Source: a plasmid. From it: DNA of 64,000 bases. The translations under genes and the position numbers were made by a program. Of the stretch, positions 1-64,000 are shown one piece after another (the first letter of the stretch is position 1; the number at the start of each line of letters is the position of its first letter). The stretch lies in the sequence record NZ_CP156668.1; one strand, written 5' to 3'. The notes under the pieces were generated by a model, which worked only from the letters and a program-made list of their open reading frames with translations, had not been told where the DNA came from and did not search any database.

Positions 1-1008
1 GGTCAAGAATGATGCCAGAGTAGTTAGAACTAACCAAGTGCGGTAGCTAACTTTGGGAAAATGTTTATGAAAGTCTTGGGCAAAAGCCGCAACTAAACCG
101 ATCGCCGTGGTTAAGCAAGTGACGGTGATCAAAGTGGCTAAGATGGCCTGACCAGCGACGCCCATATAATAATTGACAATTTGGTCAAAAGCGATGCCAC
201 CATTAGCGGAAACTTTGAATTTACCTAAGGACATCGCGCCAACGAAGATCAAACCAACGTAGATGACGGCGATCATTGCCATTGCGAAGACGCCGGCACG
301 GGCAGTGACCAGCGCGACACTGTTAGCGCGTTTTTTGCCTAAGGTGCGAACGGCGGTAACTACGGTGACCCCGAAGGCTAAGCCAGCTAAGGCGTCCATC
401 GTGTTATAACCTTGCAAGAAACCATTGACGAAAGAGCCTGATGTATAAGCAGCGGTGGCGTGTTGAACACCGGCGTGGCCCATTGGTGAACTAAAAGCTA
501 AGAAGAAAACGCCAGCTAATAAGACTAAGAAAACTGGATTTAATAACTTACCGATATTGTTGACGATTTTATTTTCCTCTAATGAGAAAAAGAGGGCTAA
601 GCCGAAGAAAACAGCGGAGAAAACTAATAAACCAACTGTTTGGAAATTCTTTGGTACTAGTGGCGCTAAGCCAACCGTGTAGGAAACGGTGGCTGTCCGT
701 GGTGTACCAAAAAGTGGGCCGATGGTGCCGTGGATCAAGATCATGAATAAGAGCGCGAATACGGGACCTAAAGGCCGCCCAACATCATAGACACCTTCGG
801 AACGAGTGATACTGATTGCTAAAACGGATAATAATGGCAATAACACACCAGTGACTAAGAAGCCAAGCGCGGCAGGCACCCAATTCTGTCCCGCTAGCTG
901 GCCTAAATGTAATGGAAAAATCAAGTTACCAGCACCAAAGAATAGACCAAAAAGCATTGAACTAACCACGAAATAATCGCGTTTAGTGAGTTTACGTTCC
1001 TCTAACAT
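1..1008 (-). CDS. brnQ: Branched-chain amino acid transport system II carrier protein (LIVCS family). 5' part only; the gene runs off the window start
   Basis: Minus-strand translation MLEERKLTKRDYFVVSSMLFGLFFGAGNLIFPLHLGQ... is a polytopic membrane protein with the LIVCS N-terminal motif. RBS AAGGAG lies 8 nt upstream of the ATG at 1006-1008. Confidence 0.8.
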   Translation of the reverse strand, partial: MLEERKLTKRDYFVVSSMLFGLFFGAGNLIFPLHLGQLAGQNWVPAALGFLVTGVLLPLLSVLAISITRSEGVYDVGRPLGPVFALLFMILIHGTIGPLFGTPRTATVSYTVGLAPLVPKNFQTVGLLVFSAVFFGLALFFSLEENKIVNNIGKLLNPVFLVLLAGVFFLAFSSPMGHAGVQHATAAYTSGSFVNGFLQGYNTMDALAGLAFGVTVVTAVRTLGKKRANSVALVTARAGVFAMAMIAVIYVGLIFVGAMSLGKFKVSANGGIAFDQIVNYYMGVAGQAILATLITVTCLTTAIGLVAAFAQDFHKHFPKVSYRTWLVLTTLASFLT

Positions 1009-1501
1009 AAGCAGCACTCCTTAAATTTTGTAGGTTGTGGAAATGTGGTTCAAAGACTAAGCGTCTGTTGCCCCACGTTTAAATCATGAGTGTTGCCATT
1101 GCTAAGTCGACTTTAGTAATGGCGGCGATCATCCTGCGCGGGAATGATCACGATAAACAAAAAACGCCCAAACCTGAAAAATTAATTTCAGATAAGGACG
1201 TTAATAAACGTGTTACCACCTTGATTTGCCATTTTATCACGAAAACAGCCTCTTCGGGTACAAGCACCAATTGGTACGAAATACCCTAGCTCGATAATGG
1301 GAGCCCCCAATGAACGCTCAAAGGTGATTTTCTAATTGTCGCACCTTGACGTCCTTGCACCAAACGACGCTCGCTTAACTGGTGAATACAATTATACTTT
1401 TCTTATCACAGCGTTTAATTTACTCATTGATTTATCATGTTGCTATAATTTAACGCGATTTTAAGTGTTTGTCAAGGAGGTGATAAAAATAAATTTATAA
1501 T

Positions 1502-2035
1502 TTAAGGCAGTAGTCCATATTGAATTAACGTGTCAATGCTATCTAATACGATGGTCGTATTATCAAAATGTGGCTGCCATTTTAGGATATCTTGCGCTTT
1601 TTGGGTACTCAACTGACGATTGACGTGCACTAATAAATTGCCTTCGCGGGCGGTCTGGTTGAACAAAGCAGCGCTGCTTAAAAGCAAGTTCGGCATCGTT
1701 TTAGTGGGAATGTTTTGGGCAATTTGCGGTCGTTTTTGGCGAATCAGTGCTGCTATCTCTGGTAGTGATATCTGACCAGCAGCACTAGCCAGAAAACGTC
1801 GCCCGCCAGCGTGAGGTGCGGTCAGCGCACGAATGTGTAAGTCAGCAACATCGCGCACATCGATCAGATTGAGTGGGATATTGGGAATCATTTTGGGACG
1901 ACCGTTAAGTAAATTTTTCAATAGATCAAAGCTGCTAGAAACGTGGGCGTCTAATGCTGGGCCCATGATCGCCACCGGATTGAGTTTTGGCCTGGCCCTG
2001 GATCCACTTATGAACTGTTGAATAGCCAATGCCAT
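1502..2035 (-). pseudogene. NAD-dependent epimerase/dehydratase (SDR) C-terminal fragment. The N-terminal Rossmann part is missing and replaced by an IS fragment
   Basis: The 177-aa ORF shows the C-terminal half of SDR aldehyde-reductase/epimerase-like proteins and no GxxGxxG motif. Its first ~8 codons are encoded by the adjoining IS3-type fragment. Confidence 0.55.
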
Positions 2036-2222
2036 ATTCTCTGGCCAGTTGGGCAGCTGATTCGCCTTGCTTATATAGGTTGATAATGTTTTGTTTGAAT
2101 TCTTTGTCGTAACGAGTTGGCAGGTAAAAATTCCTTCCTTTTGAGAGATGATTTATTCATTATACCCTCTCTTAAAAGTTGTCTCAGGAATCAGCTTACA
2201 TCCAGAATTTTTTATTTTCTGT
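2010..2222 (-). mobile_element. IS3-family IS remnant. Terminal inverted repeat plus 5' end of orfA (ATG mutated to CTG), truncated internally
   Basis: About 97% identical to 13431-13643. In that copy it encodes MPTRYDKEFKQNIINLYKQGKSAAQLVREYGIGY, an HTH OrfA N-terminus of IS3/IS150-group transposases. The element terminus is at ...GGATGTAAGCTGATTCCTGAGAC. Confidence 0.6.
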
Positions 2223-2464
2223 CAGCGTTCATATATTCTGGAAAATTGTCTTCAACTTTATATTTATAGGAATCAAATTCAGATGAACGCTTATCATAGA
2301 GCGCCATAAGTTTGTTATATTCGTACTCGTTATATTCTGCATTGTTTAATTTCTTTGGTTAAGCTGGGGCGTCTTCATTTGGACGCTCGGTGGGGCCATT
2401 ATCCTGCTTGTCAAATTATTAGGGGCCCTAGGCATGAACTATCGGTGAGTTAGTCTCGAACTGC

Positions 2465-2505
2465 AAAAAGATACTGTATAGGCGACGCCTACACAGTATC
2501 TTTTT
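2465..2505. terminator. Perfect hairpin with U-tracts on both sides. Terminator for the oxidoreductase gene
   Basis: aaaaagatactgtataggcgacgcctacacagtatcttttt. Confidence 0.7.
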
Positions 2506-2528
2506 AAATTGGTCAGTTGGTTTAATAA

Positions 2529-3878
2529 CTAGTCATGGTGTAAAAGTGGTGTCAACATATCAATGATACCCACTGAAGCACTCGGAAAGGCAAAAATCTT
2601 CTGACTTAACGTGTTGGCTGAGACGTGATCAGTAATAATCATGGTCAGTAAGTTAATCAAGTCTGGCGCGCCATTACCATAGATGGAGGCGCCAACAAGG
2701 TAATTCTCTTGGTCAAAGACCAGTTGTAGATCAGCATCGACCTCGTTTTGATACTGAAAGGCTAACAGTTTACCGTATGGCAGTGCTTGAACGTGAAAGT
2801 GTTCAGTATCAAGCTTGGCGGCTTCGACAGGGATACCGACTTGTGCGATTCTTGGTAACGTAAAGACGACCGATGGAATGACCGGATAATCAATCGCGGC
2901 CGTACTTCCAAGCAATTGGCCGGCAATGTAGTTAGACTCAAAGGTCGCGGTCGGTGTTAACTTCGGCAAAGTCTTGCTGATGACATCACCGCTAGCGTAA
3001 ATGTTAGGAATATTTGTCCGCAAATGGTCGTCGATGATAATGCCGTGCCGATCGGTCTTAATGCCAACGTTCGTTAACCCTAAGTGTTCGATGTTTGGAA
3101 TCCGACCAGTGGCTGCGATGATGTCATCACTCTCAATGGTCAGGCCGTTCTTAGTGGTTGCCAATAATCCCGTGGCGCTTTTAGTCACTTGGCTAAGGGC
3201 TTCACCAAAGTGGAAGTGTACCCCGGCTGCCTGTAAATGTGCAATCATTTTTTCAACGTGCTCTGAATAAAATGCAGGTAGTGCCCGGTCGGCAAACTCA
3301 ATAATATGCACTTCAGATCCTAGTAACACAGCCATGTTGGCAAATTCTAACGAGATAATTCCGGCACCAATCAAGGTCAACCGCTTGGGCATGGTTGGTA
3401 GGTCAAGAAAATCACGACTATCATGCATTAGATCAGCGCCCGGAATAGCTAATTTGGCTGGGCGCTGTCCGGTCCCGACAACGATGGTATCCGCCGTATA
3501 CGTGCTGCCGGCCACTTTAACAGTGTGCGTATCAGTCAGTTCGCCATGTCCTGTAATAATCTTAATCCCTAATTGCTTGAATACGGCCGTCATTTGTACC
3601 GATAAGGGTTGAATGACTTGCTGCTTATATGCCATCAACTGTGACCAATCGATACTGGGCGTTGTGTTGACACCAATCCCCTGGTATTGTTTGAGCTGTT
3701 CGGTCAGTTCGAAGGGGCCGTCTAACAGAATCTTAGCATCACAACCAAAGTTAGTGCATGTCCCGGCGATTGTATCCTCTTCAATGATTGCTACCTTTTG
3801 TTGCGCACGTGCAAGGGTCACTGCAGCGTGCCACGTCGCGTGACCGCTACCGATAAAAATTGTGTCATAATCTGCCAT
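2529..3878 (-). CDS. FAD-dependent pyridine nucleotide-disulfide oxidoreductase (glutathione-reductase / dihydrolipoamide-dehydrogenase family)
   Basis: N-terminal FAD motif IGSGHA, redox-active CxxxxC (TCTNFGC), a second GxGxxG NAD(P) motif (LIGAGIISLEFA), and a C-terminal dimerisation region with conserved His. Confidence 0.8.
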   Translation of the reverse strand: MADYDTIFIGSGHATWHAAVTLARAQQKVAIIEEDTIAGTCTNFGCDAKILLDGPFELTEQLKQYQGIGVNTTPSIDWSQLMAYKQQVIQPLSVQMTAVFKQLGIKIITGHGELTDTHTVKVAGSTYTADTIVVGTGQRPAKLAIPGADLMHDSRDFLDLPTMPKRLTLIGAGIISLEFANMAVLLGSEVHIIEFADRALPAFYSEHVEKMIAHLQAAGVHFHFGEALSQVTKSATGLLATTKNGLTIESDDIIAATGRIPNIEHLGLTNVGIKTDRHGIIIDDHLRTNIPNIYASGDVISKTLPKLTPTATFESNYIAGQLLGSTAAIDYPVIPSVVFTLPRIAQVGIPVEAAKLDTEHFHVQALPYGKLLAFQYQNEVDADLQLVFDQENYLVGASIYGNGAPDLINLLTMIITDHVSANTLSQKIFAFPSASVGIIDMLTPLLHHD

Positions 3879-3943
3879 TAAAGATTCCTCCTAAATTTAT
3901 AATTCAGTCGTGCACGATTTAAACAGCCAATAAAAAGGCCCAT

Positions 3944-4380
3944 CTAGGCCAAATCTTGTGATAATGCGGTAATGATCTTCTGGTTCAAGGCCAAAGCCTG
4001 CTGATATTCATCGATGGTCAGATGGTAGCGACTGATACAAGTTGCAATCGCGGCTTCGATTGGTGCTTGTTGTTGCTTGCCTTGAGTTGTGAGATGAATA
4101 ATCAATTGACGCCGATCCGTTGCTGGGCGCTCCCGTTGCAACCACCCGGCGTCTTCCATACGCCGCAAAAGTGGTGTCAGAGTGTTGCTACTTAAACGCA
4201 GAACTTGACCCAATTCGTGTAGTGACTGGTCGTTGCGTTCCCACAATGCCATTAGTACGAGATATTGTGCGTAAGTCAGCTTGAATGGCGTTAATGTTTC
4301 GACATAAAATTTGTTAAATAACCGATTGGCATTGTATATGCTAAAACAAAGTTGATTTGCTAGGTCAATTTCTAGTGTCA
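3944..4380 (-). CDS. MarR-family transcriptional regulator
   Basis: Winged-helix motif ...LTYAQYLVLMALWERNDQSLHELGQVLRLSSNTLTPLLRRMEDAGWLQRERPATDRRQL. Start chosen at MTLEID (RBS GAAAGGGG 8 nt upstream). The longer ORF start has no RBS. Confidence 0.75.
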
Positions 4381-4540
4381 TGCAGATGCCCCTTTCAATC
4401 GTGTACGATTGATTAATAGTATAAGCCCCTTTCTTAACAAAAACAAGGGGTAGTTCGATTTTTAATGGCACAGCCACGAACTTCGGACAATTTTTAATTT
4501 TCAAGAACAAGCTGCTTGGGTGGTGTCGTCAACTAGGCAG

Positions 4541-4730
<190 letters not shown>

Positions 4731-4839
4731 AATTGGTATTTGAATTCACGGCCACTTAAATGTCTTAATTGGCATACACCAATCAAGATCTTCTTGCTTA
4801 ATTTACGTCATTAAATTCGTTCAAGTTATTTCTTGCAAT

Positions 4840-5496
4840 CTACCATATAAACATTGCAGGTACCAGAATAATCAGGTCTGATATTAGATGTATATACATA
4901 CCTCCTCTCAATGAATTTGTAGACTTCCATGCTTGCGAATACGGATATCTAGAAAGTCCAACCATTAAACATGGCCATAGTTGAAAATCATATGTCACAA
5001 TGTGCATTATTCCAAATGCAAGACAACCAATTAAATTACTTAAAACCCATCCAAACTTATTGTTTTTAACATAAAAATACAACGGTAACGTGATTCCAGC
5101 AACTAATAACTCTTCTCCTACAATTGAAACTGAAGTTTTAATTACCTCTATTACATTAGACAAAATCCCGCCGTTATGTGCTGCTCCTACAGCAGGATTA
5201 GTTGGAAATGCATTAACATCTACTAAACTAAATATTTCCCCTACGGCTACTATTCCCCCTTTGATAAGGAACGACAATAGTAATAGCATTGCCAATCTCC
5301 AAAAAAAAGGCCTTTCCATTGGCTTCATCATACTTTTGAATTGTCTATAACCAAATATTATTAACAAACTTGCACTACCAAAAAACGTAGTAGACAGCCA
5401 GTTAAAACTATACGGAGTAACTGCCCCAACAACTCCAACTATTATTAAAGTCAAAGCAATTATCACATGCGTTATTTTTATAGGTGTTTTATTCAT
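4840..5496 (-). CDS. CPBP-family intramembrane metalloprotease (CAAX protease / Abi-like). Multi-pass membrane protein
   Basis: 6-7 predicted TM helices. Has a GEELLVAG (EExxx) motif, FGIMH (FxxxH) and HLISD (HxxxD) motifs typical of CPBP proteins. Confidence 0.5.
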   Translation of the reverse strand: MNKTPIKITHVIIALTLIIVGVVGAVTPYSFNWLSTTFFGSASLLIIFGYRQFKSMMKPMERPFFWRLAMLLLLSFLIKGGIVAVGEIFSLVDVNAFPTNPAVGAAHNGGILSNVIEVIKTSVSIVGEELLVAGITLPLYFYVKNNKFGWVLSNLIGCLAFGIMHIVTYDFQLWPCLMVGLSRYPYSQAWKSTNSLRGGMYIHLISDLIILVPAMFIW

Positions 5497-5517
5497 TTTG
5501 TCTCCCTGCTAAAATAA

Positions 5518-7038
5518 TATGGTAGCGTCAAGAATCTTGTGTAAATGAAATGCCTTCGTACATATAATATGTATCTAACTTAAATAAATGATGCTTCCAA
5601 GAGGTGTCCTGGAGTCCTTTGAACCCTCGGTGGATCCGCTTCAGAGACTTCTCGTTATAAACATTAAACTGAGAAACCAGGAAGCGATCCAGTGAATCTT
5701 CCGTTGGAAATTGTTCTTTGTGGTGGGTGGTACGCTTGAGATGCTTATTAAAGTTCTCAATCAGGTTAGTGGAGTATAGTGATTGCCGGATAGCTGGTGG
5801 AAAGTCCATGAAAGTGAGTAAATTCGGCATTTTAAGCAGATCTTTGATTAATTTGGGATAGGTCTGATGCCAGTTGTTGGCGAACTCATTCAGTTTCAGC
5901 TCGGCTGCTTCACGGTTGGCGGCCCGATGAACTTGTTTAAAGTCACTGATCACGGCCTTGCGGTCTTTTACGCGAACTTTGTTCAGCAGATTCCGCCCAA
6001 CATGAACCAGGCAACGTTGTCGTTTAGCTTTAGAGAAATGCCGATTCAAGCCTTCATCCAAACCAACTAACCCATCGGCCACAAACAACAGCACATCTTT
6101 AACGCCCTGCTTGATCAAGGTTCCCAGCAGTTCAGTCCAGATTCCAGTCGATTCCGTTGGCGCCACTTGGTAGTTCAGCACTTCTTTCGTACCATCTGGA
6201 CGAATGCCAATCGCAATATGAACGGCTTCTTTTTGAACGGTATCCCGCTTTAACGGCAAGTAAGTGGCATCTAAGAAGATGGCCGCATATTGTGAAGCCA
6301 GTCGACGTTGCTAGAAAGCTTGAACCTGTTCATTGACGGCTTTAGTCATGTTGGAAACCGTGGCTTTGGAGTAGTGAGCACCGTACATTTTCTCAATGAG
6401 TTCGGCAATTTCAGCAGTGGTAATTCCCTTGGTATACAACTGAATGACCGTTGTTTCTAAATTATCACTGTGCCGACCGTAGGCTGGCAAGGTATGATTT
6501 TCAAACCGGCCATTGCGATCTCGAGGAATGGTTAAGTTAAGTTGGCCGTACTTCGTATCAAACGAGCGCTCATAACTGCCGTTGCGGTTATTACCAGTGT
6601 TAATCCCAGCGTATGAGTAGCGTTCGTAACCCAAAAACTCTGCCAATTCGGTTTGAAGCAGCTGGTTAATCGCAATTTCGAGGTGGTGACGAAAAACTTC
6701 GTCCAAATCTTGCTTTTGGGCTAGTGCAGCGATAATTTCTGTGGTAAGTTCATTCATGGGGAATGCTTCCTGTGATGTTTTCTGTGGTTACTAAATATCA
6801 GTATGCTTCCAAAATATTTGGGAATCCCCAACCTTTCACGACTGCAATTGGCTCAGCAGACATCAGCAGTATTCGATTACTAAATGGTGCAAAAGGTGTT
6901 GGCATTTCTGTCTCTGAGAATCTATCAATTGTGATCATCGATTGGACAGAATTAACCCAATTAGCACGTCCTATTTTAGCACCTGTGCAGTAAAAATTTA
7001 CACAGATGGATGAATTAGCTATTACGGCTCTCGTTGAT
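5518..7038 (-). mobile_element. IS256-family insertion sequence with a frameshifted transposase. The right terminus at 5518 is firm, the left boundary is approximate
   Basis: Transposase ORFs at 5528-6259 and 6311-6757. The terminus GGTAGCGTCAAGAATCTTGTGTAAATG... is defined by 70-bp identity to the inverted remnant at 62011-62080. The left end is inferred from a weak inverse match (ATTTACACAGAT...) near 7005-7038. Confidence 0.55.
5528..6757 (-). pseudogene. IS256-family transposase split by a frameshift (N-terminal 148 aa plus C-terminal 243 aa)
   Basis: N-terminal part MNELTTEIIAALAQKQDLDEVFRHHLEIAINQLLQTELAEFLGYERY... and C-terminal part ...LLFVADGLVGLDEGLNRHFSKAKRQRCLVHVGRNLLNKVR... are typical of IS256 transposases. 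The reading frame breaks between 6259 and 6311. Confidence 0.8.
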
Positions 7039-7124
7039 CACATACAACAACGCATACCGTAACTTTTACCGATATCACACTCAAGCAGGGCAATACGGTG
7101 GCAAATGTTAATTAAAACAACAAA

Positions 7125-7160
7125 AGAGTGTCAGTGTTTTTATGTACTGACACTCTTTTT
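7125..7160. terminator. Hairpin terminator downstream of pgmB
   Basis: aaaagagtgtcagtgtttttatgtactgacactctttt. Confidence 0.65.
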
Positions 7161-7166
7161 AGTTAT

Positions 7167-7838
7167 CTATTGCATTTTAGCTTCAATATTTGCTAATGTC
7201 ACTTCTGAAGTAGACTCAAAATTCAGATCCGCTCCTGACAACACATCTGAAATACCAACTGCTAGTGATGTTTCACCTGCGCCATTGATTGAGGAAATTC
7301 CAGCAGCTGAATCTTCCAATCCAATGACATTTTCTGGATCTAAATGTAAGACTTCCGCAGCACGAACGAAGATTTCAGGATCAGGTTTCCCCTTTGTCAA
7401 AGTGGCGGGATCAACAATGCCAACAAAATATTCGGTCAATCCCAAATGATCTAGAATCATTGGTGCGTTTTTAGAAGCTGATGCCACCGACATTGTATAG
7501 CCAGCTGCCTTAGCTGATTGAATGAAATCTTTCATGCCAGGCAAAATATCATCTTCAGTCAATGTTGAAATGAGTTGTTGATAATTATGATTTTTCTTTT
7601 CTGCTAATGCTTCTTTATCTGCTTGAGAAAAATCATCGGCATGATCCCCAGCATCCAAAATCATTTGCAAGGAAGCCATGCGACTGATGCCCTTCAAACC
7701 TTCAGCCAATTCTGGTGTCCAAGTTGTGCCAACCTCATCAGCTATTTGATGCCAAGCTTCACCATGAAAGCGCGCCGTGTCAGCAATAACGCCATCTAAA
7801 TCAAAGGCAAAACCTTTAATATCTGAAAATTTAGCCAT
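7167..7838 (-). CDS. pgmB: Beta-phosphoglucomutase (HAD superfamily)
   Basis: Starts with the DxDG motif (FAFDLDGVIADT). HAD motifs II-IV (SASKN, GKPDPEIF, EDSAAG). Located in a maltose phosphorylase operon. Confidence 0.85.
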   Translation of the reverse strand: MAKFSDIKGFAFDLDGVIADTARFHGEAWHQIADEVGTTWTPELAEGLKGISRMASLQMILDAGDHADDFSQADKEALAEKKNHNYQQLISTLTEDDILPGMKDFIQSAKAAGYTMSVASASKNAPMILDHLGLTEYFVGIVDPATLTKGKPDPEIFVRAAEVLHLDPENVIGLEDSAAGISSINGAGETSLAVGISDVLSGADLNFESTSEVTLANIEAKMQ

Positions 7839-7840
7839 TT

Positions 7841-8824
7841 TTATTTATCCTCGCTTTTTTTAATTTGGTAAGTTACAGTATATGTTTTTGTTTCATTTGC
7901 TGGCAAAACAATATCACCAAAGCCTTCATGATTAACCGCATCAGGCAAGGTCTGCATCTCAATAGCAAGCGCTGTTTTAATGTCACTGCTATCGTCAGGA
8001 TTGGCAGTGAATACAACCACACCATTGCGATCTGAATCCACTGTCAAGGTCAAACTTTCATCGGGTGAAGTTAGTCCTACTCCCTCCCCTTGACGGCTGG
8101 GATCTAATACCCAAGCATCATCGTAATGCTCTTGTCCCAAGGCATGCAAATGCGCAAAATCAAATTTTGTATTTTGATTATCAATCACGTTACCGGTTGG
8201 AATCGCGTGGTTATCAACTTCAAGATGTTGACGTGATGCAATTTGTAATTTATGCTGACTGATATCTTGATCCTTACCAACTAAATTAAAGTAGACATGC
8301 GTCATTGGATTGAACAATGTATTCTCGGTTGAAACGCCACTAAATATAATGTCTAAACGATCTTCATCGTCCAATCGATAGGTCACTTGGGCAGCTAATT
8401 GTCCGGCGAATTCATCATCAAAGGTACGTGTGAAATTAATTTCCGCCGCTGCACCCAAATTTCTTGCTTCACCGTGCCAATTAACCGCATCAAAGCCATT
8501 AATGCCAGAGTGTAAAACATTGCCATGATCATTTGGCGTTAATGTAAAATGTGCCCCATTAATATCATAATCAGTTTTTGATAGACGACCACCAACACGA
8601 CCAATTGTATTTCCAAAATGGAATGGATTATCTAAATACGCGGCTAAATCATCAAATTGGACTAACAATTCTTGTTTGGCACCATCACGTTCAACGGAAA
8701 ACGACTGCCAAGTTGCCCCGTATGAAATTGCAGTAATCTGTGTGTGCTTGATATTTTCTAGGGTAAACGCCGTCACGACTTTTCCGTCAGGTAATTGCCC
8801 AAAATCCTTCTCTACTACTTTCAT
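7841..8824 (-). CDS. Aldose 1-epimerase (mutarotase) family protein
   Basis: GalM-like sequence. Start set at MKVVEKDFG (RBS AGGAAAGGA) rather than the upstream ORF Met. Adjacent to and co-oriented with mapA and pgmB. Confidence 0.7.
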   Translation of the reverse strand: MKVVEKDFGQLPDGKVVTAFTLENIKHTQITAISYGATWQSFSVERDGAKQELLVQFDDLAAYLDNPFHFGNTIGRVGGRLSKTDYDINGAHFTLTPNDHGNVLHSGINGFDAVNWHGEARNLGAAAEINFTRTFDDEFAGQLAAQVTYRLDDEDRLDIIFSGVSTENTLFNPMTHVYFNLVGKDQDISQHKLQIASRQHLEVDNHAIPTGNVIDNQNTKFDFAHLHALGQEHYDDAWVLDPSRQGEGVGLTSPDESLTLTVDSDRNGVVVFTANPDDSSDIKTALAIEMQTLPDAVNHEGFGDIVLPANETKTYTVTYQIKKSEDK

Positions 8825-8880
8825 GATATCCTTTCCTGCTATACAGCAAATGAGCGATTCCTCGCTCATCATCATGCTTA

Positions 8881-11136
8881 TTACTTTGTCAATTCGACAT
8901 CTTGCCCTGATAGGTCAATCACTAATGGTTCACCTGAAATCAAGTCAACATGTGCACCTTGACCATCGACTGACACTTCCAAAACATGACCGCGGAATAC
9001 CAAACGGAAAGCATATTTTGTCCAATTCTTTGGCAAGAATGGCTTCAAGTGGAGTTTGCCATCACGAACACGCATGCCAGCAAATCCTTGCACAATCGCT
9101 AACCATGAACCTGTCATAGCGGTTATATGCAAACCATCTGACGTGTCATTATTATAATTATCTAAGTCCAAACGGGCCGCACGTTCGTACATTTCAACTG
9201 CTTTATCTTCCATTTGTAAGTCAGCAGCCAAAATTGAGTGAACAGATGGCGACAATGATGACTCATGCACTGTCAATGGTTCATAGAATTCAAAGTTGTT
9301 ACGCTTTTCTTCTTCTGTAAACGCGTCTGGGAAATAGAACATGGCATGTAATGTATCAGATTGCTTAATATATGGCGAGCGCAAGATGCGATCCCATGAC
9401 CAGTTTTGGTTAATTGGTCGAATGTCTTGTGGCATATCAGCAATTGGTGTCAAATCTTTATCCAAGAATGTATCATGTTGAACAAAGATATGTTTTTTAC
9501 CTGTCTTGGTTTCAACATCAGCCTCTGGCAAATACATTTTATCAACAATTTCTTGCCACTTTGCTAATTCTTCATCCGTCAAAGCCAACTTAGCTTTTTC
9601 ATCAGCATTAATTTCATCGTAGTGTTCAAGTGAGTATTGCAAAACCCATTTTGCCATCCAATTTGTATAGAAATTGTTATTAACATTGTTTTCATACTCG
9701 TTGGGGCCCGTGACACCATGAATCATGTACTTATCGTTTCGGGCAGAATAGTGGACACGATCTGCCCAGAAGCGTGCGATATTATACAAAACTTGTGCGC
9801 CGTCACCGTCAAGCCATGAGTGATCTCCCGTGATGTTTGTATAATTATAAATCGCATAAGCAATTGTCGAATTACGGTGAATTTCTTCAAAAGTAATTTC
9901 CCACTCGTTGTGTGACTCAATACCATCAAAGGTCACCATTGGGTACAAAGCACCTTTTAAGCCTTGTTCTTTGGCATTGTGGAATGCACCATCCAACTGA
10001 TCAAAACGATATTGTAGCAATGAACGGGTCACAGACGGATCAGCAACACCAAGGTAAACAGGAATAGCAAATGCTTCGGTGTCCCAATACGTGGCACCAC
10101 CGTACTTCTCGCCAGTGAAACCTTTTGGTCCGATATTCAAACGTGGATCATTACCATAGTAAGTTGAGAATAACTGGAATAAGTTGAAGCGAATACCTTG
10201 CTGCGCCGCATCATCTCCTTCAATTTGAACATCAGCTTTTTCCCAACGATTAGCCCACTCTTGTGCATGTGCTGTGTATATGTCGTCGTATTTTTGTGCG
10301 GCAAGATCCGCAGTTAGTGTCTCACCTGCTTTAATCACTTGAGCTAGGCTATCATAATCACGCGAAGTTGTCACAATCACGCGCTTTTCAAAACTAACTG
10401 AACCTTTAGCTGGTACTTCAATGTCAAAGTTATCAGTCACTTCTTTTTCAGAGCGGTTCACACCATGCTTTTCACCGCCAACAAAGCTCTGACGGGCAAC
10501 AACTGTAAATTGTGGCACACCAAACGGATTTTCAATTGTTTGCGTAGCGATAAATGATGAATTAGTCTCATTACCTGCGTCCAAAACTTGCCAAAACTTT
10601 TCATCATAATTTGAATCTTCATTGACAACGTCAGCGTCGATACTAGCATCAAAACGAATTGTGTGCGTTTGACCATCAGCAGATGACAACTCATAGTGAA
10701 TATCTGCCAATTCCTTCACTGCTGCTGAAACTAAGCGCGTGATTTTAAACGTTACGCCAAACACAGTAAACGTTCGATTCAAAACACCATTTTTCATATC
10801 CAATGATACTTCAAAATCAGTCACATCATTCTTAGCTAGATCAACTTGATTGCCATCAACGTAAATGTCTGCTTTGACATAGTTTAGCGCATTGATAGCT
10901 TTTCCAAAGTAAAGCGGATAACCATTTTTCCACCAACCGACACGTGTTTTATCTGGGAACCAAACACCACCAACGTAAATTCCTTGATGTGTGTCACCGG
11001 AATAGACTTCTTCAAACATGCCACGCATGCCCATGTATTCGTTGCCCAAACTCGTCATAGATTCTTGGAGACGTTTATCTTCGGGATTCAAATCATGTGA
11101 TGTAACTGTCCAAGGATCAACTTCAAAAATTCGTTT
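8881..11136 (-). CDS. mapA: Maltose phosphorylase (glycoside hydrolase family 65)
   Basis: N-terminus MKRIFEVDPWTVTSHDLNPEDKRLQESMTSLGNEYMGMRGMFEE... is close to lactococcal/lactobacillal maltose phosphorylases. About 750 aa with the GH65 architecture. Start placed at MKRIF. Confidence 0.85.
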   Translation of the reverse strand, partial: KRIFEVDPWTVTSHDLNPEDKRLQESMTSLGNEYMGMRGMFEEVYSGDTHQGIYVGGVWFPDKTRVGWWKNGYPLYFGKAINALNYVKADIYVDGNQVDLAKNDVTDFEVSLDMKNGVLNRTFTVFGVTFKITRLVSAAVKELADIHYELSSADGQTHTIRFDASIDADVVNEDSNYDEKFWQVLDAGNETNSSFIATQTIENPFGVPQFTVVARQSFVGGEKHGVNRSEKEVTDNFDIEVPAKGSVSFEKRVIVTTSRDYDSLAQVIKAGETLTADLAAQKYDDIYTAHAQEWANRWEKADVQIEGDDAAQQGIRFNLFQLFSTYYGNDPRLNIGPKGFTGEKYGGATYWDTEAFAIPVYLGVADPSVTRSLLQYRFDQLDGAFHNAKEQGLKGALYPMVTFDGIESHNEWEITFEEIHRNSTIAYAIYNYTNITGDHSWLDGDGAQVLYNIARFWADRVHYSARNDKYMIHGVTGPNEYENNVNNNFYTNWMAKWVLQYSLEHYDEINADEKAKLALTDEELAKWQEIVDKMYLPEADVETKTGKKHIFVQHDTFLDKDLTPIADMPQDIRPINQNWSWDRILRSPYIKQSDTLHAMFYFPDAFTEEEKRNNFEFYEPLTVHESSLSPSVHSILAADLQMEDKAVEMYERAARLDLDNYNNDTSDGLHITAMTGSWLAIVQGFAGMRVRDGKLHLKPFLPKNWTKYAFRLVFRGHVLEVSVDGQGAHVDLISGEPLVIDLSGQDVELTK

Positions 11137-11233
11137 CATAAGACTTTCTACCTCTTCCATTTTTCGAATGCTTAGCTTCAGCGCTAATATCTACGACGAC
11201 CGATCGCACATATTAACGCCGAAGCGTTAGCCA

Positions 11234-12589
11234 TTATTGTGCATCTACTGGATTACTGTGAATTTCATTGATAAGCCCAACACTAACAGCACCAATTAAC
11301 ATTAAGATTCCGGATACTAAGATCATTGATGGGAAATGTGAACCAAGTGCAGGAAATAGTGCAAAACTAGCAACCGAAGCTAGAATTTGCGGCAAGCAAA
11401 TTGAACCGTTAAACAATCCTAGATACGTACCCATGTGATCACCAGGCAATGCGTTGGTTACCATAATGAATGGGTATGCCATCATACCTGCCCATGAAAT
11501 ACCGATTAAAATAAATGAACCAATCAACAAATACTGTGAGTGAATAAAGAATACCGATGTGAAACCAATTGCCCCTAAAAAGAGTGACAAAGCATAACCC
11601 GTTTTGTTTTTAGTTGCTGGGATTTTTGATAAGACTAGTGACCACACGACGGCCGCAATAGCATAAACCGCTGACATGATACCAAACCAATTACCACCAT
11701 TCTGATACCCAGCCGTTGTTGGATCAGTTGCATGGAAAATATTGTCTGCCACAGCACCAGTACCATATGTCCACAAATATTGGAATGCCATCCAGCAGAA
11801 GAACTGAGTCAAAGTAACCATCCAAAATGTTTTTGGTGCACGCTTTAACAAAGTCAGGAAGCCACCTTCACCATCATCTGGTGTATTCAAAGCATAGCCA
11901 TGATATAACTCATAAGTGGCATCATCGTATTCTTTCACGTTAAAGACTGCAATTAGTGAAAAGATAACTAAGACTAACGCACCAACATAGAATGAAATAA
12001 TCACAGAAGCTGGAACCTGACCTTTAGGTGCTGTATTAGCAACACCAATCGCTGTCAGCAAGAATGGAAAAATTGTTGCCAGGACAGACCCTGTATTAGA
12101 TAAGAAACTTTGAATTGAGTACGCGTATGATTTTTGGTCTTCATTAACCATGTCACCCACAACCATCTTGAAAGGTTGCATTGCAACATTAGAACTCAAA
12201 TCCATGAACAAAATTGTGATTGCTCCAAACCACAAACCAGCAGTAGTTGAAAAACCAAAACTACCTGAATTAGGCAACAAGAACATCACAATAACTGCCA
12301 CAAGAGCGCCAACCAATAGGTAAGGCATTCGACGACCAAAGCGTTTTGTCCAAGTGCGATCTGAAAAATAACCAACTAGTGGTTGAACAAACAACCCTGC
12401 CAATGGTGGTAGGATGAAGAAAAATCCTAACTTAGTGGGATCAGCACCCAAGGTCTGAAAAATACGTCCCATTTGGGAACTCTGCAATGAAAATGCCATC
12501 TGCACGCCCAAAAATCCAAAACTCAGCATCCAAATGGTGCTTAGCGGCAAGTTTGGCAACCCCTGCCCTTTTTTCTTATTTACCATCAT
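11234..12589 (-). CDS. GPH-family sugar:cation symporter (probable maltose/oligosaccharide transporter)
   Basis: 12-TM protein with GPH signature ...PPLAGLFVQPLVGYFSDRTWTKRFGRRMPY... Start at ATGATG, 6 nt after GGAGG. First gene of the mapA operon. Confidence 0.75.
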   Translation of the reverse strand: MMVNKKKGQGLPNLPLSTIWMLSFGFLGVQMAFSLQSSQMGRIFQTLGADPTKLGFFFILPPLAGLFVQPLVGYFSDRTWTKRFGRRMPYLLVGALVAVIVMFLLPNSGSFGFSTTAGLWFGAITILFMDLSSNVAMQPFKMVVGDMVNEDQKSYAYSIQSFLSNTGSVLATIFPFLLTAIGVANTAPKGQVPASVIISFYVGALVLVIFSLIAVFNVKEYDDATYELYHGYALNTPDDGEGGFLTLLKRAPKTFWMVTLTQFFCWMAFQYLWTYGTGAVADNIFHATDPTTAGYQNGGNWFGIMSAVYAIAAVVWSLVLSKIPATKNKTGYALSLFLGAIGFTSVFFIHSQYLLIGSFILIGISWAGMMAYPFIMVTNALPGDHMGTYLGLFNGSICLPQILASVASFALFPALGSHFPSMILVSGILMLIGAVSVGLINEIHSNPVDAQ

Positions 12590-13430
12590 TAATTCCTCCA
12601 AAATTTTTTTGAAACATAACTGATTTGCTCTAATCATGCACCATTTATATGAACAATTCGTGATGAAACTGTCTTTTTTAGAAATCAGGAACATGTTCTG
12701 AGCACCAATATATGTAACCGTTTGTATTTTATAGTATAGAACATTTGGATAATTAATGGAATCGTTTGCACAATGTTAACGATAACATTATGCAAATTTA
12801 TTGTTTATCGAACAGCTATAGCTGCTGAAATGCTGGTATTTCCTAATTCTATCGTTTTTTGATTCAATTTAAGAAATAATTTGTGCGACAATTTTTTCAA
12901 CAATTAAGGCAAACGCTTGTCTTATGGGTGTTTAATTTCGGCTGAACCGCACTTAGCACAACAAGTACAATCTAATCGCTCGCACGGATAATCGTAGTCG
13001 GCAATTAGAAATTGTGCATTAAGTTCAATACTAATCTAACGATAAAACAATATAATAAATATCACGATATCCCTGCCGGCACATATATTCAGTCGTTTAT
13101 TCAATGCCTGCCCGATTATTCACGTCAATAGATTGTGTCTCTGCCGTAATATCTAAGCTAATTTTCAGTGTCTAACCTTTTTGTTGTAAATTATAGCTAA
13201 TCGAATCAATAATTCGGCTCAACTGTTGTAACATCTTCTAAAAGTAAGAAACGTGGATTGAAGTCAATATTTGAGACAGATTTTAAGAGACATTCAGAAC
13301 CGCGTTTACCTTCCACAGCTCAAATAAATCATTAATCGCGATTAATAACTTATTTGAACCCTGGAAAGCATTAAATCAGGCGGCCATTTGGCTTGTAAGT
13401 GTTGCAATTTCAACTTGTAAGGGGGTCTGG

Positions 13431-13643
13431 TAGCCCAGTGAACTGTTGAATAGCCAATGCCATATTCTCTGACCAGTTGGGCAGCTGATTTGCCTTGCTT
13501 ATATAGGTTGATAATGTTTTGTTTGAATTCTTTGTCGTAACGAGTTGGCATGTAAAAATTCCTTCCTTTTGAGAGACGATTTATTCATTATACCCTCTCT
13601 TAAAAGTCGTCTCAGGAATCAGCTTACATCCAATAAAGATGCT
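13431..13643 (-). mobile_element. Second copy of the IS3-family 5'-end remnant. The orfA N-terminus is intact and fused to unrelated sequence
   Basis: About 97% identical to 2010-2222. The ORF 13342-13551 begins MPTRYDKEFKQNIINLYKQGKSAAQLVREYGIGY (IS3 OrfA HTH) and then diverges at 13431. Confidence 0.6.
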
Positions 13644-13761
13644 CTAAAAATAAGATACGATAAATTGCTTTCAGATGATCAAATTCTCAAAAACAAAGTC
13701 GGTGTGAACGCCATTATTTGGTATGTTTTGGAAAAAAGTATGAACTGTAAATATTAATAAG

Positions 13762-13798
13762 CAAAAAGGCCACTAGGGTATACCCTAGTGGCCTTTTT
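13762..13798. terminator. Bidirectional hairpin terminator with a perfect 26-bp palindrome and flanking A/T tracts
   Basis: caaaaaggccactagggtataccctagtggcctttttt. The core ctagggtataccctagtggcc recurs at 37570-37589. Confidence 0.6.
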
Positions 13799-13808
13799 TG
13801 ATCCATTA

Positions 13809-14105
13809 TCAATGGCTTTTTAAATTAGGGCCTAGTACTTTTGGAATGGAAATACTTTCCAACACCAAAAATTCTAGACCCTCAAAAACTTGAACATGAT
13901 TGTTCCGAGCTGTATTGAAGATCGTTTCGGGTAGCGATTTATCGGTAACAATGTAGTTAATCGCGCTCATTGGTGCACTCATGTATAGTTGATGCTTACC
14001 GATTTTAGTGTAATCCACCAACAGCACAACCGCATCGGCATGAGCGGAAAAAGCTCGCTTGATATTAGCCTCTAAATCATTGGCATCCCTAGATTGCATA
14101 ATTAA
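13809..14105 (-). pseudogene. DeoR-family regulator, C-terminal (sugar-phosphate-binding) domain fragment
   Basis: ...MQSRDANDLEANIKRAFSAHADAVVLLVDYTKIGKHQLYMSAPMSAINYIVTDKSLPETIF... matches a DeoR C-terminal domain. No N-terminal HTH is present, and the upstream part of the ORF is nonsense sequence. Confidence 0.5.
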
Positions 14106-14162
14106 AGTTACCACCCAGTAAATGTGAAAAAAGACTATGGCAATAGTCAGGTGCTCATGTGT

Positions 14163-14355
14163 GATTACACGCAGGCAAAGGAGATTAAAGTCGTGCTTAG
14201 CGAGATTGCTGATCAGGTTGCTGGCAGACTTCGTCACCATCAAGTACAAGTTGAAGTGGTTAGCGTTGGGATTGATTATGCTGATGCAGAAGAAGCAGGC
14301 ACCTCCGGTTTCGGTGTGCAAATGAAGATTTATCCCACAAATCACACTGACGATT
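14163..14355 (+). pseudogene. Fragment of a second umuC-like Y-family DNA polymerase gene (internal ~65 aa)
   Basis: ...KEIKVVLSEIADQVAGRLRHHQVQVEVVSVGIDYADAEEAGTSGFGVQMKIYPTNHTDDL aligns with residues ...VIKEIGEQVAARLRHHHKLAGCLSLSIGFSYAAAEADGRGGFNQALKIEPTNDNQVL of the polymerase at 39466-40766. Confidence 0.6.
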
Positions 14356-14449
14356 TGAGCCCCAAAAAAACGTCCGCACGTCCAACCGTACAATTCTTGT
14401 CCGGACCATTGACATTCTTGCCGAACGATTTGGCAGGTCATGCACGAAT

Positions 14450-14645
14450 TAGGCATTCAATCGACTATGTATCGCAAACGTCCTAAAAAGCCTACAACCA
14501 ATACCGACACATCGCAGAAGCCTAATTTAATGAGACATCTAGCTGATTTATCTGGGGTCGTTACCACTGACATCACCTATATTCACCTGATCAATCAAAA
14601 CTGGGTTTATCTCGCAACTTTGTTTGTCGTTCCTCGGTCACATCA
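14450..14645 (+). mobile_element. IS3-family transposase OrfB internal fragment
   Basis: ...YRKRPKKPTTNTDTSQKPNLMRHLADLSGVVTTDITYIHLINQNWVYLA resembles the region upstream of the integrase core of IS3 OrfB (VTDITYI motif). No DDE core follows. Confidence 0.45.
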
Positions 14646-14850
14646 AAACAAAATAAAACGCTGGTAAAAGACCTGATGATGCGTGAATTTAAGAAATAGC
14701 CAAGTGCCTTCGTCAGAACGTAATTTCTTTTGTCCGGCCTATTGACATTCTTGCCGACGTAGAGCTAAATAAAGACCCTGAAGAATAATAATATTCTTCA
14801 GGGTCCTCTTTAAATAATCTATATTCGCTACAGATATATTTATTTAATGG

Positions 14851-17800
14851 TTAATCATTACGACGTTTCTTGATACCAAGAAAACCGAGTAAACTTCCAA
14901 ACATTGCCAACAAAATACCAATAAATGACATTGTTTGACTTTGACTATTGTTTTCACCAGTTTGAGGTAATTCTGGTGAATTAACAGCACCGTTGTTAAC
15001 TTTAGATCCTGTATTAGTCGACGTATTGATTACTCCATTGTTAGTAGCGTTACTTGGCTGGGAAGGATTCCCTGGTTGGTTAGAACTGGGATTTCCTGTG
15101 TCCGTACCATTACCTGGCTTCCCCGGTTGATTGAGCCCAGTGCCGCCATTGTTATCTGTTGCGGGGTTCTTCGTGTAAACATAGGTAACAGTCTGATCCT
15201 GATCCGTAAAGCTCCCCGTAGGGTTCCCTTGGACTTCTTTGAAGGTGTAGCCTGGCACATCCTTTTGGGTCGTTGAATATGGATCGCCTACATTACCAGA
15301 AGCAATAACGTCGTCAGCAATTGGATTGCCACTTTCATCAACATACTTAGCTGTGACGTTTCCACCAGCAACTGGGTTCTTGGTGTAAACATAGGTTACA
15401 GTCTGATCCTGAGCTGTGAAGCTACCCTTAGGGCTACCTTGAACTTCTTTGAAGGTATAGCCGGCAATATCCTTTTGGGTTGTCGAGTAAGGATCACTAA
15501 TATTACCAGAAGAAACAACATCGGTAGCAATCGAATTGCCACTTTCATCAACATACTTAGCTGTGACGTTTCCACCAGCAACTGGGTTCTTGGTGTAAAT
15601 ATAGGTTACAGTCTGATCCTGAGCTGTGAAGCTACCCTCGGGGCTACCTTGAACTTCTTTGAAGGTATAACCAGCAATATCCTTTTGGGCTGTCGAGTGA
15701 GGATCACCAATATTACCAGAAGAAACAACATCGGCAGCAATTGAATTGCCACTTTCATCAACAAATTTTTCAGTTAGTTTCCCAACACTGTTCCAAATAG
15801 AAGCAATTGGATTGATAGTTAAGTTGCTGATGTTAGTCGTTCCATTATCTGAATACACGTAAACACCATTTGTAGCTTGATCACCAATATTTTCTGGCCG
15901 CATAAAGAAGTTTTGGGTAATCGATTTTTCACCATTATTAGCAAAGGCCTCAATACTTGTTTCGTCAACATAAACCGTAATCGTAATTGATCCATCAGCA
16001 TTCACTGTTGCGTTCATTTTGTCTCGTGGTGCACCCATGTTGGGTTCACCAGTGTTGAGTCTCTGAACGAAAAATAATCCCGTAGTTAAATCATAACCAA
16101 CTAATATATCATATTTTTTGTCGTCAGAAACACGCAGTTTAAAGCCGATTGAACTTGGTTTATTGCTCTCATCCCAAGAAAATGTTGCACTAATCTTGTA
16201 TTGTTTGCCGTCATATTGAACTTTTTGATCAGTACTTGAAATTGAAAAAGCACTATTCTTTTGATCAATAACGTTGGCCTCTTCGTTGTTAGCAATTTCT
16301 TTGATCACAGTATTCGCCAGCAAATATCCGTCTGTTGTATCAGCATTCTGTTCGAGAGTTAGTTCGCGAGGAAGTGTCATATTACCATACCAAGGTGTTG
16401 TATTAGCTTCTCTTGTATAACTCCAATTTGATTCCCAAGCCAACATAACTGTTCGACCGTCGGGCATATTGGAGAAAGGAATACCCGCATAAAAATCCTC
16501 TCCTGAATCCATCGTCATTGGATTTTGCAACGTTTTTGAACTCTCAGGTACCCAAGTTCCGTCGGCTGTCATATTACCAACATAATATTGCATCCCAGAT
16601 CCTGTGGCATGTGCGCCTTGTTGGACACTGATGCAAAAGACCCACTTTGTTTCATTTGTTCCAGCTACCTTCATCGGTACCAGTGATGGGCATTCCCATA
16701 CGCCATTACCAACATCATTTTCACGTTCAATCTTAGAAGCATATGTCCAGTCCAACAGATTGCTAGATTTATAAATGAGGGCTTGCTGACCAGACACAAC
16801 TGTCAAATAGTATTGTTTGTTAACCGCATCGTAGACCACGCTTGGATCGCGGAAGTTGGCGGAATCTCCTCCTTGGTTCATACTGGTTGGAATGATTGCC
16901 TGGGGATTAGCTGCATTACCATCCTTCGAATATTGAATAAACGTTTTGCCACCATCGAGGCTGTAAGCCAAATGTTGCTCCTGAATTTCTGTTAAACCAA
17001 TCCACGTCCCCCATCCGTCTTCAGCACCATCATTTTTTCTAGTCGCGATCTGATAATCAGCAGTGTAGAAAGCCAGAATGGCGTCTTTTCCTAAGCCACT
17101 GACATTGTTAGTGTCAACAACAATCGAGCCACTGAAAATAGCCTTTTTGCCGTCAGCGTCACCCCAATTTGTTGTTGGTACACCAACATATCTAACTTCG
17201 CCTTTATCTTTTAGCGAACCAGTTGTGTTGGTATACGTAAAGTCTTCCCACCCCTGATTCTGTAGCATTGGAATGGCAACGTCCTCTTGTGTCCAATTAA
17301 TTAAGTCCTTGCTGACAGCGTGGCCCCAAGACATATTGCCCCATTGGTTCCCCTTTGGATTGTATTGATAATAAAGATTGTAAAGCCCTGTGCTGCTATC
17401 ATAAAAGAGGCCATTTGGATCGTTGATCCAATTTTCATTACTGGAGTAATGAAATTGATTTCTGTATTGTTCATCATACTGATCGTTTTGACTGATATCG
17501 GGGGTTGTAGCCTTAGCTGAATTGTCAACCGCTACAGTGGTAGTTGCTTTGGTTGCAATTGTTGTGGAAGATGTTGATTGGTCAGTTTGAGATTGCCCTA
17601 AACTACTTTTTGCTTGTTCGTCACTTGTCGGTGATGTGGTATTCGAATTGACAATAGCCTTATCTGAATCACTTGTTGTAACAGGTTTTGTCACATCAGT
17701 ATTGTTAGTGCTATTTGAGGCTACTTGATTTTTGTCATCATCTGTCTGACTGACTGTATTACTGGATGATGCCTCGCTGTCGCTTGAACTCGGCAAAGCA

Positions 17801-18048
17801 ACTTGTTTTGATGATGCTTCAGTCGCTACGCCATTGACTGAAGACGATTGAGTAACCGACTCATCTGTTGTAGCATCGCTAGTCTGAGTGTTGCTTTGAC
17901 TAATTTGAGAAGACGCAACGCTTGTCGCAGCGCTTACATTTTTCCCGCCATAAAAAAATGAAACGGTAAGACATGTTGATAAGCAGGCAAATACCCACAT
18001 GCCCTTGCTTTTATACATCTTGTAGTGCTGATTTTCATTAATTTTCAA
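14851..18048 (-). CDS. fosE: Cell-wall-anchored extracellular beta-fructosidase (GH32 fructan hydrolase), FosE-like. Carries a KxYKxGKxW signal peptide, a Ser/Thr-rich spacer, three MucBP-type repeats and LPQTG
   Basis: GH32 motifs NWINDPNGLFYD, FRDPSVVYD and VWECPSL. The N-terminal KMYKSKGMWV signal motif follows a TTG start 8 nt after GGAGGG. The C-terminus has LPQTG plus a hydrophobic stretch and KKRRND. Confidence 0.8.
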   Translation of the reverse strand: MKINENQHYKMYKSKGMWVFACLSTCLTVSFFYGGKNVSAATSVASSQISQSNTQTSDATTDESVTQSSSVNGVATEASSKQVALPSSSDSEASSSNTVSQTDDDKNQVASNSTNNTDVTKPVTTSDSDKAIVNSNTTSPTSDEQAKSSLGQSQTDQSTSSTTIATKATTTVAVDNSAKATTPDISQNDQYDEQYRNQFHYSSNENWINDPNGLFYDSSTGLYNLYYQYNPKGNQWGNMSWGHAVSKDLINWTQEDVAIPMLQNQGWEDFTYTNTTGSLKDKGEVRYVGVPTTNWGDADGKKAIFSGSIVVDTNNVSGLGKDAILAFYTADYQIATRKNDGAEDGWGTWIGLTEIQEQHLAYSLDGGKTFIQYSKDGNAANPQAIIPTSMNQGGDSANFRDPSVVYDAVNKQYYLTVVSGQQALIYKSSNLLDWTYASKIERENDVGNGVWECPSLVPMKVAGTNETKWVFCISVQQGAHATGSGMQYYVGNMTADGTWVPESSKTLQNPMTMDSGEDFYAGIPFSNMPDGRTVMLAWESNWSYTREANTTPWYGNMTLPRELTLEQNADTTDGYLLANTVIKEIANNEEANVIDQKNSAFSISSTDQKVQYDGKQYKISATFSWDESNKPSSIGFKLRVSDDKKYDILVGYDLTTGLFFVQRLNTGEPNMGAPRDKMNATVNADGSITITVYVDETSIEAFANNGEKSITQNFFMRPENIGDQATNGVYVYSDNGTTNISNLTINPIASIWNSVGKLTEKFVDESGNSIAADVVSSGNIGDPHSTAQKDIAGYTFKEVQGSPEGSFTAQDQTVTYIYTKNPVAGGNVTAKYVDESGNSIATDVVSSGNISDPYSTTQKDIAGYTFKEVQGSPKGSFTAQDQTVTYVYTKNPVAGGNVTAKYVDESGNPIADDVIASGNVGDPYSTTQKDVPGYTFKEVQGNPTGSFTDQDQTVTYVYTKNPATDNNGGTGLNQPGKPGNGTDTGNPSSNQPGNPSQPSNATNNGVINTSTNTGSKVNNGAVNSPELPQTGENNSQSQTMSFIGILLAMFGSLLGFLGIKKRRND
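15150..15780. repeat. Three tandem ~210-bp repeats (about 90% identical) encoding the MucBP-like 70-aa repeats of FosE
   Basis: gtttccaccagcaactgggttcttggtgtaaa(c/t)ataggttacagtctgatcctgagctgtgaagctaccc recurs with a 210-bp period. A third copy is more diverged. Confidence 0.7.
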
Positions 18049-18238
18049 CCTAATTACCCTCCTGTTTTTTAACAGCTCATTCACATGACTGTTAGTCACC
18101 ACTATTTGTTCTTCCACCACATTGAGCTACACCAAAAAAATTGTGAGAACTGAATCTCATCGACTTCTCAGTCCTGCCATAGTTGTACTTATCACTGATA
18201 AATGAAGCACCTGCAATTAAAGTCACCCGTAACAGGAG

Positions 18239-18571
18239 CTATTTGACTTTGGGCGTAATGCCTGGCTGCTGACGAACCTTCTTTTGAAAATATTTGATTT
18301 TCTTGTCATAGTCGTCAACAACTGCGCGAACATTCTGCTGCCCTTTCCAACCTGAATACCCGAACATCAACATGCCCAGTGCACCCAGGACTAGGAGCAC
18401 AATGCCAACGATGTTTAACCACAAGGTCTTGCCATGGAAGAAGTAGATCAGAACAATGCCAACGCCACTGAGAATGGTGCAAAGTTGAAACCAGTAGCCT
18501 AGGTTTTTCAACATATGCTTCTGATACGCAACTTCTTTTTCGTATCCCTTAGTCATTTCGTCAATTGTCAT
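18239..18571 (-). CDS. Small two-TM membrane protein of the fos operon (FosX-like / PTS accessory)
   Basis: Start taken at MTIDEMTKG (RBS GAAGGA). Two hydrophobic helices. It sits between the PTS IID gene and fosE, as in the fosABCDXE arrangement. Confidence 0.5.
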   Translation of the reverse strand: MTIDEMTKGYEKEVAYQKHMLKNLGYWFQLCTILSGVGIVLIYFFHGKTLWLNIVGIVLLVLGALGMLMFGYSGWKGQQNVRAVVDDYDKKIKYFQKKVRQQPGITPKVK

Positions 18572-18604
18572 TTTGATTTTCCTTCTTCCATACACGTTCG
18601 TAGT

Positions 18605-19450
18605 TTAGTAAGACAGGCCAGGGTTGAAGAAACCAACTAATACACCAATAAGCGCAATTACTACGAGAATTAACATTGTCCAGATTGCTGATACATGTTT
18701 TTTTGTCATTAACCACCAACAAAAGAAGGTTACAGCAACCGTTAACAATCCTGGATAAATACTATCTAATTTATCTTGAAGATTTAAAAACACCTTACCA
18801 TTAGCCCCAGTTAATTTAAGTGAAGTCGTAACGCTTACCCATGAAGCTAAAACGCCACCAACAACCATACTTCCAACGGTTCCAATAGCATGTCGAACAG
18901 CTGCACCTTGTTTACCAACTAAAAAGCTAACTGCTTGATCACCAAACTTATATCCCCGAAAATATAAAAATCGTTGTCCAAAATAAGCAATGAGTACCCA
19001 AGCAATAATATAGAATATTGCACCTAATGGTGAACCACCACTTGACATACCTAATGAAATTCCCAACAGAATAGGAATTAAGGTACCGTCAATTAAGGAA
19101 TCACCGATCCCGGCAATTGGCCCCATTAAGCCTGCCCGCATATCGTTAATCGTTTCTCCATCGATTTCCTTACCATCAGCGCGTGCTTGCTCCATACTAG
19201 CCGTGATTCCAACAATAACTGTTCCTAACATTGGATTAGTATTAAAGAAAGCAGTATACGCCTTTATGGCTTTAACTTGATCTTTATGCTCGGGATATAA
19301 TTTTCTAAGAATCGGCAACATAGATGCCATATATCCAAATGTTTGCATATGTTCTTGAGAAAAGCATGTTAGTGCCCCCCAAAACCAACGATGAAATGAC
19401 TTTGTCAATGTCTTTTGATCAAGCTGATTATGACTATTAATTTTGTCCAT
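18605..19450 (-). CDS. PTS mannose/fructose/sorbose family IID component
   Basis: The protein has the typical IID sequence and membrane topology. Its ATG at 19450 overlaps the IIC stop, and GAGGAGG lies upstream. Confidence 0.8.
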   Translation of the reverse strand: MDKINSHNQLDQKTLTKSFHRWFWGALTCFSQEHMQTFGYMASMLPILRKLYPEHKDQVKAIKAYTAFFNTNPMLGTVIVGITASMEQARADGKEIDGETINDMRAGLMGPIAGIGDSLIDGTLIPILLGISLGMSSGGSPLGAIFYIIAWVLIAYFGQRFLYFRGYKFGDQAVSFLVGKQGAAVRHAIGTVGSMVVGGVLASWVSVTTSLKLTGANGKVFLNLQDKLDSIYPGLLTVAVTFFCWWLMTKKHVSAIWTMLILVVIALIGVLVGFFNPGLSY

Positions 19451-19452
19451 GA

Positions 19453-20301
19453 TCAAATATCCTCCTCGTCGTCGCTATTACTTGGACCATCAGCGACAGC
19501 TTCAGATCCTGATGTTTTTGCCATCTCAACTTCATACATAATAACTGCAAATAATAGCGAAATAACCGTAACTGATACCAAATTAAGTTTCAATGAAGCA
19601 GCAAGCGTAAATCCTACTAAAAATGGGATAAAGTCTGCTGCCCGCCCAATGATTTGGCGAAGTAAAATAGCAATCCCAACACATGGTAACATTCCACCAA
19701 CTGTGAATAGTGTCTTCATTGCTATCCCATCCATAGGCAGTGCATTTCGTAATGCCGTTACCGCTGTTGAACCATAATAAGTTAATAACATGGTTGGTAA
19801 GAAAGAGAAAATCGCATGAGAAACCCATGGCCAGCCAAAATTAACTGCCGTCAGTTTATCCAACTTGCCACTATGAACATCTTTCCAACCAAAAGATTGC
19901 CATACCAAGTTCATAGTTGCGACTGCGTAATACAAAACTGTTCCAACGGTACCCACCAAAGTTCCAACTGATTTTGCAAGGTTAGCAGCACTACCGCCAA
20001 GCGGATTCAATCCTTGAGAAGCAATGGCGACCATTGCCAATGGAATACCAATATAAGAAATTGCACGAACATCAGCAGATACTGTCCCACCGGGTGTCAC
20101 TAACGCAATGTAAACCAACTGCATTGCAACACCACAAGCAATACCAAGTTGAAGATTTCCAAGAATAATACCACAAACAAGCCCACCAACTAATGGACGG
20201 CCAATAGTGTAATTTCCAACTGCTTGACCAGCCATACAAGAATTCGAGCATAAACAAGCAAACAGACCTAATAGGGCTGCTTGAAGCCAGCTAATTGTCA
20301 T
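19453..20301 (-). CDS. PTS mannose/fructose/sorbose family IIC component
   Basis: Multi-TM protein with the IIC signature and a conserved Gly-rich core. Contiguous with the IIB and IID genes. Confidence 0.8.
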   Translation of the reverse strand: MTISWLQAALLGLFACLCSNSCMAGQAVGNYTIGRPLVGGLVCGIILGNLQLGIACGVAMQLVYIALVTPGGTVSADVRAISYIGIPLAMVAIASQGLNPLGGSAANLAKSVGTLVGTVGTVLYYAVATMNLVWQSFGWKDVHSGKLDKLTAVNFGWPWVSHAIFSFLPTMLLTYYGSTAVTALRNALPMDGIAMKTLFTVGGMLPCVGIAILLRQIIGRAADFIPFLVGFTLAASLKLNLVSVTVISLLFAVIMYEVEMAKTSGSEAVADGPSNSDDEEDI

Positions 20302-20334
20302 TTTAAAATCCTCCTATCCTTTATCAATCATTGA

Positions 20335-20829
20335 TCAATATCCGAATCTCGATTTAAATTTATTCCAACCCCCTAATCGTTGATCTGGTAATAAAGCAAA
20401 TTCCACGTTATAGCCATTCTTTTCAATAGCTTCAAACGCATCACCCTCAGACTGCGTAAAGGATTGATTATCTCCTAATTTAATCGCACCTTCCCGATCA
20501 TTACCTGGACCAACAATAATCGTCTTAATATCACCTGGTTTAAAATTCATATCCACTAAAATTGTTTTCATATCTTGGGGGTTTTTAGTAATCAAAAAGT
20601 ATTTTGTTTCCGAACTCAAAACTTTGTCTCTGACTTGGTTAAAGTGATCAAGGGTCCAAACAAAAGTTTTTTTATCCGATGCAGCCTTATAAGCCTCAGC
20701 TAAAATAGCGTTATTAGCTGCTTTATCGTTTACTGCAATAATTCCATCACATGGATACTCTTTACCCCAACGGACAGTTATAAGTCCATGAATCATACGA
20801 TCGTCAATACGAACAAAAGAAATTGCCAT
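20335..20829 (-). CDS. PTS mannose-family IIB component
   Basis: MAISFVRIDDRMIHGLITVRW... carries the phosphohistidine motif of PTS_IIB_man (RIDDRLIHGQ-like). Confidence 0.8.
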   Translation of the reverse strand: MAISFVRIDDRMIHGLITVRWGKEYPCDGIIAVNDKAANNAILAEAYKAASDKKTFVWTLDHFNQVRDKVLSSETKYFLITKNPQDMKTILVDMNFKPGDIKTIIVGPGNDREGAIKLGDNQSFTQSEGDAFEAIEKNGYNVEFALLPDQRLGGWNKFKSRFGY

Positions 20830-20844
20830 TTTAATATTTCCTCC

Positions 20845-21279
20845 TTAAATGTCTTCATCAGATGATTTCAATATTCCATTCATATCTAAGGGCCTAATGG
20901 CCTTAGTTGCTTCTGAAAGAAGCTTACTCTTCAATTCGATATTATCTAAAGAATCTTTAAACATCATGGCAGTTAATGCCATTGGGAAATTCATCCCCCC
21001 AATAATGATGCTATCATTGAATTTTTTTTGTCTATTTAAAACATTACATACTGTGGTAAGGGGACTACCACCAATAATATCTGCCAAAATAACAAACTGA
21101 GAATTCTCTGGTATTGGCTTCATAGTAGTATCAATTCGCTTATCTAACGTATCAATAGCTTCATCAGGTTTTAAACCAATGGATATGACTGTATTAGTTG
21201 CATCACCCGCGAACATACTTAAAGTCTGTTTTAAACCATTAGAAAAATCACCGTGACTAATGAGTAACAAATACTTCAA
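20845..21279 (-). CDS. PTS mannose-family IIA component
   Basis: MKYLLLISHGDFSNG... is the EIIA-man fold with an active-site His. TTG start 8 nt after AGGAGG. Confidence 0.75.
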   Translation of the reverse strand: MKYLLLISHGDFSNGLKQTLSMFAGDATNTVISIGLKPDEAIDTLDKRIDTTMKPIPENSQFVILADIIGGSPLTTVCNVLNRQKKFNDSIIIGGMNFPMALTAMMFKDSLDNIELKSKLLSEATKAIRPLDMNGILKSSDEDI

Positions 21280-21503
21280 TTCACTTTCCTCCTAACTCAA
21301 GAAATTTTTGAATATATTTTCTAAAAATGATACCTATCATCATTTATTAGGGATAGCACCTTCTTTATCATTAAATAATATAAGCAGCTTCGAATTCGAA
21401 CTAGACTAAAAAATAGTTAGCGCTTACAATGTATATATTAGGCATATAGATATAAAAAGTCATCAAAATATTGTGCTTAATTTTAGACAATAGTGCTTAA
21501 GGG

Positions 21504-24041
21504 GTGGAAATTTTGAATGCAATAGAAAAACTTTATGCGGTTATCGCACAACAGTTTCCTAACGGTCGTATTACTACGAACCAAGCAGCTCATGCAATTG
21601 GGCTGACACGTGGTGTGACTAGTAGTTATCTATCAAAATTAGAAAAACAAGGGCAATTGGAAAAATCTGGAAGCAGACCAGTATATTGGCAGATTAAACA
21701 TAAAAAGAATGCTTTTGATAACTTAATAGGCTCATATGGCAGTTTAAAATCCAATATTAAAAATGCTATAGAAGCCATTGTCTACCCTAGCCATGGTTTA
21801 CCGGTTCTTATTACAGGTAGTCATGGCACTGGTAAACTATTATTTGCTCACGCCATTTACAATGAAGCCATCAGACGTAAAATCTTGACTGAAAAGGCTA
21901 TTTTTAAATTGATCGATTGTGAAGATTATCGAAATCAGTTAAACGTGCTGAAAAGAGAATTGAAAACTATTTCTACCCAGTCTAACAAAATCAAATCTGA
22001 AGATAGTTACGTGTGTATTAAAAATCTACAGACATTTAAGCCTGTAGATCAGCAAGGTTTATTTACTTATATTATGCAACAACCCGATAGTACCGTTCGT
22101 TATATTTTTTCAACGACTAATACAAACCTCAGTCTTCAAGATAACATATATTTAAAAAATGCTATGGTGAGAATTGACTTATTGGACCTTGATAGCAAGC
22201 CTTTTCATGAGAAAGTTGCTTTTATTATTATGTTCCTACAACAACAAGCCGATCAAATTAACAAGAAGATTTTAATTTCACCATCTGAACTTATTAAGCT
22301 GGCCAAGCTTAGACAAGCTGATAACATCAGAGGCCTGCAAAATACAATTAAACTACTGGTAGCGTCAGCCTACGCCCGATCCTTAAAAATGAATCAGTTA
22401 GTTATTGGTTTAGATGTAAATCATGCTATCTCCATCATACCTAACCAGAATTTATTACAAACTAGCATAACTAGGGTAGTCAACAATATCCTACAGCTTA
22501 ATTCCAACTCACACACTTTGCTCACGCAACTCACAGATTCACTTAACCGTGGCGAACCTATCACAGAGCAAAATTTTTATTTGCTTAAGGTACTTAAGCA
22601 AGTCAGCATTATTACTAACGAACCGGCATTGCTTAGCTTAGCACCGACGCTTAAAGCAGCCGCCCAGAAGTATATTACTACTCCCTATGGCGTTAATTTT
22701 CCACAAAATAGTAATTTTTGGAATCAGATTGCTTTATCTTCCATCTATGCTAATCTTTGTAGCATCAACCTACCAGATGATGAACAATCCTCCAAACTGC
22801 AAGAAGCTTTAAGAAATCATTACCCGAGAAGCTACTATTTGTTCAAAAAATTGCTGACCAAAATTGAACCTCAATACGTAAAAAATAGTTATTATTACCT
22901 TCCGTTTTTCATCTTGATGGCATCAAGCACAGATAAAATTGAATCTGTGCATTATAACGCTATTTTATTAGCACATGGAGAACAAACTGCTTCTAGCATT
23001 CAACAAATAGCAAATACATTATGTGGTAATTACTTTTTTGAAGCCTTTAATATGCCAATAGATATTTCCTTAGGAGAAATTAATACTTATGTCTGTAATT
23101 ATTTGTCTGAGCAAGGTGATTCTGCAAAAGGAAATATTGTTCTATTTGATATGGGCTCACTACACCAAATGTTTAAAGAAATTAAGAAAGTTTCTGATCA
23201 AGAACTTCTAGTTGTTAATAATATAACAACTGCAATGGCGCTTGATATTGGTCTTCAGATTCAACGCAACGAACCATTTCTTGCTATTGCAGAAGCAAGC
23301 CAGAAATACGGCGCTACTACTGATTCTCAATACTATGAGGGATTATCGAATAAACAAAATATTATTGTTTCTTGCATGTCAGGAGTCGGTTTATCCAAGG
23401 AACTTAAAAAGCTTATTCAAACAACTCTGTCATCATCCTTAGAAATAATTGCTCTAGATTATAAGCAATTACACAATTTACTAATCAACCAAGATCATCA
23501 ATTTTTTTCAAAGACAAAATTAATCTTAACCACAACCGATATCAATCATGATTTAGATATTGCTATTATAAATGTTTATAGCATTTTTGATAAAAACATT
23601 TCTTTAAAATTACAATCCATATTGTTATCAATTGGTGAAAGTTATGAAGCCTGCAAATTATTGATTGATCGCTTACTACAGTTTCTTTCAATTGAGGGCA
23701 TTCGTGGACGTTTACAAATCTTGAACCCCAATATTGTAATTAAGGATAGTCAAGACATTGTTACTCATTATGAAAATTTCTATGATGTTAAATTTAATCC
23801 TAGATTAAAGCTCAATTTATATATGCATCTCTCGCTAATGATCGAACGAATGATTATGAATCATACAAGCTCCGATAATTTGATAAATAAAATGACATTG
23901 ACTAGCCAAGAAAGAGATTTTTTCACATTGTCCAACGGAATTTTTAAACCTATAGAAAAAAAATTCAATATTGAAATCCAACCATATGAAATTGAATTAA
24001 TTTATCAATTGATCAAAGATTTCATAAAAAACAAAAGTTAA
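21504..24041 (+). CDS. fosR: LevR/FosR-like sigma-54-dependent transcriptional activator with PRD and EIIA/EIIB-like regulatory domains
   Basis: N-terminal HTH, then an AAA+ sigma-54-interaction domain with Walker A (ITGSHGTGKLLFAHAIY) and downstream PRD-like regions. Divergent from the PTS operon. The true start may be the TTG at 21513 (AAGGGG 7 nt upstream). Confidence 0.75.
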   Translation: MEILNAIEKLYAVIAQQFPNGRITTNQAAHAIGLTRGVTSSYLSKLEKQGQLEKSGSRPVYWQIKHKKNAFDNLIGSYGSLKSNIKNAIEAIVYPSHGLPVLITGSHGTGKLLFAHAIYNEAIRRKILTEKAIFKLIDCEDYRNQLNVLKRELKTISTQSNKIKSEDSYVCIKNLQTFKPVDQQGLFTYIMQQPDSTVRYIFSTTNTNLSLQDNIYLKNAMVRIDLLDLDSKPFHEKVAFIIMFLQQQADQINKKILISPSELIKLAKLRQADNIRGLQNTIKLLVASAYARSLKMNQLVIGLDVNHAISIIPNQNLLQTSITRVVNNILQLNSNSHTLLTQLTDSLNRGEPITEQNFYLLKVLKQVSIITNEPALLSLAPTLKAAAQKYITTPYGVNFPQNSNFWNQIALSSIYANLCSINLPDDEQSSKLQEALRNHYPRSYYLFKKLLTKIEPQYVKNSYYYLPFFILMASSTDKIESVHYNAILLAHGEQTASSIQQIANTLCGNYFFEAFNMPIDISLGEINTYVCNYLSEQGDSAKGNIVLFDMGSLHQMFKEIKKVSDQELLVVNNITTAMALDIGLQIQRNEPFLAIAEASQKYGATTDSQYYEGLSNKQNIIVSCMSGVGLSKELKKLIQTTLSSSLEIIALDYKQLHNLLINQDHQFFSKTKLILTTTDINHDLDIAIINVYSIFDKNISLKLQSILLSIGESYEACKLLIDRLLQFLSIEGIRGRLQILNPNIVIKDSQDIVTHYENFYDVKFNPRLKLNLYMHLSLMIERMIMNHTSSDNLINKMTLTSQERDFFTLSNGIFKPIEKKFNIEIQPYEIELIYQLIKDFIKNKS

Positions 24042-24451
24042 AACACGATCTACCCTTTTACCAAAATGAGCAGAGAGACTACTATGATATATTGATACTA
24101 TATTTAATCTATTTCGTTTAGTATCCTTTACTATATATAATAAGGAGGCCTCTAATGCTAGCTTTTCTGTCAACATCATTCATACCATCCAATGATAAGA
24201 TGTGGTCACGAGTTGGCATAAATAAAAATCAACAATTCCCGCCATTGGCAATAGATTTAGGATGACGTTCCCTTAATTTTGAATGGTGTCCATGGTCTTA
24301 GTTAAATCTTTCTTGTTTCTGCCCAATTGATTCAATTCAGTAACTATGACAACACCACCTTAACAAATCATAATTTGGATAATAGTATGTTCCATTTGAA
24401 AGCTAAGCCTTATAATTAGCATAGGGTTAATAGCTCTAATCAAAATACCCA

Positions 24452-24492
24452 TAAAAGGCCTGCTCAACTAACAATTGAGTAGGCCTTTTGTA
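24452..24492. terminator. Hairpin terminator downstream of fosR
   Basis: aaaaggcctgctcaactaacaattgagtaggccttttg. Confidence 0.55.
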
Positions 24493-24648
24493 GTACAAAT
24501 TAATCCTTATCACGACTAACCTCAATAGCACAACAGGTATAAATAGTGCCTAAAATTCCTAAATAAATTTCTCTCACAACTGTTTAATAAAGTGGCAGTC
24601 CCCGTCGTACGTGATTAATTAAACATTCAATTCTTAAAACACCTATTT

Positions 24649-25203
24649 TTAAATCGACTTAAACCTTCGCTGTTGCGTGCGTTTACTAATCCCCGTCTTT
24701 CGTTCAATCATCTTATAAGTCATGCCTTGTTTTCGCAACTCATAAGCAAATCTGATCTGTTCATCAGAATACGTTTTCGGTCGCCCTTCCCGAAACAACG
24801 GATCATGTTGCTTGGCATACAATTTACCTTCTTGTGTGCGCGTGACAATCATATCGCGTTCAAACTGCGCAAAGGCGCTAAATATTGTAAAGACTAGTTG
24901 TCCAGTCGGCGTATTGTCAATTAAGCCCATATTCAAAATGTTGACTTTGACATTTTCTTTAAACAACTCTTGGATAATGGCTAAGGCCTCGCGCGTGTTC
25001 CGTGCAAACCGATCCAACTTAGTAACAATCAAAGTATCGCCTGTTTTTAGAACGCGCAACAGTTTTTGAAACTCCGGTCGTTCGGTAGTTGTGCCGGTAA
25101 ACTTTTCTTGAAAGATTTTTTCTGCTCCTGCCAATTTTAGTAACTCAATTTGATTTGCTAATTTTTGATCAGTGGTACTGACCCGCGCATAGCCATATTT
25201 CAT
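24649..25203 (-). CDS. Serine recombinase (resolvase/invertase family)
   Basis: [18 protein letters not shown]... carries the catalytic Ser, and the C-terminal HTH ends ...[14 protein letters not shown]. Confidence 0.85.
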
Positions 25204-25579
25204 CTTTTTCTCTCCTTATTTATGTCATTAAGTAATGACACGGTTCTAACCCTTTAATTATACAGCATCAAAAAAAGAGGCCATAACTGTTAAGTTGTGA
25301 CCTGGCTTGTTCTATCTAAGCACTTTACTCATTATATATTCAAGACGTCCAAAAAGTTGCATCTAATATATCTAAGCCCTTTAACGGGGAGACACTTTGC
25401 CACTTGCAATGCTCGATTAATTACTTAGGTATACAAAATGATTATTGTCACGAGACTAAAATAATCTTAATGTTTAAATTTGCTTCACTTCAATAAAAGA
25501 CCGGCCTGCTCAAACCCAAGGGTTTTAACGGACCGATCTTTATTTACATTAAGGCATCTTTACTTACTTTGAAAAACTT

Positions 25580-26017
25580 TTAATTTATCTTAGCCAGTTG
25601 TTGTGACAAAGTTTCCACTTGTTTAGTCAACTTCTCCAGATTGTGACTCTGGTCGAAAGTTTTTAAGTTCGCTTGCACTTGCCGAAAAACCTTTTGGACT
25701 CTTTCTTGGCCATTAACAGTCAAAGTTAGCCGAACAATTCGTCGATCATTTGGATTCACTTGTGATTGAATTAAATTATCTTGAATCAATCGCCAAGTAT
25801 TCCTGGAAATTAGTGTGCGCGTAACCATGAATGCATCAGCTAATTCACTAGCAGTAGCTTGCCCATGTTGTTCAAGATAGACTAATATTCTCCACTCACG
25901 CATTGAAAATTCAGTTTTGGCCAGTCCTTGCACTAACATCTGGTATGCCTGTTTCTGAATAGCTTGCAGGGTTGTTAAGCTCTCAAACTGGTTCTTAATT
26001 TGCTGATGATTTACCAT
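25580..26017 (-). CDS. MarR-family transcriptional regulator
   Basis: Winged helix ...MREWRILVYLEQHGQATASELADAFMVTRTLISRNTWRLIQDNLIQSQVNPNDRRIVRLTLT... Confidence 0.7.
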   Translation of the reverse strand: MVNHQQIKNQFESLTTLQAIQKQAYQMLVQGLAKTEFSMREWRILVYLEQHGQATASELADAFMVTRTLISRNTWRLIQDNLIQSQVNPNDRRIVRLTLTVNGQERVQKVFRQVQANLKTFDQSHNLEKLTKQVETLSQQLAKIN

Positions 26018-26400
26018 ATAATATCATCCTATTCTTTGTACTGCCGCTTAGTCATTCCGAAGAGTTATAACAAACTACTCATGGCTAATAGTAATAAGCC
26101 CCTCAGTGTCATATGTCGTTGGTCAGTTTCATCAGTTCGAGGCAACCATTAATCTACAAAATTAGTAGCCTCTGTTTGACCAGCCTGAACCGGCTTAGCA
26201 GCATCGTTGATTGGCTCGGGTTAATAGAAACTCTAAAATCTGTCGATAAACTATTTATAATTCTTATTATAATAAATTGATTCAAACTCATTATGAACGT
26301 TAGAAATATTATTAATATGCATTGAAGGTTAATTTTACAATCTACCTAAAACTAAATATAATTTTTCTAACTTAGTTGTTGCACTTAAACTACTGCATAC

Positions 26401-28437
26401 TCATTTTTCAGTCTTACTTAAGCTACCTCGATGATAAATTTTCTTTTGGATTAAGTATTGATCCTGATATTGAGTAATAAATAACGGAGAACTTTCTTCT
26501 ATGACATTGCTAAACTCCAAACCATACCATGAAATAGGTGAGGCCGTAATTTTCTGCAAATAGATGCGCCCGCCAATCAATCTTCTATCTAACGAGCTTA
26601 ACTGATCATTGGCAATTAAATCTGCTGGTTGTTCCTTTATAATAACAAACTTAAAGTCGCCGACTTTCCGTTGTCGCTCTGTTGAATACGTGGGTATTTG
26701 TGGTTCTAAAATACCTTGTTCCACTAGATGATTTACAATTTGATGTAAATAGACACTAACGGATTGAGATTTCTTAAACCCTAAGTACAATTGAACGTTA
26801 ACAACATTATGCGTCTCAAGTAAATCAACTGTATAATTACTTTCATAAGGTGCATTGGTTTCATTGACTGTAACAAACCAATAAACTTTAGCTCTTTTAG
26901 GTTGTCTGTCGAGAATAGAATACATGGTACTACGCTTAATTTGGTAATCACCCTTAATTTTAGTCATATACACTAAGTTAGTCGTGAACAAAGGTACTGT
27001 ATTGTCTGCGCTTAATTTAGAGAGTTGATCACGATAGTCAAGAAGTGAAACATACTCGCTTTCTTTCTCATAATGTTCTCTTCGTTTATTTCCAAAGTAC
27101 CAAAGCCACATAATATAAAGAATGCCCAACATGATTGTTAACGTAACATAACCGCCATGAATAAACTTAACCAAACTTGAAATTAGAAAGATTAACTCAA
27201 TAAAACCAAAAAACAAGGCAATTATAAGTGCTGTTCCCTTAGCCAGGTGTTTCTTTAAGAATTCATGCAAAAGCACAGTAGTCATAAGCATGGTAATAGT
27301 GATCGCTAAACCATACGCGGCCTCCATTTTTTGTGAACTACCAAAGAACCAGACTGCACTAATTGTTATTATACATAGTATCCAGTTAACAGTTGCAATA
27401 TAAATTTGATTTTTTATATTACTTGGATGTCTAATAACCATTCTAGGTAAAAATTTTAAGCCAATTGCTTCATCGGCTAAAGTGTAAGAACCCGTAATCA
27501 ACGCTTGAGAGGCAATAATTGCAGCGAGTGTGGCTAGCACAATGCCAACTAGGCGCCAAGTTCCGGGGAGCATTTCATAAAAGGGATTTAAGTTCGATAA
27601 GTTCCTGTAAGCAGTGTCACCTGCATGTCTAATTATCCAAGCCCCCTGACCTAAGTAATTTAAAAATAGGGTGCTATATACTAGTGGCCAGGTTACATAA
27701 ATATTCTTCTTGCCAACGTGACCCATATCGGAATATAAAGCCTCTGCTCCTGTGGTTGCCAAAAAGATACTTCCAAGTATAAAGATTCCCACTTTGTTAA
27801 CTGGACTGAATAGTATCCTAATTGCATAATAAGGAGAAATAGCCTTCAATATCATTGGATAATTGATTAGATTAACGATTCCAAAGACAGCCAAAAAACC
27901 AAACCATAAAATCATCACTGGTCCAAAGGATTTCCCAATCACACCTGTTCCAAAACGTTGAATCATAAATAATACGAGTAGAACAACTGTTGTGATAATC
28001 AAGACGTTATGTTGAGAATTACTAAACACCACAGGGCCAAGGTGTTGTTTTTTTAATCCCTCAATGGCTGAGGTCACGGTTACTGCAGGTGTTAATGTTC
28101 CATCGGCCAAAATAGCTGCCCCACCAATCAAAGCTGGCCAAATTAACCATTTTGCATTTTTTCGAACTAAGGCATATAAAGCAAAAATACCGCCTTCATG
28201 CTTGTTGTCGGCTTGCATTGCAATGACAACATACTTCAACGTTGTAATAATCATTAATGTCCAAAATATCAAAGAAACTGACCCAATGACGTATTCTGGA
28301 GAAATATTTCCCATTTTACCGGCGTCACCAATCAATGCATTCATAACATACAATGGTGAAGTGCCAATATCACCGTACACAATTCCTAAAGTAACAAGTG
28401 CCCCCGCAAAAGAAACACGTTCTAGTTGCTTATTCAT
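26401..28437 (-). CDS. kup: KUP/HAK/KT-family potassium uptake protein
   Basis: N-terminal ...[15 protein letters not shown]... signature, 12 TM helices, plus a ~230-aa C-terminal cytoplasmic domain. Confidence 0.9.
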
Positions 28438-28602
28438 ATTTGCTTGCCCCCAACGCTAATTATTGAAATATAGCACTGCAAAATAGTAAGCCTAAACACT
28501 AAGAAAAGCAACTATGCCATATACATCATAATGAAATCACTTTAAAGAAGTTCATAATTTACGATATACTGATTGAAACCATAAATTATGGGTCTTCTAT
28601 TC

Positions 28603-29304
28603 TTAACTATCTAGTTGAACCATCTGATAACCGACTCCAATGTGTGTTTTAATATACTGATTCTGAGTATTAACTTCAATCTTTTTTCGCAAAGTTGCAA
28701 TGGTCACTCGAAGAGAAGATGTATCTTCAACCGATTCTGTCCCCCAGACCTCTTTCAACAGATAGCGGTGTGTCAACACGCGGGAAGTGTTTTCAGCAAG
28801 AATAATCAAAACCTTATATTCGATTGGTGTTAAATGGATTTCATTTTGGTTTACTTTGACCGTTTGTGAATCAAAGTTGATAGTCAATTCTCCATTACAA
28901 TAATTATTAATATTGGTTTTTCCGTTGTTATATATTATGTTAGTCCTTCTCAAGGAAACACGAATTCTAGCCAGTAATTCATCAATAGAAAAGGGTTTTG
29001 TTAAATAATCATCAGCACCCAAATCTAGAGCCTGCACTTTGTCGGCGTCCTCATCACGCGCTGAAATAACAATAATAGGTATATTATTGTTGGCAGCTCG
29101 TATTTGCTTAATAATGTCCATCCCATCCATATCGGGTAACATTAGATCAAGTAAAAGTACATCTGGTTGAAAAATTGGAATAAATTGGAGCGTTTTATTG
29201 CCATTTCTAGCTATGCCATACTTATAATCTGCGGATCTTAATGTCATTTGTATTAATCGAGCTACTTCTGGATCATCTTCGACAATCAAAATTCTATTTT
29301 TCAT
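28603..29304 (-). CDS. kdpE: OmpR-family response regulator KdpE
   Basis: REC domain (D in LLLDLMLPDMDG) plus a winged-helix output domain. Overlaps kdpD by 11 nt. Confidence 0.85.
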   Translation of the reverse strand: MKNRILIVEDDPEVARLIQMTLRSADYKYGIARNGNKTLQFIPIFQPDVLLLDLMLPDMDGMDIIKQIRAANNNIPIIVISARDEDADKVQALDLGADDYLTKPFSIDELLARIRVSLRRTNIIYNNGKTNINNYCNGELTINFDSQTVKVNQNEIHLTPIEYKVLIILAENTSRVLTHRYLLKEVWGTESVEDTSSLRVTIATLRKKIEVNTQNQYIKTHIGVGYQMVQLDS

Positions 29305-31978
29305 TTTTTTTGCTCCAAATAGGTAAAGTAAAGTAAAAACATACGCCGTTATTTAAATTTTTAGCCCAAATATTACCATCATAAGCTTCAATAATAGATT
29401 TACACAATGATAAGCCAATTCCAAGCCCTCTTTGAGCCCTTAATGGTTGCTTTTGTTTGCCAGTGTAAAACAGTCCAAATAGGTGAGCCAGATCACCATT
29501 AGTTAATTTTGGTCCGTTATTTGAAATCTCAAATTGGACTTGATTGGTATTCTTTTGAAAAATTCTAATCGAAATTTTGGTTTTTTCCGGTGTGTGTTGA
29601 ATAGCATTGTTAACTATATTAATAATGACTTGGGTAATTAAGTGTGCGTCAGCCATGACCATTAATAATGGATCAGACAAGTTAACGGTAATCTTATGAT
29701 CTTCAAATCCTGGGCTAAGATGTTGCAAAGATTCTTGAATAATATCATCAACTAACTCTGGAGAATGACGTACTTGAAGACTACTCTCTAAACGAGTCAT
29801 TGCCAATAGATTCTCCACTAGACTAATTAACCATGAAGAGTCATTAAATATTGATTCATATAATGTATACTTTTCAACATCACTAAGCTTATTTCCTTCT
29901 CGTTTCAATATATCTGCACTACCAGAAATATTTGTTAACGGTGTTCGTAAATCATGGGAGATTCCTCGTAGCAAGTTAGCCCTGAGTTTTTCCTGATGCG
30001 ATTTAATTTCAGCTTTTCTTTTTTCATTTAGGATTCTCATCCTTGATAAGGCTTGACCACATTCATCCAATATCGAAATAATTAAATTACGATCAAATAT
30101 TTCCAAAGATCGTTTTGAATTTATTGCTAAGCCTATAACCGCAACAACTGATGAAGGGGAATTTCCAAAAATAGGTAAATATAAACACTTTGCTTGTGGT
30201 AAAGTATTAGTAGTTAATCCAGCTTCTTGACCATTCTTGAATGCCCAGGTTGCAATGGCTTTCTCGTTATCACTGGAAAACTCATAAAAAGAGCTCTGGC
30301 TTTGGTTTAACAGATAAATTTTAGGTTGCAGTAACTTAGAATCCTGGCATTCATAAAAGACCATTGTAGCACTATAAATTTTTTGTAGTTGTTGAACAGT
30401 CGTGTCAATAATATCGGTTGATAATTTGGCTTGTTGCAATTTACGAATAGTTTCCAACAGCACCTCTGTTTGGTAGACACGGTTAGAGTTATATTGAACT
30501 TGGTGCTTCAATTTTAGTGTCCAATAATTACTGATTATTGAAACTAGTAGCATTAAAAAAAATGTCAACAAGTAAACTGGACTACTACTAAGAGAAAAAT
30601 AGGGTTTGGTAAAAAATAAATTGAAACTAATTACTGCTAAAAAAGCTGATAAGAATCCATATACTTGATCTTTTAGGTTAATTGCGCAGAGCATGATCCC
30701 TAACATATAAACCAAAACGACATTTACCAATGGTACTTGTGCAAATATTAATAGTTTTCCAACCACTGTGCTTCCCAAAATAATACTTGAAATCATTAGC
30801 ATATTTTTAGCCATGCGCTTAGAGCCAGACTTACTAAGTGAACCTTTAAAATGGGTTAAAAATGTACCATTTAAATGTTGGACTTGATTCAAATTAGTTT
30901 TAGCACTATTAATTACATACTCATCAACTTCTGGTAACAGATATCCTATTTGATACACAAGTGTAGATCGTGTTTGCCATATTTTTTTATAAGGACTAGC
31001 CCCAAGTACAATTTTGGTTACGCTGCTTTCTTTGGCATACTCTGTAATTTGCAGAGCTGGGTTCTCACCCTGCAGTTTAATAACCTTTGCACCTAGTTGA
31101 TGGGCAAGGCTAATGTTATTATTTAAGTTTTCCTCCCATTTATTAAACTGATTGTTCTTAACATAAACCGCAATGAAGTCACTATTAAAAGCTTGAGCCA
31201 TTTGTGCAGCAGAACGAATGACACGTTCATTACTCTTAGATCCGGATAAACAGACTAGTAGCCGATCAGTACCTACCTTTGAGTTGGTAGCCAATCTTAA
31301 AGTCATTTTCCTCAATGCAAGTTCTCTTAACGTAGTAAGATTTTCAGATTTAAAAAAATTAGCTAATGCTTGCCTTATATGATTTCTAGCATATATTTTT
31401 CCAATTTTAAGTCTATTGATCAGATCATTGGGTTCGATATCAATTAACTTGACCTGATTTGCCATATCAAATATATAATCTGGTACTCGTTCTTGAATAT
31501 CAACGTTTAATTGTTCAAAAATTATATCGTGCAGGCTTTCTAGATGTTGAACATTTAGCGTTGTATACACATTGATACCAGCAGTAAGTAATTCCTGAAT
31601 GTCTTGATAACGTTTCAAATGGCGACTTTTTTTCGTATTTGTATGTGCTAACTCATCAACTAAAATTGTCTGTGGATGTCGTTCCAGTGCACCATCGAGA
31701 TTGAATTCTTGAAGATACATTCCCTTATAGGATTCTTTTTTTACAGGGATTGATTCTAACCCCCTAGCAAGATTGCGTGTATCTGCCCTGCCATGATCCT
31801 CAAGGTATCCAATAATGACATCCTGGCCCTCCTGCTTCAAGTCCTGTGCTTCTGCTAGCATAGAATAAGTTTTGCCAACACCAGCGGCATAACCAAAGAA
31901 AATCTTTAATTTCCCCCTGCCTGAAGTTTCAAGATTTGCATCTTTTAAGTACCTACTTGCACGTTCATTTTGATTCAT
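29294..31978 (-). CDS. kdpD: Sensor histidine kinase KdpD
   Basis: N-terminal KdpD domain with P-loop GYAAGVGKT, Usp domain, four TM helices, GAF, HisKA (HDLRTPL) and HATPase_c. Confidence 0.9.
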   Translation of the reverse strand: MNQNERASRYLKDANLETSGRGKLKIFFGYAAGVGKTYSMLAEAQDLKQEGQDVIIGYLEDHGRADTRNLARGLESIPVKKESYKGMYLQEFNLDGALERHPQTILVDELAHTNTKKSRHLKRYQDIQELLTAGINVYTTLNVQHLESLHDIIFEQLNVDIQERVPDYIFDMANQVKLIDIEPNDLINRLKIGKIYARNHIRQALANFFKSENLTTLRELALRKMTLRLATNSKVGTDRLLVCLSGSKSNERVIRSAAQMAQAFNSDFIAVYVKNNQFNKWEENLNNNISLAHQLGAKVIKLQGENPALQITEYAKESSVTKIVLGASPYKKIWQTRSTLVYQIGYLLPEVDEYVINSAKTNLNQVQHLNGTFLTHFKGSLSKSGSKRMAKNMLMISSIILGSTVVGKLLIFAQVPLVNVVLVYMLGIMLCAINLKDQVYGFLSAFLAVISFNLFFTKPYFSLSSSPVYLLTFFLMLLVSIISNYWTLKLKHQVQYNSNRVYQTEVLLETIRKLQQAKLSTDIIDTTVQQLQKIYSATMVFYECQDSKLLQPKIYLLNQSQSSFYEFSSDNEKAIATWAFKNGQEAGLTTNTLPQAKCLYLPIFGNSPSSVVAVIGLAINSKRSLEIFDRNLIISILDECGQALSRMRILNEKRKAEIKSHQEKLRANLLRGISHDLRTPLTNISGSADILKREGNKLSDVEKYTLYESIFNDSSWLISLVENLLAMTRLESSLQVRHSPELVDDIIQESLQHLSPGFEDHKITVNLSDPLLMVMADAHLITQVIINIVNNAIQHTPEKTKISIRIFQKNTNQVQFEISNNGPKLTNGDLAHLFGLFYTGKQKQPLRAQRGLGIGLSLCKSIIEAYDGNIWAKNLNNGVCFYFTLPIWSKKNEK

Positions 31979-32194
31979 CTAGTTATCCCTCCAAATAGAA
32001 TACAAGAATATCCTTGGTAAGTATACTATCGTTCTAACTAAATTTACCCAAAAATAAAGTCTTGTCTTTTATAATCTTCAAATCAAGATCTTTATAGGCT
32101 CTATTACATATGACACAAAACCCCTAAATGATTATCACATATGGTAATCATTTAGGGGCTTAACCCGCGACTTATCTCAGCTAAGCTTCAAAAG

Positions 32195-32794
32195 TTATTT
32201 TGATAGTTTATCCAAGGCCAGATTAGTTTCTAGCACGTTAACCCGAGGTTCACCAAGAATTCCCAGAGTGCGAGTTTTGGTATTTTGGTCAATCACTCGT
32301 TGAATTTTTTGAACACTGACATGCCGAGCCTTAGCAATTCTCTTAACCTGATATTTAGCAGCAGTTGGTGATATTTCTGGATCTAAGCCACTTCCTGAAT
32401 TAGTTACTAGGTCAATGGGAACATGTCGATAAGTGGCATTAGGATTCAATCTTTTTATTGTCTTTTCTTTATCAATAATCTCCTTTTGATAACTTTTATC
32501 GTTAGGGCTCATTTGTGAGGCCACAGAGTACATAATATTTTTATTGTTTTTTTGTCCAGTTATATCGCCAACAGTAATATCCATCTGTCTACCCCACAGG
32601 TATTTTTTGCTTGTGAATGGTTGTGCAATTAGTGCTGATCCCCTTACTGTTTGATCAGATCTAACTAAACTGCCATTTGCTTGTGAGGTAAAAAAGGTTT
32701 GCCCAATTGCACTAACAATTAAGGTATAGATACCACAAATAATCGTTATGACAATTACTGCCAAAATTGACTTACCTAATGTCTTAACTACCAT
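32195..32794 (-). CDS. kdpC: K+-transporting ATPase subunit C
   Basis: Single N-terminal TM helix and a conserved KdpC C-terminal region (GSGLDPEISP). Confidence 0.85.
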   Translation of the reverse strand: MVVKTLGKSILAVIVITIICGIYTLIVSAIGQTFFTSQANGSLVRSDQTVRGSALIAQPFTSKKYLWGRQMDITVGDITGQKNNKNIMYSVASQMSPNDKSYQKEIIDKEKTIKRLNPNATYRHVPIDLVTNSGSGLDPEISPTAAKYQVKRIAKARHVSVQKIQRVIDQNTKTRTLGILGEPRVNVLETNLALDKLSK

Positions 32795-32812
32795 TATTGT
32801 CTTTCTCCCTTC

Positions 32813-34894
32813 TCATAGAATCTGTAGTATGAGTGCAATGATCAAGTCGATCAACTTAATTCCAATGAATGGAACAACTATCCCACCAAGCCCATAAACT
32901 AGCAAATTATGCCGCAGTAACTGACTAGCTGGAACTTCTCGGTAACGTACTCCCTTGAGTGCCAGGGGAATTAAGGCGACAATAATTAGTGCGTTAAAAA
33001 TCAATGCTGACAGGATTGCACTTGTTGGACTATACAAATGCATAATGTTAAGCACATTTAACTTGGGATATAATCCTACAAACATAGCCGGAATGATAGC
33101 AAAATACTTAGCAATGTCGTTTGCAATTGAAAAAGTGGTTAAGCTTCCTCGAGTCATTAATAATTGTTTACCAATTTGGACAATTTTAATTAATTTAGTT
33201 GGTGAAGAATCTAGATCAACCATATTACCAGCCTCTTTTGCAGCCTGTGTACCCGTGTTCATAGCTACAGCAACGTCGGCCTGAGCCAAGGCAGGAGCGT
33301 CATTAGTTCCATCGCCAGTCATGGCAACTAAATGTCCCTTATTTTGATATTCACGAATGGTTTTCATTTTACTTTCTGGAGTAGCCTGAGATAGAAAACT
33401 ATCAACCCCAGCTTCAGCAGCAATGGCAGCAGCGGTTACTGGATTATCGCCAGTAATCATGATTGTCTTTATGCCCATCTTCCTTAGATCAGCAAATTTT
33501 TCCTTAACGCCGGGTTTTATGATATCTTTCAAGTAGATAACACCAAGAATAACACCATTCTTGCATACTACTAAAGGTGTCCCTCCCTGTTCAGCAATTC
33601 TCTTAACTGCTATTTGGCATTCTTCGCTGTATTTATTTTTTTTTGTCAGGACATATTGTTTGATATTCTCCGAAGCACCTTTACGAATTTCATCTCCAGC
33701 AAAATTAACACCACTCATTTTAGTTTGTGCTGAAAATGGAATAAACTTAGCCTGATTTGCTTCTAAGTTCTGTTCTCTAAGGCTATACTTTTCTTTTGCT
33801 AATACAACAATTGATCTTCCTTCCGGCGTCTCATCAGCTAAGGATGAAAGCTGTGCCGCAATTGCTAATTCTTTTTCTGAATGGCCATCGACTGGAATAA
33901 ATGCTGAGGCACGTCGATTGCCTAATGTTATTGTCCCAGTTTTGTCCAGGAGTAATACATCGGTATCGCCAGCAGCCTCAATGGCCCGACCACTCATTGC
34001 TAAAACATTAGCTTGATTCAATCTACTCATGCCAGCAATACCGATAGCTGAAAGAAGTGCTCCAATGGTTGTCGGGGCTAAACAAACCAGTAATGCAATT
34101 AACCATACAATAGACATTGGATTTCTCATATCAAGTATCTGAGATGATAACTGAGAATACGTGTATAATGCCGCCACTACCAACACAAATATGATAGACA
34201 ATGCAACTAAAAAAATTTCTAGTGCAATTTCATTAGGCGTTTTTTTACGGTTAGCACCTTCTACCATTCCAATCATTTTGTCCAAAAAACTAGCACCTTG
34301 TTCTTGTGTTACCTTGATGACCAAATGATCTGATAAAACAGTAGTACCACCGGTAACAGCAGAGCGATCTCCGCCAGCTTCTCGTATTACCGGCGCAGAT
34401 TCACCGGTAATTGCACTCTCGTCAACAGAAGCAGCTCCTTCGACAACTTCACCATCTGCTGCAATGGTTTCCCCAGCTTCAGCAAGGAATAGATCACCTT
34501 TATTTAAGTTTTCTCCACTAACTTTTTCAATATTTGATAAATCGCCAACTTTATTTAACCTTTTTGCCATTACTGCACGTTTTGATTTTTTCAACTCTGC
34601 CGCTTGAGCTTTACCGCGCCCTTCAGCGACAGCCTCTGAAAAGTTTGCAAACAGGCAAGTAATCCAAAGAATTACAGCTACTGTAAAGATAAAACCACTA
34701 CTTACAATTCTGTCTGAGATGCCAAAAAGCGATAAAATAAATAAGATAGTTGTTGCAATTGCTGATACATAAACTAGAAACATCACTGGATTTTTAATTT
34801 GTAGGTTAGGCTTTAACTTAAGAAAAGTTTCTTTAAGTGCCGCTCCTAACATTTTTCGCTTAAACATTTGATTTTTCTCTATTTTTTCATTCAT
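32813..34894 (-). CDS. kdpB: K+-transporting P-type ATPase subunit B
   Basis: P-type motifs DKTGTIT, TGDN and [11 protein letters not shown]. Start at MNEKIEK (RBS AAGGTGGG 7 nt upstream). Confidence 0.9.
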
Positions 34895-34942
34895 AGTCAG
34901 ACCCACCTTACTAATTTTAGAAACGCATAATGTAAAATCATA

Positions 34943-36715
34943 TTAATGTGTCAAAAAGTCCGCTATTGGTCCTAATGATAGTGCTGGAAAGAAACTAAGC
35001 ACGCCAATGATTAATACAACGATTATTAACATAAAAACAAAGGTTGGACTTGTAGTTGATAATGTTCCCGAACTACTAGCAACAATTTTATGCTGTCCCA
35101 TTTTACCAGCAATCGCCATTATAGCGATAATAGGAAGAAAACGAGAAATGATCATCGCAACAGCTAATAAAACATTGAAAATAATGGTATTACCATTGAA
35201 CCCTCCAAAGCTGGAACCATTATTTGCCCCTGCTGATGAAAAAGCATATAAAAATTCAGAGAATCCATGTGCTCCACTATTGCTAAGACTAGTTAAAGTA
35301 CTCTTTAACATTGCTGGAATAGCGCTGCAAGTTAAAATTGCAATTGGCGTTGATAGGCAAGCGATAACAGCCATACGCATTTCGTAAGGCCCAATTTTTT
35401 TACCTAAATATTCTGGTGTACGTCCTACCATTAGCCCAGCAATAAAAACTGTTAGGATGATAAATCCAAGCATGCCGTACAATCCAGATCCTACACCACC
35501 AAAAACAACCTCGCCTAATTGCATTAAAGCCATGGGCATTAATCCGCCCAGAGAACTAAAACTATCTAATGTTGCATTCACTGCGCCTGTAGATGTTGCA
35601 GTAGTAACAATACTCCAAACAGCTGATCCAGGAATACCAATTCTAGTTTCTTTGCCTTCCATAGCCAAATTACCAATATGAGCTAAAGTGGTCCCATGTT
35701 GTTCAACAATTCCTTCAAATATTAACGCAACTACAAACATAATTGCCATAGCTGAGAAGATTGCCCAACCTTCCTTACGCCGCTTTAAAGATTCACCAAA
35801 GCTAAAACATAGCGCCATGGGCAGAAGAAGCATTGCCGTTGTTTCAATAAAGTTTGTAAAAGGTGTTGGATTTTCATATGGATGGGCAGAGTTAGCACCT
35901 AAGACCCCCCCACCATTAGTCCCCAATAACTTAATTGATACCTGGGAAGCTTGTGGGAATAACGGTAAGGTTTCTTTAGTTATAATTTTTGCCCCATCGA
36001 TTTTGTGATTTTTAATCCTAACTGTATTTTTTTTGACGTTAATTTCAGCCCCATGAATCGCCTGGTTATGTTTATCAACGGCAACAGGTTGTACCAAGGT
36101 AGCAGTTTTATAACCACCAGTTGTTTGAGGAACACCACCTGCCATGAGCATAATAGACATAAACAAACTAAGCGGGATTAAAAGATATAGAAAGATCCTG
36201 GTCAAGTCTCGCCAAAAGTTTCCAATTGCTTTTGCTTCTGTACGTTGGATACCTCTAATTAATGCAAAAAGAACCGCAATTCCAACAGCCGCAGAGGCAA
36301 AGTTTTGAACAGTTAAACCAATCGTCTGAGAAAAATTAGAAAGAGCCATTTCCCCAGAATATGATTGCCAATTAGTGTTGGTTACAAAACTAACAGCAGT
36401 ATTAAACGCTAATGACCAAGAAAGCCCCGAAAAATGTTCTGGATTCCCAGGTAAATAATTTTGGAATTTCAAAATACTAAACAAAACTAAAAAACTAACT
36501 AAAGAAAACATTAAAATACTTAGTAAGTAAGTTTTCCAACTCATCTCGCGATTAGACACACGAAAAAATTTATATATTTTGTTTTCAATTGGTCGGATAA
36601 TTCTGCTCATAAAATTGTTCTGATCATTAATAATATGGCTGATATACTTGCCTAATGGAATGGCTAATAATAATGGAACAATGATATATGGTAAATATTG
36701 AGCCCATGTTGGCAT
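34943..36715 (-). CDS. kdpA: K+-transporting ATPase subunit A
   Basis: 10-TM KdpA with selectivity-filter-like TNGGG and NNGS segments. 590 aa. Confidence 0.9.
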   Translation of the reverse strand: MPTWAQYLPYIIVPLLLAIPLGKYISHIINDQNNFMSRIIRPIENKIYKFFRVSNREMSWKTYLLSILMFSLVSFLVLFSILKFQNYLPGNPEHFSGLSWSLAFNTAVSFVTNTNWQSYSGEMALSNFSQTIGLTVQNFASAAVGIAVLFALIRGIQRTEAKAIGNFWRDLTRIFLYLLIPLSLFMSIMLMAGGVPQTTGGYKTATLVQPVAVDKHNQAIHGAEINVKKNTVRIKNHKIDGAKIITKETLPLFPQASQVSIKLLGTNGGGVLGANSAHPYENPTPFTNFIETTAMLLLPMALCFSFGESLKRRKEGWAIFSAMAIMFVVALIFEGIVEQHGTTLAHIGNLAMEGKETRIGIPGSAVWSIVTTATSTGAVNATLDSFSSLGGLMPMALMQLGEVVFGGVGSGLYGMLGFIILTVFIAGLMVGRTPEYLGKKIGPYEMRMAVIACLSTPIAILTCSAIPAMLKSTLTSLSNSGAHGFSEFLYAFSSAGANNGSSFGGFNGNTIIFNVLLAVAMIISRFLPIIAIMAIAGKMGQHKIVASSSGTLSTTSPTFVFMLIIVVLIIGVLSFFPALSLGPIADFLTH

Positions 36716-36796
36716 ACTATGATTCTCCTTTCACTAGAACATAAATTAGATAAGCTAATAAAAAGATTGTTAAGATCGTTCCTAAGACCAAAACCA
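36716..36796 (-). CDS. kdpF: KdpF-like 26-aa single-TM peptide
   Basis: MVLVLGTILTIFLLAYLIYVLVKGES* lies immediately upstream of kdpA (its TAG stop abuts the kdpA ATG), with RBS GGAAGTGAG. It is not in the ORF track because it is under 60 aa. Confidence 0.55.
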
Positions 36797-36829
36797 TTTG
36801 TCTCACTTCCAATTAATTTTTTAATTTAA

Positions 36830-37108
36830 TCAAGGGTGCTCCATCACGTTAATGCGTTGTTTCCAAAATTTTCTAACACTAATAGGAACTTTGTCTGAGA
36901 ATCCGTAGTCAAATTTAAGATGCTGAGCAGTATCGAAAAAATAAAAAATTGTAACATCTGCTATGAAAAGGTCTCCTGAAGTACTTTGAATGTAGCCTCC
37001 CATCTTTTTTTTAATATCATTATCAATTAAACAAATTATTTTTTCTCGACTATACTGGTCCGAATAATCTTTGTAATAATAATTATCAATCATTTTGAAC
37101 ATCTCCAA
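36830..37108 (-). CDS. Hypothetical 92-aa protein (Tyr/Asp-rich) at the edge of the AT-rich island
   Basis: ORF MEMFKMIDNYYYKDYSDQYSREKII.... It has no recognisable domain. Its GC is about 28%, far below the flanking kdp genes. Confidence 0.35.
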   Translation of the reverse strand: MEMFKMIDNYYYKDYSDQYSREKIICLIDNDIKKKMGGYIQSTSGDLFIADVTIFYFFDTAQHLKFDYGFSDKVPISVRKFWKQRINVMEHP

Positions 37109-37286
37109 AACATATTCAAATTAACTAAAGATATAGTATATGAAAAGGTGTTAAAATGGTGTTAATATTTAAAATCTCATGTTAATATTTTGTTAAAAGC
37201 ATATATTTAATTTGTCTAATCTCATAATAGAAATTTTGACCGATAGCAAATCAATGGTTAATCAGACTAGCAACAATAAAAAAGGT

Positions 37287-37325
37287 AGGAGAGAATTATA
37301 CGCCATTCTTTCCTACCTTTTATTA
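37287..37325. terminator. Hairpin terminator between the cyclase operon and the 92-aa gene
   Basis: aaaaaaggtaggagagaattatacgccattctttcctaccttttatt. Confidence 0.55.
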
Positions 37326-37602
37326 GCTCTATACTATTATGATAATGATTGCTGCCTACACAATTAAACCACTGTCATTCATAAGTATATTTCCAACTTA
37401 TGTTTATTAACCTATCCATAACAGTTTATCGAAGAATTTCACTGCCAATCTAAACGTTGCTCTTGGGAAATCAAGAGAGCGTTACGAATCTAGTCTCAAC
37501 GTTTCCTTTTTTAACAGTCCTAATGCACGTCTATAACTCCTAGTGTAGTGTAAAAGTGCAAATGAATATTAGGGTATACCCTAGTGGCCGTTTGGGGTTA
37601 AT

Positions 37603-38433
37603 TTAAAAATTACAATCATTTTGCAATTCTTTGAGTCTATCGTTAAATGGAGTTCTCACAAAGTTTCCCCCATAGAAGCATTTTCCTTCGTCAGTTGGAA
37701 ATTGTTTAGCTAAAAAATCGGCAAACGTTTGATTATCAGGATTAGCAATGTACCTTTTACAATTGTCTTTAACGTTTTGATCGGTCAAAGTAAAATATGG
37801 ATAATTTTCATTATTGGCTTTATCACATAGGTGTGCAGCGGTATTTACGTTGTCACCAAGAAAGATAGGCTTATTTATACCGCTACCTTTATCTCCAGCT
37901 TGTATAACCAGTGCTTCGCCCGTAGCAATACCCACGCCCGCTTTAATGTCAATTCTTCGTTTATAGTGCTTAGAAAAGAGATTATTTATTATTCCTAATA
38001 GAGGATTGAACATAGAGGCTGATTCTAAAGCTTCTATAACATCAGATCTGTCTTTATATTCACCTGATTTATCTTTATTTTCAACAAATATTGCTGAAAC
38101 ACAGTCACCAACAATATTTATTTCCTTACAACACTCATGACTTCTTAAAACTGCAATTATTTCGCTAATATAGGATCTATAAAATCTGGCTATTATTCTT
38201 CTGTCATATCCCTCTTTTGTAATCAGTTTAGAAGAGTTTCGTATATCAATAAAAAAAGCGGTATTTTTGACGTAAGCACCATTAGTGTAACTTAATGCGT
38301 TATCTAAACTAGGCAAGTAATCCAGATGATCAAATTTATTTGTATCTGTTAGAATCTCTTTTATTACATCTTCAGCTGTACTTAGATTAAAAGACTTGAA
38401 ATTAATTGTACTATTTCCCATTTTATTTTCCAT
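37603..38433 (-). CDS. Class III nucleotidyl cyclase-domain protein (adenylate/guanylate-cyclase-like). Candidate signal-producing enzyme of a Pycsar-like module
   Basis: Motifs AFFIDIRNSSKL (FxDIxGFT-like metal Asp), INIVGDCVSAIF (KxIGDxxMA-like second Asp) and GIATGEALVIQAGD...IFLGDNVNTAAHL (GDTVNxAAR-like, with His replacing Arg). Start at MENKMG (38433) or MGNST (38421). The upstream ORF Met at 38511 lies inside the preceding gene and has no RBS. Confidence 0.55.
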   Translation of the reverse strand: MENKMGNSTINFKSFNLSTAEDVIKEILTDTNKFDHLDYLPSLDNALSYTNGAYVKNTAFFIDIRNSSKLITKEGYDRRIIARFYRSYISEIIAVLRSHECCKEINIVGDCVSAIFVENKDKSGEYKDRSDVIEALESASMFNPLLGIINNLFSKHYKRRIDIKAGVGIATGEALVIQAGDKGSGINKPIFLGDNVNTAAHLCDKANNENYPYFTLTDQNVKDNCKRYIANPDNQTFADFLAKQFPTDEGKCFYGGNFVRTPFNDRLKELQNDCNF

Positions 38434-38444
38434 GTCCTTCCATA

Positions 38445-38987
38445 TTAATTGATAGATAGTCCAATAGATGCTATCAGTGTGACTAGAAAAATTGTCCCAA
38501 AGCCTAAACATATAAATTTGATACCAATATTGCAGTTTTTCATTTTTGTATCAGCAATATTGGCATTAACAAATATTTGATTAACTAGGTCATCATTGGG
38601 ATTAAAATCTTTGCAGAAGTAATTTTTCATTTCGTTTAGCCCATTTTGAGATATATCGCCAAAAAAAATGTGGGATTGTTGATGGGAAATGTTTTTCAAT
38701 CTAGGTATAAGGGTAAAAAATAAATAGAATCCACCAATAAAGACTAATATTAATCCAAATACTAGCAAAAAAATAAGTACCGTTAAAAAAATTTTATCTT
38801 TGATAAAAAGATAGTGGATACAATTTACTACGACACCATAGAAGCGAGAGTTTATCAATAAAGTAAATAACACCCCAATTGCTGATAATAAGACTGAAGC
38901 TTTTGTATCTGATTTTTGTATCCAATCTAATTGCTTGTCTAATAGATATTGTAAATACTTGGTTTTTTCACAATTATTATCGTTCAT
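38445..38987 (-). CDS. Small 3-4 TM membrane protein encoded immediately upstream of, and translationally coupled to, the cyclase. Candidate membrane effector
   Basis: 180 aa. TM segments VLLSAIGVLFTLLINSRFYGVVV, IFLTVLIFLLVFGLILVFIGGFYLFFTLI and IKFICLGFGTIFLVTLIASIGLSI, with a ~60-aa soluble loop. No cNMP-binding, TIR or enzymatic motif seen. Its stop is 11 nt before the cyclase ATG. Confidence 0.45.
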   Translation of the reverse strand: MNDNNCEKTKYLQYLLDKQLDWIQKSDTKASVLLSAIGVLFTLLINSRFYGVVVNCIHYLFIKDKIFLTVLIFLLVFGLILVFIGGFYLFFTLIPRLKNISHQQSHIFFGDISQNGLNEMKNYFCKDFNPNDDLVNQIFVNANIADTKMKNCNIGIKFICLGFGTIFLVTLIASIGLSIN

Positions 38988-39120
38988 TGCCTAGTCCATC
39001 TCTCTTCTTGTATAATTGAGCTTGTAGAAAAGTTAAGACGGTGGCTATTTCCAATCGGAGGTGGTGCTTATGGTGTTAAACCTTTAAAGCCCATAAATCC
39101 TAACGAAAGGAGTAGCCTAA

Positions 39121-39225
39121 GTGTCCGTTGCGGACGCTTTACAATTAATGCTGGCTTTCGGTACCTTTATCGTAGCCTTAATTGCATTAATTGTTGAGCT
39201 GATCAAAAGCCAGCAAAAAAAATAA
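39121..39225 (+). CDS. Hol-Tox family small hydrophobic peptide (putative holin-like toxin, type I toxin-like), 34 aa
   Basis: VSVADALQLMLAFGTFIVALIALIVELIKSQQKK* matches the lactobacillal Hol-Tox consensus (xSVADALQLMLAFGxFIVALxALIVExIK). RBS AAAGGAG 9 nt before GTG. Absent from the ORF track (under 60 aa). Confidence 0.7.
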   Translation: MSVADALQLMLAFGTFIVALIALIVELIKSQQKK

Positions 39226-39465
39226 TCCGTCTTAGCTTTGGCGAGCAGATGGATTATTTTTGATCTAATCTATTAAGTTTGCCACCGTCTTAAACGGTTC
39301 TACATGGGAAGTCCTGTTCTAGCAGGGCTTCCTTTTTCTGTTTACATTATAGCATGACTATAATGGACTTTCGACTATTTTTAATCAACTTTCTGCCAGT
39401 TCTTAGGGAACACATGTTTGCTTTATATGCTACAATACAGGTAAAAGCTAACGGAAGTGATCTAA

Positions 39466-40766
39466 ATGTTTTTTGATGATGAACCGCATGGCGTGTTCTT
39501 CTTAATCGATAACAAGTCCTTTTATGCTAGTTGCGAAGCCGTTGCCCGGGGCCTTAATCCCTTAAAAGTCCCGTTAGTGGTCCTGAGCGAAGCTGAAAAT
39601 ACTAATGGCGGGCTCATTTTAGCCACGTCACCCGAAGCTAAGCACTTATTTCATCTTAAAGCCAACGTCTCCCGTAAACGTGACTTACCCAATGACCCCA
39701 GTTGTGGGTCGTGCCACCGCGCATGAACCTTTATATTCAACGTAATTTGCAGATCAATCAGATCTTTCATCAATTTACTACTGAAAAAGAGGTTTGGCCG
39801 TATTCAATTGATGAAAGCATTCTTGATATGACCCATACTTGGCGGCTGTTTGGCAATTCCGTTCGCGAAGTGGCACGCTTGATTCAAAAGACAGTTCGGC
39901 AAAAGCTAGGCTTGTATACCACCGTGGGAATTGGTGACAATCCGGTGCAAGCTAAATTAGCCTTAGACCTTTACGCTAAACATAATCATGAATTGATCGG
40001 TGAAATCCATTACGAAACTGTGCCGGATAAAATTTGGTCAATTACTGAATTAACGGACGTTTGGGGGATTGGCCCCCGTATGGCGAAACGTTTGAACCGC
40101 CTTCACATTCACAATATGTATGAGCTAGCCCATACCAACCCTTATTTACTCAAACAGCAGCTTGGCGTCATTGGTAGCCAGTTATTTGCTATAGCCTGGG
40201 GAATTGATCGCGCACAAGTCACGGAACCAACTAAGGTTAAAGGAGCTAGCCTGGGGAATTCGCAAGTGCTGCCACGGGACTATTTTAACCAAGCCGAAAT
40301 TGAAACGGTCATTAAAGAAATTGGGGAACAGGTGGCGGCTCGGCTTCGGCACCACCATAAACTGGCAGGTTGTCTATCGCTAAGCATTGGGTTTTCCTAT
40401 GCCGCGGCAGAAGCAGATGGCCGCGGTGGCTTTAACCAGGCTTTAAAAATTGAACCGACTAACGACAATCAAGTTTTGACGCAACAATTATTGTGGTTAT
40501 TCCGTCAGAATTGGGACGGTCAAGCTGTCCGGAATATTGGCGTTTATAGCAGTAAACTAAATGCCAATTCCGGCCAACAACTTAATTTATTTGAAACCCC
40601 GCGCAACCAAATTCGCCGTAGCCGGTTAAACCAAGTGATTGATGAAATTCACCGGCAATTTGGGTTCACCAAACTAGTTTACGCGACCAGTTTATTAAAG
40701 GGAGGCACCGCTATCAAGCGGGCTTCACTAGTGGGCGGACATAATGGAGGGAATAGCTATGAATAG
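39466..40766 (+). pseudogene. umuC: Y-family DNA polymerase (UmuC/ImpB/MucB-like, plasmid-type) interrupted by a frameshift in a C-run near 39700
   Basis: N-terminus MFFDDEPHGVFFLIDNKSFYASCE... (catalytic Asp region) in one frame, the remainder ...LWVVPPRMNLYIQRNL... through the little-finger domain in another. The expected RDLPNDPQLWVVPPRM junction is restored by adding one C to the run gaCCCCag. Confidence 0.75.
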
Positions 40767-41079
40767 CGATATCGAGATTATTAAGGGGCGGTTAACCCGA
40801 TTGTTTAAGCGGCGTCCCCAAACCCGCTATTGGTTAATGTTGACTAATGACACCTACGATCAGACCTATAATCTGTTTTTTAACAGTCAACGGGCCAACG
40901 AGCGCTTGCAATCCGTTCCCTTACATAAATTAGCTCACTATGATTTAGCTGGTTTAGAAAAATTACTAAAAGCATTACGACAAGATATAAAGCTAACGAT
41001 CGAATTTGTCGGCTTTACTGGGGAACGGTGGCCGGCAAGTCAAAAGCTGATTCAACGAAAGCGGGTGCCCCTTGAATAA
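40759..41079 (+). CDS. Hypothetical protein (~107 aa) between umuC and the YolD-like gene
   Basis: MNSDIEIIKGRLTRLFKRRPQ.... Its start overlaps the umuC stop. No recognisable domain. Confidence 0.4.
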   Translation: MNSDIEIIKGRLTRLFKRRPQTRYWLMLTNDTYDQTYNLFFNSQRANERLQSVPLHKLAHYDLAGLEKLLKALRQDIKLTIEFVGFTGERWPASQKLIQRKRVPLE

Positions 41080-41458
41080 TCAAGAATTTGATTTAGCCAC
41101 GGTTAAGCATTTTTTTGAACACGATTACCATGACCGGGGCATGATGAAATGGCAGGGCTTCTATTTATCCGATCATACTGCCGCTTTAAACCAACAGAAC
41201 CAGCAGTTGAATGCAGTATACGTTCCACGACCGCAACAATCCTTAGCAACAATTACCGAGGTATTGGCGGACGCATATCAGCGTCAGCAACCAGTGACCA
41301 TTCAATTAAAAACGGTTGACCAAAACAACCGCCATTTACCAGATATCACCACCTTGATCCATGGCTACAATGCCAATGATATTGTGATTGACGCTGATCG
41401 GTTTATCCCACTACAAGAAATTCGCAATGTGGCCTTTAAAAATACGGAGAAGCTATAA
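41072..41458 (+). CDS. YolD-like protein (proposed UmuD-equivalent accessory of Gram-positive UmuC homologs)
   Basis: About 128 aa with a DRGMMKW...LSDHT segment resembling the DRGxxKWxxAMMLPEH signature of YolD-like proteins. It is immediately downstream of a umuC homolog, as is typical. Confidence 0.5.
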   Translation: MNNQEFDLATVKHFFEHDYHDRGMMKWQGFYLSDHTAALNQQNQQLNAVYVPRPQQSLATITEVLADAYQRQQPVTIQLKTVDQNNRHLPDITTLIHGYNANDIVIDADRFIPLQEIRNVAFKNTEKL

Positions 41459-41480
41459 AATTCTAGCTCTCCGTATTTTT
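41441..41480. terminator. Hairpin terminator ending the umuC-yolD unit (overlaps the last codons of the YolD-like gene)
   Basis: aatacggagaagctataaaattctagctctccgtattttt. Confidence 0.6.
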
Positions 41481-41575
41481 CTTAACACTTTATTTGCTGG
41501 CTCTGTTTTTTCTAATTGCTTTATTTTAGACAGTTTTACTTCAATGTAGGCAAAAGAATTCACAGACCATTGCCA

Positions 41576-42535
41576 TTAATTGATAACGTTTTTCAGATCT
41601 CCTGATAAATATGCTTTTATATTATCAACAGTCATATGCAACAACCGTTCTCTTGTCTCATATGGTGCCCAAGCAATATGTGGGGTAATATAACAATTTT
41701 TGGCCTGTAATAATGGGCTATCACTAGCAATGGGCTCCCCTTTAACAACATCAGTGGCGTAGGCATAAATTTTGCCTTCATCCAAGGCATTCTTAATGTC
41801 CGCTTCATTAGCCAATTTGCCTCGGGCCGTATTCAATATAATAACCCCAGTTTTCATTTTGGCAATCGTATCATTATTAATTAAATCTATTGTTTCTGGT
41901 GTTTGGATCACATGCAGACTAAGCACATCAGATTGCATTAATAGTTCATCAAATGAAACCTGCTGAATCCATGATTCGGTAATTTTCTTAGGACGATGAT
42001 TATAGAAAATAACTTTCATAGAAAAAGCGTGTCCTATTTTAGCAACTTTTTGCGCAATATGGCCATAACCGATTAGTCCTAAAGTTTTCCCTTTTAATTC
42101 TAATAGCGGTTTTTCCCAAAAAGTAAAATCAGGAGCCTGTGCCCACCGGTTTTCATGAACAAGCTGATTATGCAATCCAACTTGGCTAGTCACTTCTAAT
42201 AATAACGAGAAAGTAAATTGTGCCACTGCGTCACTTGCATATGTGGGAATGTTAGTCACCACAACCTTGTTCTGGTGTGCGCTCTCAATATCAACGACAT
42301 CATAACCGGTTCCCATGATTCCGATATACTTCAATCGTGATGTTTTGCTAATCACTTCATGATCTAGCGGTGTTTTGTGTGTAATGACGATATCAGCATA
42401 TTTAATTCGTTTTATGATTTCAGCGTTATCGTTAACTGGGGTACGATCATATAAAGTGCAGTCGCCTAATTCTTGCAAGCTTTTCCAATTTAAATCTTTG
42501 TTTAGTTCATATCCATCTAAAAGAACAATTTTCAT
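41576..42535 (-). CDS. D-isomer-specific 2-hydroxyacid dehydrogenase (D-lactate / glycerate dehydrogenase family)
   Basis: NAD-binding GLIGYGHIAQKVA, a catalytic Arg/Glu/His triad region (ILNTARG...H), about 320 aa. Confidence 0.8.
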   Translation of the reverse strand: MKIVLLDGYELNKDLNWKSLQELGDCTLYDRTPVNDNAEIIKRIKYADIVITHKTPLDHEVISKTSRLKYIGIMGTGYDVVDIESAHQNKVVVTNIPTYASDAVAQFTFSLLLEVTSQVGLHNQLVHENRWAQAPDFTFWEKPLLELKGKTLGLIGYGHIAQKVAKIGHAFSMKVIFYNHRPKKITESWIQQVSFDELLMQSDVLSLHVIQTPETIDLINNDTIAKMKTGVIILNTARGKLANEADIKNALDEGKIYAYATDVVKGEPIASDSPLLQAKNCYITPHIAWAPYETRERLLHMTVDNIKAYLSGDLKNVIN

Positions 42536-42549
42536 AGTGTTAAATCCCC

Positions 42550-43674
42550 CTATCTTTTCAATGTTTTAGCTGCATTATGTTCTGGTTGTTTAATTGCCGG
42601 GTTTTGTTCAGAAAATGCTTGCAGTTGTTTTTGCGTTCGATTACTGATTTCATGGTGTACATCATTTAACTTATTTTGTAGTTCTGATTTTTGTTGTGGA
42701 TTAGTCGCTTGCTGAACTTGTTGTTGCAAGCCTTGATAGGACTTATTAAGATCATGGGCTGATAGTTTTTTTAGATCATGCTCAGGCTCTTTTGGGGCTT
42801 CTTGTAAGCCTAATTGTTTGGTTAAGCCATCGCTAAGTTCAATCACTTTGTTGCTCACTTGCTGAATCTCACTTAAAGCGCTATGGATTACGGCTTTATC
42901 TTTGGCCCAGGTGGCCACGTAACCGAGTGAGTAGTTGCTGGTATCAACGCCAATATTTTGCATGGCAACATACGCAACCGCTTCGGCTTGGGTTTCCTGA
43001 TAGGTTCGTGGCCGATCTTTAAAGGCTGATTTTAAGCCGTGTAGCTGGCTATGCGCATATTCGTGGTATAACGTCTTTAGTTTCAAAGCATTGTCGGGCT
43101 CATCGCCACCAATGACGATTTCATTAGTGCTGGGTTGAAAATACCCCTTAGCCCCATTTAGCGTCGCTAAAGGCACTTCACTGACTTTAAGGTCGGTTTG
43201 CTGGTTTAAATAATCTTTGAACGCGTTATATAAGCTTGTCACATTCTGATGATCGGCCAAATTTTCTTTGACAAAGTCTTGAGCACTTAACACTGGTTCA
43301 CCGCTAGTTTGTGCCACATCAAAGACGGGTAGATAGCGATAACCAACTATGGCTTTTTCTTCGGTCGTATCAAGCCTTTTCTGATCCTCTGGAGTTAGTT
43401 TTTTAATAATAGGGGCCGCAATCCTGATCCCTTTTTCTCCTTTATTTACTGATCGTTTAAAATCATTCTGCCATTTTTTAAAGCCTGCAACTTGGCTGGC
43501 ACTTGGATTTTGAGAATAGATAAGGTCAATATTACGTTGGCTATACCGGTGAAACTTTGCTACGGTATCAAGATAACTTTTAAATTTTTCACTATCAGTT
43601 AGTTTTAAAATTTCTTTTTCGGCATTTTCGACAAGCTGCCTTTTCCATTTTTCAGTTTCAAATTTACTTGGCAT
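42550..43674 (-). CDS. ArdC-like protein: N-terminal ssDNA-binding DUF1738 domain plus a C-terminal HExxH zincin-like metallopeptidase domain
   Basis: FHRYSQRNIDLIYSQNPSASQVAGFKKWQNDFKRSVNKGEKGIRIAAP matches the DUF1738/ArdC-N signature. The C-terminal domain carries LYHEYAHSQLH. Confidence 0.65.
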   Translation of the reverse strand: MPSKFETEKWKRQLVENAEKEILKLTDSEKFKSYLDTVAKFHRYSQRNIDLIYSQNPSASQVAGFKKWQNDFKRSVNKGEKGIRIAAPIIKKLTPEDQKRLDTTEEKAIVGYRYLPVFDVAQTSGEPVLSAQDFVKENLADHQNVTSLYNAFKDYLNQQTDLKVSEVPLATLNGAKGYFQPSTNEIVIGGDEPDNALKLKTLYHEYAHSQLHGLKSAFKDRPRTYQETQAEAVAYVAMQNIGVDTSNYSLGYVATWAKDKAVIHSALSEIQQVSNKVIELSDGLTKQLGLQEAPKEPEHDLKKLSAHDLNKSYQGLQQQVQQATNPQQKSELQNKLNDVHHEISNRTQKQLQAFSEQNPAIKQPEHNAAKTLKR

Positions 43675-43676
43675 GA

Positions 43677-43892
43677 TTAACCCTCCTCGGCGTCTACAAA
43701 CTCTACAGAATTATCAATTTGGGGTAACTTGATAGATTGTGTGCCGTAAAGCGCTAAATATTCAGCATTCTTTTTTTGCCACGCAACTTGAATATATTTG
43801 CCATTACCCGCAACTTCTGATAGGTACTTATAACTGCTTTTATCCGTCAAAATAGGTAATTCGCTTGCTAATGCTTCCAGTTCATTTTTCAT
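43677..43892 (-). CDS. Hypothetical 71-aa protein (conjugation-cluster accessory)
   Basis: ORF with tight spacing to the ArdC-like gene. No recognisable domain. Confidence 0.35.
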   Translation of the reverse strand: MKNELEALASELPILTDKSSYKYLSEVAGNGKYIQVAWQKKNAEYLALYGTQSIKLPQIDNSVEFVDAEEG

Positions 43893-44012
43893 GATATATC
43901 CTCCTTCTTTTACAATTACACTCGTTGGTTAGGTTCACTTTTTGGTTTTTGAAAAGTAAGCCTAAATGACGAGTTCACCAACCGAAACAACGTGCAGGGC
44001 GGTAGGCAGGTT

Positions 44013-46151
44013 CTAATCAAAATCAAAACCTAATTTATGGCCGTCAAGCTTTAACTTGGCGTCAAACGATTTTCCTTTTTTACTCTTGAAACCCTTTAAT
44101 TTGCTGGTTTCCCCCTTGGTGACCAGCGCTTTAATTGCGGTCTTACCAAGCGTCTTGCTACTCCATTTCTTGGGTAGGGTAAAGTCCTCGCCTTGCTTGG
44201 GTTTCACAATGTAAAACTTTTGTTTATTTATGACAGTTACTTGTGGTGTTTCTAAGAACACCTCGGCAACTTTTTGCGCTTGCTGTTGGTGATTGATTTG
44301 TTGCTTAATGGCTGCACTGCCAGTCAATTGCGTGGGAACATCAGCAATCAATTTTTCCACGAACTTTTTAATTTGTTCTAAAAAGTTTTCCTGTGTTCGC
44401 TTTTTAGCACTTATCTGTTTTAGCGCTTTTTCCCATTTTGCTGTCATTTCAGGACTTGTAAGCAGTGGTTCCAGTTCTACGGCTTTACATAAGGTAATTC
44501 CTTGCTGACTAACATGTAATTTATTTTTTTCAGTAAGTAAGTAACCACGTTTCTTTAATACGTCTAGCACATTGGCTCTGGTGGCTTCGGTGCCAATACC
44601 CTCATTATCTTTTAAAATAGATTGGGCTTCTTCGTCATCTAGAGTTTTTCCTGCGGTTTTCATGGCTGTAATGAGTGTACCCTCGGTAAATGGAACAGGG
44701 GGTTTCGTCATTTTTTGGTCGGGTGTTATATTAGCACTAATAGATTGACCCACTTCAACAAGTGGTAGTGTTGTTTCTTCTTCTGGCTTTTCGGTTTTGT
44801 AGTCGCTAAACAAAACTCTCCAACCCTGATTTTTTGGTACATTACCAGTAGCTTTAAATACTGCGTCTCCTATTGATGTGAAAATGACGGTTTCTTCATA
44901 TTCGTATGGATCAGCAAACATTGCTAGGGTAGTTCTCAAAACAAGGTTATATATTCTTTGTTCCAATGCAGGGAACTTTGATAATTTTTCTTGTGTTGGA
45001 ACTGTTTTCGTCATGATAATGGCGTGGTGTTCTTGTACTTTTTTGCCGTTTACATAACGTTTATTTGGTTCTTGATGATTTAAAGATACATCTTTAGATA
45101 AAAACCCTAGATACCCATTCAGATTTTCAACTAAGTAATTAAATTCCTGCTCTGTAATATAGTTACTATCAGTTCTAGGATAGGTAAGTAATTTTGCTTC
45201 ATACAAATTTTGAACGGCTTGTAATGTATCACTGGCACTAGCGTGATAACGCTTGTTTATCTCACTTTGCAGACTGGATAGTGAGAATAGTTGTGGACTA
45301 GCACGCTTTTTGTCTTGTTTTTGGACGTCCTTGATTAAACCGGCCTGTGAGCCTTTCTGAACGTGCTTAGCTTGCATGAATGTTATTAGTCCTGCTTCAT
45401 CCTTAAAACGCTGATAGGGGTCTAATTTTGCGACGAATTTTTGCTGATTAGCAAGAATTTCAGCATTTAGTTCAAAATAGGGTTCCGGCTTAAAGTTTTT
45501 GATTGTTCGGTCTCTTTGATAGACCATATACAAGGTTGGGGTCTGAACTCGGCCGATTGAGTATACCCCACGAACTCCACTTTGTTTTAACAATAAAGTG
45601 TACAATGGGCTACCATTCATTCCGACCAGCCAATCGCTGATTTGGCGTGTTTGAGCTTCTTTATAAGCTGGATAATATGCCCAACCGTCTTTTAAGTTCT
45701 TAAAACCGTCTAGGATAGCGTCTTTTTCAAGCGAGTTGATCCATAAGCGTTTGATCGTTTTACTTTTTAAATTAATTTTAGCTTGGTTCATAATTGACCA
45801 AGCAATATTTTCGCCCTCACGGTCGCTATCTGTTGCAACAATAATGGTATCGGCCTTCGTTAACAGGTCCTTAACGACCTTGAACTGCTTTTTCTTATCG
45901 GTTGGCACGATAAACTTGTATTTGTTGGGGAAAATCGGTAAATTAGATAGGGCCCATTGCTGATATTTCTGATTATATTTATCCGGTGTGGCTAGTTCAA
46001 CTAAATGTCCGAGACCATACGTGACAAGCGTATTTTCGGGCAAAACAGGGTCGCTAACCGTATAGTAACCCTGTTTTTTTTTGCTCTTTTGAAAGGCTTG
46101 AACGTATGAACGGGCTTGACTAGGTTTTTCAGCTAAGATAACAGTGGTCAT
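44013..46151 (-). CDS. topB: DNA topoisomerase III (type IA), plasmid-borne
   Basis: TOPRIM start MTTVILAEKPSQARSYVQA..., the DxD of TOPRIM (ATDSDREGE), and catalytic Tyr region ...LYEAKLLTYPRTDSNYI.... The C-terminus is Lys-rich. Confidence 0.85.
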   Translation of the reverse strand: MTTVILAEKPSQARSYVQAFQKSKKKQGYYTVSDPVLPENTLVTYGLGHLVELATPDKYNQKYQQWALSNLPIFPNKYKFIVPTDKKKQFKVVKDLLTKADTIIVATDSDREGENIAWSIMNQAKINLKSKTIKRLWINSLEKDAILDGFKNLKDGWAYYPAYKEAQTRQISDWLVGMNGSPLYTLLLKQSGVRGVYSIGRVQTPTLYMVYQRDRTIKNFKPEPYFELNAEILANQQKFVAKLDPYQRFKDEAGLITFMQAKHVQKGSQAGLIKDVQKQDKKRASPQLFSLSSLQSEINKRYHASASDTLQAVQNLYEAKLLTYPRTDSNYITEQEFNYLVENLNGYLGFLSKDVSLNHQEPNKRYVNGKKVQEHHAIIMTKTVPTQEKLSKFPALEQRIYNLVLRTTLAMFADPYEYEETVIFTSIGDAVFKATGNVPKNQGWRVLFSDYKTEKPEEETTLPLVEVGQSISANITPDQKMTKPPVPFTEGTLITAMKTAGKTLDDEEAQSILKDNEGIGTEATRANVLDVLKKRGYLLTEKNKLHVSQQGITLCKAVELEPLLTSPEMTAKWEKALKQISAKKRTQENFLEQIKKFVEKLIADVPTQLTGSAAIKQQINHQQQAQKVAEVFLETPQVTVINKQKFYIVKPKQGEDFTLPKKWSSKTLGKTAIKALVTKGETSKLKGFKSKKGKSFDAKLKLDGHKLGFDFD

Positions 46152-46157
46152 GTTCGT

Positions 46158-46568
46158 TCACTCCTTGTGATTAAGTTTTTGATCTAATTCTGTTTTACCT
46201 TGTTCAGCCGCTTTCAACCAAGTTTCACGGCGCAATTCTTGTTGTTGCTCTATCGATTGTTGCTTCAAATAATGTTGATACCGGTTGATGGCTTTGAGAT
46301 CTGCATAGGCTGACCAACGGAATAATAAGCCACCCAGCAATAAAACTAAGGCCATTAGCGCAGTTCCTAAAAAATCGGTATGGTTCGCCGTGAAAAGCTC
46401 TTGGTATAAATCCATTAACATGAGGTAAATTCCCATTATATATAAGACCATGCTAACTAAGTTATCAAAATAGTAAGACAGCTTAGTCCGCCGTGAAGGT
46501 GTTGTAAAAGGATCGGTTCGCATATTTTTTTTGGCTTTTTCCAATAACCAGTGTGCGATTTTCTTCAT
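46158..46568 (-). CDS. Membrane protein of the conjugation cluster (two TM helices, coiled-coil tail)
   Basis: ORF with hydrophobic segments MVLYIMGIYLMLM and ALVLLLGGLLF. No domain match possible here. Confidence 0.4.
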   Translation of the reverse strand: MKKIAHWLLEKAKKNMRTDPFTTPSRRTKLSYYFDNLVSMVLYIMGIYLMLMDLYQELFTANHTDFLGTALMALVLLLGGLLFRWSAYADLKAINRYQHYLKQQSIEQQQELRRETWLKAAEQGKTELDQKLNHKE

Positions 46569-46582
46569 AACTATTTTTCCTC

Positions 46583-47422
46583 CTAGTGGTTACGGAAATA
46601 ATTTTGAACCATTCTCATTGCACCCATACCAGTACTTTTAGTCACACCGGTTGAAGTCCAAAAGTCTTTAACGGCGTCAGGTGTTTTGACCACCAGAAAA
46701 CCGAATCCGATTGAAGCAATAAAAGCAATAAACCCGTATTTAGCCATATTAGTGAAACACCATACCGATAGTGACATACAAAGCACCTGGCTAATAATAG
46801 AAGCATTGTAATAAATGTACTTCTTCCACCACGTGCCACTGTAATCAAAACTTTCAGTCGTCATGCTCATTGCAGCTAAAGGAATCGTCAGGTTGTACCA
46901 AGCCATATCAGCCACAAACACACACATCTTGATAAAGAATACGACGGTTACGACAGTGAAGATTAGCAGAAACAAAATCTGTAAGGGTAGCGAAATGCCA
47001 ACATCTTTTAGCCCAGGAACTTTATTCATGCCGGTAATTGACTTAGCAGTGAATTTCTGATCAGAACTAAACATATACTTTAGCAGGGGCAAGGTAATTG
47101 AACCTTGAATAAAGCCTTGTAAGAACACGAAAACCGGAATCACGGCCGCTGATTTAATCCCGTCCATGATGATATTAGCCCAAGTCACATCGGTACTTTC
47201 GTCCGCCTCTTTTATAATTGTCATCACAATACGCCCAAGGACAACCACAACGACTAACGATGTCGCAAAGGACAGGAAGATGGCATACCACGTTTTAATA
47301 ATCGGCAAGCTTTGATTGGCTTGGTCAATAATGGCCTTGCAGATGTTGAATAAACCATCTAACAAACCAGACAGTAGCCATTCAAGGAAGTGTGAAATAG
47401 CTGATTGAATGATATTTGTCAT
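46583..47422 (-). CDS. VirB6/TrbL-like polytopic membrane protein (T4SS channel component)
   Basis: 279 aa with about 6 TM helices. Position and size are typical of TcpH/TraL-like proteins of Gram-positive T4SS. Confidence 0.5.
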   Translation of the reverse strand: MTNIIQSAISHFLEWLLSGLLDGLFNICKAIIDQANQSLPIIKTWYAIFLSFATSLVVVVVLGRIVMTIIKEADESTDVTWANIIMDGIKSAAVIPVFVFLQGFIQGSITLPLLKYMFSSDQKFTAKSITGMNKVPGLKDVGISLPLQILFLLIFTVVTVVFFIKMCVFVADMAWYNLTIPLAAMSMTTESFDYSGTWWKKYIYYNASIISQVLCMSLSVWCFTNMAKYGFIAFIASIGFGFLVVKTPDAVKDFWTSTGVTKSTGMGAMRMVQNYFRNH

Positions 47423-47440
47423 TTTAAAATCCTCCTTTGT

Positions 47441-47830
47441 CTATTTGGGAATGAGTGAGACCGTACCAGTATCACTTTTAGCCAGTGTGTTAATTGGTGT
47501 TAGTTTATATTTGTCTGACTGCTTTTTAATCTTAAACAAACGTGTTTCTGTGCTACCTGAAACACTATTTTTACCAATGAACTTAATTTGTTCATTGCCC
47601 TTGTTTTCAATCAACTTGTAAGTATAAACTTCGCTAAAGCCCGCTTGGGTAAGTGTTAAGTTGCTTTTTGAAAACTTTGCAGTAGCGGCCATACCATTAT
47701 CTTTGCTAGAAGCAAATGTCCACTGATGGCTTTGCAAATCTTGTGCTGTAGACTTTCCGCAGGCGGTTAGACCAACAACAATCAGCAACACTGTCATCAC
47801 AGCGATTATATATTTCCGATATTTTTTCAT
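47441..47830 (-). CDS. Lipoprotein of the conjugation cluster
   Basis: Signal peptide with lipobox VGLTAC after MKKYRKYIIAVMTVLLIV. Start at MKKYRKY (RBS GGAGG 8 nt upstream). Confidence 0.55.
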   Translation of the reverse strand: MKKYRKYIIAVMTVLLIVVGLTACGKSTAQDLQSHQWTFASSKDNGMAATAKFSKSNLTLTQAGFSEVYTYKLIENKGNEQIKFIGKNSVSGSTETRLFKIKKQSDKYKLTPINTLAKSDTGTVSLIPK

Positions 47831-47844
47831 TAATATGACCTCCA

Positions 47845-49398
47845 TTAGCCAAATAAGTTGTTATCGTCGTCCTCTTCTGGCTCCTCTGTTTGACTATCTT
47901 TATTTGAAACTTTCTCTAAGTCGCTGTCTAGGTTGTCCTGTTGTTGCTCCTCCTCTGTTTGAGACATCTTGTTTGCGGCTTTTTTTTGAGCAGTCTCCTT
48001 TAATTTTGCTTTCCATTTCGCTACTCTTTGATGAAAGTGGGTTTCCTGGCTGGCTTCTGGTTGGCCTTGATACTCATTCTGTGACAAGTTAACCAAATGA
48101 TCAGCCCTTGGAAATAGTTTAAATTGGAACGCTTTTGTAGCTTTGACTGGTCGCGCATTGCTAAAGATTAATAAGCTCTGATCTTCGGGCATACGCATAA
48201 TTTCATCGGGTGTCATGAGTGAACGGCTCGTATAGCTATAACTATCGCTCTTACTGTGGCTTTCTTCCTTGCTATGACTGGTACTCTCACTACCGGTTTC
48301 CACTTTTACGGTCGATTTACCTAACAAATCACTAAAGTATTTCGCAGTCACATCATTAGCGGCATTCAAGCAAATTTTAACGGCATGATTACCTAAGATA
48401 CTTTCGGCTTTATCCTTGCCATACAAAGCTTGGAGCTGGGTTAAGGTCTGACAAATGGTCGTCACGCCAATACCGTACCCCCGACAGGTAGCTAAAAATT
48501 CTTCATATTTTGGGAATTTTCCTAAGTTGACAAATTCATCAAGGATAAAGTCGACTTGGTGGGGCAATTTAGCGTGATGATCGGCGGCTAATTTGTATAA
48601 TTCATCAAACAATTGTGAGAAAAACAGATTGATGAAGCTTTCATAAGTGTTATCCATGACGGGGATAATTACATATAGAACAACTTTGGCGTTGCCAATC
48701 TCTTTTAAATCAAAGTCTGAAAAGCTGGTAAAATTGGCCACTTCTTTGTCAACAAACTTCGAAATGGTCGCCAACAGGCTTTCAATAATGCTGGCTTTCA
48801 TTTCCCCTTTGGCCTTTTTAAAACCTAACTCATAAGCGCGTCTCGCTGGATCAGTCATAGTTAGATCAAGAAACAAGGTATCTAGCGGACTATCCGCACC
48901 CTTTTCCTCGGCTTCAACGTCATTTTCTTGTAAGACCTGCGTTACGCCCGCCAAATTTCGTTGTTCTGGTGACCGGTGGTTCATGACAAACAGGATTAAA
49001 GCCTTCAAAAGCTGTCTTTGGGTACTGAACCACACGTCTTTTTTACCTTCGGCATTTTCACTTTGCACGATCTTTGTTGCCACGGTTTCGGCTTGAATAT
49101 CCCGTTGAATATAATCAAAAGGATTGTAGCGATCACTATGCGCCATGTTGGCAAAGTTGACGACATGTACTTGATAACCCTGGGCTAGTTTGATACCGGC
49201 CGTCTTTTCGTATAATTCACCTTTCGGATCGGTCACGACAATGCTGTTCTCCGTTTCGTTAAACAGGTTGGTAATGACGACTGATTGGGTCTTATATGAT
49301 CCAGGTCCCCCAACCACAAAGATATTCCGATTGGGTTTGGTGCTGTTATTCTGGTAAACAATCCGTTTATTCACGATCCCTAAAATCGTCCCATTCAT
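47845..49398 (-). CDS. Type IV coupling protein ATPase domain (VirD4/TraG/TraJ-like), encoded without its membrane anchor
   Basis: Walker A VVGGPGSYKTQS, a DEF(V/A)NLG-type Walker B (ILDEFVNLGKFP). A C-terminal acidic tail. Confidence 0.75.
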   Translation of the reverse strand: MNGTILGIVNKRIVYQNNSTKPNRNIFVVGGPGSYKTQSVVITNLFNETENSIVVTDPKGELYEKTAGIKLAQGYQVHVVNFANMAHSDRYNPFDYIQRDIQAETVATKIVQSENAEGKKDVWFSTQRQLLKALILFVMNHRSPEQRNLAGVTQVLQENDVEAEEKGADSPLDTLFLDLTMTDPARRAYELGFKKAKGEMKASIIESLLATISKFVDKEVANFTSFSDFDLKEIGNAKVVLYVIIPVMDNTYESFINLFFSQLFDELYKLAADHHAKLPHQVDFILDEFVNLGKFPKYEEFLATCRGYGIGVTTICQTLTQLQALYGKDKAESILGNHAVKICLNAANDVTAKYFSDLLGKSTVKVETGSESTSHSKEESHSKSDSYSYTSRSLMTPDEIMRMPEDQSLLIFSNARPVKATKAFQFKLFPRADHLVNLSQNEYQGQPEASQETHFHQRVAKWKAKLKETAQKKAANKMSQTEEEQQQDNLDSDLEKVSNKDSQTEEPEEDDDNNLFG

Positions 49399-49399
49399 G

Positions 49400-49870
49400 T
49401 TAATCTCCCCCTTTCGCTGACTTTTCTCGATCCACTAATGATTTGAGAATTTCTGCCTTGGTACTCTTGTTAAATGCTGTGGTGAGGTCTTTGGCATTGA
49501 TACTAAAGTAATGGTCACTCAATTCTTTTAAATTCCCCCAGGTCGCACTCCCGTGGGTTTCAGTGTCCGCAGTTTCCCACGCTTTGTGCTTGCTATTGCG
49601 TTTCAAAGCAAAATAAATGGTGTATAGGACCACAGCGATACTGACGATAATTAATACCGGGTTCTTTTGACCCAAATACAAGTTGTAATAGTGCCAGGGG
49701 TGCAAGGCTAATTGTTTTAATACGGTTGGCATATGATCCGCAAAAGTTAGCTTATAGTGCGACAAGGCCATGACTGATCCAGCTAAAATCTCCGCTAAAT
49801 ACAAGCCAATGATTAGCGTTAGTAGATACGTCCAACTAGCTTTAATCACAGCTATGCTTCTATCTTTCAT
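49400..49870 (-). CDS. Membrane anchor of the coupling protein (TraI-like of pIP501-type systems): two TM helices plus the HGSAxW motif
   Basis: ...ETHGSATWGN... equals the conserved GSARWA motif that in single-chain VirD4 proteins follows the TM domain. Its stop (TAA) is 1 nt from the ATG of the ATPase gene. Confidence 0.6.
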   Translation of the reverse strand: MKDRSIAVIKASWTYLLTLIIGLYLAEILAGSVMALSHYKLTFADHMPTVLKQLALHPWHYYNLYLGQKNPVLIIVSIAVVLYTIYFALKRNSKHKAWETADTETHGSATWGNLKELSDHYFSINAKDLTTAFNKSTKAEILKSLVDREKSAKGGD

Positions 49871-49872
49871 TT

Positions 49873-50241
49873 CTAATCACCTACGATTCGTTTAATTTGT
49901 GACTGCTTGGTACCGGCATACCGTTGCTTACCATGAATCAAGGTTGGCACCGCCGTTAGTTGATATTGCTGAATGTAGTGCCGATTCTGCGATTGATTCA
50001 TGTTAATAAAAACAACGTTATGGCTAATGACGTTGTGCCAATAGATTCGGTGAAAAATAGCTTGGCAATCCGGGCAATCATCGCGATAGAAGAACAACAC
50101 TTTTTTAGGGTGCTTAGCCAGCGTCACAACTGGCCGCTGTTTTTCCACGTGATTCACGTATTGATGACTAGCAAAACCACTAACGGCTAAAACCACCACG
50201 ATTACCGCTAGGGCCTTACCAACCCGCTTAATTAAGGTCAC
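49873..50241 (-). CDS. Membrane-anchored thioredoxin-like protein (CxxC)
   Basis: N-terminal TM helix, and a CPDC motif within FFYRDDCPDCQAIF. Confidence 0.6.
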   Translation of the reverse strand: MTLIKRVGKALAVIVVVLAVSGFASHQYVNHVEKQRPVVTLAKHPKKVLFFYRDDCPDCQAIFHRIYWHNVISHNVVFINMNQSQNRHYIQQYQLTAVPTLIHGKQRYAGTKQSQIKRIVGD

Positions 50242-50845
50242 TGGCTTTAAAGCTACTACCTAAATTTTGGACTGCGGTGATTCGATCCGTGGTGGTATCG
50301 AAAGTCACTTGATAAAGTACCGTCGCCTTTTGCCAGTCGTTGTTGCCACTCTTACTTTGGTAGCTAACAACCGCCAAACCTTTCATGTTTTGCCCCTGCT
50401 TGCTTTGCGTATACAGGTTTAGTTGGTTTAACTTGGCTGAAACACTATTGCTATCACCATACGTGCCTTTATTTGAAAAGTATTGCTGATATAGCTTGTC
50501 GGAAATCAAGTCTTTCACGCCATCTTTACGCTGGCCGTAGGTCTTGGGCTTAAAGTTGTTCATGACCTTAAATAACTTGGTGACTACCGTATTAAAGCTA
50601 AGTTCAGCCTGACTTTTGTCTTTATTATTTTGGTAGGTCTTATAACTGTCAATTTGGGTGCTCAATAACTGCTTTTGTTGGTTGGCTTTAGTCAATTGCT
50701 GGTTAACTTGTCGCTTCTGCTGTTGTAAGCGACTGATCTGTTGTTGCGCCTGCTTAACTTGGCTATGTTGATAGGCATTTGCCCCTAATGACATAACTAA
50801 GATCAAACTACCAAGTGCAATACTTAATACCACGCTACGCTTCAT
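50228..50845 (-). CDS. Secreted/membrane-anchored Gln-rich conjugation-cluster protein
   Basis: Signal peptide MKRSVVLSIALGSLILVMSLGANA, and a Q-rich coiled coil. Confidence 0.4.
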   Translation of the reverse strand: MKRSVVLSIALGSLILVMSLGANAYQHSQVKQAQQQISRLQQQKRQVNQQLTKANQQKQLLSTQIDSYKTYQNNKDKSQAELSFNTVVTKLFKVMNNFKPKTYGQRKDGVKDLISDKLYQQYFSNKGTYGDSNSVSAKLNQLNLYTQSKQGQNMKGLAVVSYQSKSGNNDWQKATVLYQVTFDTTTDRITAVQNLGSSFKASDLN

Positions 50846-50859
50846 TTGTTGGTTCCTCC

Positions 50860-52014
50860 TTACTTCTTGATTGGCCGAGCTAACGTTACATCGCTACCAC
50901 TTAGTAAGCTATAAAAGGCGGTGCCAAAGGTGCTTTCGTTAACCTTATCGCCCGTACCACCTTGCTCAATAATCTTGGTGGCTTTACCTTGCCATTTATC
51001 TAACAGAATGGCGGTATGCCCGTTGTTTCCGGCCCCGGCGCCTTGATTAACAATCACAATATCGCCGGCTTTCGCGTCATTTTCACTGATTTGTTTCAAG
51101 TATTGATGGCTACCTTTGGCGTCACTGGCCATCGTGCCGGTAAACCAGCCCATGTTGGCCGGTACCTTGTAACCAGCCTTATTCAGGGCTAACCAGACAA
51201 AGCCCGAACAATCAGTTCCACCAGTTTTGCTGGGATTCTTCAAATCACTGCCTAAATCGGGGCTGGGGTGGGTTTGAACATAGTGGAAATCACCTTTCAT
51301 ACTTTCCGCATTTTTGACGATACTCCCACCGGAATAGCTCGGGTTACTATCACAACCTAGCTCGGTCAGATTGCCGGAACTCGCATTGTCTAAGGTATTA
51401 CCGGCCACTGGGTCACTCGCCCCGAACACGGAATACCAGTGATCGGCATACCCGTATCTTTGGCTTAAATACCATTGTTCCGGGTTTTTGCCCATGCCTT
51501 CATAATCCATTAACCAGGCTTTGGTTGCTTTGTGTACGTCCGTATATTTAAAGATCTGCTTGTTTGACGCATAGTAACTACTGTTCAATTCTTGATCGAG
51601 ATAGTCCAACTGCACCCCGAGATTCGTCGCTGGTTTATTTTCTTTATGAGCTAAGTCTTCCAACTTATCCTTCCGACCACCTAACCACTGGGCTAAGCCC
51701 GTGGCCCCGGAACTTGAATTAACCGAATTGGGATCAAGGCGACTTTCTAGTTGTAAGACCCCCAAGATACCGGCGGCCGCTTGTGGGGTGGCACCATACT
51801 TTTGTTTCCAGTGGGCATAGATGTTTTTGGCATTTTCCATCATACTCTTACTATCTAATTGCGTTTCTGTAGTGGTTGAGTTATCACAACTGTTTTCTTG
51901 CAATTGACCAGTAAGCGCGGCAATTAACAAGATGATTAGCAGAAGGGCGCCACCCACAATATAAGCAATCAATTTCCACTTCTTTTTCTTATATTCAAAT
52001 GACAATACCTGCAT
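50860..52014 (-). CDS. Conjugative peptidoglycan hydrolase: N-terminal lysozyme/transglycosylase-like domain plus C-terminal CHAP domain (TraG/TcpG/PrgK-like)
   Basis: N-terminal TM. AGILGVLQLESRLDP...GATGLAQW is lysozyme-like. The CHAP Cys-His pair is DCSGFVW...GHTAIL. Confidence 0.7.
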   Translation of the reverse strand: MQVLSFEYKKKKWKLIAYIVGGALLLIILLIAALTGQLQENSCDNSTTTETQLDSKSMMENAKNIYAHWKQKYGATPQAAAGILGVLQLESRLDPNSVNSSSGATGLAQWLGGRKDKLEDLAHKENKPATNLGVQLDYLDQELNSSYYASNKQIFKYTDVHKATKAWLMDYEGMGKNPEQWYLSQRYGYADHWYSVFGASDPVAGNTLDNASSGNLTELGCDSNPSYSGGSIVKNAESMKGDFHYVQTHPSPDLGSDLKNPSKTGGTDCSGFVWLALNKAGYKVPANMGWFTGTMASDAKGSHQYLKQISENDAKAGDIVIVNQGAGAGNNGHTAILLDKWQGKATKIIEQGGTGDKVNESTFGTAFYSLLSGSDVTLARPIKK

Positions 52015-53433
52015 TTAATCACCCACTTTGTGCTTGGCCTGATCGACTTGTTTTTGCGCTGCTGATTGGTCACTCTGCGCGTTCTTTAAGTCCGACTTAG
52101 CCGAATCCACCTTCTTGTCTTTGTTCTTATCTTTACTGCCATCAATCTTGTTGGCGTCATCTAACTTCTTTTGGGCGTCACTAACTTCGTTCTTAGCGGC
52201 ATTGAGACTTAACAGGGCTTTTAAATACTTAGCTTTAGGACTATTCACACCGGCTAATTTGGTTTGGACGGTCTGGGCGTCTTGCGTATCGTTATGGGCT
52301 AGGAAGGCTTGTCCCATTCTCAATAAAACATCAGCGTTCGTCGTAAAGGATAATTGGTTATTAAGCGTATTGGTATCATAATTAACAATCGCTTTTTCAA
52401 GTTTCAACTGGTCTTTTTGCTTGCTCGTCGCCTTAGTTGGTAACTGCCAATCGGCCACTTGACTGCTATCTTGGTTGGCATAAGCCGCATTAACAACCTT
52501 GTTCAACTGACTTGGGTCAACGTTTAAGGCTTGCTGGTACTGACGATGTTTTAAAAAGACACTGACTTGCTTAGTTAAAGGATAGCCGGCCCGTTTCATA
52601 TCTTTTTGCGCTTCCGACCACTTTTTATCATTTAAAGCGGTCTGAATTTGGCCGCTATATTTTAATCGCGTGACCTGGGCTTGGTTCTGGTTAGCTAAGC
52701 TTTGATACTTTCCTTCGTCACTTTTATGGACTAAGCCGACGGCCAAAACGGCCACAATCGCCACTCCGGCCACGCTCAACCATAAACGTTGTTTGGTTTT
52801 CTGCTGGGCCGTTTCAACTTCCTGCCATTCGTGATAACTCACAAAGTCCTCAATGCCGTTAACCACTTCCGTTAACTCATTTAACGACGTAGCTTTAGCT
52901 ACTTGTTGTAAATAGTCATCCGGGTGTTTGGCCAAGGCTTCTTGGGGATTGCTTAGTAACCGTTCATAGGGCGTCCCCGTCAAGCAAAATAGAATCAGCG
53001 CTTTGTATTTGGCTAAATTGCTATGCTTGTCATCATAAGGCATGAGTTCATTGGCCCGGTAGGCGTACCAAACATGTTGCATGGGGTAATACCACAGGTT
53101 AGCTGGGTTCAACGCAATATGATACTGGCTATCAGCAACCACATGTTGCGCCATAATTTTCTTGGCAACGGCTGCCCGTATCGCCTTATTTTCCTGCGGT
53201 AATTCCTTTAATGATCTGACCTTATCCGGCAAGGTATAAGTTAAAACAACCTTCTGGTCTTGCTCAACTACGTTAACCAACTGTAAGAAATTGGAATCAG
53301 CTTCCTTTAATTCGTTTAGCTCACTCAACTGGTCGTATCGAAACTGATTGTGATTGAGTTCGAGAATTAGCTGGTTTCCCTGTCGCTTGAAGGTGCCAAC
53401 CTCGATATTCAATAACTGGTTTGGTTTACTCAT
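52015..53433 (-). CDS. Conjugation-cluster membrane protein with a long Lys/Gln-rich coiled-coil C-terminus
   Basis: 472 aa. Central TM LWLSVAGVAIVAVLAVGLV. The C-terminus has repetitive KxDxAxK segments. Confidence 0.4.
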   Translation of the reverse strand: MSKPNQLLNIEVGTFKRQGNQLILELNHNQFRYDQLSELNELKEADSNFLQLVNVVEQDQKVVLTYTLPDKVRSLKELPQENKAIRAAVAKKIMAQHVVADSQYHIALNPANLWYYPMQHVWYAYRANELMPYDDKHSNLAKYKALILFCLTGTPYERLLSNPQEALAKHPDDYLQQVAKATSLNELTEVVNGIEDFVSYHEWQEVETAQQKTKQRLWLSVAGVAIVAVLAVGLVHKSDEGKYQSLANQNQAQVTRLKYSGQIQTALNDKKWSEAQKDMKRAGYPLTKQVSVFLKHRQYQQALNVDPSQLNKVVNAAYANQDSSQVADWQLPTKATSKQKDQLKLEKAIVNYDTNTLNNQLSFTTNADVLLRMGQAFLAHNDTQDAQTVQTKLAGVNSPKAKYLKALLSLNAAKNEVSDAQKKLDDANKIDGSKDKNKDKKVDSAKSDLKNAQSDQSAAQKQVDQAKHKVGD

Positions 53434-55444
53434 TTAAAGTCCCTCCTTCCTCCTCGGTGGTAGTTAAAGCGTCAATCTCACTAGGTGTTAAGACCACGCG
53501 CTTTTGATAATCCGGTTGTCCGGCTGTTTCACGGTTGTATTTCTCTTGGTAAGCTTCGGGGTCGATTAGTCGTAGTTCTTCTTCGGTCAATTCAACTTTC
53601 ATAAAGGCGCGTTGGCTACCATAGATCATCAGAGCTTCGCCTTGTCTACGACGTTCTAGTAGCTTCTTTTCTTTATCCGAGAACGTCATACGCAATTTGG
53701 TAATCACATCATCAACGCCTTTACCGTCAAGACCAAAGAACACTTTGGTGTAGGAGTTCCCAATAATGGCTTCACCAATGTTCTGCCCGGTATCTGTCGT
53801 GCCTTCAATCACATCTTGAATTTGCTGCGTTCCGGCAATGGCCCCGGCATTGTATTTTCTAAAACGTTTGTATGCTTGATGGAAAAAGGTGGCGGCCGCT
53901 TTGTGCAAAGTCAAAAAGTGAAATTCATCGACAAACAATTTCTTGCGGCTATGCCGATCTTTGGTAATTTCGTCCCATAGATACTGGAAAGTATTCAGAT
54001 AGGCGGCTGATTGGACTTCCTGCTCACTTTGTAGCGGTTTTAAATCAAAGGAAATGATTTTCCCTTTTAAGTTAACGTTGGTATGGCCGTCAAATAAACT
54101 GTTAGAACCATGGGTATAACTGCCTAAGATGTAGTAGAAGTCTTTGACCCGATTGAATTTGTCGGCGTCCTTATCTGCCAATTTTTCCAACTCGTCATAA
54201 ACATTGGATAAGGTCGGCCACTGATCGTCTTTAATTTCTTTTAAGCGGCTATATTTCAAAACGCCACTGTTGACGTAAGCTTGTTTAACGACATCATCAA
54301 GGATTGCCAGTTCAACTTGGGTAATCCCGGTTTTAAGGACTTCAAAGAACCCCTTTAATCGCTGGATTTTATCTTTAACTAGTAAATCAAGGTTTGTGAC
54401 CGCTTCATCGGCGCTTAAGATTTCTTCGGAAAAGATTTGTAGCGGGTTAATTTTGTACCTAGCATTAGAAGTTAGGTGCAGGACTGCCCCACCTAGGGCT
54501 TCGACAATTTTGGTATATTCATTTTCTGGATCAATAATGTAGAGTTGATAGTCTTGAATGGCGTAGCGTAGGATTTTTTGGATCATATAGGTGGTCTTGC
54601 CGACCCCCGAGGTCCCGATAATCACCTGATTTTGATTTAGGGTCTTGTTGCGATCCAACATATCTACGGCAATTAAGCTGTTGGTATCTTTGTTAACTCC
54701 TTCAATATCGCTTCTCGGCTTTAAGTCCAGAATTTCAGCGTCATCAAAAGGAAACATACTGCTGGCCACTTCGGTATTACTCTCTTTATAGGTGTAATCC
54801 CCCATAAGGTTCTCGTTAATTGGCATGGTTGACCAAAAAGCTTGAAAAGTCGCTTTAACGGGCACTAGGGGCTTCATTTGTAGTTTAATCAAGGTGTTCT
54901 TGACGTTTTCGGTTAAATCGTCTAGCTCTGCTAAACTGTTGGCCCGCAGATAAATGAGCATATGTTGGTAGACAAATGTGGTAGAATTATCAAGGTATTT
55001 ATCTAGTTGCATGTTGGCTGAATCAATATAATTTTGCAGAATCTTCTTTTTATACGGGTCGAACGTATTGAGCTTCTGCGCTTCCTTATTTTGAATCGTC
55101 TTCTTGTAATAGGTAATCATTGAATTGTTACTGGCGCTGTCGATATATTGCACAATATCAATAACGCCTTTTTTACGCTTCAATTCTGACAACCAGTTGC
55201 CGTAAACCCGCTTGGGATAGTCAGCAATCGCTAACACCCGAATAAAATTCTCCCCCGACTGGACATAGGTAGGGTACTGTTCCCAGCTAAACGGAAATAG
55301 TGAATGCAAGCTATCGCGATCAATCAGCTTGGTAAAGTCTTCAACCTCCGGTTGGGGCTTACTACCCGTTTGACCGCTGTTGCCTTGATGACTTTCTTTT
55401 TTAGTTGGCATAAATAAATCAATGACCTTATCACCAAAACTCAT
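53426..55444 (-). CDS. VirB4-family T4SS ATPase (TraE/PrgJ/TcpF-like)
   Basis: Walker A GTSGVGKTT and Walker B region LFVDEFH, 672 aa. Own RBS GGAGG 8 nt upstream. Confidence 0.85.
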   Translation of the reverse strand: MSFGDKVIDLFMPTKKESHQGNSGQTGSKPQPEVEDFTKLIDRDSLHSLFPFSWEQYPTYVQSGENFIRVLAIADYPKRVYGNWLSELKRKKGVIDIVQYIDSASNNSMITYYKKTIQNKEAQKLNTFDPYKKKILQNYIDSANMQLDKYLDNSTTFVYQHMLIYLRANSLAELDDLTENVKNTLIKLQMKPLVPVKATFQAFWSTMPINENLMGDYTYKESNTEVASSMFPFDDAEILDLKPRSDIEGVNKDTNSLIAVDMLDRNKTLNQNQVIIGTSGVGKTTYMIQKILRYAIQDYQLYIIDPENEYTKIVEALGGAVLHLTSNARYKINPLQIFSEEILSADEAVTNLDLLVKDKIQRLKGFFEVLKTGITQVELAILDDVVKQAYVNSGVLKYSRLKEIKDDQWPTLSNVYDELEKLADKDADKFNRVKDFYYILGSYTHGSNSLFDGHTNVNLKGKIISFDLKPLQSEQEVQSAAYLNTFQYLWDEITKDRHSRKKLFVDEFHFLTLHKAAATFFHQAYKRFRKYNAGAIAGTQQIQDVIEGTTDTGQNIGEAIIGNSYTKVFFGLDGKGVDDVITKLRMTFSDKEKKLLERRRQGEALMIYGSQRAFMKVELTEEELRLIDPEAYQEKYNRETAGQPDYQKRVVLTPSEIDALTTTEEEGGTLNE

Positions 55445-55455
55445 ACTGTTGCCTC

Positions 55456-56115
55456 CTATCCATTAAAATTGATCAAATTCTTTAAAATCTCTTGGACTTC
55501 CTGACTAGTCAAAACTTTGGCCGTCACATCAAAGTCCGTTAACGCATTTTCAATATCCCGTTTAACCTGTTCGATCTTTTCGTCTAAATGAGTGACCGCT
55601 AGGTTTAAGCTCTTAACACTTTTGTCCTTAATTGGCACCTTAACGATTAGCAGATGTTGCTTAGTTGTCATGTTTTTGGATTCTTGGACTTTAGTAAAGT
55701 GATCCAAGTAACTGGCTATGAGCTGGATTTTGAACTGTTGTTCCGGGTGGCCTTTTTGTAAGGCGAGATACCGCCGTTTGAGACCATTGAGATAAGCCGT
55801 CATATTGACGGGAATCGTTGGCTCTAAGAACTGTAACGTGTCATCAACGCCTTCACCTAAGGTACTCATGAGAAACGCGCCATAGTCCTCAAAAACGTCC
55901 TGTTGTTCGGTTTCATTAAGTAGATCAAGGTTGATCCCACTAACTTCCAAAATGCCAACGAGATTACCCGTTTTGGTAACTTCGTAATTACCATACATAC
56001 CCACCACCAAGCTCATGTCATCAATGGTCTCTTTGCCACCATTGATTTTAGGCGGTTGGTAATCCCAATCGAGTTTCGCTGATTTATTGGCGGTTTTGCT
56101 CTTCTTCAAACGCAT
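55456..56115 (-). CDS. Hypothetical conjugation protein (219 aa)
   Basis: ORF between the VirB3-like and VirB4 genes. Soluble protein, no motif recognised. Confidence 0.35.
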   Translation of the reverse strand: MRLKKSKTANKSAKLDWDYQPPKINGGKETIDDMSLVVGMYGNYEVTKTGNLVGILEVSGINLDLLNETEQQDVFEDYGAFLMSTLGEGVDDTLQFLEPTIPVNMTAYLNGLKRRYLALQKGHPEQQFKIQLIASYLDHFTKVQESKNMTTKQHLLIVKVPIKDKSVKSLNLAVTHLDEKIEQVKRDIENALTDFDVTAKVLTSQEVQEILKNLINFNG

Positions 56116-56446
56116 TTAGTTCACCTCGCTTCTTCGGTTTTAAATAAAACAGTTTCTGACCATTGGCATAGCGGCGTTTCAACTTAAAATTATCCCGCAC
56201 TTTAATATTCTTCCGCGCCGCAACTGGCCTAATTGTTAAAATAGCCATGACAATCGTCATGGCTAAGACAACAATCACTATTTTTATCAGGACTAAGATC
56301 AGACCATAGGGTGGGATCGCAATAAAAATCAAGCCCACTAGTCCTGCCAGCGCCGCATAGCCAAAATCCTTCAAGGTGTAGTCTTTCCAGATCCCGTAAT
56401 CTTTATCTACGTTCTCTGGGAAGATAAATTCTTTTCCTTTCTTCAT
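56084..56446 (-). CDS. VirB3/PrgI-like small membrane protein
   Basis: 120 aa, two adjacent TM helices (AALAGLVGLIFIAIPPYGLILVLIKIVIVVLAMTIVMAIL). RBS AAGGAG. Confidence 0.45.
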   Translation of the reverse strand: MKKGKEFIFPENVDKDYGIWKDYTLKDFGYAALAGLVGLIFIAIPPYGLILVLIKIVIVVLAMTIVMAILTIRPVAARKNIKVRDNFKLKRRYANGQKLFYLKPKKRGELNAFEEEQNRQ

Positions 56447-56466
56447 TTGGCAGGCTCCTTTTTAAA

Positions 56467-56802
56467 TTAAGTGAATAGGCTGTAAACCCAAGGTAATAGC
56501 CAGATAATGGCTGCCGCTAAGGCCACTAAACCAGCCACCCGACCAACCGCGTGATAAACTTCAGATTTCTCTCGCGGATCGTCTGCGTCAGGCATTCTTT
56601 TGATAATAATAAATAGCGCCACACAAATTCCGACTAAAACGACCAACCCGGTTAAAATACCTTGAATTGTCTTACCAGCTTGGGTGAGCTTACTCTTAAC
56701 TTCGCCACCGTCCGCCGCCAAAACAACCCGAGCGTTCATCAATCCCAAGTAAATTGTGGTGGCTCCAGTGGTTACTAACGCTTTTACTTTGCTGAACTTC
56801 AT
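56467..56802 (-). CDS. VirB2/pilin-like two-TM protein with a signal peptide
   Basis: Start at MKFSKV (RBS AAAGGAGG). The signal peptide ends VVLAADGG. The C-terminus has two hydrophobic helices. Confidence 0.45.
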   Translation of the reverse strand: MKFSKVKALVTTGATTIYLGLMNARVVLAADGGEVKSKLTQAGKTIQGILTGLVVLVGICVALFIIIKRMPDADDPREKSEVYHAVGRVAGLVALAAAIIWLLPWVYSLFT

Positions 56803-56803
56803 G

Positions 56804-57418
56804 TTATTCCTCCTTTCCATCGTCTTCTGATGTTCGTAATTGAATTTGTTCTGCCTGCATTTCTTCTGGCTCATGTTGATAGAACTTGTTCAATTGTTCC
56901 TCAGCAATTTGCTGGCTTGGTAACGGATCGGTGGCTAATTTGACGCGACCATTTTCACTCGTGGCTAAGTAATACTCTTTTTCTGACTGGCCTAACTCTT
57001 GGGTCTCTAGGACATGCAAATTATGTTCGTAACGGCCTAAGGCGTTATCAACTTCTAAGCCATAGAAGCCTAAGAAGCCTTCTAAGAAGCTTTCACCAAA
57101 AAAGGTCATTTCGTTTTTGATCTGCTTATATTGATGAGTCGGTTTATCACTCACCAATTTTTCAGTCTTTTTAGCATTTTGACTGTCTTGATGGTGATTA
57201 AACCAGCCGCTAAGTTTTAAGGGTTCAGTCTTCAACTGGCGTTTAACGGTCTTCTTAATCATTGCTTGCCGAACTTCATCGATTGGCTGACCGTTCTGAT
57301 CTAAAATTGCTTGTAGCTGTTTTTGATCGGTTACTGCTTGGTCCTTATCAACCACAATCGCCTTTTGATCATCATGAACTAGCTTGCCATTAATGCCTTG
57401 CCAGCTTTCTACTTTCAT
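56804..57418 (-). CDS. Hypothetical conjugation protein (204 aa, acidic C-terminus)
   Basis: ORF with RBS GAGGAGG. No domain recognised. Confidence 0.35.
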   Translation of the reverse strand: MKVESWQGINGKLVHDDQKAIVVDKDQAVTDQKQLQAILDQNGQPIDEVRQAMIKKTVKRQLKTEPLKLSGWFNHHQDSQNAKKTEKLVSDKPTHQYKQIKNEMTFFGESFLEGFLGFYGLEVDNALGRYEHNLHVLETQELGQSEKEYYLATSENGRVKLATDPLPSQQIAEEQLNKFYQHEPEEMQAEQIQLRTSEDDGKEE

Positions 57419-57454
57419 TGGATCACCTCCTCAAAAAAAAGCGCGTTAGGGACG

Positions 57455-57793
57455 CTAAACAACTAGCTTTCCCCTAACCCGCCCGGTAAAATGGATTGTT
57501 AGGAGGGTGACACCTAGAAGCTGTGATTCTAGGTGCTGATCCCCGTTAGCAACTTCACTGCTTACGAGGACGCCCTCTTTTTTTATGTGATTTTTAACCC
57601 ACTCTATTCCTTCATCAGATATTAATTTATTGGTACCTGAACCAAGCAAAAATTGATCAGGAAACTCTGGATGTCGTTTGATCCAGTTGCTGACATAATT
57701 TCGGCCACGCCCCAGCTTGTGATTAGCTTGCGTTAGGCTGTACCATTCCTGATTGCTTGTCACATGTAAGTTCTCCTTTCTTAATTTAGTCAT
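57455..57793 (-). CDS. Hypothetical small protein downstream of the relaxase (possible DNA-binding accessory)
   Basis: 112-aa ORF. Weak RBS. Confidence 0.3.
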   Translation of the reverse strand: MTKLRKENLHVTSNQEWYSLTQANHKLGRGRNYVSNWIKRHPEFPDQFLLGSGTNKLISDEGIEWVKNHIKKEGVLVSSEVANGDQHLESQLLGVTLLTIHFTGRVRGKLVV

Positions 57794-57843
57794 AATTTAA
57801 CACCAAAAAGGTGTAATTTACACCATTTATTTTTACATTTAGA

Positions 57844-59907
57844 TTACAAGTGCATGCCTCCATCTTCATGCCGGTTTCGAGTTTGGTGTTGCCGCTGCTT
57901 TTTCGTCATTTCCCACTCGGTCTTTTTTAAACCTTGCGCCTGTTTTTGCCGTTCGTAATCTTCATCACGAGCATATAGGACGGTCATGATTGCGTTACTA
58001 AAGGCCGTCTTTAAGTAGTAGCTTGGACTAACTGGCTTGTAGTTCAGTGGTTGATAATATCCAATATTTGCTTTTCTGTACTGGTCGTCCTTGGCTTGTT
58101 GCCCTTTTAACTGCTTTTGGATTTTCTCGATCTGACTGTTCTTAATCGTCGGATCGGCTTTGCATTCGCCAAAAAAGAGTTGTTTAGTGCCATCATGCTT
58201 TAAAACCCGTTGTAAGTGATGATTTTCTAACTGATATAAGCTAAGCTGTCCCGATAAATAAGCTAGTCCTTGTTGATGTTCTTGGGGACTGAACACCTGT
58301 GGTGGATTTACTTGCCACTGTTCAATTGTTTCAGCCTGACATGGCTTTAAAACAGGATCATAGTACATCACGGCTGTATAGGCTTGTTCCTGTTTAATCA
58401 AAGGCAATCCATCTAAATCGCCTTTGGGAAAAGCCCTTTTCAATACTTCATGGTATTGCGTTTTAATGACTTGCTTAACGGCCATGATTGCCCGTAGGTC
58501 TTTGACTGCTCGAGTAATCTTTTGCTGCTCGGTTGGTGAATACTTTTCTAGTAGACCTTGATCAACGTGTTCTAGACTTTCTAAGCTATCATCATGAATC
58601 ATCAGCGTATATTTAAGCTCGATTTTGACTTCTTTTTCTTGTTGCATTAATAACTTCCAGCCAACGTATGGCCGTTTGGTAAAGGTCAATAATTGTTGGG
58701 CCAACAAATCATCACGAATATTCATTAAACGTTCGTTTAATTCACTGCCTTTGAAAATCGTTTGTTCACTATTAGTTTCTTTAATCAATTCCCGTCGTTC
58801 AGCTTGTGTGGTCTGTTCAAAATTAAGCTCTGGATAAAGTTTTTTAGTCGTGCGATCAACCACTTTATTTAAGAGTTCATCTGCTTTTTTTAGTGAACTT
58901 TCTTGTTGGTTAATCGTCAATAATTGCTTAGTGACATCTTCACCAACAGCGTGCTTAATTAAGGTACTGTTTTTCCAATTAAATAGCATGCGCCGCTTAT
59001 CATCTAAGTTCTCCAAACTGATATAAGTTTTCAGTTCATGGCTTAACTCTTTGACCACTTTTTTCTCGTTAAACGAGAAGTGTTTACTTAGGCTATCCAA
59101 GTGACCTCGATTAATTACTTTTTCTTGATTGTTTTTATAATTCGCTTTGGTCTTACGATATTTCTTAACTTGTTGATTAAATGCCTTTCTTTCATGCCGT
59201 TTACTATTGATCCCCTCGTGTTGCATTGGTGTATCAGCTATTCCCTGTTCCACAAATGATTTTTCACTGATCCGATCCGGAATATTTTTTTGCTCTAAAA
59301 CCTGATTGACACTAACTGCCCAATTATGACGCCATTCAATTATTTTTTCTTTCTTATCCCAATCGACCATCAGTATCTTTCTACTCTTAGGGTACTTGCT
59401 AGTTCCGGTATACATTTTATTGCCATTCTCATCTAAAATATATTGCTTTTTGCTCTTAATTCCCCACGTTCCGTCTGGATTAAATGGCCGGTTAGTTAAC
59501 ATCACATGAGCGTGCGGATTATCTGGGTGATCGCGATGAATTGCCACATCGGCAACCATACCTTCATCAACAAAATTTTCTCGTACATATTTTGTCAATA
59601 ATTCTTTCTGTTCGGATTCACCTAATTCTACCGGTAAAGCCACGTTAAACTCTTTTGCATACCGTGAATTTGCTCGACGGTCTTTTCTTTCTACTTCGTT
59701 CCATAATTTCTCTCTATCACTCGCCCATTCTGGCGCATTCTTTGGTGTCAAAATAAAGCTTTCTGGCATAACCGACCGAGCATAAAAATAGCTTCGACCT
59801 TCTTTTTGATCGAATAATTTTTCGCCACTTCGATAACTTGCTCCAGCAATTGCACTTCTTCCTTTTCCAGCACTAATATTACTAAAGCTCATGTGAAAAA
59901 TTGCCAT
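57844..59907 (-). CDS. MobA/MobL-family (MobQ) conjugative relaxase
   Basis: N-terminus [31 protein letters not shown] (catalytic Tyr region) and [13 protein letters not shown] (3-His motif). Start at ATG 59907 (RBS AAGGTGGTG), not the GTG at 59919. Confidence 0.85.
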
Positions 59908-59989
59908 GTCGGTCACCACCTTTCTTTGGGTTTATGGGTTTGATTTTGTTGACGCCATCGGCGACTTCTAATACAGGATTTTAGCACGA

Positions 59990-60030
59990 TTTACCCCACA
60001 AGAATTTAGTGGGGTGTAAGTGCGCATTGA
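59990..60030. other. Candidate oriT: inverted repeat followed by an RSF1010/R1162-like nick-region sequence GTAAGTGCGC
   Basis: ttaccccacaagaatttagtggggtgtaagtgcgcattg is a 7-bp-arm hairpin ccccaca/tgtgggg-like, followed by TAAGTGCGC. It lies immediately upstream of the MobA/MobL gene. Confidence 0.5.
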
Positions 60031-60178
60031 CCTCGTTTCACTCGGCCTGCTGATTCTCTTGAATTTACTTTTAGTGTATGCCTTCCGCTTCGCTATTTCA
60101 ACTTTTATTCTTTGACTTAAAGTTCCCAGTATGATATATTTTCCCTGATTAGTTTTCAATATGATTGGAGGGATCGTT

Positions 60179-60388
60179 ATGTCTCAAAGTAACTTAGAAA
60201 AACAAGAAGCTAAATTAAAAGATCTTAATCAAAAAATTAAGGACGAAAAAAATAAGATTGAACAACGGCTAGGTAAACAAATCATCAGTCAAGCCAATTT
60301 AGATTATGCTAATCTTTCTAACGATCAGATTAAGCTTTTAGCTAAGCAATTTTCTGAATTTTTAAAGGTAAATTCCGTAGATCATTAA
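60179..60388 (+). CDS. Hypothetical coiled-coil protein divergent from the relaxase (possible relaxosome accessory)
   Basis: Start MSQSNLEKQ, with GGAGGG 6 nt upstream. Confidence 0.4.
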   Translation: MSQSNLEKQEAKLKDLNQKIKDEKNKIEQRLGKQIISQANLDYANLSNDQIKLLAKQFSEFLKVNSVDH

Positions 60389-60410
60389 CCATACGAGATG
60401 GGGAAATTAC

Positions 60411-60689
60411 ATGTCTAATCAATATGAAAAACTAGTCGAGCAGCAAGCACGTTTAAAACAAAAAATTGAGCGGGAAGATTTTAAATTACGGCAATCTAAA
60501 TACTATGAAAATCGGCAAGCCCGCAAAGCCCGTTCTCGCCGATTAATTCAAAAAGGGGCTTTATTAGAAAAGTACTTTCAAGCTAATAACCTCTCGGTCG
60601 AACAAACCGAAGAACTTTTAAAAATATTTGCTAATTATGTTAATGCTCATAAACCGAATAAATTCAAAAACGATCAGCCTAATAACTAG
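60411..60689 (+). CDS. Hypothetical basic coiled-coil protein
   Basis: 92-aa ORF rich in K/R/E. Follows the previous gene by 22 nt. Confidence 0.4.
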   Translation: MSNQYEKLVEQQARLKQKIEREDFKLRQSKYYENRQARKARSRRLIQKGALLEKYFQANNLSVEQTEELLKIFANYVNAHKPNKFKNDQPNN

Positions 60690-60879
60690 GCCGATCGTTT
60701 TTATTTTCTGAATCATTCATGGGATTTCTAATTTTTAAATCTGAATTATTTTTAACAAAGGAATTTAATTGTTTTTGAACAGCTGCTTCAAAGGTGATTT
60801 TGGGGTTTATTCAAGGAAAATATCGCAAATTATTTTTAATTACCTGGTCATGCTCTCTTCTGTAAACTGATACAAATTT

Positions 60880-61369
60880 TTAGCTATTATCGAAGATCAC
60901 GACGTTATCAGCTTTGAATGCAACTGCTGCTAAATTATGATTTGATTGATTATAGCGTTTTTTAACAACTTCATCTGGTACACCGTGCCCACCCTTTTTG
61001 ACCCGCTCATGAACCCAATTAATTGCGACTTTTTTGTTTTTTAACGCCACGTATAAAAGCGTGACCTCAAACCCATTTTGGTGAGCCCGCTCGATTAAAT
61101 TTAATTGTGCCTTTCCTTGACCAGCTAAGGTTGTTTCAACATAAATACTCTGCCCAGTATTTAAAGCCGCGTGGAGTTGTTTTATTTCTTCGCGCATTGC
61201 CCCTAAAGTTATCACGATTTTTATGCCAATCGCCAACCATTTTTTGGAGGATTTCATCGGCATTTAATCGTTTGGCGTGAGTAAATAATTCGGGTCTCGC
61301 GCGATATAAAGTGCTTTTACCAGCGCCGCTTATTCCAGCCACGATTATGTATCTCTTTGGCTCACTCAT
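60880..61369 (-). pseudogene. Zeta-toxin-family P-loop kinase gene split by a frameshift near 61195
   Basis: N-terminal ORF MSEPKRYIIVAGISGAGKSTLYRA...LNADEILQ (Walker A plus an ID-D-R-like segment). It continues in another frame as ...REEIKQLHAALNTGQSIYVETTLAG... Confidence 0.45.
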
Positions 61370-61392
61370 GTTAAATCACAAAATGCTTTTCG

Positions 61393-61563
61393 TTGATAAT
61401 TTGCTCTTGGCGTTTATCTAAGCGTGTAACGCGTCAAACAGCTTGCGTTTATCAGGATCTGGGTTACGGGCTGCTTGTTCCCAAATGCCTTGAATATCGA
61501 CGGTCCAGGGGTCAGCCAGCAATTGCTCTATTTTTTCGACTTCTTTGCTGGATTTGATCATTT
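61393..61563 (-). CDS. 56-aa ORF immediately upstream of the zeta-like gene (possible antitoxin)
   Basis: MIKSSKEVEKIEQLLADPWTVDIQGIWEQAARNPDPDKRKLFDALHA*. RBS AAGGGAG 8 nt upstream. Stop is about 20 nt before the toxin ATG. Confidence 0.3.
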
Positions 61564-61713
61564 AAAAGGCTCCCTTCACTTTCACTTAGTTCAGTCATCA
61601 CCTGTTCAACCACTTAAGGCATTTATTTTTGCTTCTAAGCGATTTTAAAGCAGTTTTAATAAATAATTATGCACTGCAACACTTAAAACAGCTTAAATGA
61701 GCTAATATGACGT

Positions 61714-62013
61714 TTAATTCCAAGAACGCTCATTGTCAGTGTTCTGTTCTTCGGGGTGTTTAACCGCATATTTTCTAACCGCTTTTTTATTCCACCAAAT
61801 CCCAAATAGGTTTTGCATGGTGCCGTATAAGTAGTTTTCCACGTTCTTGATATGCTTCTCATTGCTTCCTAGGGCGTTAAAGTAGCGTCTCAAGGCTTTA
61901 GTCATCAAAGGTTTTAGTTCTTCGCCGTCAAGCGGGATTAGAACCCCAATATCTTGATGATCCTCTTCAACTCGGTATTTAGCATTTAAGATAATGCCAA
62001 TAAAACGATGCAT
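61714..62013 (-). CDS. Hypothetical protein. Its ATG is supplied by the IS256 end remnant
   Basis: 99-aa ORF with no recognisable domain. The start codon is the first 3 nt of the 70-bp IS remnant. Confidence 0.3.
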   Translation of the reverse strand: MHRFIGIILNAKYRVEEDHQDIGVLIPLDGEELKPLMTKALRRYFNALGSNEKHIKNVENYLYGTMQNLFGIWWNKKAVRKYAVKHPEEQNTDNERSWN

Positions 62014-62080
62014 TTATTTAAGTTAGATACATATTATATGTACGAAGGCATTTCATTTACACAAGATTCTTGACGCTACC
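62011..62080 (+). mobile_element. 70-bp solo terminal remnant of an IS256-family element, inverted relative to the copy at 5518
   Basis: The reverse complement of 62011-62080 is 100% identical to 5518-5587. Confidence 0.8.
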
Positions 62081-62133
62081 TATCTAAGAGATAAAAAATC
62101 TAAGGGCAATTGGTAGCACTAAATTAAGAGTTT

Positions 62134-63675
62134 TCACCCCGTACTTATATTGGTTCCAAATCTATCTACTTCATCATCAATTCCTTCAACATCTGAAAAT
62201 ACGCTTTGTTCCTCAATATACTGCCTATTCTGTAACTTCAAAAAAGCCTCAAGGTAATTAACCCAAGCTATTGATTCTGCTTCTCTTTTCCGATATAAAG
62301 CTCTTAATACCATTTCTAAAGTTGCAATTTGTGACGCTTGATTTCCTTTCCCCTTTTTTACAATTAGCTTATTAGATGAAATGGCTTGTTTCATCACCCT
62401 ATTCAAGGTTGATGGAGAAATATCAAGAGCATCACGAATAGCCCTGGTTGACATAATAACTTTGTCTGCTCCAGAGCTAACTTTATTAATTAGTTCAATC
62501 ACATCATTTAGCCATTCTGACACGTGACTATAGACGCGTTCTGTGCGAGGCTTCGCCCACTTGTACCATTGAACGTTACTTTCTTGCACCACAATGCGCT
62601 TCTCATCAGGTGTTGCCCAGGTATCTATTAATTCATCAATATAAAGTTTAGATGCACCTTTATAATTGCCAGAATAAGCGTCACGGACGCAACGCTGCAT
62701 ATCTCGTACGTCTAAAGGATCTTCAAGGTATGAATTAAACTCATCTAATAAATTGAAGGCATCGTTTTGGTTTTTTCCAGAAGAGTAGCACGCTAAGGCC
62801 AGTGTAAGTATAGTATTGTGACGTCCTAGTCCTTGACCTGGTTTAATGTTGTGCTTTGTCAACATAATTCTAAACCAAGCTTGATCGGTTTGTTTTCTAT
62901 ATTGAGAATGCGGACTATTAATTACTTTTAGATTGCTCTTACGCTTTTCCTTACTTTTTTGTGTGATTGACTTACTCCACATTAAAAAACCAGCAAATGA
63001 GTAGGTCAATTCTGGTTCAAAAAAAATAATATTATCTTCCCGCGGGATCCGAAAAATTCCAAAACTATTACATCCTACATCAGTAGCAGGTATTTTTTCC
63101 ATAATCGCACTTTTTATATTTTCAGAAATCTTTCTAGCCGCGCTTAAAACAGGCATACTACCATTTTTATGTTTTGATAAAAATGCTGGGCGATCCAAGA
63201 TATAGTAAATTTGATACCCTTTATCAGTTTTTAAGACAAGTGTGGGTAGAATATGGTCATCTAAGACTATGCTGCTATTAACCAGATTCAGGTTTCGATC
63301 TCTATCTAGAGCATCTTTAAAATCAATATCAACTACAAACGCATTAATTTGGCTTAGATTACGTTCTGAATGCCCTTTAATATGTTTACGTCTGTTATCA
63401 TATCCTAACCAATTAAAAATATTAGGTGTCCAATGCGTTAGTGTCTCAATGTTTTCTATTAATGCTTCTTCAGAAGTTATGACAAAACCCATGTCACGAC
63501 TCATTGATGATTTATTACGAAAAACAGCAATTGATCCAGTCTTATTATCGTTACGTACTTCTTCATTAAGTTGGATTAGTTTACTATTTTTGGGTTTATA
63601 TTTTTTTAAACCATTATGTAAAATCAGACTAATTGCAGACCAAGATTTGTAGCTTAATTTTTCCGTTACGGACAT
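62134..63675 (-). CDS. Plasmid replication initiation protein with a primase C-terminal (PriCT-1) type domain
   Basis: 513 aa. RHNTILTLALACYSSG...DAF is the PriCT_1 signature. An AT-rich putative origin with hairpins lies upstream (63676-64000). Confidence 0.65.
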   Translation of the reverse strand: MSVTEKLSYKSWSAISLILHNGLKKYKPKNSKLIQLNEEVRNDNKTGSIAVFRNKSSMSRDMGFVITSEEALIENIETLTHWTPNIFNWLGYDNRRKHIKGHSERNLSQINAFVVDIDFKDALDRDRNLNLVNSSIVLDDHILPTLVLKTDKGYQIYYILDRPAFLSKHKNGSMPVLSAARKISENIKSAIMEKIPATDVGCNSFGIFRIPREDNIIFFEPELTYSFAGFLMWSKSITQKSKEKRKSNLKVINSPHSQYRKQTDQAWFRIMLTKHNIKPGQGLGRHNTILTLALACYSSGKNQNDAFNLLDEFNSYLEDPLDVRDMQRCVRDAYSGNYKGASKLYIDELIDTWATPDEKRIVVQESNVQWYKWAKPRTERVYSHVSEWLNDVIELINKVSSGADKVIMSTRAIRDALDISPSTLNRVMKQAISSNKLIVKKGKGNQASQIATLEMVLRALYRKREAESIAWVNYLEAFLKLQNRQYIEEQSVFSDVEGIDDEVDRFGTNISTG

Positions 63676-64000
63676 AATATTTGCACTCCTTTCAGAACGA
63701 TATTAACCAAAGGTAGATTTGTTTTGAAACAAATAGTAGTTAATGCCGTTGATTAACTCGAAAGAAAAAGTGAACCAGCATATCACTGATCCACTTAGAG
63801 TTAACAGAATCAAGATGCGCCGTTCAAAGCCATATTAATCCGCAAATCATGTCATTATCTATGTTCTATAGCAGTATTGAATTTTAGAGAAAAATAGCAT
63901 ACAATATCCTATGAATAAGTTTTATGAACATTTATTTTCTTTATATTTTTTTGCGGGTCGCTGTGAATGCCAGTTCACAGTGGCTTTTTTTATTTTCTTT

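Follow-up and report, generated by a model that had tools for sequence, protein, structure and literature searches.

The gene pair and its cargo slot

The window analyzed here is a stretch of 64,000 nucleotides of the plasmid record NZ_CP156668.1, harbouring a gene pair that encodes a small membrane effector and a class III nucleotidyl cyclase. Both genes are oriented co-directionally on the minus strand, the effector gene first and the cyclase gene second (Table 1). In an initial annotation of the sequence the cyclase gene was placed 11 nt past the effector stop, and this spacing is found in the open reading frames as well as in the RefSeq coordinates. The longest cyclase open reading frame reaches back to 38511, overlapping the upstream effector gene, and the ATG at 38433 gives the 276-aa protein described below. 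The next ATG, at 38421, is an alternative start; since the annotation of an 86%-identical allele begins at the equivalent ATG, the spacer measures either 11 or 23 nt. The tight spacing implies that both genes are probably carried on a single transcript. Scanning for promoters did not exceed shuffled expectation and revealed no clear promoter within the cargo; a putative promoter of RatA is placed at about 39349-39374 on the minus strand. The terminator-like hairpin past the cyclase gene is only suggestive, as such hairpins are no more numerous than expected from shuffled sequence.

Table 1 Features of the gene pair, the slot it occupies and the adjoining toxin-antitoxin locus
Feature	Position	Strand	Evidence
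pycTM, 180-aa Pycsar membrane effector	38445..38987	-	PF18967, PADLOC PycTM, RefSeq name, AF2 model
pycC, 276-aa single-domain class III nucleotidyl cyclase, Pycsar type	37603..38433	-	PADLOC PycC, PDB profile, AF2, Foldseek
Intergenic spacer, 11 nt, with Shine-Dalgarno-like run GGAAGGA	38434..38444	-	sequence reading; same spacing in RefSeq pST-III
Weak terminator-like hairpin, ~20 nt past the cyclase stop, within the flank common to sibling plasmids	37570..37583	-	pattern scan
Cargo slot filled exactly by the pair	37592..39002 (approximate)	.	homology breakpoints against sibling plasmids
rli28-like toxin mRNA	39001-39187	+	Rfam
Toxin CDS	~39121-39225	+	
RatA antitoxin RNA	39262-39349	-	86 bits (gathering score 49)

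The region shares 99.9% identity with pST-III, a plasmid of Lactiplantibacillus plantarum (NC_014558.2), and at least nine further near-identical plasmids were found, in nine of which RefSeq likewise annotates the identical proteins; the plasmid origin of the DNA was confirmed. Both proteins are 100% identical to RefSeq entries annotated at the same coordinates in pST-III. The effector (WP_033098910.1) is named 'Pycsar system effector family protein' and the cyclase (WP_013356299.1) 'adenylate/guanylate cyclase domain-containing protein'. In pST-III the kdp operon is located on one side of the pair and a holin-like toxin gene and a Y-family polymerase gene on the other. The GC content of the pair is 30.5% (effector 28.0%, cyclase 32.0%) at a window mean of 39.0%, which ranks it among the 1.1% of equally sized windows that are poorest in GC, and leftwards from the pair low GC content persists to about 36400. 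The earlier description of an island of ~28% GC in a plasmid of ~42% GC was right about the low GC content of the pair, but its figures slightly overstated the contrast.

Comparison with three sibling Lactobacillaceae plasmids (L082, L084 and L085) showed that both flanks of the pair are kept, with homology stopping at 37591-37594 and resuming at 38999-39009. In the sibling plasmids the slot is filled by unrelated cargo, also of low GC content (31-32%). The cargo of L082 encodes an FRG-domain protein that matches the PADLOC defence candidate PDC-S15 (1.6e-24), and those of L084 and L085 encode hypothetical proteins of 274 aa and 258 aa, respectively, neither of which has a match in Pfam or PADLOC. 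In other plasmids the same place next to the toxin gene is taken by a second Pycsar allele (~85% nucleotide identity). This swapping of slot contents supports the view that the pair is mobile defence cargo. On the plasmid the pair is not surrounded by a classical island of several defence systems. One sibling plasmid contains a broken copy of the pair. Directly next to the slot is a type I toxin-antitoxin locus (Table 1).

Family, fold and catalytic residues of the cyclase

Scans of the cyclase itself against Pfam (including PF00211) and NCBIfam gave no match, whereas PF00211 is present in most of its homologues from 59% identity downwards (69 homologues found). The Lactobacillaceae subgroup of these cyclases carries an insertion of ~10 residues (about residues 117-128) after the strand formed by residues 111-116, and scores below PF00211 detection. 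Absence of a cyclase fold, as might be read from the Pfam and NCBIfam results, was rejected because homologues, family profile and structure model all show the fold. The PADLOC PycC model PDLC02368 was found to match the cyclase over profile positions 2-232 of 234 (6.7e-70, 233 bits). Searching the PDB with the single sequence returned 6YII alone, as a weak match. A family profile of 42 homologues retrieved the uridylate cyclase AnPycC (8JSZ, clade D, Anabaena) as the best match among solved structures (3.3e-13), followed by 7R65 (3e-11) and 6YII (3.3e-10). Adenylyl cyclases, among them photoactivated ones, ranked next after these three, and 8JSF, a cytidylate cyclase, scored 3.3e-5.

The AlphaFold2 model of the cyclase (pLDDT 91.1, pTM 0.89) has the predicted fold of a class III cyclase, and Foldseek assigned a probability of 1.00 to its matches with enzymes of this class. 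The top Foldseek match is the cUMP synthase BcPycC of Burkholderia cepacia (7R65, clade B; 7.8e-14, TM-score 0.82 on target) and the second-best is the cUMP synthase 8JSZ (1.1e-13), both ahead of adenylyl and guanylyl cyclases. By PADLOC model, family profile and fold ranking alike, the cyclase groups with PycC and not with the adenylyl/guanylyl cyclases.

The catalytic core of the enzyme is intact. The metal-binding residue D63 (in FIDIR) is invariant in 77/77 relatives and D110 (in IVGDC) in all 78, and the ribose-binding residue N197 is present and invariant or nearly so among 78 relatives from different species. The motif containing this residue reads G193-D-N-V-N197-T-A-A-H201, with His at the canonical Arg position. 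The initial annotation had correctly recognized a class III cyclase with both metal-binding Asp residues and this His, but had considered the latter a departure from the canonical enzyme. Among the 78 relatives the position is occupied by Lys (30), His (28) or Asn (18) and never by Arg, and Lys is found in the three solved PycC enzymes whose alignments were compared. H201 is therefore a trait of the family and not an oddity of this protein.

Assignment of the cyclase to one of the described Pycsar clades was based on the PADLOC models. When fragments of the solved enzymes were assigned to models, those of clades A, B and D fell to 02366, 02367 and 02369, respectively; model 02370 has 340 positions, a length in keeping with the 342 aa of the clade E enzyme. 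By elimination, model 02368 represents a separate, single-domain cluster that is probably clade C, a label that does not come from phylogeny with the reference set. TM effectors are used by Pycsar clades C and E (PMC13069673). It was reported that cUMP is made by PycC enzymes of clades A-D and cCMP by those of clade E only (PMC11224242). The probable membership of clade C therefore suggests that cUMP is the most likely product of the cyclase, although the inference is a weak one. Published specificity residues are Y50/D94/R97 in BcPycC and F60/K104/F109 in AnPycC (PMC11224242), and the aligned pocket positions of the cyclase are F61/V108/C111/S113. Because these positions differ from those of the solved PycC enzymes, the product cannot be transferred by residue identity.

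Of the two closest solved enzymes, BcPycC consists of a single cyclase domain, as does the present protein, but differs in its pocket (Y50/D94/R97 compared to F61/V108/C111). In AnPycC the C-terminus carries a Cys3His zinc ribbon and the pocket residues are F60/K104/F109, where the family analyzed here has F61/V108/S113. A conserved Cys/His set was not found in the C-terminal part of the cyclase family alignment. Membership of clade D was rejected on these grounds, i.e. no zinc-ribbon set and a different pocket, and also because AnPycC falls in PADLOC model 02369.

Family and predicted structure of the membrane effector

The effector is a member of the PycTM family. It matches the Pfam family PF18967 above the gathering score (1.1e-8, 35.9 bits, cutoff 27.2) and the PADLOC PycTM model PDLC02364 over profile positions 2-154 of 160 (6.6e-30, 103 bits). 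The PADLOC PycTM profiles comprise 154-165 positions, and the effector is aligned to them nearly end to end. When 1.84 billion representatives were searched exhaustively, 463 clusters of relatives were obtained at E up to 0.001; among the matches listed, almost all are 155-215 aa in length and aligned end to end. All 64 sampled relatives have a PF18967 match. The cyclic-nucleotide-binding domain PF00027 was found neither in the effector (E up to 1) nor in any of the 64 sampled relatives (E up to 0.01). Such a domain has been described for PycTIR, not for PycTM (PMC11224242). It had been argued beforehand that the effector is unusually short for a PycTM protein, too short to contain the cyclic-nucleotide-binding domain that PycTM effectors were thought to have. 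This argument fails, because shortness without that domain is what defines the PycTM family in Pfam and PADLOC, the definition used here being taken from model lengths and family scans of these two collections.

The AlphaFold2 model of the effector (pLDDT 91.9) is all-helical. A first helix (residues 3-46) has TM1 as its second half (~29-46) and is followed by a short helix (48-63) and by TM2 (~65-93). After a loop, the C-terminal part consists of helix 109-125 and helix 130-179, the second half of which forms TM3 (~153-179). The three long hydrophobic helices and the short helix 48-63 agree with the earlier reading of a 180-aa protein with 3-4 transmembrane segments. Three passes through the membrane would put the N-terminal helix and the insert at ~94-152 on the same side, which is predicted to be the cytosolic side. 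K29 and K148 are invariant in the family alignment, and D27, S105, F109 and Q137 are near-invariant; the PycTM motifs D-x-K, S-x3-F and Q...K are thus all present in the effector. These conserved residues are all located within the predicted cytosolic part, near the membrane. The region comprising D27/K29, S105/F109 and Q137/K148 is proposed as a putative ligand site.

Neither fold search nor profile search of the PDB with PycTM gave a significant match, and no experimentally named member was returned by a homologue search with the PycTM alignment. The route by which PycTM causes membrane damage was reported as not elucidated (PMC10402079). An assignment of the effector to the SLATT family was considered and rejected, since Pfam SLATT gave no match at E up to 1. 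Short, weak matches to Cas2 (PADLOC and Pfam, residues ~98-144) were treated as chance.

Gene pairing, related systems and function of the pair

Co-occurrence of the two genes was analyzed by scanning one genome per species for relatives of the cyclase. In total 219 relatives were found and 80 loci retrieved; the pairing counts refer to the 78 loci in which the cyclase is complete, the window being one of them. The hosts of related loci include Bacillota, Actinomycetota, Bacteroidota, Pseudomonadota, Cyanobacteria and Archaea. An open reading frame of the PycTM family is present in 76 of the 78 loci, at a distance of at most 250 nt from the cyclase gene in 66 of them. The genes are adjacent on the same strand in 61 loci and adjacent but divergent in 5. 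Cyclase and TM partner therefore co-occur in unrelated genomes of many phyla. In the same-strand loci the effector gene is located upstream in 42 and downstream in 19. Effector-first is the commoner order in this cyclase clade, so that the upstream membrane partner, initially regarded as a departure from Pycsar, is no departure at all. The term 'a typical Pycsar system' has been applied to a pair in which the TM gene precedes the cyclase gene, and that pair was shown to confer protection on E. coli (PMC13069673).

Among the known systems, the closest is the type combining a single-domain PycC with a PycTM of the PF18967 type (PDLC02368 and PDLC02363-02365; probably 'clade C', Tal et al. 2021), the models of which are matched over the full length by both proteins. 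Shared characteristics are the two-gene operon, the catalytic Asp/Asp/Asn residues, the three-TM effector of ~180 aa and the pairing across phyla. No structural difference was found, the particulars of the present cyclase being the Lactobacillaceae insertion at ~117-128 and the score below PF00211 detection. AnPycC/AnPycTM, the clade D system of Anabaena, also has a TM effector (PMC11224242); it produces cUMP and protects against phage. In the clade B system of B. cepacia the effector BcPycTIR is an NADase in which a cyclic-nucleotide-binding domain is fused to TIR (PMC11224242), in contrast to the membrane protein found here. The Liu-DS6 'clade F' Pycsar of E. coli, for which phage protection was shown, has the same order of TM effector and cyclase as the present pair; clade F, which was compared by description only, is reported to be remote from clades A-E and often to share an operon with type IV Thoeris (PMC13069673). 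In the pST-III annotation no Thoeris genes were found around the pair. PADLOC models of the CBASS '2TM' effectors match the effector nearly full length, down to 5.8e-14, but much more weakly than the PycTM models. These CBASS proteins follow the same logic of a small nucleotide-gated membrane effector without a classical sensor domain; however, they partner with CD-NTase oligonucleotide cyclases, whereas the effector here partners with a class III mononucleotide cyclase. A CBASS reading of the pair was rejected, as it lacks a CD-NTase.

The pair is very probably a two-gene Pycsar abortive-infection system, consisting of PycC and PycTM, which a mobilizable L. plantarum plasmid carries as horizontally acquired cargo of low GC content. 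The initial suggestion of a Pycsar-like cyclase and membrane effector is supported by the PADLOC and PF18967 matches, the RefSeq name of the effector and the ranking of the solved PycC structures. The accompanying proposal of a diverged variant, or of a signalling pair not described before, did not hold in view of the full-length family models and the existing RefSeq name. It is a canonical Pycsar pair, already known and labelled in RefSeq, and nothing about it is unusual, diverged or undescribed. In the proposed mechanism both genes would be co-transcribed, effector first. PycC would be a homodimeric class III cyclase that is inactive until phage infection. Upon infection it would convert a nucleoside triphosphate into a 3',5'-cyclic mononucleotide, most likely cUMP, using two metal ions bound by D63 and D110. 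PycTM would bind this nucleotide, probably at the conserved cytosolic helical bundle adjoining the membrane. Putative parts of this bundle are the N-terminal helix (D27/K29), the loop S105-x3-F109 and helix 130-152 (Q137/K148). The effector may then upset membrane integrity, by which the infected cell would be killed or arrested before phage release.

Because F61, V108, C111 and S113, as well as His/Lys/Asn at the Arg position, differ from the four structurally characterised PycC clades, a product other than cUMP or cCMP is conceivable, sensed by PycTM via a previously undescribed compact cytosolic helical bundle (D27/K29, S105/F109 and Q137/K148). This combination is considered rather unlikely and, if true, would characterise the large family as a whole and not the present locus in particular. 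Another alternative is a 'Pucsar'-like purine-signalling offshoot with the same architecture, in which cGMP or another non-pyrimidine cyclic mononucleotide gates the TM effector. Class III cyclases select purines by Lys/Asp in adenylyl and by Glu/Cys in guanylyl cyclases. The corresponding positions of the present cyclase, assigned by hand by placing textbook class III motifs onto the family alignment, hold N106 and I190 and neither of these pairs. The 233-bit match to PADLOC PycC models built from Pycsar data, and the fact that the closest structures are cUMP synthases, also argue against purine signalling. In its favour are the pocket residues, which differ from those of every solved PycC, and a preprint whose abstract describes Pycsar-related cyclases that make cGMP and are paired with TIR or TM effectors (bioRxiv 10.64898/2026.08.12.744502). 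On balance such an offshoot is distinctly improbable.

The remaining readings concern the effector or the purpose of the pair. That the effector might be a new, sensor-less and compact one in a diverged Pycsar variant was prompted by its shortness and the lack of a recognisable nucleotide-binding domain, and no solved structure resembles PycTM. Yet precisely these features define the established PycTM family, as is evident from the end-to-end PADLOC match, the family-wide presence of PF18967, the PF00027 result (0/64) and the length of the listed relatives, and RefSeq already names the protein a Pycsar effector; this reading is extremely improbable. A module that stabilises the plasmid or excludes rival elements, instead of defending against phage, would fit the plasmid location beside a type I toxin/RatA antitoxin locus, the slot with exchangeable cargo and the broken copy in a sibling plasmid. 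However, homologous pairs are not confined to plasmids but also occur on chromosomes in many phyla, anti-phage function defines the family (PMC11224242, PMC13069673) and nothing antitoxin-like is encoded by the pair, which makes maintenance or competition a very unlikely role. A role in housekeeping cyclic-nucleotide signalling, outside defence, is suggested by the generic RefSeq name of the cyclase, but has a vanishingly small probability: the genes form low-GC mobile cargo that is replaced by other genes in sibling plasmids, their spread across phyla, archaea included, is patchy, and the cyclase has no purine-specifying residues and is paired with PycTM (76/78 loci, adjacent in 66).

Understood as Pycsar, the pair is a textbook example recognised by PADLOC-type tools and by RefSeq, and not a new system. 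In the literature no experimental report on Pycsar of Lactobacillaceae, this pair included, was found. The presence of Pycsar on plasmids of food-grade L. plantarum could bear on the phage resistance of starter and probiotic strains. The conserved cytosolic residues of PycTM are targets for mutagenesis of ligand sensing. Finally, the 274-aa and 258-aa proteins that take the place of the pair in sibling plasmids, and that belong to no known family, are reasonable candidates for new abortive-infection genes.

The slot occupied by the Pycsar pair

The Pycsar pair of the Lactiplantibacillus plantarum plasmid fills a cargo-swap slot, the breakpoints of which match those of the sibling Lactobacillaceae plasmids to within a few nucleotides. 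In the siblings the same slot carries alternative cargos (see the table). One of these is an FRG-domain gene, which matches PADLOC PDC-S15 (1.6e-24). The others are two unrelated hypothetical genes, encoding proteins of 274 aa and 258 aa with hydrophobic N-termini and having a GC content of 31-32%. Searches of both against Pfam and PADLOC gave no match; these hypotheticals are possible new abortive-infection genes.

Coordinates of the slot and neighbouring features (window numbering unless a sibling plasmid is named)
Feature	Position	Strand	Remark
Cargo-swap slot	37592-39002		Pycsar pair
Slot, L082	3893-4880		FRG-domain gene
Slot, L084	2399-3247		274-aa protein gene
Slot, L085	2400-3413		258-aa protein gene
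rli28-like toxin mRNA	39001-39187	+	65.8 bits
Holin-like toxin CDS	about 39121-39225	+	
RatA antitoxin RNA	39262-39349	-	86 bits
92-aa ORF	36830-37108	-	WP_033098911.1 in RefSeq (hypothetical; annotated length 264 nt)
LevR-like regulator, 845 aa	21504-24041	+	sigma-54 interaction, EIIA-man, PRD domains

Directly adjoining the slot is a type I toxin-antitoxin locus (39001-39349). Transcription of RatA runs in the direction of the Pycsar operon. The minus strand has just one good promoter-like site, at 39374-39346, which is presumed to be the RatA promoter. It is conceivable that transcription from the RatA side reads through into the Pycsar cargo.

A very AT-rich tract (36400-37600, 25-30% GC) separates kdpA from the slot and contains the 92-aa ORF. 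This ORF, for which family searches gave no match, is kept in the sibling plasmids together with the left flank and is thus not part of the slot cargo. A second low-GC patch (22700-24400, about 30% GC) was found inside the ORF of the LevR-like regulator.

Possible Pycsar variants and an interrupted copy

In five loci of cyclase relatives (L014, L015, L020, L068 and L079) the gap between cyclase and PycTM is about 750 nt, corresponding to one extra gene (at around 4000-5500 in each locus). Several of these loci harbour a second match to the cyclase profile, which suggests that some cyclase relatives belong to three-gene Pycsar variants with two cyclases. The pair is interrupted by indels in the sibling plasmid p12-1 (NZ_CP046594.1), which is otherwise 99.6% identical. 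Its cyclase match is broken into three segments; the PLSDB gene table, which omits pseudogenes, lists just a 136-aa fragment. The interruption may reflect either inactivation or an assembly error.

Relationship to pST-III

Collinearity of the window with pST-III of L. plantarum (NC_014558.2) is limited to 27700-41480 (99.7% identity). Past 41480 the window carries a D-2-hydroxyacid dehydrogenase gene (41576-42535), whereas pST-III has a DUF3800 gene there, and the mobilisation regions match at only 80-90%. The source plasmid is therefore a mosaic relative of pST-III. Compared to pST-III, the window lacks one G of a GG run around 39700 in a Y-family DNA polymerase gene (39466-40766). Because of this 1-nt deletion the gene is present as two ORFs (39466-39726 and 39702-40766). 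The deletion is a sequencing error or, alternatively, a frameshift.
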